Assembly: GCA_021613535.1 (NCBI GenBank)
Contig: CP075492.1
Span: forward strand, 15,252,001 to 15,316,000
Reading direction: 5' to 3'
Source of the DNA: Adineta vaga
Lineage: Eukaryota; Animalia; Rotifera
Length of the DNA: 64,000 nt
Shown here: piece by piece, positions 1-64,000 of the stretch
How the letters are laid out: the number at the start of each line of letters is the position of its first letter
How positions within the stretch are numbered: position 1 is the stretch's first letter
Notes under the pieces: generated by a model
The model's input: the letters and a program-made list of their open reading frames with translations, nothing else
Databases searched by the model: none
Told to the model about the DNA's origin: nothing
Made by a program: the position numbers and the translations under genes

Positions 1-543
1 AATAATTCTGATGAGTTGAAGAATTCAATTTGTTGTTGTATAAAAACGGGCGAAAAGTTGGTATTAAACTGCTTATTGATGATTTGACATATAACATAAT
101 ATTTATCATCCAATATAGACGAATTTTTGATTCGTTCATACAGCATCATTATCGTGTAGATTGGGGCTTGTTTTAATAGCTTCGTAAAAAAGAGATCATT
201 TTTCATTTCTAGAGATGTGTTATTCATCTCGTTTATATCTAAAAACAGTTTATGTGCTTTTAAATTTATAAAGCTCGGCTTGTAATAAAAAAAAGAAGGA
301 CTACACATGCTTAATATGCTTCAAATTTAATAGTTGTTTTTGTTTTATTGTCAAGACTTTTTTTAGGAATAAAATCAATAGATCGGAGAACATGATCACA
401 GAAAAATAGACTTGTATACGTAAAAAAAAACTTAATAAGGAAAAAAATAATGAAAGAAATAGATGAATAACAAACATCTTCTTCTTTTTTATAATCTTTT
501 CAAAAAACTATTCAGTTAAAGCAAATGTAATGTATCTAATTCA

Positions 544-3500
544 TCAGTTTCTTTTTCTTTTTGATCGAGATAAAACTTGATTGTTTTTTCGTTTTCCGCT
601 TCCTTTTGTTATACTTTCAAATGGTTCAATACCTACTAAATATAACGTAGTTGAACTACACATTTTTCAAGATTATATTACCTGTGACATTATCACCATA
701 TTCAAGTTCTTCCTGTTCTATTACTGTGCTTTGTATAGGACGAAATATCGAGCATTTGTCATATATAACATAAGGAAGATAATCTTCCGAATCCAGCAAA
801 ATTTCAGCTGTTTCATTCAATAATAATTGAGTTGTAGTATGAAATCCTATTGAAAAAGAATTAAATCTAAATTAACATTTAATTTATTGTCATTTCATAT
901 TCGTACCATTTTTTGTGAGATCAAAAAATGACTTAAATGTATCCCATGTGATTCCAAATCGACTTAAAGCAACAATAAAGCGAAAACGTGATTGTTCATC
1001 GTTCGCGCGTGGTACTTTTTTAAGAAAACCTTTCGTCATCTTCACTGATTTTGACAGTTTTCGAACGAAAAGTGTATTTTCATACAAGAGATGTTCATGA
1101 ATCATTAGTTCAACAGTACGTTGACGAACTGCGGCACTTTGGTGACGAGTAGCAAGACAAACATCTGTAGGAGATAAAATTATAGATGGATGCTGCAAAA
1201 TCGATTTTGCACAAGCTTGTACATCTTCAGAGTAAGTATCAGATGATGTTGTTATGTCTAATTTCAAACAATACTTATATATTTCTGTTGTTTTCTAATT
1301 GCTAGAATACCTGTTACTGATTCAATGTGATAAAGTGGTTGTATTAGTTGGCAATTCATATATTCATGATTTTGATCTAAACCTGCAGAACAAAATACAT
1401 TTATTCTTTGATTTAACAAGGCATAAAATTAATGCTCTATGTTTTTACTTTTCGGTTGTACATCAGGTGTTTTTTTGTTGCTTTCAAAAAATTGTGTTGT
1501 TTGGACTTGTTGCACGGGAGCCATATAGATGTTATCCGGAATCTCTAGAAATCAACGAAAGAAGAACATTGGTAAGCATCATGAACTAAATAAATTTATT
1601 TATGTAAGCTACCTCGATGATTATCAGAAGGAATATTTGAATTTTTATTACTATTTACTGCAATATTTATTTCAGAGGTACCTAAAATCAGTAAAACAAC
1701 TTTTAATGTTTTGGAAAATTATTAAAATGTAATATATTTACGTGTCAATACACCATCATTCCTGTTCAACAAATTATCCTCATCAACACCATTCTTATTC
1801 AACAAAGCATCAGTACCATCATCCATGTTAACTAAATCATCTCTTCTTTCAGAAGCATTGTTTGTTGCTACAACAGGAGGTATTTCGATCAATAAATTTT
1901 CATCAGTTGCATTAAAAACATTTCCACGATTTAATTCAAATACATCATGAGATGTTTCTTCAATATTAACATTTACTAAGATAAAAGATTTTGTTGAAAA
2001 CAAATCATATAAAGAAAAAATATTTTGCTGAACATATTTTAGTTCAACCTAGAAGTCAATACTTTCGATACTATCCTTGAGATGATTAGAAGTACAACAG
2101 CATTATATACATATGTCGTATCGAAGTTACTATTTTTATCGAAGTTAAATTTAATATATAAGAAAAGTTATCGAAGTTTAACTTCGATAAAAATAGTAAC
2201 TTCGATACGATATATACATACCTATTGATGTTAAGTTATATTTCATACAGTCATTCAAATGTTCAATTCTGCTAGTTAGTAATTGTTTTGCTTCTGGAAG
2301 AAGACTACATTTATTTGGTAAATTTGAACGTGTAAGTAAATTTATATAATCATTGACATTGATTTTGTATTCTTCTAAATATCTACAGTATTGTTCTTTT
2401 TGAAATAAATCATCAGGCAACGAGTTTTTCATATATGAATGAGTTTGTTGTGCTTTTGGACGAGAAATGAAGTTTCCGATTGTTAATAAGTTTTGATCTA
2501 CTAATTTTTGTAGGGTATTATTTAACACACCTCCGTCCACATGATGAAAAGGAGCATTGATCTTTTTACCGTTTTCATTGATTGTTGGTTGTTTTAAATC
2601 CGAACGAAAAAAAAATTGGTACGGTAACTGTAAAATTCTTTTTTCAAGTGATGGTGTATCCGCAACTAATGTACGAAATTGAGTAGATGGTATGCTAATT
2701 TGATTTATTGACTGATCCAAGTTAAATAAATTTAAAGTGTTTTTAAACAAATAATTGTCAAATAAATTTGCTGTAATTTGACATGTTTCTAATGACACAT
2801 AACATGTAAGATCACCATTTGTATTTTTATTAAAAACCAAATATTTTTCAATATAAGATTTTGCTTTTGTAATAAATGTTTGGTCAATAACTTGTACAAA
2901 ATGTAAATCTCCATTTTTTTTCATCTCGAATAAAATAAGCAGTGCGTCTAAAAAACGCTGCATATTCACACACAGTCTAGGAAATATTTCAGCACTTTTT
3001 GAATAAAATGATTGAAGATGTGGTTGTTGTCGTTCTTTAAACAATCGTTGACCTTCTGCAATATAATACTTTCCCTTTGTTACATAAAATCTTTGAGATT
3101 CGTCGTTACCAAGTGAGTCGACAAAGGTATATAAGATCTTACCGATTAAATGCACAATAACAAAGATTTGTTGTATTGATGGTAATAATGGATCTGACTT
3201 TTTGATAAGATCGTAAGATATAAGATTATTTTCAACAAAATGATATAAAAATCTATTATCACACCCATCTGATATTTTGTACGACGAATATCGAGCTAGA
3301 AGTAAATGAAAGGAACCACCAGTACATGCTCCTAATAATGATAAACGAGCATTTTCGATCGAAAACTCGTACATTCCAGTCGTCTTGGATGATTCTGAAA
3401 AACCATCGAATGCTTCACATAATAATGAACGATTTGAAACTGTTCCAGGTTGTCCTAAATTAAAAAATACCAATATATATTTACTAATTTCAAGTCAAGT

Positions 3501-4333
3501 TCTTCAAAGAGAGTTTTTTTCAAAATTTAACTTCGATTTCGAAATATTTTCTCTCTTTGACTAAGATACACAGTTTTATTTTAATTTCTTTTATTTTAGT
3601 TTAAATTCTAATTTCAAAAAAATATGATTATTCATATTAACACTGAGCGATCTTCACTACAATGTGGATTCAGAATTACGAATTGAATAAGTGAATGGCG
3701 AATAAAAGAAACTCCACAAACACAACGCACAATTTAAGCGCAATTACGTACATTTATATTTTTCTTGTTATTTATTAAGATCAAATATCAACGAGTCTTA
3801 GACCCAAGTCAATATTTTTATCTTATGAAGAACTATAAAAGTTGATATATGAAGAAAAAGACAAATCTATCTAATTGGTGCAAAAACAGGCCGCGTATTC
3901 CAATTTTGAATCACTTATAAAATTAATTTCACCAGTTTCTATTGAAATTGGTTTAATATTATTCTATATCAAGTAATGATAATCAAATGGTGAGTGACTA
4001 TACAAAATTACAACAAAAAAAGCATAAGACTGTTCTTCTATATCTATATAAAATACTTCATATCTCGTTGTTGATAACGAAAATCATTTGTTTTTTAAAA
4101 GAAAGAAGCAAAATTTTTACCACATTGATAAAAACCAAGTTTCGTTAAATTAGCATCTGCTTCATGCATAAGTAAGAATTTATTTCCAGTAGATAATTCT
4201 TTATGTAAACCAGCACCTGTTATATCATAAATAATTGATTTTTTCCCATCTTCAAGATAAAATTCAGGAAAAAGATTTTCACAAATTTTGTAGCATGACT
4301 GAACAATATTAATAAGACCACTTTTATCCGAAC
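544..4333 (-). CDS. Multi-exon DUF3987/YfjI-like P-loop ATPase with two similar C-terminal helical modules; 5' end unresolved
   Basis: Exon 4333-4121 reads (G)SDKSGLIN...YDITGAGLHKEL...FLLMHEAD (Walker A tail, DxT motif, Walker B-like). It splices in phase to exon 3454-2222 (LLCEAFDG...KTTG...ARLSLLGACTG...SDGCDNRFLY), which resembles the DUF3987 pattern. Further small GT-AG exons pass through ORFs 1722-2003 and 890-1267 and end ...SRSKRKRN* at 544. Confidence 0.55.
2116..2210. repeat. 34-bp perfect inverted repeat with a 27-nt spacer, inside an intron
   Basis: 2116-2149 TCGTATCGAAGTTACTATTTTTATCGAAGTTAAA is the exact reverse complement of 2177-2210. Confidence 0.9.
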
Positions 4334-6125
4334 CTACACATAAACCAATTACAGAGTCAACTTTTCTTATTCAATTTTATTAATATATTTTATTTGTATA
4401 AAAACAATTAAATCAATATTGTTTTATACTAAATAAATCCTACTACTACAGATATGCCTATTATCATTATTTCAATAGTTAAGTAGTTATCACCTAGATG
4501 TCGACAGTTTCTTATGATGCTATTAATAATGTACTGTCAGAGAGTAAAATGTTCTTCTTTCGTGCATTTTTTAGCCAATACACTTCCACAACATCTATAC
4601 TTTGCACTACAACTAAATCAGAAATCAAATTCTTTCAATATAGTATGTACCACAAGTGAAAAATAGACATTAATGTAAATTTCTATCAGCAATATTTGCC
4701 GTTTTCATTAAGCATTAATTCAGAAAGAAGTCTGTTTCAAAGAAATGAACGCGAACATGCATGCCTACTCTTGTCTATCTAAATCCTACGTTTACAATAT
4801 CTATTTAATATTTTACTCATATTATTGAGCTCGTATTAATACACCTCATTACTAATCAATGTCAGTAAAGATAGACAAGCTAGAGTTTGAAATTTACAAT
4901 AAACCGAATCCATAACATGGGTATTCTGTCTATTTCTATTATTGTTATTATTTTATGCGATTAAAAAAATATTGATAAAAAATATCAACGAGTTAACTAC
5001 AGATCACAATAGGATATAACTATTATTAAAATATGTATTATAAAAAACACTTGTTATACAAAGAAAGATTAGGTCGCCAAACAAAAAAGAAAACCAGTCG
5101 TTTTATAAAGTGGAAACTTACTTCGTAGATAGAGTTTTTTCTGATAACGAAAAAATACAAGAAAATATGTGCTCATACAAATATAAACAGGACAGATTTA
5201 ACACTTACGTTTCATCCGTCAATGACGACGTTTTATTTTTTGAAACGGATTTGGCTGTCGGTTGCTTACTGCTGTCTAATATAATATGAAAGACAATTCA
5301 CAAAATTCGACATAGATCAAATTAGTTGAACAGTATAAAAATCATGAACATGCAGAAGTCAGCGATACATAAACAACTGGCAGAATAAAATTAAAGCATG
5401 AAAATATAATTGAACACTTCATGCCATGTTTTCTACAGCGAACTCAATGCAAAAAAATATAGAGGACTGTACAAGCATATGTTTTAGCCTAAAAACTTAG
5501 GTTTAAAAGGAATGTCCCTCTTAAGAGCATTTCATTTTATTTTAAATTAAGTTCGAATTTTATAGTGTGTGAATTATCAAAAAAAGTCTTTTGTAGCGAA
5601 AGTGCATTTCTGAGGTCAGATTTAGTACTTAAAATATCAGACTTTTAGGGTCTAACAGTATACTACTATTTGATTCTATCTATTATTGGACATATGAAAC
5701 AACGAAAATAAATAAACGGTATATATTAAGGTTTCAGTGGAATTTTTGAGTAAATACTAGTTTGCTATCTTACAAGACTTATGGCCGCAAAAATACTTTT
5801 ATTTGATTCATCAACCTGCGATTAATTAGTACAGGTATAACCAGCAATTGAGAGTAATGATAAAAGATTTAACCATGTAAATTCGGACTTCTAACGTGCC
5901 CGTAGCGTCATTTAACAGTAAAACTTCGGATGGATGGCAAGAGAGCGTAGATGATCGATGGGGAGGGGACGGCGTGTCTGAGTCCCCATCCTACACAGTT
6001 ACTGCACTGTCATTCACCCGTCTAATAGGTGTATACGAATCTAACAAACAGCTAATTACCATCGTATATATAATATCATTTCCGTATCAAAACGAATTTT
6101 CGGTATATGTTCACCCAGCCTAATA

Positions 6126-6335
6126 CAACCCAACCCAACCCAACCCAACCCGACCCAACCCGACCCAACCCAACCCGACCCGACCCAACCCAACCCAACC
6201 CAACCCGACCCAACACAACCCAACCCAACCCAACCCAACCCAACCCAACCCGACCCAACCCAACCCAACCCAACCCAACCCAACCCAACCCAACCCAACC
6301 CGACCCAACCCAACCCAACCCGACCCAACCCAACC
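6126..6335. repeat. Pentamer tandem repeat (CAACC/CGACC)x42, which is (GGTTG/GGTCG)n on the minus strand
   Basis: Read directly: 210 bp with one CAACA variant, followed by a (TA)n tract at ~6377-6398. Confidence 0.97.
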
Positions 6336-6554
6336 CGAACGATGTTAAGCTAACCGACGGTCTCGATATTTTGTCCATATATATATATATATATATATGT
6401 ATATGTTAAATATAGATGACATATAACATTCATTATTAATAATGAGCTAAATAGATTTCCAAGACACTTTCACCGATGATATTGGATCTGAATTTCCTGG
6501 GAATTTATTTTATATTTTTTTTGAATTTCCGGGGAATTGGAATTTACCATGCTC

Positions 6555-9500
6555 TCAACGTTTACTTGTTGCGCGAGTGTATTTGGTTGGATAGCTAACA
6601 GCTTGTGTCCGATCCATAGCCACACATACATTTAGCCATTCACAACTTGTTGGCCACCATTTAAGTAAAAATTCAATAAGAGAACAGCCAATATTGGTTT
6701 GTTTGGGGTTTAAGATTATGATTATTTTGCACATGAGTACTATCATAGTTAATAAGCCGGTAATGGATGAGACAAACAAGTGAAATCCACATCCAGATTC
6801 GCGTGTCTTCTTCTGAGTAAATGTACCAGTAGCCAACGTATTGAAAATAAAACCAAAGGCAATCAATATGCAAAGAACTAGAACAGTTATTCTAATCGTT
6901 GTACTCTGTTGAAAAATATTCTTTGCGTCCAATCGAATATGTGAACCAATAATCGCATCGAGTGATAAACTATAACCAGCTCTTGAAAATTGACAAACTG
7001 ATCCATAACTACATGGTTCACAAATACATACTGCAACAGTTGGACATGTTTCATCATTTTGTACACACATACCACGATCATGACATTTATTCCATAAACA
7101 TCCACGAGGTGTTGTCTCAAAATTAAAACAAATAGCATGATTGCGTTCATCGCATAAGCACATGAGTTTATCATCGTAGAAACATTTTGATTGTTGATTG
7201 AGACATGGACGTTGATAATTCTTTACTCGACGTAGAGGTAACTGAGCAAGTATAGTTTGATCGAATAGTTCGTGGATTGAATGGCATCGATGAGAAGACC
7301 GAATTTCGGTACTGATTTCAAGTAAAGGTGGTATTACAGTATTTTTACGCAACAGCAAAAGATAATAATCAAATTGATATTGATGTTCATACAGTTGAAT
7401 GAAAACAAGTTCGAATACTGTTGATCTGTGATCCAAAAAGAAAGTAAAATTCAATTTGTCTCGATGAAATCGATGAAAGTATGTGAAAGGACGAGGTTCA
7501 ATTACCATACCCATTTCCATAATATGAATAAAAGCGATATTTGATGATGGAATACTGATATCTCGAGAGAATGAAACATAAATCCGTGGTTTCACTTTTT
7601 CACATTGTTCACCGAACCATTCCTCATCACATAAGCACAATGAATTGCCTTACTGGATCATGACGTATATCAAGTGGTATACAGTTTCCATGTAAACTAC
7701 AATTATTTTTCGTACATGGATCGAAAGCAATGAGACATCGACGGCCAGTATGATTTAAAGGACATACACAAATTTCTCGACCAAGATCAATATCATATCC
7801 AAGACATAGAGAATTACTCGAACAAGTCGTACAGTTAGGATAAATTATTATTGTTGTTAACATTGATTCAGTAATCATACTCGATATGTTTGTCACAAGA
7901 AGTTCTTTTGCTATACGACGAACAGGTAAGAATTCAAATGAGAGAGGAAAATGCCAAGAAACAAAATGTTTTAGTGTTGTTAGAATGAATGCATGAATAT
8001 ATAGAGTATGATTAACAAATGATAACAATGAATCATCAATTGGATAGAGTAATTCTATCATATATTGTGGCAAACAATGTTTTTGTGGTGTATAAATAAA
8101 TTGTTCATGAGATATAATAGACGATGTAGTATTATGTCGCACTAGTAAAACGACAAATTTGAATATTGGAATTCGATTATCAGCGAAGTTTCCTATGCGA
8201 AGGTAAAGTATAAGAGATATTCGTTTTCGTTGAAACTGGCAGCGATCACCATAATAATAATTTGGACAGAGACAAAAAAAGCCAGGTGGATGAATGGTTG
8301 AACGAACATACATACCAGAATTACACTGCCATAAGACGATATTGGTCAATGTTGCTGATTGTTGTTCTGAGTCTCGATATTTGAGCACATCGTTAACTTT
8401 TTGGCTTGGATACTGAGGAAATATATGTGGACCAAATAATGGTGTACGTCCATTATTGGTGACTTCACAGAAGAGAAGATCTTCACCTTCTAAGCACATA
8501 GCAGTAGCGTGACACTGATCTATATTAATAAAAGTATCAATCATTTGATTAAAAAGGATGTTTAATTTGCTAAAGGATGTATTTTGATCAACATGATTTA
8601 AGAAAATTAACAATCTATGATGACGTATCTCATTCCTCGGATACTATGTTATCCTACTGCTCCTATACATGTATTTCTCTTACTGTTCATATCAAATAGA
8701 TGGTTATATGAAAATTTCTGAACGAGAACTTGACACAAACTTTGATGCTTTTCCTCCTAGAGAAATTTAGACATGATAAACCACTTACTACTATTTATAT
8801 ATCGACCATCTCGGCACGAAATTTTCCAGAATCACACAAAGTCTGTCGATCATTATTGAGCCAGATACATGCAATTGTTTCATCATCGTTGTTCGGACAA
8901 TCTTGACGGCAATTACATATTTGTTGGCGTTGAATACAAATATCTGAATTCTGACATCGAAACCAACGAGTATGCTTGTCTGGATATTTCATTCGACAAA
9001 ATTCTTGTTCATCAATGGCACCGATACAATCGATGATCCCATCAGCAGCTCGTGTTTTTGGCAAACATCTTGGAAGACCTGTACGAACATCCAAGCAAAA
9101 ATGCTTCGAATTATTACAGTGAAGAGCACTGAGAGTAGTAAATGTACAGCTGTTTAGTTCATCACTTCCATCTGAACAATTCCATATCAAATTGCAATCG
9201 GTATAAAACGTAGAACAAGGCCATCCGCTTTCGATACAGTGTGATTCATCTGTATCGTTTGACATATGAGAAATTCGTTCAACAACGCCATTGCAAAACT
9301 CAGAAAAAGTTAGGTTAAAACGAGCTGACTTTCCTCGATGAATAAGACATTGGTCGCTTGAAGAGTCTAAACATGCGTGCAGGTGTCCAATATTTTCATC
9401 AGTCTTGTCAAAGCACTGAGACTAAAAATAGGTTACGTGCGCGTGTTTAGAATTTTTCAAATTTACTTACAATGCTATCCAACAGAAGTGATCTAGGTAG

Positions 9501-10950
9501 ACATCGTGTTTCATTATCACATTTGAATCGATAAGGAAGATTGAATGAACATGTATTAGGATGACGTTCATCTTCTTCATTCGCACAATCACTAGTACCA
9601 TCCAATAGTCGATGATAGGATAAACATTTACTTTGATCATCACATTGAAACAATGAACATTGATTTGTTTGACTATCTTGTGGTAGCAGTGAGCATGAGC
9701 GTATGAAACGTTTGGCGTCTTTTAGCATATCATCGAACTTAACATATGTTTCACTAGTAAATGTATTGAATAATCGGCATGTTAAATTATTATGTGTTTG
9801 AGTCATTGCCATTTTGTTCTCAATGACAAGATATGGACATAATGTCTGATTAAAACAGATTGCTTCTGGTTTAGTATCATTATAAATCAAATGTATATGT
9901 GAATATAATATGAGTGTTGATGGTGGCATTTGGTTAAAATAGAGACGATCTCGTTGAGTTATACATCGATCATCATGTTGAACATTCGGTCCATCATAAC
10001 AATGACCATCGCCACACGAAAACAATAATGAAGCGCATGCATCATTTTCACAGCCCATCAAATAATCGAATAATTTACAATATTTAATTGGCCACGTGAT
10101 CTCATCAGATGCATCCATACAGTCAGATTTAAAGTTTCCATAGAGTTCATTATCGATACATTGTGCATTGAAACAACGATATTCAGTTTTTGGATCACAT
10201 TCATTCATTTCAAGTTCATGACAATAATACTCATCGAATCCATTACTACAGTCGATTTTACCTGAAGTCAAAAAAAGAACGAATTAGTTTTTACTGAGAA
10301 TATGAGTGAAAATTAAAGAATTAAATGTAAGCTATACTCCTATAATACGATAATTGATTTCTATATACTCGTACTGGTGTAGTTTTCTCGTAATTTGTGG
10401 AATTCGGGTAGATCTCAGAATATATTTACTAACCGTCACATATTTCACGCCAGTCCAAACAAATGACAGATTTACATTCTTCATAGTGCATGATATAACA
10501 AGTACCATTTGTGATAGATAAGACATCGTTAGTCGGGTGTTCTTTCTTCGTTTGTCGTTCTTTGACAATATTTGTAAAGGATGCATTTGAGTCGAACGTA
10601 TATTCACATTGTGTTCCGAACCAAAGATTAGAACAAATGAAAACGAAGCCTGTTTCTTTGTTTGATACATATTCTTCAATGGTATCCAATGGTACATACC
10701 AGTCAAGTAATTGATGACTTGAAATATTCATTTCACGCAATTGATTGAATGTTAAATGTCGACCATTAGCGGTAGTTTTATTATCATTAAGTAACCGACC
10801 AATAGTTTTTTCTGTCAATCGACGACAATATCGCACTATCTCAAAGGTTACTTTAAGATCGACATTCGTAGCAGCTGGGAATTCATTATTGCTAGTAATC
10901 ACAAGATGTAAACAATCGAATGCGCTATTATAACCATTTGTGTCGTACAT
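6555..10950 (-). pseudogene. LDLa-repeat + EGF + class A GPCR (GRL101-like architecture), frameshifted and truncated after TM3
   Basis: LDLa motifs (CDGKIDCSNGFDE, CANEEDE, CPNNDDE, CSDGSDE), EGF motifs (CLCPNYYYGDRC, CVCPLNHTGRRC, CEPCSYGSVC) and TM1-TM3 ending VAMDRTQAVSYPTKYTRATSKR*. Frameshifts at ~8815 and ~7635; TM4-TM7 are absent. Confidence 0.8.
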
Positions 10951-11260
10951 TAAACGAGAAGTAGTACATTTGTTGCATAGAACTGATATGAAAAACAGCT
11001 CTAAATTGTTGCCTGACGTTCAACCACATTTGATTGATCTAGATAAATTAATCCAGTGATTTTTTTGTCACAAATAAACTGAAGTAATTAAGCGGGAGAA
11101 ACTCTGCATCATATCATCCTTCTATCTATAGAGGTAGAAAAGGTAGAAAAATTATTGAACTTATAAAATAACTGAAAATCAAGAATATTCTGCTTCTACA
11201 CTATTAGGAGATCTCAAGAGATGTTCATCACACTACCAAAGAACTACGTCGTCATTCCAT

Positions 11261-11570
11261 ACAGATTTTCTCTTTATATCTCGAGCAGTAGGTTTTTTAG
11301 TTTTAAGTCTCTGTCAAAAAGGAATATTCTACGGATATCCTTTTAGTAGTAAAAACGTTTTGTTATTATCGCCTTTCATTCGTATTTATTGAACATTTGG
11401 CAAACCTTGGGGGTCCATCTGTATGTAAAATTATACTTTTAATTTAGTTCTTTCTCTCTTATTCAACCAGTAAGATATGATTGTTAAAACGGAAAACATA
11501 GAAAACGTTTTTTGTTGTTGATATAAAGACATGCTATGATGCATTCATAATATTTTATAATCTCTTTTTC
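11261..11570 (+). repeat. Dispersed repeat, copy A (copy B at 55280-55570)
   Basis: Shared blocks such as GTATTTAT(T/C)GAACATTTGG(C/A)AAACCTTGG...CATCTGTATGTAAAA(T/C)TATACTTT(T/G)AATTTAGTTCTTTCT, in the same orientation. Confidence 0.8.
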
Positions 11571-12504
11571 ACTTTAAATTATCAAAATTTGAATCAATTT
11601 TTGATCATTAATATAAAAGAAGAAAATACAGATTTGGATGAGGACGACAGTGAAGATAGCTGTGAAAAAAATTGTGTAATAAACATCCGTTTTCTCAGCT
11701 TTGTCTCCTTATATCGCAGGAATAAGCAACTCAATTCTTAAGCTGATATCGATTGAATTGAACTGAATCCAAAAAAATGTTCTATTTATTAATCAACTAC
11801 TCAAAAAGTCTATTAAGCAATTTCCATACGTCATAACTTCATTCTTCAGCTCAAAACAACTCTATACAGTTTATGAGCTAAGTTGAATTGGATTGTCCAG
11901 CTCTAACACCCACACTCAAATCTTCATCGTCTATCTCATCCTGTGATTCTTCAAAGTTCCCTCCATTTTCACAATCATAAGTACAATTGGAAAATAACTA
12001 ATCTTTTGTAAAAAAAAAGCCGAGAATATCATACTATATATTTTACTCTATTACGGATTTTACAATAAATGCATTTGATCATTAAAAAATGGAATAGAAA
12101 ATCGTATATCCTAAAGCCATTCATACTGACGTTAATATACCATCAATAGCCGTTATTAGAATCATGTGCAGTTTATGCCAAAATTATAGATCCCCCGTAT
12201 ACACTAGTAACGCTCATCCTCTGGATTCGCTGACCCTTTTCTGAAAGAATGATAACAGTGCTCAGTAACACCCACAAGCTGTACCTGGACTTGACAAGAT
12301 CCCGGTCCAAGCAAACTTTATACATAAAACCTTTTTAAAAGTGTTTTTCATATTTTCACCATTTCAAAGTATCATTAAATCATTTATTGAAAGAGAAGAG
12401 CAAAAATAAGTGCTGTTTGTAAATGTTCATGCATCTGATCGCTTGATACTTCTAAAAAAAACGTTACCCATGTTTATTTTCCTTCTATAAGGCTCATAAA
12501 TAAA

Positions 12505-12886
12505 CGTCTAATCGTTCGTCGGCCTCCCTCCGGTCGGCCACTCGCGACTAGTCGCTAGCACGCATGACCCTTTTTCTATTTTTCTTTTAATCATATGAGA
12601 GTAATGTGAGAGATTCGTTCAACATAGTAGATCATTTCATAACCGAAGACTTGCGAAATTTGCATGATCGCGTCGTATCCAGTATAGGTTTCATCCTGCT
12701 TTTCATTTTCAGGAAACAGAACTTTGTCCGATTCGTTCTGGTAGATCATCAATTAAGTGCCTGCGAAGACACGTCCGAAGCACGTGAAAGTCACTCCATC
12801 CTTATTCTGAAGAATCATTCTCTAAATTCACGTCTAGTCGTTCCACGGCCTCCCTCCGGTCGGCCACTTACGGCCAGCTGTTAACA
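12505..12886 (+). repeat. Two copies (12505-12560, 12831-12886) of a GC-rich hairpin motif; third copy at 25650-25706; probable non-autonomous TE end
   Basis: CGTCTA(A/G)TCGTT....GGCCTCCCTCCGGTCGGCCAC is repeated. Confidence 0.8.
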
Positions 12887-13453
12887 TGAACCCCTTCATT
12901 GTCTCGTCCACTTTCGATTCATTTCCAAAACGAATAAGTGAATTTCCGTTGGTCTTTTCAAAAGGCACTGATTTTGTATGACTATAGAAGATTCCAATTC
13001 CCCGATCTCGATTACTCTTCTGTCGAATTTTATACGAAATATAAGAATTCATCATTTGTTAACTAGATAATTAACTAATAAGTAATCAAGTGAAACCGAC
13101 GTCGGGTTCGAGTTTCCCATCCACAAAAACCCTTCGGTCAACCCTTATATGACAATATAATAACAATTTACTGAATGCTGAATTCTGATTGGATGGACCG
13201 GACAGACAGACAAACTTTTTGCATTTCAAGCCGCTGATTTTAACGCTGTATAACCCTTTCTTACGGAAAAGGGAATAAATCTTTAGTTTATTTTAGGAAC
13301 AAAAGACAATGATCAGTCTACGATACCGCAATGTGTGAGTATACAAGTACTATCTGCCAACCTAGCATCACATTTCCGTTCGCTGATAGAAGAAGAAAAA
13401 TCAATACAAGTTTGTGAAAATTAGCTGTTCCATAATTATAGACCTCTATACAA

Positions 13454-14443
13454 AGAATACATTTCTCGATTTTTTGGAGCTGATCAACCGTTAAATTTTG
13501 GCATTTTTTTATGATCCAAATAACATCCTATGTATTTCTCCAAATTTTGAGGAATTACTGATGTTTTATCGCCGACTACTTGATCTTGATTAGGGGATGC
13601 TGTTTTCATAGTTTTATCTATTCAAAACTAACCTGGTAGACATATTTACTCGAAATAGTATCATTGTAGTTGAAATTATATCGATCAAAGTGTAGTTAGG
13701 AAGAGTTTGAGAAGATACCTATCGTGGTGCCTCACTCGTATGTAGTCTACCCGTTAGAAAATCGCAGAATATCTTTAAAGATTTCAACCGATGAATCTAA
13801 TTTGATGTTCCAGTTAGAAGAAGCACATCAAGTTGCACTAGAAAATCACCAAATAGAATAGAGAAAACGCATTCCGCACAATAAAGACCCATGACATCGA
13901 AGATTAACCAATTCAACAACGATATAAATGTGCAGGCGATGGTAAGTTTCTTCATGAGTTACTATGATATAATTCGACGACGAACGTGAATTTTTCAAAG
14001 TTTACGGATTAGCCAATATTTGGTGTCATGAGTCTAAATTTTAGGAAAAGATTTTCTAGTGCAACTTGATGCGCTTCTCCTAACTGTATCATTAGATTGG
14101 ATTCAGCGCGTCGAATAACCAAAGAATGCTGTAGCTTTCCAGATAAGAGCTCACATAACAGTTAATTACCACGACAGGTATCTTCTCAAACTCTTCCTAA
14201 CTACACTTTGATCGATATAATTTCAACTACAATGATACTATTTCGAGTAAATATGTCTACCAGGTTAGTTTTGAATAGATAAAACTATGAAAACAGCATC
14301 TCCTAATCAAGATCAAGTAGTCGGCGATAAAACATCAGTAATTCCTCAAAATTTGGAGAAATACATAGGATGTTATTTGGATCATAAAAAAATGCCAAAA
14401 TTTAACGGTTGATCAGCTCCAAAAAATCGAGAAATGTATTCTT
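13454..14443. mobile_element. Foldback/MITE-like element with long inverted arms
   Basis: 13454-13728 is a near-perfect reverse complement of 14168-14443 (two mismatches seen by eye). A further paired block 13811-13847 / 14050-14086 extends the arms inward. No coding capacity. Confidence 0.8.
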
Positions 14444-14764
14444 CGTGTAGGAGATTATAATTTTTATACACCCTATATAATATAACAAAGTCTTTTCAAG
14501 ATTATTGATCAGTATATTGAGTTGATATCAATAATCAAGTTGAGAGTTAAGCGAGTCAGCCTCGCTGAGTATTTTTTACCAATCGGTACGCATATCAACT
14601 TTCAATCAAATTTTGTAATCTCGACTTTATCGAGTGCTGAAAAACGAAGCCCGGTCTATAGCAGATTGGACTTATTTTTTCTGTAAAGGATAGGTCAAAC
14701 GATTTTCTAGTTTATATTTTGTATGAGCGCGAACACAAGACAATATCAGATCATAGGAGTTTGT

Positions 14765-17700
14765 TCAACTGTTTCGATATCGGAGTGTAATTTGTGACTT
14801 TCCAATATTTCAGATTCCTAATCAAGACAAAAAAGTGAATTAATCAGAGAATTGAGTGTCACTGTAAGATTGCTCACCGGTTTCGAGCAGAAACAGAATA
14901 GTGTCTTCCATGACACTAGTAACGATTTGTCGATATTGTTGGAATTTTTAGTACCTGTCAAATAAAATCACCGATAGAGGGATTTCAATGTTCTGAGAGT
15001 CTTACAAAATACGAATGATCCTAGTACACCAAGAATAAATGTCAGTACAACACCATTCAACGAGTACCAAAACGGAGACATTGAATACAGTAAAAATAAA
15101 GGATTTGAACTAATTAACAAAGAAATATAGTCTTTTCAAATGTATATGGTTCTTCGTACCTGGCAGCAGTTGAAAAAGAAGTTTGAGTTACGTTAAATGG
15201 TGGTACACATCCTTCAATTGAAGTAGGTAATCGTCCATTATGTCTGATATGTGTCTTCATTGTTAAATTAGATCCGATGAGTATCCATATTTGGAACGTC
15301 AGGCAAAGAAAGAAAGCTACGAGAACACTCTACAAACAAAATACAGATCATATTTTTTATTCTCCGAGATCGATTTATTGACTTACTCGACTGTTCACTC
15401 GTGGTACAAAAAATCCCAGGAAAAACATGCCAAGAATAGGAGCCACAAATGCACCAGCAATTTGAAAAACAATCTATAGACAGATGAGTGAAGCAAAAGA
15501 ATCGTTCAACAAGATCCAAATTGTAATTACCACAATAATGTTATCTTTAAGATAAGATACGGCAAAAGCCAGAAAGATTGTAATGAAACCAATAGCGAAT
15601 GCTTTGAAACGAACAGTCAAAATCGAATCAATATTATAATGAACCTGAGCTTACATAAAACTTTCGACAGCTTTGTTTGTTGTTCATCAGACATTGCGTG
15701 TGCTACTGATGTTCGCTTGTAAATGTCTTCGAGAATCACGGTTGCTGCACTGTTCATTCCGCTTGAGACTGTACTCAACGAAGCGCTCAAGATGCATGCA
15801 ATGAACAAACCAGTTACGCCAGGAAATCTGCCGAGTGTTTCAATGACAAATAAGGGATAGAGCTAAGAGTACTCAATAAGAACAAGACTTTCAAATAAAC
15901 GAAAATCATCAAACTTGGTCTGGTTTCGAGATGCGTTTGGCTCGAAGAGGATCACAATCCTTGTATTTTACGTAGAGAAGACACCCGACGATTCCGCACA
16001 GAGAAATTATCAGCACACATAGAACATAATTAATCCAAGCCGCTCTAGAATTTGGCACAAAAGTATTTTGAAAAATACGAGATTTTCGAAGAGCAATACC
16101 GTTGAGCAGATTTTGTATCTTTAACACACATGTATCTTTGTCCTTGTGTTTGTACACATGAAAATATTGCAATACCATAAAAGCTACCAGCAAACCAGAG
16201 ACTCCATAAAGTATATCGAATTGAGGGGTTGAGTGTAACTCTAAAATTAATCATGTATGTCGGTTGATATATTCCATGACTGAATTTTGGTAGAAAACAT
16301 CGAAAAGAAAAATGTCGACTCCTTTCTTGGACATTTTTCTTCTCGGTGTTTCCCACCAAATCCCTATTACTTACTTTTGAAGACCTTAATCAACTTTCGA
16401 TATGATATGGAGAAAGAAACTTTAAAGATAGCACTAACACTCGCTTCAAAAATTATTATTCTGTTCTCATAAAATTAGATTTATTCTGAACGTAGTTCCA
16501 TAAATGCAGTTTTTGCTAAGAGTATTTTCTTTAAATTTGAAAATCTTACTGTACGTACATCTGAGAATGGTTAATTTTGAATGTTTTGTGTCTGTATCTA
16601 TGCCATGAACATATATACAAAAGAGTTGCGCCTCAATTTCCTGGTCTCGTCTTCTGTATCACAAACAACCACCAGATGTTTAGTTCTACTAACAACGAAA
16701 GAGCATGCACTATCATATATTCTCTTAAAATCTTAGAATATGTTACCTTGTACTGTTATGTGCTAAAATACAGTACCCATAAAACCCTAGAATAGGTCAC
16801 ATTGCGTAGATCAAGTCTCAAAATTCGTCCAAAAGTGTTTGGTTGCGCTTTTATTGTTTTGTCGTATATTTCATTCGTTTATATTCTCGGATGAATGTGG
16901 ATGGGTAAATCGTCTATTTCTCTGCATCGAGATTAAAAAATGATTGAGTGAGTGACCGTTTTATAATGGATATTACAATATATTTACACTCGATTCGAGC
17001 AACATTAGATAAATGAATATTTTCAAAGCGTTGACGACAGTGATACCCTCGACAGTGAGAAGTCATACGGAGGATGGCTGTATTGCTCTCAGTATGCATA
17101 TACACAGCGACACGATTAAAATATATCTTCACGTTTCGTGTCTCAAAACTAATTTTAATCATTGTACTTTACTCTTTAATACCCAAGTGTAATCAGTATG
17201 TGTTTCAACACCAGACATCTTAGATTTCTGTTAGATCTGGCGATTGAACAATCAACTCTGATCAAACTTTTGACTTATTTCAAAATTATTATTCCATAAA
17301 CAATCTCGTGAGCGAGAAACGATACCTATGATATTTAGTACGTATTACAAGTAACAATCATTCTTTCCGTTTTCATTGCTTACATGCAGAGGTCAGAAAA
17401 GTACTCGATACTTGACAAATGTAGAATATGATCACGTTATCTTTGACAGTTTTCTGCTATTTGGTGTACTCACAAAGAGCCTTAGAAATTTCGTGTTTTT
17501 ATACGAGTGGATAAAGCAATGATTACTCTGTTAAAGCGTATATGTTTCATCTTTTTTTATTTGAGTGTAGTTCAAAAATTTGAAAAGTATCGAAAAGCGG
17601 CCAAAAGCGTTTCTATCACACAGCAATTTTTAGATCATTTTTCAAGTGATAGTTCTCATCTGTATAGAGCTAAAGGCCAAGCAATGCCACTGGTCAAATG

Positions 17701-19694
17701 TGACAGACCGAAGAAAAAGATGTTATTCTCAGGATTCAAACCACGTACCGTTTGCTGTATGAGAAGATGTTGTAAGCCATTTAGACTAGAAGGGACAATT
17801 ACTCTCCGTTTAGCGTCAGAGTGTATCTTTACTGTCGCCAACATAAAGTCATTTTTCTCTATGACTATTATCTCCTAAGGTACATAAACCTTTTATTTTT
17901 ATACAGAAGAATAGATCTTTCGTTTCTCTGACGCATATTTGACTATAGTGTTCATTTTTCTAATGATTCAAATGGTTTAAATCAGTTTTGATTGGTCGTA
18001 TAAGTAAATTTTTGTGAAAAATAGTACACATTTGATTTTTAATTGAGACAGAAATAAGATATAGTTCAAAAGTAAATATCACTTTTCTTCTCAGTCTCGT
18101 ACTCTCTCTATTTAGTATTTCTGCACAAGAAATTATAATGGACTTCTTCTATTTTTACCGATGGGCAAAGTGTGGGCATTTGAGCACCTGGAAAATTTGA
18201 TAGGTGCTGAGGTGCTGGTGATCCCTGCGTGGAAAGTTCCCCTTGATTTTTACTGATTTTCATTATTATTTAGCTTACTGGCACTGAGATCTGGCAGTAA
18301 AAAAGGTTCGTGTCAGTGCTCTCTGGATCTTATCAAACTTTTGAACTAGACTCAAAACAAAAGAAAATGCATAATATATAGTTTAATAGAGTACTCGATG
18401 TTTTATCCAGTCATATCAAAACAATAAACTTTTAAGGTTCTATGCGAATACAGCAAAACTGTAAAGAATACAACGTGAATATGGCGTACTTTGTACTTTT
18501 ACTTGAATACAGTTGCTTAGTACCACTGAAAATCTTTGCGCGTTTCGAAATATATCGATACTTATACTTAAGTATAAACGAAAAGTACAAGCAAATGTTG
18601 TTGTTGTACTAAAAAAATGTACTCAGCGTTCAACTTTTACTTACACCCAGAATTGCGACCGATCGCTAGCAATTATGGTGTTAAATACTTTTGTTGGGCC
18701 TCCAGCATCGATGAAACCTAAATTTTGTTTTACAAATGAAAATCTAATAGTAGAAGATATAATATATACCAAAAATAATCGATAGAACAATTCCAAGAAA
18801 CATCATTATCGTTTGTGTTACATCGGTCCAAATAACTGCTTTCATTCCACCCTGCAAAATTTCTATTGTCATTATATGATTTTGATTGTTATGAAACTCA
18901 CAATACTCGTATAGAATGTACAAATTATGCCACATGATCCGATCGCTAGCCAAACATTGAGACCAGTAACTTGGCTCAATGCCAAACTAGGTCCGTAGAG
19001 AATAACAGCCATGTATAATGTCTAGATTAATAGAAGTCGACGTATGGATGAACTAGTTTCTACTTTAATGTCACTTACGTAATTGAAAATGAAAGTAATT
19101 GTAACTGTAATACGAACTGGCAATGAAAAGCGATGCTCCAGATACTTCGAATCGATACATGTACAATAGTGATTATATAACTTTATATTCAAGACTTACA
19201 GCATAGATACTGACGCTACCAATATGACGAAAGATAGGTATGAATAACTTCACTGTTACATATGTGCCGATAAACCATGCGAATACTGTTAAAATAACGA
19301 TGATCATAAAAGAAAAGAAGAATGAGCAAGAGTTTACTCACAAAGATGAATATACACTATTCCAAATGCATAAACTTCGGTGGGAGCTCCTAGAATTGTT
19401 GCCGCTGATAAATTCGATGCTAACAAACTCATTGCCGTTGGTAAGACCTGTCAGACAATCTAGTTTTTTCATTGAAAATTAACGAAATGAAATAAAGCAA
19501 TACCTTCATTTTACCATTGGCTGCGAAGAATTCGCTAGTTGTTGTTTGTTTTGACCGAATACAGCCTTGATATATACCAATGACCGCTGATATACCTATC
19601 GATAGTAATTAAACAATACTAAATATTCAATGAATTTATTTATCTTACATAGAAGAATAATAAGAACAGCATAGTCAGTCCAACCGAGATACAT
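14765..19694 (-). CDS. Sodium:solute symporter, SLC5 NIS/SMCT/SMVT-like subfamily (multi-exon)
   Basis: Spliced exons read MYLGWTDYAVLIILL / ISAVIGIYQG...EFFAANGKMK / VLPTAMSLLASNLSAATILGAPTEVY / GGMKAVIWTDVTQ / QTQGQRYMCVK / CDPLRAKRISKPDQ / LSASLSTVSSGMNSAATVILED / APILGMFFLG / RLPTSIEGC. Canonical short introns plus one ~2.4-kb intron (~16242-18643). The last exon boundary is approximate. Confidence 0.9.
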
Positions 19695-20820
19695 CTAGAA
19701 GAAGATATTCATCAATTAGACCGATTAAGTTTCGGAATATCCTATATCTACAATCTCATTGCTACTGCAGTCTCTATTTCTTTTATTGATATCCCAATGA
19801 CAAAGTAGAAGGGTAACCATAATGCTGTTCTTAATGTAGATCATATTCGCTGCACTCTTACATTAGCCATTCGTGTGTTCTATATTACGCACGGTAATAC
19901 ACAATAAACAGGAGCACGAAGAAAAATGAAAGATGAAGAAATGCACGAACGCAACGTACATAATAGGACATCCCCATCGGTGGACCAGCTACGGTGCGAA
20001 AGGGGGGCAAGTACTCTCCTTAAAAATGTTTTACAAGGCAACAAATCTTTATTGTCTCTGACATTGTAAACGTTTTTGAACACTCATGGCTCCATCCGTA
20101 GTATTACACAATCGTATTGACATCTATCATAACCTTTAAATGAATCTTTGAATGACATAAAACTTATAAATAATAGTAAAGCTTATTCCAAGAAAAAGCG
20201 CAAATAACTTCTAGTAAAAACATTCGGATTTAATAAGTGAGGATAATGATGTGACGATTTTTGTGGGAGAGATGTTTGCGCTGTTGGAACTACATCTTCG
20301 TTTATTTCTTCCTGCCAATAATCGCATCGTTCTGATACGGAGCACACGCTTATATACTCGTCCATCAAAGAAAACGAAATAATATAGAAAAAAAATTGAT
20401 TTTTGAGAAAGATTCATTTTCAGTTCGTAATCACCGTTTATATTCAATGGCTTTATCGACATTCGAAAGATACTCATACTCTCTTTATACACCCTTAATA
20501 TGAAAATCTTTAGAATTTTTTCAAATGATTTAGAAATTTTTTGATAAACGCAAGAATTTTGTTGCCAACCTAATATTTACAAAACTTCAATAAATACAGA
20601 CCACTCAAGTCGGACGATTGGGTGTGGAAACGGTTGGTTCCAGCCGGAAAATTACGGTATACTGCTTCGGGAATCATCATCCTGGGCAGAGGTTCTAATA
20701 GAAACTACTGAACCCAACCGAACCGAACAAAGAACCAGAAAAACCCAGTTCTATTCGATTCTGCTACCAATGAAAAAAGAAAAGACGGTAAGTTGGAAAG
20801 TTGGAAGCAGAGTAAAGAAA

Positions 20821-22468
20821 GTGAATAAAAATTTGTCGTTCGTCGTCAGTACCAAATGTATTTCTTAGAATATGATGAATAATCACAAGAAAAAAATATT
20901 AATAGTAAAACGTCTGCTTTGAATACAGTGTTCTCTTTTTTCTGTCTTTGGTGTTTTATGTTCTGTACTGCTTCTTTCTATCGTCCGATAATCACAAAAA
21001 ACAAAATTTCTTTCTTTTTTCTACTTCTCTCAGGTGTTAATAAAGATTTGCTTACGTATATGAGTGTGTGTGTTAGTCTCAAAAAGAATTCTAAATCAGA
21101 TGCATCTTGAAGGTGAAGATGTGAGTGTAGATGGTGGTCTAAGACTGAGCATCTAACGATACAGGCAAGGGTGTGTAAAAGTGTTTTGAGAGCGGTGTGT
21201 GGATGGGCGATTCAAGCAGACTACAACGGGTTCTCACCTGGCTGAACGGTCGTACTAGGTAGTTAAAACTCTGCAACTATATGAAATGATGCAAGTATCG
21301 TAGATCAGCGTGTGAGTGTATCAAAAGCAGAGTGGGACGTATTCTACTCACGAGTCAGAAAAAAGGAATACTGCAGAACCTTTTTGCGGATTCTGCGAGT
21401 GGGTACTATTTAGATTGTTTGCTTGTCCTACCTCTCTTCTGAGAAGAGAACGCATATATATATATATATATCGAGAAAAAATGGAAAAAACCAACATAAC
21501 GATGAACAATAGGAAATTCCCAACTATATATATATATATGAATAATACCACATACATAGAAAGGAAAGGAAGAAGCGAAAGAAAAGAATATGTGTCAGAT
21601 GCCTCGGTCGATGCAGACCCTTTCGTTTATTCCCTGTATCTTCAAACATGTATATGTTTATATAACATTAAACAGAGAAAGAGACTAGAAAGAAATGCAA
21701 TAATATAAATGTATACTGAAATGGTATGTGAGACAAAAAAATAAAAAAACGAGATCACAATGTGAGAAACAAAAATCGAAAAAGAAAAGAGAAACTCAAC
21801 AACAATAAAAAAAGTGAGAAACGAGGAAAATTTTGTAAATATTAATGTTGATTTGATTTTGATGAATGATGTCGATGTTGATGATATTGTGAACGGTAAC
21901 GTGGATAATGATGACGAGCTAGAGATGATGTTCCACTATTTGTTAATTTGTTGTAATGTTGTCTTGTAAAAATATGTCGAGATTAATCTTCATAAATTGA
22001 TAATGATTCCGGTTGACGAACGGCGACGAACCATCTTATCTTGTGTGTTCGTTTCGATACTGTTGTGTTGACGATGTAAACCGGTATTTGATGTTGTTTC
22101 AGGATTAATTTGATTTTTGTAATTGTAAAACGTGAATCAATATCTTCGAAGATCAACTTGTTGCGGTTATATCGTCGACGTTGTTAGACTTTCTGTTTCT
22201 ATTAAAATAAGTGTGCAGTTAATTCTGTTTGATTTTGATTGGTTTGCAGCGATTCCACATTCTTTGCGTATCTAGGTGAACCAAAACTAATGGAATTTCC
22301 TGTTCTGGATGATATATAATCGATTAATCTTGACCTGTTGATGCATAATTATGCTCAAGAATTAAGATAGATTGAGCATTTAATTCATTTATAGAAATAG
22401 TTTCATTCGATGATTTTGTTCGAGATTTCTTCGGTAAAGTTGTTCGTTGTTCAGAGATATTATCGTAA
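20821..22468 (-). mobile_element. Probable decayed Athena/Terminon (Penelope-like) retroelement fragment: disrupted basic/His-rich ORF, 3' non-coding region and hammerhead-like motif
   Basis: Minus strand 22468-21843 reads, with stops and a frameshift, NRNRKSN/RRRYNRNKLIFEDIDSRFTITKIKLILKQHQIP...IFTRQHYNKL...HHYPRYRSQYHQHRHH. This resembles the KR-rich/His-rich accessory ORFs of bdelloid Athena elements (recalled resemblance). CTGACGA lies at 20849-20843 after a TAC..GTA mini-stem. No RT was seen. Confidence 0.4.
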
Positions 22469-23273
22469 GGGTGTGGGAATGGGTGGTAGTAGTATATCAC
22501 TCTAACACCCACCCTTGTATAGCAGCGTGATGGTTAAATATCGTGATCATTTTAAGAATAAGGATCATCAATTGTCTATACACATAGCTTAACTAATTGT
22601 GTTACTTTTGTTCTGACTTCTATCAATTACAATTGAACAATTATCGCAATTGCGATCAAACGTCATAACGAGCAAATGCCCTAAACCCGAATCATCCTTT
22701 ACATACTACTACATAGCCAGTCATATTTCTGATTGTTTCCCTGATGCAAAAATTTCAAAAAATGTTTTTCGAAAAAAAATGGGGAAACTCTTGAATTTAC
22801 TTTTATCCGTTCCATTTTTGTGCTTTTACATCATTAATAACAAAGCTCGAACAAGTATTTGTCTTGCACTTGTCAATTACAACTATTTTTATCAATATTT
22901 ACAAATTATATTTAATCGCTCAGACAATGTAGACGTATCATCTCAGATATTTTCTAAAAAATTAAAAAGCTGCATCAGGATTCATACTTTCTTAATGATT
23001 TTTTTTCAATAGCGACGCATTGTATTAGTTTTTTGTTTATCTCGTGTGTGCCTGATAACGCAACAAAAGGTCAAATAATCACTCTACACATATATGTCTA
23101 CGCAAGGAGATCGACAGAAGGCTACACATATTTTTCTCTTCTTCAGTCAAAGACGCTTCGCGGACGAGAAAAAGAAAAAATAATATTGTTATATACCTAC
23201 TTTCTATGTCAATAATCAACAAGCTACTTGCTTCTATCAGCACATTACTTTCTATGCGTGCGAACGACACATC

Positions 23274-24829
23274 ATGAATATTATTATTTTTTTATGGGTA
23301 TTTACTTCTATCGTCCTGATGGTTGTTTTCATGGTGTACTGGTTATTAGTGCGACCTGAAAAGCGCTCCTATAATGCATTACATTCTCAAGGTGTGCCTG
23401 GGGAACCATATGTACCTATCATTGGTCAACTGCTCGAAATTAATCGTGCTCGAGTCAAGGATGATACATGATTTATTATGAAGAACTGGCGCGAAAACAT
23501 GGACCTGTTTTTCTGATGGGCTTCGGTCCATTGACACGTCTTGTCGTTCTCGAACCTAATTTGCTCGCCGATATTCTTGGTCGATCATATGCTCACTATT
23601 ATAAGAAAGCAAACTTCACCGCAACTGTGTTCAAATCAATAATCGGCACTCACAATCTTCTTGTAAGTGAAGGAGAAAAACATGAGCGAGCTCGAAAGAT
23701 GCTGAATCCAAGTTTTCATTTTGCCAATCTTCAATCGATGGTGTCTGTCATGATTGATCAGACGAGAAAGATGATCGACGAACTTTTTGTGATGAGCGAC
23801 CATCGATCTGTTGATTTGCAGACAGAATTCAGTGCATTGACATTGGCGATTATCGCTTCGTGTGCCTTTGGCAAAGGCTTTGAAACCATTCACAATGCCA
23901 AAGATATTGTGAAACGGACATTCACTGTCGTGCTGGAAGCGATTGAATATCGGACGATGTGTATGATCAACCAACTTCCTTTCTTAGCAGAAATGCCTTT
24001 CTGGCGCAAGCGAATCGTCGATAAAGGTGCTGAAGAAGTAGCGCGTTTTGTTGAGCAGATTATTGCTGATCGTCGACATGGTCGTTCGCAAAGTTTATGC
24101 TCGGGATGTGATATTCTAGACCTACTTCTATCAGCAGTCGATGCGCATGGTCAACCGTTCACCGATGAAGAAGTTAAAGAAGAAGCTCTTACTTTTGTAC
24201 TAGCCGGCCATGAGACAACCGCAAATCTTTTAGCTTGGGCTTTGTACGTATTAATGACCAACGAGCAAGTGATGCGTGCATGTTGCGATGAAATCGATCA
24301 TGTGCTTCCCGATGGTATTGAGCCCACTTCTGAAAACATCAGTAATCTGCCGGTATGCGAAGCTGTCTTGCAAGAAACTCTGCGTCTCTATCCACCAGCA
24401 CCATTTTTCGCACGAAATTGCATACGTGAACATACTATCGGTAGCGAAGGTGGGTATCGATTGCGTATCCCAGTAAACACGACTATTTTCGTCAATACTT
24501 ATGTTCTCCATCGAAGATCCGAATTCTGGTCTCGACCACTTGAGTTTGATTATACTCGTTGGATGCGGGATCCTATCACTGGTCAAAAACCAAAGTTAGC
24601 TCATCCTTTTTGTTATTTACCATTCGCTGCTGGGCCACGCAATTGCATTGGAAAGAATTTTGCATTGCTTGAAGGCAAAGTTTTATTAGCGATGTTATTG
24701 AAACGATGTCTTTTCGAACTTGAACCAGGGCAAACAGTGACACCTGATATGCGCATTGCCATGCGACCTAAATACGGTTTGCGGGCACGAGTCAGCAAAC
24801 GACAGGCTGCTATGTCTACTGAAGATTAA
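23274..24829 (+). CDS. Cytochrome P450 (intronless, one frameshift at ~23465)
   Basis: N-terminal TM helix and GVPGEP hinge in ORF 23274-23471, continuing in ORF 23468-24829 with AGHETT, ETLR and FAAGPRNCIG. The frame change at GATGATACATGATT cannot be explained by an intron. Confidence 0.9.
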
Positions 24830-25649
24830 AGAAAGTTACTTGAGGTAGTTTGAGTGTAGTGGTGCGTTGTGCAGGATGTTAGAAAACGTTTAGGCTTCCT
24901 TTTTGCAACTCAAAGAATAAATAATGTACTCGAACATTTTGTACCAGTCGATGTAATACATAGCGCTCGTCAAGGATGACTCGTGACATATCAATCGATA
25001 GACTATTAGACAATAAGTAACACTAATTCAATGCATTGGCGTAGTCTTTTCTGAAATAGTTAGACGAGTATTCTGAGCGTTCTTATATTCAATAACATCA
25101 TGATTTCACACACTATCATTATTATCACGTAATATTATTTTCATTTCATCATTTTCTTGTAGATATTTAAAAACCATTACTTCGTGAATTGTATGGTGTA
25201 CACAACTAAGATTCAGACATGGATACGAAAAGCACAGTAATCAGTATGCAGAAAATATTAAAGAAACAAGCCAACATCTATGCAACTTTCTAAGCACAAT
25301 CATCATGGCTATATCGTTGTTTGTACAAGAAACCGAAATGAGATCTCTCGAATGCTTCGTTGCATATTGCACGTTGATTGGTGTAGTTAGATGAATGGCA
25401 TACGGCTGAGATCACATCCACGCACTACCTTAAAGGATAATAGTTTTTCGAAATGCAACTCAGATATTTTAGATCCACGTAATCAGATAAATATCAGGAA
25501 GTAACGTTACCTTCGCGTTAACCAAACACACTCCATTATGTCCACATTGTCACTAAGAGTTATTTTTACCTGATAGATTGATTCATTCGATAGCTCTTCA
25601 AGCATCAAGACTCTCACATATTGCATCAATGATAAGTCTCTCAAATCAA

Positions 25650-25706
25650 CGTCTAATCGTTTGATGACCTCCCTCCGGTCGGTCGGTCATTCACAATCAG
25701 CCGTTT
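25650..25706 (+). repeat. Third copy of the GC-rich hairpin motif
   Basis: CGTCTAATCGTTTGATGACCTCCCTCCGGTCGGTC. Confidence 0.75.
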
Positions 25707-26533
25707 CGATTCACGGTTTATTCTTAGGTTCACCATAAGTTAAATTCGAGTTGTAACACACGAGAACGAATTCATCTTTCATACATTGATAGGTATCTAA
25801 ACAACTGAGACTTAGTAACAAATAAAAATATATGTGTATTTCACATAACAATCTGAAGTGAATATAGTCCACGCAATTCGCACATAGATATAGAAAGATC
25901 GACTAAAGCAGCAACTCCAATTACCTCGAACATCTCGCTCTTCAACACATGCATATAATGACATGTTAGGATCTAATAGTACCCTCCCCCTAATACAGAA
26001 ATCGATTAGCTACGGATGTCCTGATAAAATCGGTTTTCTGAAAGACTTACGTTTTTCGTTGAAGATCTTTGAACTTTGACATGGTACACATTCAAATCAT
26101 GGATTTCAGTCAATAAACGCTGTGTAAAAGGGTATAACCGTATGAATGAGAATTGATTGGATTGGATTCAGTTCGAATGAGATCCAGAGAACTATATTGA
26201 TATTTCTTCTTCTGACAAATTTGCTGTAAACTGTTCTGTATATTATTACCAATCTTCACAATCTTATACTGATTATAGAACTACTCTTATGTAAGAAAAT
26301 TTTCTCTTTCAGAGGAATTTTTTACTTTAATTTCTCTCGCTCACTCCATACTCAGCTAAGTTCTCATGTCCACTGTGAAACATGTATTGCTAAAAGGCAA
26401 GAATGTGATTAGTAAACTTATTTATATTTTACGATTTTAGATCAGTTTGCCTTTTAATTGATTTATCTTTAATCTCGATAAATTACAAGAGATTTGTTTT
26501 ATGGTCAATCAATTCATAGTTTGATTCGAAGGG

Positions 26534-27904
26534 TTATGTAGTATCACTCGACTTGCCCAAAAGAATTCGCGCCCGAATGGCTGCCGCGGCTCGCCCACCA
26601 GTTAAAAAAGCACCATGAACACATCCATTTGCCGATTCATTGATATCATCGTTGACGTACGTGTGTTCACCGGCCCAATGCAATCGACCATCGTCTGTCT
26701 CTCTAGCCAATAATTCCATAGTGTGCTGATTCGAATGTACTGCAAAGTTTGAATAAGAACCGAACGACAGAGGATCTTGAGACCATCGAGTAAATTTGTA
26801 CTTGATCGGATCTGGTACGACATATTGAGGAAAAATTTGTTGAAGAAACTTCATTACATGTGAAAGTATCTCACTATCCGCGGCATTCTCCAGTTCAGCG
26901 GCGTTAGCACCTGATAGTAGAAGAATGAGTATATTGGCAGGTGGTGGGAGACATACAATATAATGAAAGCGACTTCGAGGTTCATTGCATGTACGCAATA
27001 CAGTTATTGCCATTAAATTCCAGAAACAATCGGAGAATTGTAGAATACATTTATTTAATAAACCAAAACCCATACGACCAATGGCCTCACGTTTCCATTC
27101 AGGCAATGGAGGTTCAAATGCAATAGTCTCTCGTTTTAAACGCCAAGTGGAACAGTTATAAGAACGTATCGACAGAATATCGGTGAATCAACGTCTGCTA
27201 CTTTAACGGCTATTTGATCGGAATTACGAGTATCAATATGTGTCACGAGTGTATTCAGTCGAATGGCTAATTTATATTGATCAACGATGCGTTCGAGAAG
27301 GGTTCCATAACCATATGATACCCATTGATCACACCTAGCACTTTCTTGAGGAGTTCTCCATTCTTTAGCCGAGAGTTCGGCAAGATCTGACGCTTCATAC
27401 ATTTCTATGTCAGCGAGACAACAATCTATAATCGATTTGAGATGCCCATGAGTATCAGCTAGTTGTTCATAATCCGCCTGAATCACATCTTGGATGCTTC
27501 GATCGTTTAGTTCCTCAGTATCAGAAGCAAATTTCTCTAAGCATGTAATAAAGTGCTTATATATCATATCGGCTTGCTGTTCGGAGTCAGGAGACAGTGG
27601 TTTTCCATCATGACTAAGATTGAGCAAATGTTCTTCTTCGTCATTTTCCGAAATAGCCTGTGTCACTGCTTTGAATTGTTGATAATAGGGATACATTGGA
27701 TTATGGAATCCATACTGATGAATCCAACTGGCGCCAAGATCGACAGGAGTTGGTGCGAACGTTTCACTATCCGTATGCTCGGCCACCAGGACGATTCCGT
27801 GCCTCTAGCACGATAAATGACAATGACGTCTTCTGTAACTCAATAGCTGCCGCAATACCTGCTGCACCTGCGCCAACAATGATAACATCGAAGTCGGCAA
27901 TCAT
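26534..27904 (-). CDS. Flavin-containing amine oxidase (polyamine oxidase/MAO/LSD1-like catalytic domain); intronless, two frameshifts
   Basis: ATG at 27904: MIADFDVIIVGAGAAGIAAA...LEARNRPGGRA (GxGxxG and GG motif), then DLGASWIH, ITVPLGV, NKCILQF, TRWSQDPLSFGSYS, WAGEHT and VHGAFLTG. Frame changes at ~27775 and ~27137. Confidence 0.88.
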
Positions 27905-28432
27905 TCTCGTGACTTCTCGCAAAAAATATTCGTTTTATCTTTTAATAAAAGAAAAAAACACTTGTTATACTGGTTGATTTTCAGAATTTCTCAAAGCTTG
28001 GGAAATTTTGAGAAAAATCAAAAGTCCCGAAAATACTAGGAAAGCTGACTAATCATCAAAAATTGTGATAAACCGAAGTATTATGAGTTTATGCGGTTAC
28101 AAAAGGTATGAATGCTATGATCGGAAGTCTCAAAAAATTTTAATACGTGAAATGAGTGTCTAATGAAAGTACCATACATAACGTAATATTCGGATTAGAG
28201 TGATAACCAATAATGGTACTTTTTCGATTCTAAAAGGATCAAACAGAGCCCCGTTATCAGCGATGATTATCATTTACTAAAAGGATAAGCTCGATTCAAA
28301 GTGAGACTAACTGGCACATTGATAAGATCAACGAGAAACGGCAGACTTTCGATCTGATGTTGTTTTAGACTACTTTAAATTGATTGCACTTCAAAATTTC
28401 CGAAAAACAGAATACTTTTATTCTGTGTGTGG

Positions 28433-28869
28433 GAATTTGTGGCATGTAACATAGTCGACGTTTAGGAACGACAACTTTCAAAACAACAAGTTTTTAGTAG
28501 ATAATCTCATGAACATTCAATCGAAAAAACGTCAAGTACAGTCTAAAAAAGATGTTTCAACGAACAGCCCCAAAATGCTCTCTACCCAGGCAAACCTTTT
28601 TCCTCTTTAGAACTTAAAAAAGACTTCATATTGGATGATACCTAATTTGCATCCTAGAAAAGACCATTTAAAGGTTTCGTAAGTATGTAAATCTGTTTCT
28701 TCGAATTTGTGTATCATGGAGAGCATTTTGGAACAATTCGTTGAAACATCTTTTTCAGACTGTACTTGACGTTTTATCGATTGAATGTTCATGAGATTAT
28801 CTACTAAACACTTGTTGTTTGAAAGTTGTCGTTCCTAAACAAGGCGATTATGTCACATGCTACAAATTC
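28433..28869. mobile_element. MITE-like element with ~150-bp imperfect inverted arms
   Basis: 28433-28581 pairs with 28719-28869 (for example TAGTAGATAATCTCATGAACATTCAATCGA / TCGATTGAATGTTCATGAGATTATCTACTA). Confidence 0.85.
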
Positions 28870-29125
28870 ATGAACATTGTTTTCGATACTAACAATATCT
28901 ACCCTCTCCAGAGTGTTTCGCAAGTAATTTTTCCGTTAAAAACGTTTCGTTATTATGCCAAATTGTCTATGAAAATATGCAGATACGAAAAGGCCCATCC
29001 AAGATGCACCATGCATTAGTTGAATGATTTCAATAAACATATGATTATGAAAATTTAGACAATTTATATAACAGTAATTAATATAGTTAGTTGGAAATGG
29101 GATCAAAGCAATGAATACAAGATTG

Positions 29126-32100
29126 TTACAATTTCGTTCGTGAACTTTCTTTGATTAGTTTCTGAACCACTGATGGATCGATAAGCGTTGATGTATCTCC
29201 AATATTAGCAATATCCGGCTCAACAATCTTGCGCAATATTCGTCTCATGATTTTACCGCTCCGTGTTTTAGGTAAGTTAGATGCAAAATGAATAATATCA
29301 GGAATAACATGTGCGCCAATGCTTTCACGGACGACTACCACAAGTTCTTTCTTGAGTTCATCTGTTTCTGGTATATTGTCTTTGAGCGTAACAAAACAAT
29401 ACATACCTTGATTCTTTATAGGATCCTATTTTTCAAAAAGAAAATATAGTATTCATCATTTAGCATTAGAAAGTAGTGTGGGTAGCAGACTTAAGTTGCG
29501 CTCATCTACCCCGTACCTCGGCCCAATCATCTAGTAAACAATTATGATACTGCAACTATTAGAAAGCTTACCGGATATCCTACAACAGCTGCTTCTGAGA
29601 CGGCCCGATGCGATACAAGAGCTGATTCGACTTCTGCCGTGCCAATATTGTGCCCGGAGATTATGAGAACATCGTCCTACATTACATATGTTTTTAGAAA
29701 TTATGACAGTCGAACACTCACCACTCGACCCGTGATCCAATGATATCCATTTTCTTTTATTTCACAACCATCTCCAGTAAAATAAAACCCTGGATACCGT
29801 GTGAAGTAAACATCAACAAAACGTTTATGATCACCAAATATAGTGCGCGCTTGGCCTGGCCACGATTCACGTATGCATAACTCCCCCATACATGGCGGTT
29901 TCAGTGGAGCTTGTGTTTTGGGATCAAAAATCTGTGTTTGAGTGCCGAAAAACGGTAGTGTAATCGAGCCTGGCACCAGTTCTGTGACGTTCGAAATTGG
30001 TGCTATCATGAGGCCACCTGTTTCTGTCTGTAATGAACTCAAGTGAAAGATACTTAAAAAACAAGAACTTACTTGAAACCAAGTATCAACAATAAAGCAT
30101 CGTTTGTCGCCTAGAAAACAAAACAGGTTAATTTATCCGATTGCGGCACATTGTAAAAATCAACTGTAGAACACAAAACGTTTCCTAGCTTTCTCAACAT
30201 CTATATGCCCTCAAGAGTTTTAGACCACGTGATAAATTCTAAAAAAGGATTTTCAGTTGAAAGGTTTATAGAAACAATAGTATCTTATAATAGCTAGGGT
30301 TTATTACCATGAAAACCAGTGAGAAAGATTTTTTGCTTAACGGATAAGATTATCTTAAATATAAATGGCTTACGTTGGATTCCGTAATCTACGATCAAGA
30401 GCTTTCTGATTCACAGTTATGCATCTATCACTGTAAAAAATATCGTTCCAAGGGTCGTTGAAGAAAAGGGTATTTGTAAAAGTTTATTATTCGACGCCCA
30501 TTGTTTACAATAAATATAGAATAACCATGTTAGAAATATATATATATATATATATATGTTTAATGAACGCGGTCAGAGAGATTTCTTGAGGATAAAGTTA
30601 GTTACGTTTCGACTCTTGCTGAGTTTATTTCTTCCTCAAATTTTAAGATCAAGATATTGAGCTGAAAATTTAACCACACCCTTCCTACACCAGCTATAAC
30701 ATTTGTTCCCAGTTTCAGCTCATCTGAGCATACTGCTGGGCTGAGATTCAGTTTTGAGAGAGTGAGTGACCTTTCGCGCACATGACTTCAAATCTCTCAT
30801 AATTTCTGGATCTCATGAGCTATTTTATAGCTTTCCTAGGGTTATTCGAGGATTATTCTTTTAAGTTTCTTAAGCATACATAACGATGGCAGCTCGAATG
30901 TTACTCTAAGCCAGACATGAAGAGATCAGAAGACCTATTGCAATAGCTCCATAAGAGTTATGTGAGCGACTCTGAACAGCCTTCAAAAAAGTAATAAAAA
31001 CTGTCTCTCGATATTTTTTGAAAAGTTTTGAAGACCACCTATATTCATGGGAGCTGAAATGGATGTTCAACTTCAACACACGTAAACAAAGCCGATCATT
31101 AAGTTCGAGTTATGCGAGCTGAACAATAGCTGTCCTATTCTTACTTACCAACGACATTATGATACCAGCGCCATGCTTCTGGATTTATGGGTTCTCCGAT
31201 AGTTCCTAAAAGTCGAAGAGATTTTCGACTTGTGCATGTGACAAAAGAGTCGCTGTGAGCCATGAGTGAGCGGATAACTGTGGGTGCCGTATAGAATATG
31301 TTAACTTTGTGCTTATCGACAATTTGCCAAAAGCGCGATGCATCAGGATAGGAAGGAGTGCCTTCGAAGATAAGACTTGTAGCTCGATTGACTAGCGGTC
31401 CATACACGACATCTATTTTAATCGCACAATTTTATATTTTACCACTAGAATAGATTGAGAAGGAAAAGTTGCTTACATGAATGGCCTGTAATCCAACCAA
31501 TGTCGGCCGTACACATATATACTTCGTCAGGTTTGTAAGAGAAGATATATTTGAATGTAAGACTAACATGCGTTAGGTAGCCGCCAGTCGTGTGAAGAAT
31601 GCCTTTGGGCTTGCCTGTAGAACCACTTGTGTAGAGCTAAAACCAAAAAACAATGAATATTCTTCATTACTTTTTTTTCTGATTACTATGAACATTGAAT
31701 CTTCAGCCTTCATCGGCTCAGGTTGACACATTCATCATCGACTAGATTCATTTCTGCGTACATGCAAAAATCACGTCCATCAATCCATGCCATCGAATCG
31801 GACTGGATAAAGTCATTTAATCCATCGCTCGCGAAATATTTTCGTTGAAAGATAAACACTGTTTGAACAACAGAACACCTTTTATCGTTCAATGCTTCAT
31901 CGACTTTATGCTTCAGCACATGGCATTTACCACCACGAGTGCTAACATCACTAGTAATAACGACTTTTGCCTGCGAATCAACAATTCGTTCAGCTAAGTT
32001 TTTACTACTAAAAGCAGCAAACACAACTGAATGAACAGCGCCAATTCTGGTACAGGCAAGAAGAGCAATAACCACTTCAGCCACCATCGGCATGTAAATA

Positions 32101-32630
32101 ACAACCCGATCACCCTTTCTAACATCATGCTTCTTGAGTACATTAGCAACTTTTTTGACTTGATGCAGTAGTTGACCATACGTTATATTTTTAAACTTTG
32201 CTGTTGGTATGTCAGACTCGAAAATAAGTGCAATTTGTTGTGCTGCAGTCGGATCTCGTTCAATATGTCTGTCCAAGCAATTGTAGCACACATTTAAAAC
32301 GCCATCTTGGAACCATTTGATATCGACACCATGCGATGAACGGTAATCGAATTCGTAATCCTTGATTTTTGTTGGTGGTTGATACCAAGTTAAACGATCT
32401 GCTGCCATTTTCCAAAATCGATCGGGATCTTTAATTGACAAATTATACAGAAGTTGATATTCATCGAACGATGAGATTACATCGGGTAGTTGTACCAAAT
32501 CAGATGAAGATGAGTCAGTTGAAGCGGTAACAACTGGCGAATACTCCACTTCTGTTTTATTAGATGACAAAGGAGTATCTGAAGATATCATTGGAATAAC
32601 ACTAATACTGGCCGCACTTGACAATGACAT
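29126..32630 (-). CDS. acs: Acetyl-CoA synthetase (AMP-forming), about 7 exons, one frameshift at ~31725
   Basis: [84 protein letters not shown] and [16 protein letters not shown] across GT-AG exons; one ~1-kb intron (~30111-31146). Confidence 0.93.
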
Positions 32631-34584
32631 ATTTGATGCTAATTAATACACTTATATATATATATTTGTTGAATGTAGTATATAGTTTACAATTTCTAAA
32701 ATGCAAGATGCAATCGGAAAGAAAAAGTTCTTTGCTGATTTCCGAAATAGATTACAGAAATGTTTCACATTCTGTCGATGTCAGTGAGTGTAAACCAAGA
32801 CGGCAGGAAACACTAATTACCAAGCGTGTCACATACACTTCAGCCCTTCAACAGTTTCAGTATGCAATTTTCATCAAACCAGACAGAGATATATGGTACG
32901 GAAACAAAAATAACAAGGTAAAAGAATGCAGAGTCCGGCGAAATCAAGTTTTTTTCTCTCTATTGTTCTAAGTTTTCTAGAAGCAGTTTTCAGACACATG
33001 TGACGAATTTGACAGTATTATTCCTTTTTATTTGTGTTATTCGTGAGTAGAAAGCTCGTATTAAAGTTTATATGTCAATGCTCTACCTTCTACTCATTAC
33101 AAGATATACTAGACTAGCCCATCAAATAGATAACAGTATGCTTACTTAAAATTAAAAATATTCATACAATATTTATATGCAGTAAAAAAGAAACGAACAC
33201 AAATAAAAGGTCCGGTATAAGTTTGATAAAGACAATTTAACCATATAGTTATGGATATCGGGGAAAGAAAACGATCATATGGTTCTAGAAAAACTTATGC
33301 AGCTATGTGATATCCTATTATTTCTATGTACGTCAATTTTACCTGGAGCAGAGTTATGCTTTTCTTCTCAACATTGAATTTCTTTGTTGACTGATTGGAT
33401 TTTTCTGTTAATTACACTACTTCGGCTATATTTGACCACTTTCATTTCCTTTCGTTTCATGATTTCATATTTCGAGGAGTAACTCTATGTTTTCTGTAAA
33501 TCAATCTTCTCTTCAAGTCTCCCGGCGCACATATAATAGCTTTCTCTTTATTCCTATCATAGCCATCCTTATTTTCTACAAAAAACTATATCGTAGCAAG
33601 TCGTAATTAAATACGCCTGTAATAGATATATCCTGCACCAATCTCGATTCAAACGGGTTTCGGCATCGAGATCGGAAGAAAAAAAAGAGATTAGGATGAT
33701 CCCGTTGAACCTTACAATACCCAGCACAATTATACTTAATATATTTTAAGTAGATGAAATTCCAAGGTACATCTATTGAGTATAGAGTAGTTTTACTTTT
33801 ACACGGCGTACTCGTATTTGCCCAGTCTCTGGAAAAGAACACAAAAACAGAATTTCGGCCTATTTTGTAATCGTTGCAAGTCAGGGAAAATATGTCGTAC
33901 AAAGGTAGAAGCTGTTTCATCTTGAAGAGAGTTCTTCACTATACCATAATACACTCTAAAAAAAACAAAGCAGTGTGACCGAACCCATCAAAAAGGTTTC
34001 GTACATGTCTAAAATTTTTGAAATGAAATGCTACTCACAATCCCTAATTCTACTACATTCACTAAAATTGATATGCAACCTTCGTCGCTTTATCTAACTA
34101 GTGAAACGCACGTCGATATTATCAATATTTATTCTGACGAAGCATTCTAAATGTAACATTATTGAAGATAAGAAAAAAAAACTTTCTATATCAAAGAGAC
34201 AGCCAGAATCTGTGTGCTTCAGGTGTAATACATGTTTCCAACTTCAAAGTTTTTTTCATGCATGTATGCCCCCCACATTCTTCACCACTCTCCTCGCCAT
34301 TGAAAATGACAAATGAGTGAGACCGATACATTTCGACGATCGTTCTGAGTGTATACGTGTCGGTATGAGAATGTAAGGATGAGTTGTGAACGTGGGTGGT
34401 TAATGTATGTCAAATCCGCACATTCATCTAGGTTCACTCGCCCACACCCTCGAGATCAGAGGGTAGATCAAATTCATAAACGGATTTAGCAGCCATAACC
34501 CGTTTCTCAAGGTTTATTATTCTTGAAAAATGTTTTTCTGTGCAGTCTATTTTTAGAAAAGTCTCTTAATCCATACATTGTTTA

Positions 34585-36537
34585 ATGGAAAACACGTTAG
34601 GTATAATACTGACTGCTCTTTTCATACTTGGATGTTTTCTACTTCACAAAAGACATCGGCAGCAGCAATATTTCAAGAAACGTGGCATCGCAACGCCGCC
34701 GTTTGATTTATTATTCGGACATTTACTGACGATGTGGTCTGCAAAATCATCTGCTGATCAATTAAAAGAATGGACTCGAAAATACGGGAAAATATATGGA
34801 ATTTTTGCCGGTAGCTCACCTATTTACATTGTATCGGATGTTAATTTTCTCGAACAAGTTTTTATCAAACAATTTTCAAGTTTTTACAGTCATCAAACGG
34901 ATTTTTCTGAGCATGCTGTAGAAAAATCGAAGCGTGGTCTCTTAATTGCTAGTGGAAATCAGTGGCGAAGGCAGAAGCAAATTATTGGACCGATCATATC
35001 TACAGGTATAAAGCAAATGAGCCCACTGTTTGATAAGTGCGTCGATGAAATGATACATTCGCTGGAGTCATTAAATAGCAACATACAAGAAGAGTTTAAT
35101 ATATATCCATTATACAAGAAAACATTCTGGAATATGGCATGTAAGTTCTTTGGATGTGAGAAGGGCTTTTACAATTGACATGTTTCTTATCTTTTAGGTG
35201 GCTCATTTGGTATCGATGTTGTAGTAGAAGAAAATGCGACGAATAAGCTTTTCAATGAATTTGAGAAATTTTTCATGACGGACACTAAAAGTTATCCATT
35301 GCTGAGAGCATCAGAGCTATTCCCTTCCTTTGGAACTATTTTTCTTTACTTGTTCGAGATGTATAACGAAATAGGTCGTTTATTCCGTGATATTATTTGG
35401 CCAAAGGCATGGGGTCCGATTTGGGAAGGGTATGCTCTTTATCGCGTCAAACATCAGCTGTTTTCACTCTTTAACAAGCGCTGGCGGATCCCACATAATG
35501 AACACAATATTCAGGGACAAAAACAAGATTTTCTTACAATGATGAGTGCAACATTAACTTTCGATTCAATCGAAGTAGGATGTTATCTTTAAAACTCCAT
35601 CTATTTCTACCTAAAACAGCATGAAGATCCTCATAGAAGGTGTATATTAATAATCAATCTGCGTCCGCAAGTACAGCAATTACTTAATTAAGGGTGAGAT
35701 GCATCTTGAGGGTGTGGGTGTGGGTCTGAAACTATTGGCAAGTTTGAACTTTTGAAATAAATTCTATTTCTTCATCTTTCACGAACCGAGTTTCACTTCT
35801 TTGCGTATAGGATGAGAACAATGTCGCTGGCGGACAATCACATCAACCACGACCGATTAATGCTCATGAGATTATTGACAACGCATTTCTTTTCATGGGG
35901 GCTCAGTATGCTGGAAACGCGGCAGTAATGGCCTGTTGTTCTTACATACTGGCTACTAATTGTGATATACAGAATAAACTTGTATCTGAAATTAATCAAT
36001 TTGCTTCGTCCGCAGACCAGGACAAGCTCAATGGTGATATTGTCTCACAGATGCCTTATTTAGATATGTTCATACGTGAAATTCTTCGCATGTACCCACT
36101 TTCCACATTAGGCATCGATCGACAATGCATGAGAGACACTATAGTTAACGGCATCCATGTGTCTAAAGGTAATTATGCCACAATTTTAGTTGGAATTTGA
36201 TGTCTTCTTTTTTCTGATAGGTTCTGTAGTTCAAGCCGATGTATATTCAATTCATTATGATCCTGATATATGGGGACCTGAAGATCCGGAGATTTTCTGC
36301 CCAGAACGTCATCTAACCGAAAACCGACATCCTCTTGCTCTCTTATTCTTCGGCGCTGGACCAAGAATGTGTCCAGGCGTTCGATTGGCTCTCATTACTG
36401 CGAAAGTCGTTCTAGTCCGTCTTCTTCAACACTACAATATTGTTGCCTGTGAAAGTCAAGAGAAAACGCTGGGTCTCGAAGAAAAAGTTATTCATCTACC
36501 AACTGAATCATGGGTAAAGTTGGTTCCGAGAAAATAA
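34585..36537 (+). CDS. Cytochrome P450 (CYP3-clan-like) with atypical I-helix; exons 34585-35140, 35198-35574, 35811-36168, 36221-36537
   Basis: All three GT-AG junctions keep the frame. N-terminal TM, WRRQK, EILR, PERH and FGAGPRMCPG heme motif are present. The I-helix reads FLFMGAQYAGNAA. Confidence 0.92.
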
Positions 36538-37804
36538 AATACAACGGCGTTGGTTTTGATTACACTTTAAATAATTAATCCTGAAACTATACTTTTAATT
36601 TGCGATTGTGACTAATTTTATTCTCTATACTGAAAGAAGGAGCATATGAGAAAGAACAGTTTGTATGTATATATATTTGCTTGTGTCGAGATCAAAGGAA
36701 GATATTGAATATTATACTTTCTCATTATTAATCGAGCAATCTCATGTAGGATTTCAGAGAAACATCTGACTGAGCGATTCTAGAGTCGAAAAATCCAAGT
36801 CTGCTAGAGTTTTTATGAACCTTTTTCTCACAAAAATTTGTTTTGGCTACAAAAAGATTTGTTGCGAACGAAGGGTGTGAATAGGTTCAAATATGATTGA
36901 TTGTCTCATTAAAGGTTCTTTTCGTACGCCAATGGAAAGAACCTTTAATATAAAGGCGATACCAGGATTATCATTTTGGTGGGGCTGAGGCCCCTTCGAA
37001 AACGTTGTATTTTTGTAAGATAATTATCAGTTTTCTACGAAAATTTGTAAAAATCTAGAGAGGGTTGGACCTTCTGTAGCCCATCTCTGACGTCGCCATC
37101 ACTTTAATGGTTTTGTAGAAATTTTTATTGTTTTTCAAAAGTATGGACATCTTTGGACTTTTTTTATACATCTCCGGCACCTTTTTTAGGGGGATCGGTA
37201 AAACAGCATTTTTTTGAATGAAGTATCAACATGATCGAGTATCATTATGTTCTTTCAGCAGTTGTGAGGGTATGAGTGTAAATGAACGTGCGAATATTAT
37301 ATCCACCACTCGCTGGGACATTCCCAGATCCGTACTTATACACTCATCTCACTCGTTTGTTCTTTATAATGTTGAAGCGCTATGCTTGTGGAAAAAATTT
37401 TGAAAGTTCGAAATATTTTTTACACTTGGTGCAGATACATTCTGACGGTGTCTGTGTTATAAGAGTTTTTTTCTTATCTTCATTAATTTTGCATTTAACG
37501 TGTTTCGTCAGAATAAATATTGCTTATACCGACGTGCGTTTCACTAGTTAGATAAAGCGACGAAGGTTGCCTATCAGTTTTAGTGACTGCAGCAGAAGTT
37601 GGGATTGTGTGGGTGTGGGTGTAACTTTATTCGAAAATAAAAAGAACTCTCCACCCTAAGCGCCATCTACTCTGCCTCTCATATTTTTTCAAGATGATAA
37701 ACTCTTTTTCTGGGATGATTTATGAGATTCGTGTGTTACATTATACAGAAAGGCTGACGAATTTACTTCCTCATAGCTGCTCTTATTTTTACTTTCAGAC
37801 AACT

Positions 37805-38407
37805 ATGACTGAAGCCCACAGTGATCAAACATCAATCAACACAATAGCAACGGAAATTGGAGCCCATTACGAAGGTAAAGAAGTAGAATATTCGAACGAA
37901 CTCAACACAAATACACAAAGAAGCAAAGACAAGAACGAGAATGAAGTGTCCGAGAACAAGCATACAATGTTGCGGCCTCCACCGCATGTCTACTCGTGTT
38001 TCGTGAAAAATACCACAGACCACCTAATAGATATGACTCTCGAGTGGTACGGTCGTCCTAATGAACATGAATTCGATGAACTCAATCAGTTTACTCTTGG
38101 ACCTGGTGAAGAAAAGCATATTCAGAGAAAGATCTTTCAACCAGATCTACCAAAAAACTCGTCAGAGGAATTTGATCATCAAAAGCATTCCTATTGTAGT
38201 TGGGTCAAGATTCTCAATAAAGTGACAGTTGATCATAGAGGCGAGCGAAACAGAAGAAAGGTAGAAGTGTGCTATCCGTTTAAGAATGTACCATGTCCAA
38301 TTCGGAACTGGGAGTTTCTGGTGACCGACATGAGCATTGAATCACAATTTCCGACGAGACCGGTGAATATTTTGAAATATGAGAATTTAATGGACTTTGA
38401 GAAGTGA
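37805..38407 (+). CDS. Hypothetical ~200-aa protein
   Basis: Clean ORF; the ATG at 37805 follows a TTTCAG acceptor-like site; AATAAA lies downstream. Low-complexity N-terminus and a beta-rich C-terminal region. No family recognised. Confidence 0.65.
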   Translation: MTEAHSDQTSINTIATEIGAHYEGKEVEYSNELNTNTQRSKDKNENEVSENKHTMLRPPPHVYSCFVKNTTDHLIDMTLEWYGRPNEHEFDELNQFTLGPGEEKHIQRKIFQPDLPKNSSEEFDHQKHSYCSWVKILNKVTVDHRGERNRRKVEVCYPFKNVPCPIRNWEFLVTDMSIESQFPTRPVNILKYENLMDFEK

Positions 38408-39979
38408 AAGTTAGTGAATAAATCAGAAACACAAATACTTACATGGACGATACGTTTCTTTTTCACAAAGTTGTTTTTTAAATGAATAAATATTTTTTAC
38501 AACAGGTAGGATAATGTGCACTACGAAAAATTCCCCTTAACAACCAACCTTATTGTCATTAAGAAATTTGTCAATAAACCCTTCCAATGTTTACTATTCC
38601 ACGATATCGAGATGATAGTCAGTTCTACAACTAAAATCGATAGATTATTGAACACTTTCAGAGTAAGAGTATCTTATTATTCTCTTTTTTATTTATCGTA
38701 CTACTTTTTATGTGAACACGTATGTATTTCTGCTTTCTGTGAAAGAACATTTTATGCGTCCAATCCGCAGTCCATTATTCTACAGACAAGAATAATCCTT
38801 GTATACTTTCTCTCAGTACATATATTACTAGACGTATAAAGGTTGATCGATCTGCGTATTAATCACAATAAGTAACGTTCATCTTTTCAACTCACTTGAT
38901 CCTCGACTGCGGAAAACAAGACATTTTCTTTCAGAAATCTCTTCTCAATGTTGAGGGCATGGAGTTCCCTGTGCCTATCGATGAGATTCAATTCTAGATA
39001 CACCACACACCCTCGCCCAGCTCTCCCCAATCTTAGTAAGTCGACATGATAAGTTTCGTGACGTTAGCTCATAGAAAACGACTTGGGTGAAATTCCACCC
39101 AGAACCCTCATCCTACACCTATTCCCAAAGACTAACACCAGATTCGAGTTCCCTGGCCCCGATTACCCTTCGGTCAACCCTTATACTAATTATTGAAATA
39201 TCTAATTTATGACCTTTGACTCTGACATAAACAAATCCACAAAGTAACTATTCTTTTCATATCATCCTGCTTACGATCGAGGGAAAGATGATTTATTATT
39301 CTTTGTAAAAGAGTGTGGGTGAGAGTGTTTATATAGCATAGTCACATCTGACAGGAACTCTCACCCGTATTTTTCGGTCCGGAGTAGCTTTTTGATTTTT
39401 TTTAAACGTTCTGTAAATAAACGAACGGTATGACATTCATATGAAAGTCAACTTAGTACCATCGAAACGAATGCTTAGTGATCAATACAGACCGAGTAGT
39501 GATTATTATTACATCTTATTATTTTGCAAGTTGGAAATATTGTCAAGGAAATCAAATGAGGCTGGTGTATAAGATATCATATTAGATCCTCTTGCTCAGC
39601 TTTTGAACCTCTACTCTCTACCATAATTCTTCACAAATTCAGTTCGAACTGCCCTTGCGTTAAATATTGCACTTCTTAAGAATTATCGAATACCTTATAG
39701 TGAAATCGATGTAGTTTCCTCACAGTTTAACTTGATCAGCTAAGAATTTGCACTTAAAGATTGTCGATGACGTTGAATTCAATAGTTATATCAAATGAAA
39801 ATATTAGAATCACAAAATAGCCCCGATATGAAGAATGAAAATATTTATTCTTGTATATTTTCTTAAGATTGTCAATAAAACAATTTTTATGTAGTATTTT
39901 TAAATTTAGTACAGGAAAATCTAAGAATTTTAACGTTCTCACTATCAAGATGTAAGTATCAATCCAAACGATTAGTATA

Positions 39980-42900
39980 TTATATGTGTTCTTGTGTGGA
40001 AAAGGCGCAGTTGTCATCTGTTTTGGAGTTTAGACGTAACTTGGCTGGTGATCCAATCCAGTTGGTATGCATTGCCAAATAATCATTTGTCATTAAATAT
40101 GTTAAGGGAAATATTTGATTATTCCCTTCTAATTTGCAACCGCGATGAATTAAAACATATGGCATTATAATCGTTCCAGATCCAATTGATATAGGCGATA
40201 AATGAATTTTTCGTTTTTCATATGTATGTGCCTAAGTGATATAGAGGAGAAATGTTACAATATATACTTAAATATCTTGGTCGTTATCCAAAATGATTTA
40301 AACTATCGATGATAGATTTCTATTGTCTCATTGGACTTAATAATAATAACTTTTTTTAATAATCTTGTTAATAAGAGATCGTTAGAAAGTATTTTTAATT
40401 TTCAGATTTGATGAACAACTAAAACAAGCGTCTAAATTTAACAACGTTGAAATAATGTTCAGATTTAAGTATATTTTGCATTTGTCTCCAACAAATAACC
40501 AAAGCGCGCCGCCATGAACATCTCCAATAGTCACTGTGCTTTTTATACCATTCGATTCTAGATTTCGTGCTGAATTTTATTTGAACGAAATGCCGAGGCT
40601 TAGAATCTATTTTTATGTTTGTTATTCATAGTGAGAGAAAAAGCTTTCCTGCGGCAGTAATGTTAAATACGAAATTGAAATACTTGCAGTTTCAAATATT
40701 CAAATTTTCCACTCTCCGCACATCCACAATCAGCTGCTACAACCGTTGCACCCACACTCATGCCCGGACAAAGTCTTAAAACTAGTAACGGATCTCTGAA
40801 GAAACCGGACTTCCGTGCGCCGTCTGTAGTAGGTTGTTGGTGTCACCATGCGTTCCGAGGGAGTGCATATCGCTACCTACAACTTCCTCCATGACGCCTA
40901 CCAGAAGACGGGTACTTCGTATAATGAAAGTCTATCCGTAGAGGAAAGGGGTCGACCGAGAGCGATTCTAAAATTCTTTAGCTTCAAACTTACAATCATG
41001 TATTCTTGTTGGCAAAGTATATGTGAGTTCCACAAATTCTTTTAGCGCAATCCTTGTAGGATTAAAGATTTGATACTCGATAGAACTTGTTATATAAATA
41101 GCTAAGCTCACTAATACAGATATTAATGAATGCTAAACGATAAAATACCCATAACTACCCCACACCCATCTTCAATTTATATTTTTCAGGAACTTCTAAT
41201 TAAAAAATCAATCGGTTGTACATTGCGTCTGTGCTTTCGTACTCTTTCATTTAGGTAGTAACACTTTTATTGCTAATATTCAGAAAATATTGCTGATCTT
41301 GTCTTTGAGACTTGACTGTAATTTCTTCTCAACTATAAGAAGCATCAAATGAATATTTATGATTAAATCATTCTATTCATGGGACAAGATCATTTGGTTT
41401 TGTTATTACTGTATGTAGTCAAGAAAACCAAACAAATATAGAAATCTTTCTTCGATTCGATTCGATCTATTTCTAAAAAGTTATGAATATGTTCATTTTC
41501 GGTCTTTGATTCCACACTCACGTACAACCCTAGCTAGTTTCTGCTTCACTGACTCTCAAATCTGAAAATTTGAAACACGAACAAAAACACTACCTTTTGT
41601 TTCTGTGAAAAAATAATCTCTTAATGATTGGTAATTACACGCGTAGATAAGAAGAACTTACTTGAATACTAGCGGTACAATGAATTCGAACATTATTGTC
41701 GATTACAGTTAATTGTGGATCTGTTATTGTAAAAAAATCGTTAAGAATCACGTTATGACCAATTTTGGCGCCCATGATACGTAGAAGAATTATGAGCCAT
41801 TGCGTACCAGAGAAGAAATAATCAATTACATGTGTATGATATACGTTCATCGAAAATAGCTGGTTATAGCTATATGTATATTCACTATCGTTTTTACATA
41901 TATAACGACATTTTTCATCGTAAATACACACTAAAGCACAGTAGATGATGAAAGATAAGAATAAAAGCCAGTTCAATAATAGATAGTACATAGTATTGTA
42001 GTACGTCAATGATGAAAACCAGAGAAAGCTTACAGAACATAAGATTATGGGAACTATTACTGAAAGCAAATATCGTAATTGCACACGTGCCATAATCTTA
42101 CACACATTCCACCAGTATTTATAAGTTTTTGTTGTTAGCGATGATTGATACTGTGCTGGAGTATGCGTTAGAGATATCAATGGCACATTTGCTGCTGGTA
42201 TACCTAAGTAAAATTGATGGGGATTGTAGGCGTTGTTTACCGTATTTTCTAAAGATGTAATACGCGTTAAGCTACCGACAGTTGTTTGTGCTTTAATTGT
42301 TGCACCTTGATGTATTGTAACCATGTTACCAATGAAAACATTATCAGAAATTTGTATTTTATTGATCCGACACTCTTGCTCATGCGTTATTTCCATTGGT
42401 AATAGTAAATAGTCACAATTAACGGTAGCACCACTATCAATTTGTACAAGGTTACGTGAACCTGGTAAACCAAGGAAACCATCCGGGATAGTGATTCCAA
42501 TCTCTACATTTTCGCCGATCTTAGCACATAAATAATGATGATATTTCTTTGGTAAAATTGAAAAAGAATGAAATAATGAATTTGAAACCAAACTACGAAA
42601 CCATATGTTATGTAAGTATGCAAATGTATTCAATTTATACGTGGTGTCTGCTTTTAAGCTTCCAATTATAATAAAGAAGAGAAAAAGAGCAGCGCACATT
42701 GACACAAATAAGTAAACTATTAAACCAAATACGACGCCAATAGAAGTTTCAAATAAAGTTGATACTTGAGATCCAATATTAATTGACAATATATGTATTA
42801 AGAATATTATAATGATACACAAAAACTGATAAAGTTTGTGTTCAATTTTAAATTGTGTGAACTGGTCACTGCTCATTTTAGTGTTCACAGAGGATGATTC

Positions 42901-45900
42901 TCCATGTATTATATTTTGTCCATCGACAATACTATTTGGTGCAATTAATCCACTGACAGATGACATCGACTTAACTAGAACTTTTTCTTTGATGTCAACA
43001 CCACCGTAAAGTACAGATCTTGCCTCGATTGTACAATTATTATGTATTTTTATTTTATCCAATCGAAATGTTTGCTGTTGATAAAGTATATTGCATAGCA
43101 GCACTTCTTTTCCGATAAATACTGAATCACCCACGTCTATCAAGTCCGGAACAGTAATTGACGTTGTTAACAAATGAGTATTTTGTCCGATATGTGCACC
43201 ACACAGTCTTAAATAGGAATTATAAAATGATGTACCTGTTAATATACTTAAAATGTTCGTGTTTAAGGACCACAACCGTTGTAAAATCCACCAGCGATAA
43301 TACGCCCATGAAAATAATTGATATTCTCCTTGTTGCCTTTGGCTGTCAAAAGAAAATAGTAGCTTTTTGATAACGATATATTGTATCAAATGTACAGATG
43401 GTATTGATACAGACCAGAACGTAATATTTAGAATAAACACAGAGAAAGGATGTAACCGTATCAAACTTAAGATTGGTAATATATATACTGAAATTAGTAA
43501 AAGTACACTCAATGTTTCAATAACTAATGAAGGTTCCAATTTTTGAAACTGTTGTTCGTTCTTAAGAGAGAGAACACTTGCCTCTGTTACTGTTTTCGCT
43601 TTCTCAAACTTTGTATCGACTGCTACTAGCGTTTCCAAAACTCTAGCTAATTGTCGTACACTTGGGTTGGAGAACAACAGTTGAATATTCATGTCTGGAT
43701 AGAGACGTTTACGAATCAATGTTAGTGCTTTCATAGCATGTAATGATGATGCGCCCAGTGCAGAAAATGAGATGTCTACATTGATCTTATTTGCCATATC
43801 GGCAGAAATATCAAATGATTCGATGAATATTTTCAATAGCACTTGTTCGATAGCTGTATTTATCACAACATCACTATGTTTATCATCAAATCCAAGTGTT
43901 TCGTTGATAAGTAAAGATCTGGTAAGTGTTGGTAATTGTTTTCGATCTACTTTTCCATTTTGATTCAGTGGAAATTCCTTCATTAGAATAAAGAATGATG
44001 GTATCATGTAGACTGGTAAATGCTTTTGACAATGTGTTTTGATTTGTTTTTCGATTTCTTTTTTCCGTTTTTCCAAATCATCGTGGATAGTATGGATATA
44101 GGCCACAAGAAAATCTTGTTCCTTCGATTCGTGTGAAACTTTCATAACAAGACAATTGTGAATTGCTGCAATGCAAGGCGAATATGGTGAGCCGCTGGAC
44201 GATAGTTTCATAATGGTATTTTCTATTTCACCTAAATAAAAAGTAATTGGCGATTCATGTTTGGTAGGTGTTCATACGACACTTAGAACCAATTTTGGAA
44301 AAGATTCTAATAGTGTGAAGATGTAATTGAGTTTCAGAAATTGCCAACTACTGGGATTATTAAAGACAGTGGAGTTACTCAGTTGTGATAAGACTAGAGA
44401 ATCTTGAGAGTATGGTTCAAGATATATGTTCTTCATCCACACCCTTCAAAACTAAATCGAATTTTGAAGTACACCTCAGGTTTTCGTAGAAGTGAAAGAT
44501 TTTTGTATAAGAATATGCTTAGATTAAGCAGCTCTTGACAACAGATGGAACGTGAGTGCGAGTGTGACTAAGGGTGAGGATGAATAGGAGAGAGTATCAC
44601 CCACACTCGCAATGATCTTCTGACCTTTTCAAAAAAACCTCGCTAATAATGAATTCAATTATTGCCTTCTTACCTGTTTCTATTCGTTGTCCGCTTAATT
44701 TTACTTGGAAATCTTTTCTTCCTACAAACTCAATTGTACCCCATTTGTTAATTTTAACCAAATCACCACTTCTATAAAATTTCTGTTCATCAACGATACC
44801 AGGTAGTTCTTTCATAACTTCTTCAGTTAAATTTGGACGATTTAAATAACCTTGAAACATTCCTCCAAAACTTCCAATATAAAGTTCTCCAACTTGACCA
44901 ACACTTACAAACTGTAAATAATTGTCCAATATATAACACTGGTAGTTTTTTACAGGAGAACCAATAGGAATCGCTAGTTCATATTTGTTAATATCGTGTC
45001 TATAAATGGTAAGGTTTGTGGTAACAATTGAGCATTCAGCTGGACCATATTGATTAATTATTTTGGAATTTAAAGAGAGATTTTGTAATAAAGAGAAAAT
45101 CAATGATGGTTTTGAGACATCTCCTATCAAATGAAAAACACATACTTGTATTAAATTTCAACTAATCTATATTTTATAAAAAACCAAGATGTCTAAAAAG
45201 TATTCTTTGACAATCCTTTCTTTGAATCTAGCAATGCATCTAGAAGGTTTTGCGTACGTATCAAATCGTTGCAATGACCTCGGTCACATTATTTCGTTTG
45301 TTTAGAGTCGAGAGTTCATCACAATCTATAAAAATGTAGGATCTATCTATCTATCCACTGGGAAGACTAAAACCAACTAGTGCAGTACTGTTATTACATT
45401 TATTTCGCTTTTCCTTTCTACACTCTGTATTGACAGCTTCGAATATTTAGAGTTTAAGAATAAGTAAAAACACATACCACCGGTCAATATTACTCTAATG
45501 GTATCCATTTTGTGGAATAATTGATTCTCTTCTAAATACGAATAGATAAGCTGCATTAGCGATGGGAGCAAGATAACAAATGTAACATTATGTTTGGCAA
45601 TTATGTCAGTAAAATATCTCAGATCTTTATTTCCATTCGGCTTTATCGCCACGACTGTGCAGCCCAAAAGTAATGTACCCGCTATTTCAGACATATGATA
45701 ATCGAAACTACAAGCTGTTGATTGCATTACAAGATCATAGCTGCTATTAGTCTGATCAGCAAGAGTTGATTTGATGTAACAGAGAAAATTTTCATGCGAA
45801 AATGTCGCCTAAAACAACTTGTAAGCAATTACAACCTAAGTAGAATTCAAAACTAATTGGTACGTACGATTTTTGGTGTCCCTGTGGAGCCGGAAGTAAA

Positions 45901-48900
45901 TAAATAATAAGCTATGTTCGAAGTTGAAACTGAATCTTCATGAGTGTATCGAGTTGTTGGTTCGTTAAATCGTTGTCATGACCAAGATGAAAACTGTTTT
46001 CAATATTGATACTTACGAAGTCGTTTTTATGTTGAAATTTCAAACTTGTTAGTGAATGATATATTATCAACTTTGGCTGTACTTCATTAGTCAACAAACT
46101 AATTCGTTCCCAAGGATCATTTGGATTTAATGGACAATAGACAGCACCTGCAGCTAAGATCGATAAAATTCCTACAATCATTTCTATAGATCTGTCAACA
46201 AACAGACAAATTACATCTTTAGGTTTGATATAGCGCTCATGAATTAAATACGATGCTATGTGTTGTACATAATACATTAATTCAGAATATGTTAGCGATT
46301 GTTCATCTAATACAACAGCTAGCTTCTGTGAATATTGACTGGCACGATCAAAAAACTCTTCATGTATTGGTTTTAACGGATGATCTGCGCTGACATCTGC
46401 ATATGTGTCATTAAGTCTCTTTATCATTTGTACTTCTTTTGGTAGTAGAATTGACAGTTCATAAACTGGTTGTTTATCTCGTTGAAAATTTGAATAAGAA
46501 TAAAAAAGCTGTTCTAGAAGAATATGAAATCGATCTGCCATCGTATGAATAGTTTCTTGTTCAAATAAATCTGTGGCACATGTGAACGATACTGTCATTT
46601 GTTTTTGATCCGGAACGTAATCTATCCTTAACAGCAAGTCACACTTTGCCACTATGTTGGTTATATCGGAGGTTATGGGCGTGAACCAGTTCTGCGTTTA
46701 TGCAGGTGGGATACTTCAACTTGAATACAAGTTTGCAACAAGTTGCTTATCAAATCACTTGGCATGGCTTTTTGACTATTCAAATGAATAAGTTGTTGGT
46801 GAGGAAAATGTGTATGTGGTAGTATCTCAAAGCATAGTTGTTGAACATATTTTAACTGTTGCTCCAATGATAGCGAAGGATCCATCTCGAAGTAGTATGG
46901 TATTGTGTTTACGAACATTCCAATTAATGATTGCAACACAAGATTGTAACGATTTGCGCTAAGACTTGTAATACGTATTCTTCGATTATTACTTCCCGTT
47001 AGTTTAAACAGATAGATATAATAAATCGTTAGATACAAGTGAAATAGGGTCGCTTGCTTTTGAGTAGCATAATTTGTTATTTTATCAACAAGTGATGTAT
47101 CTAAACTAAACTGCACTGTAAAACCTTTACCGTTTCGAGATTGGTTTAACTGTTCTTTAAAATCATATGGCAAATCTATTCGATGAAGCATTTCGTCGTC
47201 AAGATACCATCGATCCAATGTTTTTTTCCAATATTCTTTTGCATTATACATATCAATACTACGTTCATACTCTGAATAGTCTATATATTGTAGAGGCAAT
47301 GGAGGTAGACATTGATCACTTTCGTAAGCCAGACACAGGTCATCCAGGAATATCTTTATTGAACTTCCATCAAATGCAATGTGATGAAAGAAAAATACAA
47401 TTTTATCATTAACATTTAGTAGAGTATCAACACATCCTGCCATTTGACTAATGTGACTATCCAAAGTATGACAACGAATAATATGACAATGAAGAAGAAT
47501 CCCTTCTTCCAAAGAAAGTAACGATGCATTGATTTGTTCATTCAGAACAATTTCTCGAAATTCTTCTTCATGTGAAACAAATGTAATGTTGAATGAATAA
47601 AGCAACTGCTTTTCGTTATCTGACGTTGATGTAATGTATTGTTTTAGACAGTCTTCATTACCATCATATTTAATTGATGTTCTCAAAATACTGTGTTTTC
47701 TTACAACCTTACTGACAGCTCGCTGAAGACGATTTAGTGAGATGCCGCTTTTTGAAACTTTTAATAAGAGTAATTCATTGTAAATTGCAGTTTGACCATT
47801 GAATCGAACTTTTGTATCGAACCATATTCTTTCTTGAGCATACGATGCTCTAGCTATAAATATAACGAATAAGAGATAATGATCAGAAATGTCCGAATAG
47901 ATTTATTTCACTGGCGAAGAAGACTAGGTCATATATTATTCAGATTGTGGAAACAGCAAATTCTGTAGGCTTAAATATTTGATATGCTGTAAGAAACGCG
48001 ACATATATATATATATATATATATACCACTTCTTTTTCTGAGGATCAGAATATGTTCCTGACACATATACCTAAGACGTCACCGATGCACTATTGGATTG
48101 CAGTCTCTTCAGCTTCCAGCGTTTCTATTCTTCGCATGTCAGACAATAAAGTTTAGACATAATCACTTAAGGTTACCAGTATCAATCTATAGACTCCTTT
48201 GTTTTTCTCATCGTCAACTTTATGTTACCCATCTAAGAGTCAAAAAATGAGAAAAGAAATTATAATGCAATGCTTAAAAAACTGAACAAGGTTCATAATT
48301 CGAGCCATTTTTTGACAGAAAACGTCTTTGATCAGAAAGAGAACGTATCGAGATAATTTCTTCCTACTTCTAATATGCACTATCAAATTGTCTGGACTTA
48401 TATCGGATACTTCCATTAGTGTCGTCATAAAGAGAATGTTATACGCACATTGACTACAGAAAACTTGTATGGTGACTGTTAATATTGATACAAAAGAACA
48501 ATCATATTAATGTCTTTAGGTAAGCAAGTTAATATACAATATTTTTAGTGTAAAAATGTGCTGAATAGCTTTTGTTTTACGTACTGAATAAGAAAATTAT
48601 TGAATGCTGTATAAACATGAAGTGTGCAATATTTGATTTGCATATATTATCTCATACATAGGCGTTAAACTGCGCGACAGCTATGCATGACGTTCCATAT
48701 TAATAACTATAGGATCCTGTATGGATACGAGGTGATAATTATACTATTTCAAAATAATCTTAATTTATGTTTGTAATAGTTCAAGAATAATTGGTAATAT
48801 TCTTTGTCTCTTTACTACTAGATTCTAATAGTTGTTTGCATAGTTCTTGTCAAATCTGTTTCAATTCTGTAACTCATACTATGTTTTATTGCTATGTCTA

Positions 48901-51900
48901 AAATGGACGAACTCGTATCATACTTCATTTACCTTCGATTAAGTTTAAAGGTTTCCATACTAATTGATAATTTTTAAATTCTGAAATATCGTTGAAGCCA
49001 TCATACTTGCTCGAATAATCGCTTGATGCTTTCGTAGTATTGCTCTCTTGTGATTCATTCGCATCTTCTAGTAGAATGTATGCTCGTAGTTATAGAATCA
49101 GTGTTTCTTGATTGATTTAGTAGATGAGAATAAATATGTTCAGCTACATTTTTGATTGATTTACCTTGCAAGAGTGTGGTTACTGGAATGCGAGTGGAGT
49201 ACTTAAGACACAATGACTGAGCAAGTGACATGGCTGTAAGTGAATCTAACCCTTGTGCCATCAGCGATCTGTCTGTATCAATTACTCCTAATATATTTGA
49301 TAAAGTGAATAATTTCTCTACCATGGAGTGAACATCCTTGGTAATTTTTTCAATATCAATACTTAACATAAGCTGATCATTCGATTTAATGTCATTTCGA
49401 AGCGATATAATAGTCGTAGTTCGGTAATCATACACTTTTCGATTATCAAATGCATAATAAGGCATCTGATTTAGTCGGCAAAGAATCGTTTGATCATTAG
49501 AACTCGCATTCCAAGAGCGAGTGCGCAAGAATTTTGACCAGTTGATGTTTGGTAGACGACATAATGATGAAAGAATTGTTTGTTGTTCATTTTCTTTTCG
49601 TTTAAGAGAGTGTATGATCAATGGCACTGAATCACATTTCAAATAGTCCATACATTCTTGAATAGAGCTAACTAACACGGGGTGTGGTGATATTTCTAAG
49701 AATACATGTGTAGTGTAAAGACGCTCGTGCAAAATAGTTTGTATAGTCTGGCTGAACATTGCGGTATTTCTTAAATTTTTCCACCAATAGCTACAATCGA
49801 AGCATAAATTTTTACATTCGCCAGTTACCGTCGAGTATAATGTAGCATTTGCGCAAACTTTATCGAACCTATCATCTTCATGAATTTTATAATAATCGCC
49901 ATTAATACTGCTTAGAGATGTTAATAAATCTTGATAAATATTAAAGTTATCCATTAAAGGACTATGTAATGCATTTTCGAGTCGTATCCACGTTTTAAAA
50001 ACGCTGGGCTTCGTTTTTGTTAGTAATTGGTGTAGTTGCTCGAGCTCTGTGCTAAAACCACTGTATGTCACTGAAGTAGGACTGTTGATAGCGGCAAATG
50101 AGACACGATGTTCAATTCCTTTGAGAAATGAACGTGCTTCTGTTTCGTTCAAACCCATAACTGCTAGCATGCGCCCGCCTTGACGTGTATTACGGTGCTG
50201 AAGACGTGAATAATGATATATTACTATGCATGCATCTTCCAGTGTTAATCGTCCACCAACGTAGGCTGCTGCTATCTCTCCAACTGAATGTCCGAGAATT
50301 ACTCGCGGATATATACCCCATGATAACCAAAGTGCAGTAAGTGCAACTTGCACAGCGAAGATTGCGGGTTGAGCAATGTTTGTTTCATTAATATGAGATG
50401 ATTTTTCGTTCTGCACATTAATAAGCTCCTCGATCAATGACCATTCAGTTGTTAATTTTTGAAGTTCTTTACTAATTTTATCAATCCATTTCCTAAATAC
50501 AGGTTCGGAATTGTATAGTTCTCGTCCCATTTTCCACCATTGCGGTCCTGTTCCACAATAAACAAAACATATATTTTGATGAACTTGGGATGCATGCGAT
50601 TGTTTGATTTGACAGAATACAGAACCAGGTGTACCATTAATATTGTTCGTATCAACGTGTGATAAGGAGACTGATATTTGGTTTTTGAATTCTTCATTAT
50701 TAGAAAAGATGAATGATGCTCGATGTGAAAAGTTTGTATTTCGTTTGAGTAATAATTTATAGCATAAGCCAGGGAGTATATGGTTTTGATTTTCTAAAAG
50801 CAACGATGAATACCATTTTGAAAAATTATTTAATTGACTAATTAACGATAGTTGACACTTAGCTAACAACAGACAAATTTATTAAAACAATAATAATATC
50901 ATTTAAAAAAAACAGATGGAAACTCACCGGAAATAACTGCAAGATAATATTGTTGCTGTTCCAATGTACTTGAATTATTTGCTTCTAAGCATTTAGATGA
51001 TATTTCCTTCTCTGAATGAGATTGAGAAAAACTGCCCCATTCCTCAATAATTGCATGAGAATTTTTGCCATTAATTCCAATTAGGGCCAACCGATTTTGT
51101 GGAAACATTGTTCGTTGATGTGCAATCTGTACGTTATATTTTTCAGATTTAGTTATCATATTATCATGTCCATAATTTCTTTGTGGTAGGATTATACGAT
51201 TTTTCATCGATAATGCAACATTAATTAAAGCTGCAGTACCCGCTGCACTACCAATATCGCCTATATTAGACTTGATTGTACCGAGCAAAAGAGGCACACT
51301 GGTTTCATTATGATGAAAAAATTCACCGATTGCATTGTTTTTGATAAGCTCATTATGTATTGTCCCACCATCAAGTTCTTCAATATAAAATATTTCAGAT
51401 AAGTCAATTTGATTTCTTGTAATATAAATTTCAGTCAATAGCTGCAGTTGAGCACTGTGGGATGCCATTGGAAAATCTTTCATAACTATGTCATTATCAC
51501 AGTGAAAAACTACATCACGAATAACACAATAAATTTGATCACAATCACGAATAGCATCCGATAATCGTTTTAACAGAATAAGTGCAACACCTTCACCTTT
51601 AATGAAAAGATAAGAATGGCAGAATACTTTCAATTTTCGTGGACTATAAGGATATAAACTATGCTTTATCTTACTTCACTTTGACAAAGTAGACTAAATT
51701 AGAAGTGTAAAGTCTTGTGCGGACTTTTTGTTTTGATTCGTACTTTAGAAATGCACCGCAAAATCTCAGGATTCTTTTATCGTCCACTAACAGAGTTCGA
51801 ATACTATATGTATGCATCTGTATGAAATAAGTAATTCAGAGCACTATAAAAAAAGACAAATCCAACATTGCATAAAGACGATGGAAAAAGCCATTTCTAT

Positions 51901-53107
51901 GCGACTAATTTAATATTGACTAAGACCTATGCCCTGTATTGGATTCCGAAACTCGTCTTCGACCCTGGTGGAATCGAAATCTAAGTATGCAAACAACTTT
52001 TTTTTTGAGTTCCAGTCGGAGGCGAGAATACTTTTTGCAATCTAACACAAAGTAACATAACTGAAGTAAGAAAATTTGTTTTTACTCTGGGACAATATCA
52101 ATATTATTTCTTGCATATGAACTGACTCTAAAATACTTGCACTAATGTCAGCTCGAGTTCTAGATCGTACTCCAAAGCTTATTATGATGGAATCGGAGCC
52201 GAAGTTAAACAATTTTTTTCGAGTTTTGAGTCGAAATAGAAACAAATTTTTCTTATCTAACCTAAAAAAAGTCTAATTATCGTCGTAAGATGAAATAATG
52301 GCTCACTAACTTAGCTTAGGAGCTCACTATTTGCGAATATCCTAATACAGTGGACTAGTATTGTAAAAAGAGCATTCCTAAAAAGAATATATTTATGTAC
52401 TTGCCTTTGGTGTACCCGTTTCGTCCCTCTGACGGTACCGGTTGAAGCTGCTTATCACATAACAATTGTTCATTTGTTTGCAGTACATTTGTACCACCAA
52501 TCACAGCATAATCAGCTTCACCAGTTCTAAGTGCTTGCACAGCCATAGAAAGTGACACCAAACTGGACGGATGCGTCGTATCAAGTGTCAAATTTGGTCC
52601 ACGTAGATTGAAATGATATGCTAAACGTATTGACGCACTGCAGTTATGCAGGTTTGATACCAAAGGAGCTGTGTCAGAATCAAATCCTTTTTCTGCAATT
52701 ATCAATGGACGTTTATCCGAAGTTTGTTCAATAAATACAGCGGTTTTTGTCCCATTAATTTGGTTAATCGTATAATTTGAATCCTCTAGCAAGTGAACAA
52801 ATTTTTCAAGTAAAATACGATCTGATGGATCTATTATTTGCGCTTCTTGATCGGAAATGCCAAAAAAATCTCGATCAAATTCATCCAATAGTTCTTTCTT
52901 CAAAAAATAACGATGTTGGGTCGATTCTTCACTCGAATTCAGACCAGTACTCAGCAACGGCACAGACTCTAATGACGAATCTGTTTGCTCTGTTTCCACT
53001 TCGCTTCCATGGTGAGCATTGGTTGCCATGAAACTCCATAATGCGTGTGGTGAATGAATGTCATTAGAAAATTCACACGAAATACCGATTAGAGCGATCC
53101 GATCCAT
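39980..53107 (-). CDS. Hybrid PKS-NRPS: KS(inactive)-AT-ACP-C-A-PCP-Pls/PosA-type transmembrane terminal domain
   Basis: Exons 53107-52405, 51596-50928, 50862-48933, 47853-45868, 45808-45478, 45123-44674, 44231-41662, 40231-39980. Motifs: KS IALIGISC, RGPNLTLDT, GEGVALILLKRL, KSNIG; AT GHSVG; ACP GLDSL; C ASYAQERIW and HHIAFDG; A FTSGSTGTPK, SFD, NQYGPAE, YRSGDL, GRKDFQVKLSGQRIETGEIE, NGKVDR; PCP LGASSL; three TM + GA(K/H)IG beta-helix repeats ending WIGSPAK. Three frameshifts (~49070, ~46690, ~45930). Confidence 0.9.
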
Positions 53108-53831
53108 AGTTAGCTATTCGAATCTATAATAAGACGAAACACTTAACAACCGTACTAATATTTTCTCAGAAATATGATTTTGGGTGTGGGTAGATTTAAG
53201 GGCGTGGGTTGGAGCTTTGATCGTGTTTCCATTCGAAACCCACTCTGGCATTAACACAGCCACTGTCTATATCCGTTTTTGGGTGTGCGCGTGGAAAAGG
53301 GGATGATCCAAAATCCAATTCACACTCACCCCATACTCTAATGAGTTCAATATATAATAAACACGTTCCATGAAACTACTAATTACAAAAAAATGGAAAT
53401 GACATTTTGGGCGGTACTCGTTACAGTATTTTGGTTATGGAGAAAGCAACGAATAAAATTCGCAGAGTATTCGTGACAAATAATTTCTTGCACCTGCTGG
53501 GTTTTTTATTCAGATACTTACCTGTGTTACTTCATAAAGAAATATGGTTATCAACGTCGTTTTTATTAAGGATAATAGGATACTTTGAAGTTACAGAATA
53601 CCTATCTAAAGTTATATAGAGACATTGAAGAATCTCGTCTGTTCGTTTAGAGTTGTTGCGTTTTATCTTCAGTAAACAATCTCTTTACAAAAGATCACAG
53701 TTTTCGAAAAATTGTAAACTCATGGATACTGCATTTGCATACAGTATGCAGACCTAAAACAAATTTAGACAATAACCCCCCAAACAATAAGAAATGTTGG
53801 TCTTTACTACCATAGCTGCAGGGTATTAGTA

Positions 53832-53854
53832 TGGGTGTGGGTGTGGGTGCGGGT
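53832..53854 (+). repeat. Short GGGTGT telomere-like tract (one of several dispersed copies)
   Basis: TGGGTGTGGGTGTGGGTGCGGGT; related seeds at ~22468, 34440, 35710, 37607, 41158 and 53181. Confidence 0.75.
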
Positions 53855-53900
53855 ATATTTTATTGACGCATATCTACACCTACACCTATCCTCAGGAACC

Positions 53901-54198
53901 AATGTGCGTCGTATTCGAAATCAATTTATTAAAATGATCTTTGCACAAATTCTTGCAATAGCTCTTATTTCATTACAATGGATGATTATGTATTTATTGT
54001 GGACAGTTTTTTTTAAATAGTGCACCAAATAGTAAACAACGGTACACAATATATTTCTTTTATGCTCTTAGAAATCGATTTTATTATTTAAACAATGTTA
54101 AATCATTTTATGTTTTACTACTAACATCGTATCTATTTCGGAGAACATTTATTAAAGCATTGATTGCATTATTACTGTGTCATCTCCAACATCGATGA
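53901..54198 (+). pseudogene. 5'-truncated GPCR-like fragment (TM6-TM7-helix 8)
   Basis: NVRRIRNQFIKMIFAQILAIALISLQWMIMY...YYLNNVKSFYVLLLTSYLFRRTFIKAL*. A stop/frameshift lies between the parts and there are no upstream TMs. Confidence 0.55.
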
Positions 54199-55279
54199 CA
54201 AACAAGTCAAACAATTATTTTGATAATGACTATCATGAGTATATCAGATTCAAAATTATGGATATATACATTAAATTCTTCTATATTTTATGATTTACTT
54301 TTATATATACAAGAGATATAAATTTATTAGATTTGAGAAGAAATATTAACCAAGTATGATATCATAAAACTCCTAATATTAAAAACACTTCGTCTCCATC
54401 AATCAAACAAAAAACTTAATTTCAATATTGACGAAGTATTATTGGCAAAAAATCCCTTGTCTATTCTTTCTCTTATCCCAGTCCTTGTGTTTTTGCATGT
54501 GGAAATGAGAAAGTTATTAAAATTGATGGCAATTTAGCTGCCAACAAAAATAGTCTAGTTGTATACAAAGTTTTTCTCAGAAAAAATAAATCTACAATGA
54601 AAGAAAGGAATGAAATGTAAATTAATAGGTACTGGTTTACCTCTCTAGGTCTCGTCATCTTCGTAATTTATCAAATTTCTTCCATCATTGTGTAAATATG
54701 ATTATTGAATGGGTATTTTCTTTGAAGAACTTGGAGTTTTCGTACTTTTCTACCGTGCAGACTGAGAGACGAAAAATTTCTTTGTAATACTGAAGCGATC
54801 ACCTATAGGATTTATTTCATCTGTATGAACGTGTCACTTTTAATTTTATAATTATATTTGAATTCAAAAATGAAATACACCTTCAATTAGCGTACAAGTG
54901 AGTGTGAACTGTTTGCTCCGTACACCCACCTTTTCAACCATCTCTCTCAATATTCTATATTAGAAAAAGAATTCTTCTATATTTACTAAAAAAGATAGAA
55001 AAGCAGAAAGATAAATGAGGATATATATATATACATCCTGAACAGGAAAATAATTTGTATGAAGACATTCTCAGTCAAACTATATAAGATGTTTCAATTA
55101 AAATTTTTTTATAATATTTCTATTCTCACTATGATTTATACATCAAGTACAAAGTACAAGTCTAATACTTTAACTCGTCTTAACTCTTATTTGAGGGTAC
55201 GAGTGTGAATGAACAAGAAGTACCATCACCCTTAACCTTCTTCTATCTTTTCCCATCCATTCTGCTTCTACTTCTTCTC

Positions 55280-55570
55280 ACAGATTTCCTCTCTATTCCT
55301 GAAAAAAACCGTTCTTTAGTTTTAAGTCTTCATCTAAAAAGAATTCGAATCTAAAAAACAGATTTCTCATTTACAGTTTTCATCAGTATTTATCGAACAT
55401 TTGGAAAACCTTGGAATTCATCTGTATGTAAAACTATACTTTGAATTTAGTTCTTTCTTTTTCATATAATCATTGACATGCGGTTGTTAGAAAAGAAAAA
55501 ACTGAAAATGTTTTTTTCTGTACGCATAATGACATATTTTAATGTATGGATAATAATTTAAAACCTTTTA
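55280..55570 (+). repeat. Dispersed repeat, copy B (copy A at 11261-11570)
   Basis: Same shared blocks as copy A. Confidence 0.8.
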
Positions 55571-56154
55571 TTTTATTTTCTGTTTGAAAGTTGATTAATG
55601 AATAAAGTTCTTGTATATAGTTTGATCCAATAAATCACTGATAATTGATAAATAATAGGTTTAAGTTTTAATATAAGTTCTCTCAACCTTCAACCACATA
55701 CTCACCCTATTTATGAGCTAAAATATTTCGTTTTCAGCATTCTTTTACTGATTCATTCTTATTTTTTTGAAAAGCACATCAACATTAGAACTGAATTCGA
55801 GATTTGCATTTTTCTTCTCGCGAAGAACTTTGTATTGACTTTACAACAGTTTTATTAAATAAAATTTCAAAAGGCAAACCTCATAAAAAGATTTAATAAG
55901 CATCACTATGTGTTGCAAAATATGCGCGTTGAACAAATGTTCTTTGTTTTTTTACAATTTCATATAATTGACAGCTTGAAAACACATTTCTGCTCACCAA
56001 GTCGCGCATTAACAACCCCGCAAGATTGTCGTTAAAATAATTTGTCAGGCTTTCTCATTTGAAATGCACTGTATATACTAAATGTGGCTATCGATATTTG
56101 AACAAATATATTCTTAAAATATAAATACAACACATTCTCATTTTATTTCTCAAA

Positions 56155-57072
56155 ATGTCGGCAACGAGATTTCACAAACAAATGAGCAAATTAAAACGAT
56201 TGTGTGATTATATCATCAAGATACACTTTTACGATGATACTGAAGATATCTCATTCATTGATCAATTATTTGCAACAAGAATTTTGCTTTCCCTCTTCTC
56301 CCTCATTCTCATTATTATTATTCTCTTCACCACTTTTACTCTTCAAACACATTCTGTCACAATTAAATCATCATCTGAATATCTCTTCAAACAACTTTCT
56401 TTTCGTTATTCAAGTACATTATCATGTTCAAGTTCACAAACATCCATTCGTCATAGTCAATTTGTCAATCAATCCTTTATTTCATCTTTATCTGATGTAA
56501 ACAAAAATAAATATCATTGGAAAGATTATCGTATAATAATCGCATCTCATTTTCAAATTCTTGCTTTACTATGTCAAATAATTCAACGAATTATTACTGA
56601 TTCGTTGAATGAGTTTTATTCTGAAGAGATCTTAACTACGCAAGTTCTAACTCAAGATATATTTGATGCTCAAGTAGAGCAGCTTGTAGAACGATTAAAA
56701 GCAAGAAATACTGCTGATATGAAATATAAAAGTGACACTCTCTGGTTAAATATTTTGCAGAATGGAATTTACACAGGATTCAGAACAAATTATGCCATTT
56801 TTCAACCTCTTGAAACTACAAATCTTTATAGCTCTTCCATCATATATATCAATTCAAACAGCACTTTTACTTGTCAAAAAAGCATAGGATGTACACAGCA
56901 AGCTGCATTTTACGATTCGCCGCATTTTGTACTAATCAATAGCTCATTGATAATAAGCGTATTGGTAAGTGAGCCACGTGCAAACTTATTATTTCGTATT
57001 CCAAATATGATGATTGGTTATTTACCATACACTTCATTACTTCAATCAACACTTGGATGTTTCTATAATTAA
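56155..57072 (+). pseudogene. Degenerate member of an expanded Cys-patterned transmembrane protein family
   Basis: 305-aa ORF with an N-terminal TM (ATRILLSLFSLILIIIILF), LSC..SQTSI, FQILALLCQ and LLQSTLGCFYN*SCI. The stop falls inside a motif and the sequence decays afterwards. Confidence 0.6.
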
Positions 57073-58530
57073 TCGTGCATCACTCAAATTCAATCATCAT
57101 TCATCAGTGCTTTTTCATTCGTTTTGCATCGAATACAATCGTATTTGTAGTAGTTTTTGTTTGAAATTATGAAATATTGTTTGTTATCATTAGTTTGAAA
57201 GATCTCAAGTTTTATTCAATCCTTCAATATTAATAACCATAATATTTTGTACTTTCACCAATAAAATCTTTTAGATCATCAAAAAAAAGTTTTTTGTTTC
57301 ATTCTACATATCATTCCTCCCAAATGATTTATTATCAACGATATCAGATCAGCCAGGTAAACGTACTTCCTACAAAGAAAACATTTTTTTCGGATATTGT
57401 TTTCATATATAGGTAATGTATTGGTTTGTTTACGTCACGCTCAATTTAAATTTAGAAATAACCAAAGTACGAAATTTGTTTTTCGTTCTATCCTTGTAAA
57501 GACAAGAGCGAAAACAATAGTTACGTATATTACGAAGTTGTCATCATACATAATAGTGTCTTCGATCGTAATTTCAAGGTTCAATAATCAACAAATGCAT
57601 TGTAGAATGTAATAATGAAAATGTGTAATTGACGTGACCAGAGATATTGAGAGTATGGAAAATATTTATATTAGAGTTGATTACTGATACAATCCTTCAT
57701 TTTATTTTCAACATGAAATTGATGATTATAATGGGAGAAAGATCTGATAATCTTTGTATATATTGATAGAATTCATCACAAGAACTATATGTTCGACAAT
57801 CTAAACATCATATAGGAAAAAGAGCTTGTTTATAGTATCAAATTGTTCTACAATACCAACATTTTTGTGCAATATTATATAATCATTTTCTAAATTTGCA
57901 AATGAATCAAAAACTATTAAAAGAAAAACTTTAAAAAATAGATCGTATTCATTATCCCGTAAACAGATAGATAATGAAACTACTTTAAATGAATGTGTCA
58001 TTTATCGTTAAGATTAATTACGAAGGAAGTAGGTAACGTTAGAGGAAAAAACCAACATAACGTATTCAAGGTCGTTAATATGACACACAATAATCCTGAG
58101 ATACGACAGAACATTATTTACTGTAAATTACTATGAAAAGCACTAATTAAAATGAATAAAAATGTTCAAAAAGATATTTAAATTCCTTGAGTGATAAATG
58201 TGTTCAATATATAATGATACAAGGAAAGTTAACAATAGAAATTTATTCAAGGTTATCAAAAATTTTTGTTTATTTGTATTTCATACGTAAAAAGCAATCG
58301 AGCATGAAAAACCAAGGTATTTAAGAGCATTTTTTTTCATATTTATCCACCGATCGTGACGAAACCTTAAATTCAGGTAAGTACTCAGAAGATGATATAG
58401 AATTATGTTGTCTTATCGTTCCGCATCGCTAAATACTGATCCACCATCTGATATGACTACTCCTACAAACAATGCTGTGAACAAATACTGACCGAGTAAG
58501 AAATTATTATCTTATGATAACATCAATTGC

Positions 58531-60969
58531 TTGTTCTATCTATCAAGGACTCGACAAGAATTTACATGGTTTCCAATGTTAGCAATACTTTGTATTGGTT
58601 TAGTGATTTTCGTAGTAGCAGCAATTATTGTCTTGTCCTTAATTCCTATTTATTTGACATACAGAGCTGTCGACAGTAACAATATTTGTAAGTATTCTAT
58701 TTTCATTGATTATTTAATAGTTAATATATATTCACCTTAAGATAAAGACTCTTTCTTTTTGGAATATATATCTAATAATGCAATCAATTCACCTTACAGT
58801 GGACCTATCATGAATTCAGACGCCATGACGAACCAGGTAGAATTTTATTCTTGGTTTTATTAATTATATTATTTGAAATTTTCAGATGATGACAAGTCTT
58901 GGTTTGAAGAATAGTTTTTCAGTTGTTCGAGCTCGAAGTGATATGAAAGACATCGGACAGACAACTAAGATTGACAAACGTGCAATTGAATCGATTATCT
59001 ATCGATTTCGTTTTCATGCTAAGATTAACAATTCTTCAGGATGTAGAACTGATGCATGTGTAACAAAACTATTCAAAACTATTCAAAAAAGTTGTGAACA
59101 AAAACGTCAATATGAAATCACATCTCAATTTACGGCCGAATTGATTTCTTCGTATACGATTAACTATGTTGCCATTTATCGAACACGTAAATATGATTGA
59201 TACTATTCGTTGTTGTTATTATTCTCGTCTCTTATTCCTTTTTTTTAGTTCCTGCGGATTGGTTGAATGATTTAACTGATAACGACAATTCAATAGAAAG
59301 TAAAAATTAAAATGACATTTAAAATTTCAATAATTTTAACATTCACTCTTTTTTTGTATAATCAATAAACTTAGATGATCCCATTAGAATAGCAATGAGA
59401 AATCTCACTTATATTGGTAATTATCCGATTCTTCCATTTAAACAATATTACGCATTAACAACAGTTCCGAAATTCAACATACGCGATCCTGATTCCATTA
59501 GACAAGCATTATTTGATTCATATTTATCATCATTTCCTCATGCTCGGAAAGATCTTCGACAACTCATTGCAAATGATCCCGGAATAAAAAAACTGGAATC
59601 GATGTTTGTCGATATCACCACGTCAATACTTGAGGTTGAAGGAGAAGAACAAGCTTCGAAGGATTTAACCACAATATTAACTATGTCAGCAATTGGACCA
59701 CCATCCGATACTATTGCAAGCAATAGTCGTAAACGAAGAAGTGCGTTACAGAGAAGATACGACCTCGTAGTAGGAGGTCAAAAATTAGTACTACTTCAAA
59801 GCATAACAGAGCTAGCTTTAGTATTTCCAGTACTATATGAATCTACTAAACTGATATTCACTGGAATAGCTACGATTATACCATTGGCTTTCTCAGGTAT
59901 ATTCTCTGTAGCAGCAATAGCACCAATGATGCGAGTTGCAGCGGGAGCGGCTCAAATATATTTTGCATATTCAACGATTAATGATGTTGTTCAGAACGCC
60001 AAAGATTTAGTTGATTTTTTACGTGATCATGGATCATTTATTGATGTGCATTCTATAAATTATATCACACAAGTATTTCAATGCGGTTTAAATAGCTTAA
60101 ATGCTACATTAACAGTGGGATCACTCAGTATTACACGACCGCTTATTTCAACAGCGCTATCAGTCATGTTTGAAGTAATAAACCGATTTATTAAATCTTT
60201 ACAAGCTCTTCAGAAAGTATTAGAGGAATATCCAAAATTTGATATTTTTCATGACTACGCCGTTGGAGAAGTCCTTGATGCAATAAAATCTCAACTTGAA
60301 AAAACAACAACTGATACAATAAAACCTGATTCAGGTGATAGTGATATAGCTGTAACTTACTCTGAACATTGTCGAGGTACGTTTGATGCATATAAATGTG
60401 ATTGTTCGAACCTTAAACCAGGTACATATGAAGTAGGCTTAAGAATTTTTATCAATAATCCTGATTTCTTTACTGAAAAGACTGTTCTGATAAGAAATAC
60501 TATTTTAAATGCAACATGTACTGATATAACAGATACCGATAATGAGTGCAAAATAATCGATCCAGTCACAACATGCATCACTAGCGCATGTAACAATCAA
60601 TCGGAATTGGTATATGTTAATACCAGCCAATCTATTAACTACTGTCAGCAACAAGTGCCACTTATAATTTCACATTATAGTTTCAAAACAGGTGGAAGTG
60701 AATGTACGGAATATATACAAGATGATCAAACACCAGATTTAAAGTTTAATCACAAACGTCAATTGGGAGTTAGGATTTTCGATCAAAATGCAGTTGGAAC
60801 TTATAATATCAGTAGATGCGGATTTTATACACCATCGATTATTTACTGTCTTCAAATATATCCTAGTGTACCTTTTAGTGGTATGTGTGGTTATGGATGT
60901 AGTCCTGATCATAACAGATGTGCTCCTTGTCCTTGTTGTCAATTCAAACAAGCAACTATGCCAGGATGA
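58531..60969 (+). CDS. Multi-exon type II membrane protein with furin-like site, hydrophobic helical region and Cys-rich C-terminus
   Basis: In-phase exons ...-58687, 58742-58836, 58886-59186, 59249-59299 and 59375-60969. TM segment AILCIGLVIFVVAAIIVLSLIPIYL, RKRR site, C-terminal CGYGC...CAPCPCC. The first exon and start codon are unresolved. Confidence 0.75.
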
Positions 60970-61650
60970 ACAAATCGAATTGAAACATTTTTCATTTGAC
61001 ACTTCAAATCAGTGACTTTCTCCATATATTAAATAACTACTAACTCATCTTTAATCAAGAAATTTCACTAATTTTATCGTGTTTTTTATTCAGGATTAAA
61101 TAAAAGTTTTTAATTTATATGCAGAATCTTTTGATCCTAGTTATATCGGCAGTAAAATGCATAAATATATTAACTATAGATGAGAAAAACCGAAAAGAAT
61201 ATGATCAATGATTAGATTTTCAAATTAAAACAAACAATTCATCGATTTGATGTGAACATTGTCCGTTATCGAAGGAATGTGATGGGTCATCGGCTAGAAA
61301 TGAAGAAGTTCATACTCAAAGTTTCATGTTTCTATCAAAAATCGTTTTCAAATAGCTCAAGGAATCTATAATCAAATCCTTTCTCACTAAATTATGATAC
61401 TTCTGACTCTTCAATAACTCACGTTCATGTATACATTACAAAATACTATTTTTGAAGTTTTTTTTGCTAAATGATTGATGATATTTTCTATATATCACTG
61501 ATAGTATTAGCCTACGATGTATTCCTTTTGAAACTTTCATATTTCATTGTAGGCTATAAATTATGTCTTTTGTCATTGTTTTATAATACAAACATGCTCT
61601 TAATATAAAGAAGTGTTCGTTTATTTCTCAAGGTGATGAAAACTACAACT

Positions 61651-61925
61651 CACAAACAAATGATCAAACTTAAACGATTATATCATCAAGATAAACTTTT
61701 TCGATGCCAAAGAAGATATCTCACCCACTGATCAATTATTGGCAACAACAATCTTTACTTCATTGTCATGTCCATGTTCATAAGCATCGATTCATTATGA
61801 TCCGTTTCTATTATTTCATTCACAATATCGCCCAATCTATTCAAATCAATCTGTCCATCAATCATTTACTTCATCTTTATTCGATATAAACAAGTATAAA
61901 TATTATTTGAAAGATTATCGGATAA
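61651..61925 (+). pseudogene. Deleted paralogous fragment of the 56155-57072 gene
   Basis: Nucleotide similarity: CACAAACAAATGA(T/G)CAAA...TTATATCATCAAGATA...GAAGATATCTCA...TGATCAATTATT...GCAACAA and AAAGATTATCG match 56173-56531. Confidence 0.75.
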
Positions 61926-62235
61926 TAAAACAAACCAATGAAGTTGGTATGAGTGATCAAATGAAAGCATTGAGTAAACAATTTGCTATTTTACATGGAA
62001 GTATATTGTGATTTATCCATTTCTTACATGTCCGATCATTGCTCAAAAGACATAAAAAAAATTTTGACATTGTTTTTGAACGTTTATTTTCAATAAAATC
62101 TGAGAGATCTCAAAGAAAAGAAAAATAAGCAAAGCAAAAGTATAAGCGAATAAAACTGATATTGATTATGGTTTTTGTCAAGAAAAAGCGTGCTCAACAG
62201 TCTATTTTAGTTTCGAACATTTACTGCTGTATGGT

Positions 62236-62894
62236 TCAATTCGCTGTCGTTTTTTTCTGAATATATATTTCGATAAAGTTCATCATACGTGGTATCATAA
62301 ATCTCAAAGCTGTTACTAAACCTCCAACAAGACCAATAATTGTTGTAATTATATAAATAATTGTATTTTTCACGGTAGAAACATAAGTACATTGTAATGG
62401 CGAACATTCATTGAAATAATTCTCATACATAATTGTTTTATTCCATTGATCAATCATTAATTGATTAGTTACGTCTAACATCGTTGTATTTGTTGTAAAA
62501 TGAATTAATAACGATGAATCTAATGGCGTCATATTTAATGCTGATGACATGGAATAGAATGATTCAACTGCATCAATACATGTTTGATTATAAAAACATG
62601 GTAAATCCGATTTATTTTAAAAACCTGGAATCAACAATAACGGAATTCCTGTAATTGCATAATAAAACCCAATGAATGCCATACATGTTGGTGTATGATC
62701 ACAATAACATTTCTTGTACATTTCCGATGGAAGTGTTATTACATTTTCATTAATATTAACTTATCATCATAAAATTATATAAGAGAAGAAAGCCGTTCAT
62801 TTTGAAGTTCATGTTCATCCGTTGAAGGTGGTATTGAAGGAAATACATTAAGATTTTGAAAATAAACTTTTATTTCGCCAAAGAAGCGTCCCAT
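62236..62894 (-). pseudogene. Internally deleted member of the same transmembrane protein family
   Basis: An N-terminal piece LNVFPSIPPSTDEHELQNERLSS sits near a C-terminal piece (CFYNQTCID...LMIDQWNKTIMYENYFNECSPLQCTY...IITTIIGLVGGLVTALRFMIP), with stops between them. Confidence 0.6.
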
Positions 62895-64000
62895 AGAGTC
62901 ACAAATGAGTAGCACTGAATACAAAATATTTTGATTTTTACAGATAATTATTTGAAATAAAATGAAGTGTATGAAAAGGAAAGATTTTTCTGTAATTATC
63001 GAGACTGATTGAGTGCTTATTATGATTAGAATCGTTCTTTTTTTCAACTAACATATACAATTTTAGTTTTCATTGATGTTGATTTTAACATTTTATCAAA
63101 AACTTTACTAACGTATAATTCAGTACAAGAGATAAAAAAACTATTTTAATGATCAAAATACATCGTATGGGCACAAAAATCACCTTAAATTACATTCTTC
63201 TGTCCATTTCTATGAACAGGATAAAAGTTCTAACGAATTGCATCATTTTAGATAGTTTATTACAGTCAATCTTGATTATATCGATCGGGTATGTTTTCTC
63301 AAAAAGATATTAGAAAGTCAACTTACTACTATTTTGTTAAATATGCTTTGTTTCAATGCACGTTACGATGAAAACCGAAGAGCAACTTACTATGAGTGTT
63401 AAAAGAACTACAAAATGAAATGCAATTCTTATCGAGTAAAAGAATAAATACTTCAGCGATGAATTTTTAATTATGACATTACGTGAGAAAAAAATACAAA
63501 CTACGAATGGTACCTAATCTTAGTATAATGGAAAGAATTGCACATTTCAAAACGAAAAAGAAAATTTGTATTTCTTCATGATTAATCTTCTGTAAAATGC
63601 AGGAACAGAAGTTCCTGAGCCACCTCAGTTTACAATATATTTGTATATACATAGGTTATCAACACAACTTCTCGGAATTTCAAATATTTGAATTAGTCTT
63701 CACGATGCTCTGTAAAAAGTTTTTTCGTTTGAATGGACTTCTACAAGACTTTCTGGTATTCTTGAATACATATCGAATTGAGCTCCATGGTTATTAATGT
63801 AGTTAAACTAGTAGCATCTGAATCTGTATCAAGCGTACATTTGAGCAACTGAATAAGCAAAAGATGGAAGGAACAAGGCAAGGCCTATATCGTGAATAAA
63901 TAATAAGTTTAAATTTTCTTTGTAAGAATAATCAAAATCAGAAATAATATAATAGCGGTTATTGGACGATCAATTTGAAGATCATCTTTGAACGTCTCTC

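Follow-up and report, generated by a model that had tools for sequence, protein, structure and literature searches.

How a megasynthase ends its chain when a membrane domain stands in the place of the thioesterase is the question raised by a gene of the bdelloid rotifer Adineta vaga. No discussion of chain release from bdelloid NRPS/PKS enzymes was found in the literature searched. Bdelloids contain the largest known animal set of horizontally acquired NRPS/PKS genes, some of which respond to fungal attack (PMC11258130). The gene lies in the stretch of DNA analysed here (the window; 64,000 nucleotides, positions 15,252,001 to 15,316,000 of contig CP075492.1, assembly GCA_021613535.1). We consider it probable that it is one expressed, horizontally acquired gene of bacterial type, encoding a minimal megasynthase of ~2964 amino acids whose tail acts as a chain-terminating domain and not as a polymerase.

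The gene occupies positions 39980–53107 of the window (Av20 Chrom_3 15291980–15305107). Its reading frame runs on the minus strand from an ATG at 53107 to a TAA at 39982–39980 and is divided into eight exons with a total of 8888 nt; once four missing nucleotides are allowed for, this becomes 8892 nt, or 2964 codons (3 × 2964). Profile searches against Pfam and NCBIfam, run exon by exon on individual exons and open stretches, gave the domain order KS, AT, ACP, C, A, PCP and a TIGR02353-type tail; between 39757 and 53113 none of the exons and open stretches matched a TE, reductase or C_T release domain. The eight exons and the domain order proposed in an earlier note on this sequence, including the lack of a TE or reductase, are therefore borne out by the matches.

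The PKS half is encoded by the first three exons. Exon 1 (52405–53107) contains the N-terminal half of the KS (PF00109, 1e-36), exon 2 (50928–51596) its C-terminal half (PF02801, 5.6e-14), and exon 3 (48933–50862) the AT (PF00698, 1.5e-54), the ACP (PF00550, 1.2e-8) and a linker, the end of which reads VWKPLNLIE. Intron 1 (52404–51597, 808 nt) is of the GC-AG type (GCAAGT..TTAAAG); its joint in the RNA-like contigs X1–X3 falls between 51595 and 52404, and both a legal intron and the join of GYTKG to EGVAL are obtained only with a +1 register. Intron 2 (50927–50863, 65 nt) is GT-AG, with its RNA joint at 50862/50928 in X1–X3. Intron 3 (48932–47854, 1079 nt), also GT-AG and of phase 1, is the junction of the PKS and NRPS halves, and its joint at 47853/48933 is found in X2 and X3.

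The NRPS half begins with exon 4 (45868–47853), which comprises the C domain (PF00668, 1.1e-42) and the N-terminal part of the A domain up to the A3 core (PF00501). The A-domain core with A4 is found in exon 5 (45478–45808), motifs A5 to A8 in exon 6 (44674–45123), and the C-terminal subdomain together with the PCP in the first part of exon 7 (43558–44231; PF13193, PF00550). The second part of exon 7 (41662–43557) contains repeats 1 and 2 of the Pls/PosA-type tail and the start of repeat 3, while exon 8 (39980–40231) would add the last 83 residues, at the end of the third β-helix, and the TAA; it matches TIGR02353 at 633–695 (2.8e-6), and its region is aligned by the paralogue P0021. Introns 4 (45867–45809, 59 nt), 5 (45477–45124, 354 nt), 6 (44673–44232, 442 nt) and 7 (41661–40232, 1430 nt, GT-AG, phase 0, at TIGR02353 profile 631–633) are predictions based on GT-AG sites, phase and motif continuity, as is exon 8. 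Introns 3 and 7 are each single copy in the genome, and the long introns gave no match in Rfam.

The earlier note had taken this architecture to be undescribed, but the locus is already listed in the Supplementary Data of Nowell et al. 2024 as region3.6 (Chrom_3 15293635..15305107, 2820 aa, ‘PksD; NRPS_term’), which corresponds to window positions 41635–53107. Other A. vaga clusters also bear the label ‘NRPS_term’ there, a domain that is not discussed in the main text of that work. The region3.6 model is devoid of the C domain and of the last exon, and the GenBank model I4U23_015819 (1681 aa) is a patchwork mis-model of the gene, in which large parts are skipped; the present analysis corrects both.

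The gene is transcribed, as one spliced gene with a transcript that joins the PKS and NRPS halves. The splice joints of introns 1–3 are present in RNA contigs of three runs, the introns have zero depth in X1–X3, and the contigs rec10 and rec15 bridge the ACP exon and the C exon, in agreement with the single spliced PKS-NRPS-tail gene that had been claimed for a bdelloid. Contrary to the earlier note, the window copy is not in phase throughout, and its frame is broken three times: by loss of two nucleotides at 49072/3, which creates a TGA at 49057–49055, 25 codons after the ACP; of one nucleotide at 46694/5, inside the C domain; and of one near 45930, before the A3 core.

These three deletions would be expected in a decaying allele or pseudogene truncated after the ACP, with the dead KS as part of the decay, and to them may be added the ‘1 stop codon’ noted for region3.6 by Nowell et al. 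2024, the large parts that the GenBank model was forced to skip, and the variation of the KS motifs between orthologues. Such a state of the window copy is nevertheless unlikely. At both sites that could be tested the public reads, which come as contigs with one depth figure per contig and in which an assembly error and a broken allele are inseparable, restore the frame in every contig: AG is present at 49072 in each contig that covers it (RNA contigs X1–X3 and DNA contig X6), and an additional A at 46694 in all four runs. The frame is unbroken at 49072, 46694 and 45930 in the orthologues. SNP letters of the window type occur in RNA contigs too, so both haplotypes are probably transcribed, and the frameshifts annotated in further Av20 clusters (Nowell et al. 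2024) fit consensus errors of a long-read assembly. An estimate of indel heterozygosity from depth was dropped because of the single depth figure per contig. Introns were also considered as the source of the frame changes at ~46690 and ~45930 and were rejected, since the open stretches overlap, the reads have one more base at the first site and the orthologues are continuous. Likewise rejected was GTAAAT at 49164 as a stop-bypassing donor, the choice of the GenBank model, because it would remove helix 4 of the ACP; the ACP matches PF00550 to the profile end, and the helix 4 region is kept in A. ricciae.

Other rotifer genomes were searched, as the earlier note had suggested, and orthologues were found in A. 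ricciae and in an assembly labelled Rotaria sordida. The A. ricciae sequence P0164 has an unbroken frame across the ACP and the linker as far as the same phase-1 donor, and the phase-1 donor and acceptor of intron 3 are both kept in this species. The assembly of A. ricciae splits the two halves between contigs, and the A8-region exon is missing there beside an N gap; this locus was for that reason not used as proof of the fusion, and the orthologue L015, in which a single contig carries KS, AT-ACP, C and A, all on the same strand, was used instead. The C-A1 region is open in both L011 and L015, in continuous frames of 694 and 683 aa. The dN/dS values are 0.16 for C and A, 0.21–0.23 for AT-ACP, 0.26 for the tail and 0.33–0.50 for the KS, which indicates that the orthologues are under purifying selection. 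Open orthologues with values of 0.16–0.26, and a KS that itself remains below 1, argue further against a pseudogene.

In the KS, alignment with paralogues and bacterial KSs shows that His stands in place of the active-site Cys (DTTHPSS at 52582–52562 instead of DTACSS), and that both catalytic His residues are gone (EELDGGT at 51381–51361 versus EAHGTGT, and KSNIGD at 51273–51256 versus NIGH). With the Cys-His-His triad wholly lost, the KS is inactive. The KS motifs differ among orthologues; the Cys-to-His and His-to-Asp changes are common to them and must therefore be old, which also speaks against recent decay of the window copy. The AT maintains its Ser-His dyad (GHSVGE at 50293–50276 and NALHS at 49975–49961), but the malonyl/carboxylate-binding Arg117 is replaced by Tyr (HYSRLQ at 50215–50198), a change present in all three orthologues, so that its malonyl specificity is doubtful. 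The carrier Ser of the ACP is intact (GLDSL at 49252–49238), and KR, DH and ER domains are absent from the PKS part. Since the KS is without all three catalytic residues, this part would be a loading AT-ACP with a vestigial KS: the acyl-loading module proposed earlier stands as regards the AT dyad and the ACP, and fails as regards the KS. Given the dead KS and the altered AT, the PKS part could also be a mere scaffold. The nearest relative of the AT (52%) is the AT at C6:1595283, where ACP and TE matches are found a few kb downstream.

The NRPS module appears complete in its motifs. The HHxxxDG motif of the C domain is intact (HHIAFDG at 47386–47366), the A domain contains the A3 core FTSGSTGTPK (45900–45871), the A4 motif FDYHMSE (45706–45686), the A5 motif NQYGPAE (45055–45035) and the A10 Lys (NGKVDR at 43959–43942), and the PCP has its carrier Ser (LGASSL at 43758–43741). 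The C domain resembles internal elongation C domains (38–41%) more than the PKS-adjacent ones of the giant A. vaga clusters (30–34%). Positions of the A pocket were set by motif anchoring, on a GrsA numbering that we take to be correct and that reproduces the published GrsA code; the pocket would read approximately D-Y-S-I-L-G-Q-I-V-K, with no acidic residue in it beyond the first D. Stachelhaus position 3 is Ser, the same as in the A. ricciae and L015 orthologues, and the substrate of the A domain would be a neutral amino acid. In PosA the Glu at this position (Glu221) binds the side-chain amine and is essential, and it is kept in all cationic homo-poly-amino-acid (CHPA) synthetases (PMC10522769).

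The tail comprises ~715 residues, 632 in exon 7 and 83 in exon 8, and not the ~640 estimated previously. It matches TIGR02353, the Pls/PosA profile, with an E-value of 7.5e-39 and 133.6 bits over profile positions 68–633 of 695, plus 26 bits over 633–695, the curated cutoff being 423.1 bits. Its assignment to the Pls type is in this way upheld below the cutoff, and with 134 + 26 bits versus 423 the tail is best regarded as a divergent relative of Pls/PosA. Hydropathy and hexapeptide matches indicate six TM helices in three pairs, arranged as three repeats of a TM hairpin followed by a left-handed β-helix; the hairpins, placed by hydropathy, are at 43515–43384, 42825–42664 and 42069–41923 (exon-7 residues 239–282, 469–522 and 721–769). 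An AF2 model likewise has three helical hairpins and β-helix strands. The best PDB profile matches of the tail are β-helix acyltransferases, LpxA and LpxD among them, both of which depend on acyl-ACP. When a solved Pls-type structure was sought with single-sequence, profile and Foldseek searches, only generic β-helix acyltransferases came up, and a literature search for TIGR02353 returned no paper. Conserved residues of the tail include W105, G425, G467, P469, P474 and T600, as numbered in the first sequence of alignment A1.

The same divergent tail closes no fewer than 13 further NRPS loci of A. vaga, in most of which it is preceded on the same strand by a PKS and many C domains. The tails of the giant clusters are 32–36% identical to that of the gene, and the paralogues share with it an intron position near profile 631–633. 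The estimated proteins of the loci that the subfamily closes reach about 16,000–21,000 aa, and TE matches in the genome number only 8. Elsewhere, TIGR02353-like tails follow C-A-PCP in P0131 from Phalansterium and KS-AT-ACP in P0077. Membership of the acyl-CoA-synthetase-like and amine-oxidase genes next to the locus in a conserved biosynthetic cluster was considered as well and rejected, because synteny in A. ricciae extends only to the two P450 genes.

The earlier note had envisaged that the tail polymerises the PCP-bound amino acid in the manner of Pls and PosA, with AT-ACP-C capping or priming the chain to yield an acyl-primed polyamide or a lipo-oligopeptide. The TIGR02353 match spans the entire domain, whose six TM helices and three repeats are arranged as in Pls and PosA, and the characterised family members named in PMC10522769 are polymerases. 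A poly-amino-acid product is nonetheless distinctly unlikely here, given the Ser instead of Glu at Stachelhaus position 3 (PMC10522769 for Glu), conserved in A. ricciae and L015, and the presence of the same subfamily at the end of giant multimodular NRPS loci, where homopolymerisation makes little sense. Moreover, a neutral amino acid, once N-acylated by the C domain, has no free amine with which to iterate, and the tail scores far under the family cutoff, while two other A. vaga loci exceed 500 bits (508 and 513). Release of the product by the tail is thus more likely than the building of a polymer.

Two genes acting in trans, a KS-AT-ACP that ends at the TGA and a C-A-PCP-tail NRPS, are highly improbable: the window stop and the separate A. 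ricciae contigs would suit them, but the post-ACP linker is spliced to the C exon, this exon offers no in-frame start codon ahead of 47686, whereas the C domain already starts at 47853, the stop is removed by the reads, the phase-1 donor and acceptor are kept in A. ricciae, and L015 has both halves on one contig.

For the release reading, we infer the chemical steps from the residues, the fold and the family pattern. The AT would charge the ACP with a CoA-borne acyl group other than malonyl, probably a monocarboxylic one, which would not be extended, and the C domain would move it to the α-amine of the neutral amino acid on the PCP. The membrane-embedded, pseudo-trimeric β-helix domain would then take the N-acyl-aminoacyl thioester from the PCP and hand it on to a membrane-located acceptor with a free amine or hydroxyl, which would result in the release, and perhaps the export, of a small N-acyl amino acid amide or ester. 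In Pls, a free amine takes over the monomer from the carrier, a reaction that is itself a release by aminolysis. Across the bdelloid NRPS family the tail may serve as a terminator in place of a thioesterase. More tentatively, with the odds slightly against it, the divergent Pls/PosA-like domain may be a general termination and export device for a clade of animal NRPS and PKS-NRPS lines, transferring full-length chains to a membrane acceptor.

If so, NRPS off-loading would have one more mode in addition to the TE, the reductase and the terminal C domain, with the single-module gene as its simplest tractable case. A tail that is the release domain of the family would mean that the chemistry of such domains covers the termination of assembly lines as well as the making of homopolymers, and product prediction for bdelloid clusters would change; the published cyclic-peptide prediction for one cluster may presume another release mode. 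One module, ~3000 aa and conserved orthologues make this gene the most practical member of the family for expression and assay.

The closest known counterparts of the tail are Pls of Streptomyces albulus, the ε-poly-L-lysine synthetase, and PosA of Acinetobacter baumannii, the δ-poly-L-ornithine synthetase, which consist of A, PCP and the terminal domain, with no canonical C domain. The A. vaga gene shares with them a C-terminal domain of ~700 aa, built of three pairs of TM helices and three left-handed β-helix segments of ~180 aa and placed directly after A-PCP, and the absence of a TE. It differs in having KS-AT-ACP and a canonical C domain before the A domain, in an A pocket without the conserved Glu, in a tail of 134 + 26 bits versus the 423 cutoff, and in its host, an animal, in which the gene has introns. 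The giant A. vaga PKS-NRPS clusters (such as regions 3.1, 3.2 and 3.8 in Nowell et al. 2024) have the same order of a PKS, then NRPS, with ‘NRPS_term’ last, the same tail subfamily and intron position, and a horizontal origin, but many NRPS modules instead of one, whereas the PKS part described here is without KR, DH and ER and its KS is dead. This part resembles the loading AT-ACP didomains and the KSQ and KS0 forms of modular type I PKSs, in which an AT without the carboxylate-binding Arg precedes the ACP and the KS is non-condensing. In contrast to KSQ and KS0, the A. vaga KS is also without both His residues and would not even be a decarboxylase, and the acyl group would go to an NRPS C domain and not to a KS. 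Finally, the left-handed β-helix fold of the tail is that of LpxA, LpxD and the sugar and amino-acid O- and N-acetyltransferases. The logic of these enzymes, in which an amine or hydroxyl receives a thioester-bound acyl group at the interface of a trimer, is common to the role proposed for the tail; they are soluble homotrimers, unlike the A. vaga tail, which combines three helices in one chain with six TM anchors and a fused carrier protein.

The window corresponds to Chrom_3 15252001–15316000 of Adineta vaga. The synthetase gene occupies its minus strand and, in our model, is built of eight exons at 53107–52405, 51596–50928, 50862–48933, 47853–45868, 45808–45478, 45123–44674, 44231–41662 and 40231–39983, the last followed directly by a TAA stop. 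Introns 1 (52404–51597, 808 nt), 2 (50927–50863, 65 nt) and 3 (48932–47854, 1079 nt) are supported by reads: in contigs from three 2024 runs (X1–X3) they show zero depth and all three spliced joints are present. The sole legal register within the ambiguity of the intron 1 joint is GC-AG, which rebuilds the KS motif GYTKG/EGVALILLK (slash, junction). Two read contigs, record 10 of X2 and record 15 of X3, run from the ACP-linker exon across the joint into the C exon, so that the PKS and NRPS halves are joined in one gene, as the earlier note had held. The read-contig evidence spans 5.9 kb, and exons 5–8 are predicted from the sequence. Introns 4 (45867–45809, 59 nt), 5 (45477–45124, 354 nt), 6 (44673–44232, 442 nt) and 7 (41661–40232, 1430 nt) are likewise predicted; every one has phase-compatible GT-AG ends, and its removal rebuilds a conserved motif (PKI/ATFSHE, ILTGG/DVS..NQYGPAE, RIETG/EIE and ASIQ/AHTYE, respectively). 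The intron 7 site, at positions 631–633 of the TIGR02353 profile, recurs in most A. vaga paralogues. This intron is single-copy, and it is A+T-rich except for a G+C-richer patch of ~290 nt (40700–40990), for which an Rfam search gave no match and a genome search no second copy.

The eight exons proposed earlier were recovered, but their frame is not continuous in the window, which lacks 2 nt at 49072/3 (giving a TGA 25 codons past the ACP), 1 nt at 46694/5 within the C domain and 1 nt near 45930, immediately ahead of the A3 core. With these four bases the exon total of 8888 nt becomes exactly 2964 codons. The extra bases at 49072/3 and 46694/5 are found in all covering contigs, both RNA and from a 2013 DNA run (X6), and the orthologues are open across all three sites (A. 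ricciae protein P0164 and contig L011, and contig L015 of GCA_905250005.1, labelled Rotaria sordida). An intact version of the gene is certainly transcribed. The deletions may be consensus errors of the 100.8 Mb, six-chromosome long-read assembly, or the haplotype itself may be broken; since each read contig carries a single depth figure, both explanations are retained. The GenBank model UJR11638.1 (I4U23_015819; 1681 aa, “hypothetical protein”), aligned to 40666–53107, is a patchwork that dodges the frame breaks by leaving out most of the C, A and tail regions; it contains a false intron at 49166–49077 and ends inside intron 7.

Pfam and NCBIfam searches of the stop-to-stop open stretches of the minus strand, from 53113 to 39983, confirmed the order KS-AT-ACP-C-A-PCP plus TIGR02353 and gave no thioesterase or reductase match. 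They recovered ketoacyl-synthase N- and C-terminal matches (1e-36 and 5.6e-14), Acyl_transf_1 (1.5e-54) with a PP-binding domain (the ACP), Condensation (1.1e-42, exon 4), an AMP-binding match split into four parts, AMP-binding_C and a further PP-binding domain. In the KS, the catalytic Cys is changed to His (DTTHPSS), the first His to Leu and the second His to Asp; the first and last changes are common to L015, and the last is also found in A. ricciae. The KS is predicted to be inactive from these residues. The AT retains GHSVGE and the ALHS His, and the Arg of HRSRLQ, the ligand of the malonyl carboxylate (Arg117 in FabD), is replaced by Tyr in all three orthologues. The carrier motifs (GLDSL in the ACP, LGASSL in the PCP), the C-domain active site (HHIAFDG) and the A3, A4 (Asp), A5 and A10 (Lys) cores are present. 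The A-domain pocket, anchored on these motifs and read with a GrsA numbering that gives back the known GrsA code, is predicted to be D-Y-S-I-L-G-Q-I-V-K; its first three positions come directly from FDYHMSE and are kept in both orthologues.

The tail comprises exon 7 residues 225–856 and the 83 residues of exon 8. The proposed Pls-type identity was borne out by TIGR02353 (“Pls/PosA family NRPS”), which matches the large exon at 7.5e-39 (profile 68–633) and the small exon 1.4 kb downstream at 2.8e-6 (profile 633–695). Three hydrophobic hairpins (exon 7 residues 239–282, 469–522 and 721–769) are each followed by ~170–200 aa with hexapeptide repeats, also matched by Pfam. An AlphaFold2 model of the exon 7 part, from an alignment of 18 tails (pLDDT 64.6, pTM 0.70), has three hairpins of helices, and after each of them come short helices and β-helix strands; the same layout is described for the published PosA model (PMC10522769). 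Profile and fold searches of the PDB matched ordinary β-helix acyltransferases, including LpxA and LpxD, and turned up no experimental structure for a domain of this type.

The orthologous exons of A. ricciae (58–72% identity) are split over two contigs, and the position and phase of intron 3 are kept there (donor after ..VWKPLNL(S/I)E, acceptor before (G/A)RAS(F/Y)AQERIW). L015 carries KS (56%), AT-ACP (76%), C (81%) and A (75–77%) in order on a single strand. C and A have a dN/dS of 0.16, AT-ACP of 0.21–0.23, the tail of 0.26 and the KS of 0.33–0.50; purifying selection acts on the working domains, with the dead KS relaxed, yet not free. In AT, C and A, the L015 orthologue is 75–81% identical to A. 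vaga and that of A. ricciae 61–63%; a Rotaria would not be expected to stand this close, and the sample may be mislabelled or mixed. On the A. ricciae contig with the PKS half (L012, CAJNOJ010000789.1), a search for the KS N-terminal exon found none. Transposon-type gene models lie at 1078–4523 and 11323–14666, a Helitron-like N-terminal/DUF6570 model running on into the exon for the C-terminal part of the KS, and a Transposase_21/DUF1258 gene lying 5 kb past the ACP exon; by these models, transposons surround the orthologous PKS half.

A homologue search over 1.84 billion representatives gave 26 top matches (E up to 3e-38, 31–58% identity), which include all the source-checked bdelloid proteins (Adineta vaga, A. 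ricciae, A. steineri and several Rotaria) and several proteins from ENA or JGI metagenome records. Most lower matches have 23–30% identity and ~1300 aa; those domain-scanned are A-PCP-tail, and from this layout we take the group for the bacterial-type Pls/PosA kind. The few whose sources were checked come from metagenome or sequencing-run assemblies. Other fusions are KS-AT-ACP-tail (P0077, sequencing-run assembly), C-A-PCP-tail (P0131, Phalansterium transcriptome), methyltransferase domains with a Pls-like tail (P0286, Adineta steineri) and, among P0042, P0110, P0094 and P0079, a tail followed by a 4'-phosphopantetheinyl transferase, reductase, FMN dehydrogenase or HGSNAT-type acetyltransferase. 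Within A. vaga, TIGR02353 exceeds its cutoff at two loci, both on chromosome 1 (11882475–11884550, plus strand, 513 bits; 880858–882927, minus strand, 508 bits), predicted to be canonical Pls/PosA-type terminal domains, apart from ~14 divergent tails, the present one included, that score 60–134 bits. Most divergent tails stand at the 3' end of long C-domain runs that start with a same-strand PKS, and the table of Nowell et al. confirms PKS-first, tail-last runs for regions 3.1, 3.2 and 3.8. Only eight thioesterase matches were found genome-wide. This pattern argues for a release function of the tail.

Most likely, the AT-ACP would load and supply an acyl group, the C domain would N-acylate a neutral amino acid held on the PCP, and the membrane tail would off-load the product onto an acceptor. 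At every step of its own reaction Pls passes an acyl group from the carrier to a free amine, and for LpxD and similar β-helix enzymes the donor is an acyl carrier protein, so release by the tail would need no new chemistry. The acyl-primed polyamide suggested earlier, with the tail polymerising as in Pls and PosA, is a weak reading because code position 3 is Ser instead of the Glu kept by all homo-poly-amino-acid synthetases and needed by PosA (PMC10522769), because a residue once N-acylated has no free amine for iteration, and because the same tail subfamily ends many-module assembly lines.

Downstream of the synthetase are two plus-strand cytochrome P450 genes (PF00067; 23468–24829, 9.8e-84, and 34585–35178, 1.6e-16), whose A. 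ricciae orthologues (78% and 73%; L011 20040–21386 and 15621–16142, respectively) lie beside the NRPS orthologue; they may be tailoring enzymes. Between them lie, on the minus strand, an acetyl-CoA-synthetase-like gene (ACAS_N and AMP-binding, 31710–32630) and a flavin amine oxidase (26534–27786); their link to the synthetase is unsupported, as neither was matched in the L011 locus.

Bdelloid NRPS and PKS-NRPS hybrids are already in print (PMC11258130, PMC10531068), and this locus, whose architecture the earlier note did not know to have been described, is inventoried in the supplement of Nowell et al. as region3.6 (manual CDS Chrom_3 15293635..15305107, 2820 aa, “1 stop codon”, labelled “PksD; NRPS_term”), with the C domain undetected. 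Neither of the two papers discusses the terminal domain, and a literature search for “TIGR02353” found no paper containing the term. What is added here are the read-supported exons, the last exon, the C domain and the three indels; the predicted inactive KS, the altered AT and the missing A-pocket Glu; and the genome-wide tail pattern in favour of release. In a bacterial cluster described in 2026, a Pls/PosA-like NRPS is a separate gene (PMC13291983). The C domain of the A. vaga gene shares 38–41% identity with internal elongation C domains but 30–34% with those that adjoin the PKS in the giant clusters, and the gene's AT is closest (52%) to that at position 1595283 of chromosome 6, where ACP and TE matches lie a few kb downstream; these affinities suggest that the gene arose when a small PKS and a terminal NRPS module were joined.

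What the first reader, a model, noticed from the sequence alone, without database searches (positions are those of the whole stretch)
39980..43540. Pls/PosA-like terminal domain: three TM + left-handed beta-helix repeats replace the thioesterase
Seen after the PCP: three similar units, each with hydrophobic helices then a hexapeptide-like stretch. They read YLRLCGAHIGQN...DLIDVGDSVFIG...IKIHNNCTIEARSVL; CAKIGENVEIG...IQISDNVFIGNMVTIHQGATI...YLGIPA; and LRIMGAKIGHN...IQ|AHTYEKRKIHLSPISIGSG...WIGSPAK. The last unit is completed only by splicing 41662 to 40231 across a 1.4-kb intron. Known: the Q-x-H-x-(F/Y)-E-x-R and W-x-G-x-P-A signatures are typical of the NRPS terminal domain of Pls-family enzymes. 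Inference: this domain performs chain elongation and release.
Basis: partly seen in the sequence, partly recalled or inferred. Interest (0 to 1): 0.8.

Follow-up and report, generated by a model that had tools for sequence, protein, structure and literature searches.

The report
Rotifer PKS-NRPS with Pls-type membrane tail

Summary
On the minus strand, after the PCP, there are three helical hairpins (six TM helices, not three), each followed by a left-handed beta-helix.

- **Family match:** exon 1 matches TIGR02353 (Pls/PosA terminal domain) over profile 68-633 (E 6.5e-39). The 83-codon last exon matches 633-695 (E 2.8e-6).
- **Splice:** transcript-like contigs from two studies join 41662 to 40231 (1430-nt GT..AG intron). 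A DNA-like run covers the intron.
- **Fold:** an AlphaFold model (pLDDT 85) superposes over about 600 residues on predicted Pls/PosA models (TM 0.80-0.82).
- **Organism:** Adineta vaga. The public model UJR11638.1 wrongly splices out most of the domain.

It is not a canonical member:
- It scores far below the curated cut-off (134 + 26 bits against 423).
- It belongs to a long-branched clade in which every named member is bdelloid. There are about 15 such loci in this genome, most sharing the intron position.
- It follows KS0-AT-ACP-C-A-PCP.
- Its A domain lacks the Glu239 found in all 22 canonical enzymes checked.

The Q-x-H-x-Y-E-x-R motif is kept, and dN/dS is about 0.2. I read the domain as an off-loading acyltransferase. 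Polymerisation is unsupported.

The scan noted paralogous loci in this genome before. A 2024 supplement labels one paralogue NRPS_term_dom without comment.

The parts
43639..43839 (-). PCP (thiolation) domain just upstream of the terminal domain (ORF residues 125-191)
   Evidence: PF00550 E 2.9e-7
43384..43539 (-). TM hairpin 1 (TM1-TM2, ORF residues ~225-276)
   Evidence: Hydropathy. AF2 helices 25-48 and 55-81 of the model correspond to ORF 229-252 and 259-285.
42892..43338 (-). Soluble unit 1: two helices plus a left-handed beta-helix. The canonical W-x-G-S-P-A end is degenerate here.
   Evidence: TIGR02353 match starts at residue 292. PF00132 Hexapep at 387-419. Alignment A1. Beta-helix strands in the model.
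42640..42846 (-). TM hairpin 2 (TM3-TM4, ORF residues ~456-524)
   Evidence: Hydropathy. AF2 helices 252-282 and 286-312.
42172..42594 (-). Soluble unit 2 (beta-helix), ending in L-G-I-P-A
   Evidence: Alignment A1. LbH hits at 589-653. Model strands.
41911..42096 (-). TM hairpin 3 (TM5-TM6, ORF residues ~706-767)
   Evidence: Hydropathy. AF2 helices 493-530 and 536-570.
41662..41829 (-). Soluble unit 3, first part, ending in the Gln of the Q|x-H motif. End of exon.
   Evidence: TIGR02353 profile reaches 633 here. GT donor at 41661-41660.
40232..41661 (-). Phase-0 GT..AG intron of 1430 nt, single copy in the genome
   Evidence: Spliced out in contigs of X1, X4 and X9 and present in X7. Only a self-match in the genome. 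No Rfam hit. The same position holds 53-67 nt introns in six paralogues and a ~2.06 kb intron in A. ricciae.
39980..40231 (-). Last coding exon (83 codons plus stop). It completes unit 3, carries A-H-T-Y-E-K-R at its start and has W-I-G-S-P-A near its end.
   Evidence: TIGR02353 profile 633-695, E 2.8e-6. The Rotaria socialis orthologue P0016 carries the joined form. dN/dS about 0.18 against A. ricciae.
44212..53107 (-). Upstream part of the same gene: KS0 - AT - ACP - C - A, in several exons. Junctions 45478|45124 and 44672|44229 are confirmed.
   Evidence: Pfam on the ORF pieces. Junctions from contigs and their loose ends. KS catalytic Cys/His/His read as His/Asp/Asp. Public model P0020 joins these parts.

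Best explanation
The stretch encodes the C-terminal domain of an expressed hybrid PKS-NRPS of Adineta vaga, with the layout KS0-AT-ACP-C-A-PCP-terminal domain. The domain is a diverged homologue of the Pls/PosA polymerisation domain. Three TM hairpins anchor three tandem left-handed beta-helices, which pack as a pseudo-trimer on the same side of the membrane as the PCP. It takes the place of a thioesterase. Most likely it off-loads the PCP-bound N-acyl-aminoacyl thioester by transferring it to an amine (or hydroxyl) nucleophile. The His of the conserved Q-x-H-x-Y-E-x-R motif in unit 3 would act as general base, as in acyl-ACP-dependent LbH acyltransferases. Shown: homology, fold, topology pattern, splicing, transcription, purifying selection and position in the gene. 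Inferred: catalysis, the single-transfer mode and the nature of the acceptor.
For: HMM: TIGR02353 matches colinearly over 68-633 and 633-695. Fold: AF2 pLDDT 85, pTM 0.89. The whole domain superposes on predicted Pls/PosA-family models with TM 0.80-0.82 over 596-611 residues. Single units match LbH acetyltransferases, LpxA and LpxD. Six TM helices lie in three pairs, as described for Pls/PosA (PMC10522769). Transcript contigs from two studies show the splice and continuous coverage of the domain. The motif is invariant in 28 of 28 canonical relatives, and Q, H, Y, E and R are kept here. dN/dS against the A. ricciae orthologue is about 0.24 for exon 1 and about 0.18 for the last exon. Orthologues exist in A. 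ricciae and Rotaria socialis. No other release domain is present. Against polymerisation: the C domain is intact, the KS is inactive, and A-domain position 239 is Ser against Glu in 22 of 22 canonical enzymes. Other proteins of the clade also have C-A-T modules before the domain.
Against: There is no biochemical evidence for any member of this clade. The score is far below the curated cut-off, and only 30 of 68 near-invariant canonical positions are kept. Two Lys positions conserved in relatives are His and Thr here. The role of the His is inferred by analogy and not from a solved Pls structure, since none is in the PDB. The A-domain code was read by hand against the core motifs. My model of this protein lacks the last 83 residues, because the exons were not joined.
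Confidence: 0.6

Rival explanations
1. It is a true Pls-like polymerase. The A-PCP pair loads the same amino acid repeatedly, and the terminal domain builds an isopeptide-linked oligomer, perhaps capped by the acyl starter.
For: It is homologous to the only characterised function of this domain (PMC10522769). The catalytic-looking motif is kept. Some clade members have Glu or Asp at A-domain position 239 (P0033, P0030, P0036).
Against: This gene's A domain has Ser at 239 and no acidic residue at the other code positions read by hand. The upstream C domain would block the alpha-amine. The domain is strongly diverged from canonical polymerases.
Confidence: 0.17
2. The domain has lost catalysis and serves only as a membrane anchor or export scaffold. 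Release is done by water or by a separate enzyme.
For: 38 of 68 canonical near-invariant positions are changed, unit 1 has lost its W-x-G-S-P-A end, and two conserved Lys are replaced.
Against: The H/E/R motif and the W-x-G-x-P-A end of unit 3 are kept. dN/dS is about 0.2 over soluble and TM parts alike. The motif is kept across the clade wherever the last exon is annotated.
Confidence: 0.12
3. It is an artefact: microbial contamination, a pseudogene, or a misjoined model.
For: The family is microbial. The public model of the gene differs from my reading.
Against: It lies on a 20-Mb chromosome-scale contig whose local GC (0.33-0.35) matches the surroundings. Spliceosomal introns are confirmed by transcript contigs. 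The frame is open for 850 + 83 codons. Orthologues occur in other bdelloid genera with the same intron. Transcript contigs run straight through both stretches that the public model removes (table 8).
Confidence: 0.02

Closest known systems
Pls (epsilon-poly-L-lysine synthetase, Streptomyces albulus) and PosA (delta-poly-L-ornithine synthetase, Acinetobacter baumannii): terminal domain, TIGR02353
   Same: The domain follows a carrier domain. It has six TM helices in three pairs alternating with three ~180-residue LbH units (PMC10522769). The HMM match is colinear and the whole-domain predicted fold matches. The unit-3 Q-x-H-x-[FY]-E-x-R motif and the W-x-G-x-P-A end are kept.
   Different: The score is about 160 bits against a 423-bit cut-off. 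Identity to canonical members is 15-20% over the MAFFT alignment and 24-28% over locally matched stretches. The domain is preceded by KS0-AT-ACP-C-A-PCP rather than A-T alone, and its A domain lacks Glu239. Unit 1 lacks the G-S-P end. The domain is interrupted by a spliceosomal intron, and the host is an animal.
Eukaryotic canonical Pls-type synthetases: the fungal epsilon-PL synthetase of Epichloe festucae (PMC7179176), oomycete and basidiomycete homologues, and the two canonical A. vaga copies
   Same: They are eukaryote-encoded Pls-family enzymes. The canonical bdelloid copies (L001, L002; 508-513 bits) group with an Acaromyces-containing cluster and with Saprolegnia and Aphanomyces.
   Different: Those are A-T-terminal-domain proteins that pass the cut-off. 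Where I read the A domain (A. ricciae P0184, Acaromyces P0185 and Saprolegnia P0128), position 239 is Glu; the A. vaga copies' own A domains were not read. The window's domain lies in a separate long-branched clade. A common bdelloid origin of both clades is not rejected (AU p 0.41).
Trimeric LbH acyltransferases: LpxA/LpxD (acyl-ACP dependent) and maltose/galactoside O-acetyltransferases
   Same: Each unit has the left-handed beta-helix fold (Foldseek hits 3nz2, 4isx, 1ocx, LpxA, LpxD). The donor is a thioester on a phosphopantetheine arm. A His general base is the expected chemistry (established for LpxA/LpxD; applied here by inference).
   Different: Here three different units sit in one chain, with TM hairpins between them. 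Only unit 3 carries the His motif. The donor carrier is fused in cis.
Conventional NRPS/PKS release domains (TE, terminal reductase, terminal condensation)
   Same: The position is the same: at the end of the assembly line, directly after the last carrier domain.
   Different: The fold is unrelated and the domain is membrane-embedded. No TE, R or CT signature is present in the gene.

Membership tests
Pls/PosA family NRPS terminal domain (NCBIfam TIGR02353, equivalog_domain) | HMM score at or above the curated cut-off (423.1 bits) | tested here: not met
   133.8 bits for exon 1 and 26 bits for the last exon. The exons were scored apart and never joined. The two canonical A. vaga loci score 508-513 bits.
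Pls/PosA family NRPS terminal domain (NCBIfam TIGR02353, equivalog_domain) | Colinear match over the whole domain | tested here: met
   Profile 68-633 plus 633-695 of 695.
Pls/PosA family NRPS terminal domain (NCBIfam TIGR02353, equivalog_domain) | Six TM helices in three pairs alternating with three tandem soluble units | tested here: met
   Hydropathy. AF2 helical hairpins at the same places. Literature description in PMC10522769.
Pls/PosA family NRPS terminal domain (NCBIfam TIGR02353, equivalog_domain) | Three LbH units packed as one pseudo-trimeric domain | tested here: met
   The AF2 model has pLDDT 85. TM 0.80-0.82 over ~600 residues to predicted Pls/PosA models. Single units match LbH enzymes. 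Both sides are predictions, because no solved Pls domain exists.
Pls/PosA family NRPS terminal domain (NCBIfam TIGR02353, equivalog_domain) | Invariant unit-3 motif Q-T-H-L-[FY]-E-D-R and W-x-G-x-P end | tested here: met
   Q, H, Y, E, R and W, G, P are kept. T, L and D are replaced by A, T and K.
Pls/PosA-type homopoly(amino acid) synthetase (whole enzyme) | Single-module A-T-terminal domain architecture without a C domain | tested here: not met
   KS0-AT-ACP-C-A-PCP precedes the domain.
Pls/PosA-type homopoly(amino acid) synthetase (whole enzyme) | A domain suited to a diamino acid (acidic residue at position 239) | tested here: not met
   22 of 22 canonical enzymes read F-D-x-x-x-E-E. The window reads F-D-Y-H-M-S-E. 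Positions were assigned by hand against core motifs A4/A5.
Pls/PosA-type homopoly(amino acid) synthetase (whole enzyme) | Iterative isopeptide polymerisation activity | not testable with these tools
   Needs biochemistry or product analysis.
Soluble hexapeptide-repeat acyltransferases (PF00132; WcaF, maltose acetyltransferase type) | One LbH per chain forming a homotrimer, with no TM segments | tested here: not met
   Three tandem units with six TM helices lie in one chain. The best HMM by far is TIGR02353 (E 6.5e-39) against WcaF-family (1.9e-15).

The most novel reading that the evidence does not exclude
The divergent clade, in which every named member is bdelloid, would be a new class of assembly-line off-loading domain. 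A membrane-embedded LbH pseudo-trimer would release multi-module NRPS and PKS-NRPS products by conjugating them to an amine or lipid acceptor at the membrane, perhaps coupled to export. That would give an animal a family of about 15 synthetases for acylated or cationic peptides, possibly used in its defence against fungi.
Probability: 0.35. Interest if true: 0.8.

Novelty: new variant of a known kind. Interest (0 to 1): 0.6.

Why it matters
How Pls-type domains work is still poorly understood. No structure is solved, and only single-module homopolymer synthetases have been characterised. Here the domain ends multi-module assembly lines whose chemistry cannot be simple homopolymerisation, so it would broaden the known ways of releasing NRPS/PKS products.

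It also bears on what bdelloid rotifers make with their horizontally acquired synthetases, which are induced by fungal attack (PMC11258130). A practical point follows as well. The public gene model removes two thirds of the domain and misses the true last exon, so proteome-based surveys will overlook it.

Tried and rejected
- **PDB sequence search:** the domain gave no hits. A canonical relative matched only soluble LbH proteins. No Pls terminal domain is solved, so a comparison with an experimental Pls structure was impossible.
- **Foldseek against PDB:** it matches only single LbH units.
- **AU test:** under the PMSF mixture model it did not finish in four runs. A smaller LG+G4 test did not reject one origin for all rotifer copies (p 0.41). 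So "two separate acquisitions" is not shown, and no donor lineage can be named.
- **Long intron:** I found no Rfam family and no second genomic copy. There are only short AT-rich inverted repeats near its ends, which may be chance.
- **Literature:** searches for rotifer with polylysine synthetase, Pls-like or NAPAA found nothing relevant. The two bdelloid and animal NRPS papers do not mention the domain in their text.
- **2024 supplement:** a supplementary GFF of PMC11258130 does label NRPS_term_dom at a paralogous Chrom_1 locus. The held file is cut, so I could not check this locus.
- The exons were searched apart by reference. The complete domain was modelled only for the Rotaria orthologue P0016.
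- **Rejected readings:** contamination and pseudogene were considered and rejected.
Full report
**What is there**

The minus strand between about 53107 and 39980 carries one large intron-bearing gene. Pfam on the ORF pieces gives this order:
- KS (52355-53107 and 50899-51633)
- AT and ACP (49055-50869)
- C (46673-47686, with an intact HHxxxDG)
- A (45912-46652, 45377-45727, 44597-45130 and the start of 41635-44211)
- PCP

About 720 further residues follow. The finding concerns these.

**Family match**

The 858-aa ORF matches NCBIfam TIGR02353 (Pls/PosA family terminal domain) at E 6.5e-39 and 133.8 bits. The match covers residues 292-851 against profile positions 68-633 of 695. The next-best LbH families are at 1e-15 or worse. 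The frame beginning at 40231 matches the same profile at positions 633-695 (E 2.8e-6), exactly where exon 1 stops. The curated cut-off is 423.1 bits, so this is a clear homologue but not an equivalog.

**Splice and expression**

The intron 40232..41661 is phase 0, with GT and AG at its ends.
- Contigs of runs X1 and X4 (one study) and X9 (another study) join 40230/1 to 41661/2 and skip 1430 nt. They have no coverage of this intron, nor of a second one at 44230-44671.
- Run X7 has depth near 100 and covers the introns, as genomic DNA would.
- The three runs are labelled RNA only by guess, but this pattern is what transcripts give.
- Their contigs run uninterrupted through 41661-44229.
- A loose end placed a further junction at 45478|45124.
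- The annotated Rotaria socialis orthologue P0016 carries the joined reading (...V-I-Q-A-H-T-Y-E-K-R...W-I-G-S-P-A-R) in one protein.

**Organism and public annotation**

NCBI protein UJR11638.1 (Adineta vaga, 1681 aa, on a 20.35-Mb contig) is 100% identical to ORF residues 1-207. It then skips residues 208-555 and 670-830, and it ends in sequence read from the intron instead of the true last exon. The transcript contigs contradict both skipped stretches (table 8). The A. ricciae orthologue P0001 is also annotated only up to the intron. The domain is therefore hidden in the public proteomes.

**Anatomy**

Hydropathy gives six TM-like helices in three pairs. This matches the published description of Pls/PosA: six TM helices in three pairs and three LbH units of about 180 residues packed with approximate three-fold symmetry (PMC10522769).

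An AlphaFold2 model of the exon-1 part (646 aa, 57-row alignment) has mean pLDDT 85 and pTM 0.89. It shows three long helical hairpins, each followed by beta-helix strands. A model of the complete domain of the Rotaria orthologue has pLDDT 82.9.

Structural comparisons gave two results:
- Against the ESM Atlas, the window's model superposes on predicted Actinomycetota "Pls/PosA family" proteins at TM 0.80-0.82 over 596-611 residues.
- Against the PDB, only single LbH units match. These are maltose/galactoside-type acetyltransferases (TMt about 0.56), LpxA, LpxD and serine acetyltransferase.

No Pls terminal domain has been solved.

**Conservation**

In 28 canonical relatives the unit-3 motif Q-T-H-L-[FY]-E-D-R is invariant (D in 27 of 28), and the W and G of W-x-G-x-P are invariant (P in 27 of 28). 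The window keeps Q, H, Y, E, R and W, G, P. Units 1 and 2 have no such His in either group, so a single active site is likely. That is an inference.

Overall 30 of 68 near-invariant canonical positions are kept. Against the A. ricciae orthologue (58% identity) the values are:

| Part | dN | dS | Ratio |
|---|---|---|---|
| Exon 1 | 0.29 | 1.18 | about 0.24 |
| Last exon | 0.21 | 1.13 | about 0.18 |

dS is close to saturation.

**Relatives**

An exhaustive phmmer search of 1.84 billion representatives gave 1161 hits at E 1e-3 or better.
- The top 35 or so (150-816 bits, one long stretch) are bdelloid wherever they carry a name: Adineta ricciae, A. steineri, A. vaga, Rotaria socialis, R. magnacalcarata, R. 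sp. and Didymodactylos carnosus.
- They are followed by canonical proteins of about 1300 aa at 142 bits or less and 24-28% identity.

The A. vaga genome holds about 15 divergent loci and two canonical intronless copies that pass the cut-off (508-513 bits).

Trees were built with FastTree (149 rows) and IQ-TREE PMSF (55 rows).
- The divergent sequences form one clade (100, stem 0.95-1.49 changes per site). The window, A. ricciae and R. socialis form an orthologue group within it.
- The canonical bdelloid copies group with a cluster holding the fungus Acaromyces and with the oomycetes Saprolegnia and Aphanomyces.
- A single origin of all rotifer copies is not rejected (AU p 0.41), so I cannot name a donor.

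Six A. vaga paralogues have the same phase-0 intron between the Gln and x-H-x-F-E-x-R, but of only 53-67 nt. The A. ricciae orthologue has about 2.06 kb there, apparently with a GC donor. The family therefore expanded inside bdelloids after the intron was gained.

**Mechanism**

Canonical enzymes are A-T-terminal domain. All 22 that I checked have Glu at A-domain position 239, the residue expected to hold a side-chain amine.

This gene differs in three ways:
- It has Ser at position 239, and the hand-read code D-Y-S-I-L-G-Q-I-V-K has no acidic pocket residue.
- An intact C domain sits upstream.
- The KS has His, Asp and Asp in place of the catalytic Cys, His and His. The first module is therefore a loading module.

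The PCP should thus carry an N-acyl-aminoacyl thioester, which cannot polymerise in the Pls manner. Other clade members also place C-A-T modules, up to three of them, before the domain. Some add a methyltransferase after it.

The best-supported reading is a membrane-bound off-loading acyltransferase that passes the chain to an amine or hydroxyl acceptor. The acceptor is unknown.

Neighbouring genes are two P450s, a flavin amine oxidase and an acetyl-CoA-synthetase-like gene. P450s also follow the A. ricciae orthologue. This suggests a biosynthetic cluster.

**Novelty**

Bdelloid NRPS/PKS genes are known (PMC11258130, PMC10531068), but their texts do not mention this domain. A supplementary GFF of the 2024 paper labels NRPS_term_dom at a paralogous Chrom_1 locus without comment. 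The held copy is cut, so this locus could not be checked. The scan itself has noted paralogous loci of this genome before. I rate it a new variant of a known kind.

Noticed in passing
G000:C1:11882475-11884550 (+) and G000:C1:880858-882927 (-), loci L001 and L002: A. vaga has two canonical, intronless Pls/PosA terminal domains above the curated cut-off (512.7 and 508.4 bits). They group with fungal (Acaromyces cluster) and oomycete (Saprolegnia, Aphanomyces) enzymes. The A. ricciae counterpart P0184 is A-T-terminal domain with Glu239. An animal may therefore make a cationic homopoly(amino acid).
   Followed up: partly
window 39980-44211 (-), public protein UJR11638.1 (P0020): The public gene model removes ORF residues 208-555 and 670-830 as false introns. 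It replaces the true last exon with sequence read from the intron. Transcript contigs contradict it.
   Followed up: yes
window 23468-24829 (+), 34585-36537 (+), 26534-27786 (-), ~31710-32630 (-): Two cytochrome P450 genes, a flavin amine oxidase and an acetyl-CoA-synthetase-like gene lie next to the synthetase. Two P450s also follow the A. ricciae orthologue (L013). This may be a conserved biosynthetic cluster.
   Followed up: partly
window 40232-41661; L013 ~12548-14603: The intron at the Q|x-H motif is 1430 nt here and about 2.06 kb in A. ricciae, where the donor reads GC. In six A. vaga paralogues it is 53-67 nt. It is single copy, with no Rfam hit. There are 19-23 nt AT-rich inverted repeats near its ends (40389-40411 / 41556-41578), which may be chance.
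   Followed up: partly
window 52355-53107 and 50899-51633 (-): The ketosynthase reads D-T-T-H-P-S-S where D-T-A-C-S-S-S is expected, and has Asp at both catalytic His positions. It is a non-condensing KS that is neither Cys nor Gln type, at the head of the gene.
   Followed up: partly
proteins P0160 / P0203 (ENA metagenome, unnamed; 2837 and 3596 aa): An unnamed PKS (AT - flavin monooxygenase-like - DH - ACP) carries a Pls-like stretch followed by a terminal reductase domain. So Pls-like domains inside larger assembly lines also exist outside the named bdelloid sequences.
   Followed up: no
protein P0156 (EukProt, Pyxidicula operculata transcriptome): A 646-aa Pls-like sequence from a testate-amoeba transcriptome is the weakly supported nearest neighbour of the bdelloid divergent clade. 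It has a long branch, so its placement is unsure. It could belong to the amoeba or to prey or contaminant.
   Followed up: no
proteins P0007, P0168 (Adineta steineri): In one subclade the Pls-type domain is followed by a SAM-dependent methyltransferase domain.
   Followed up: no
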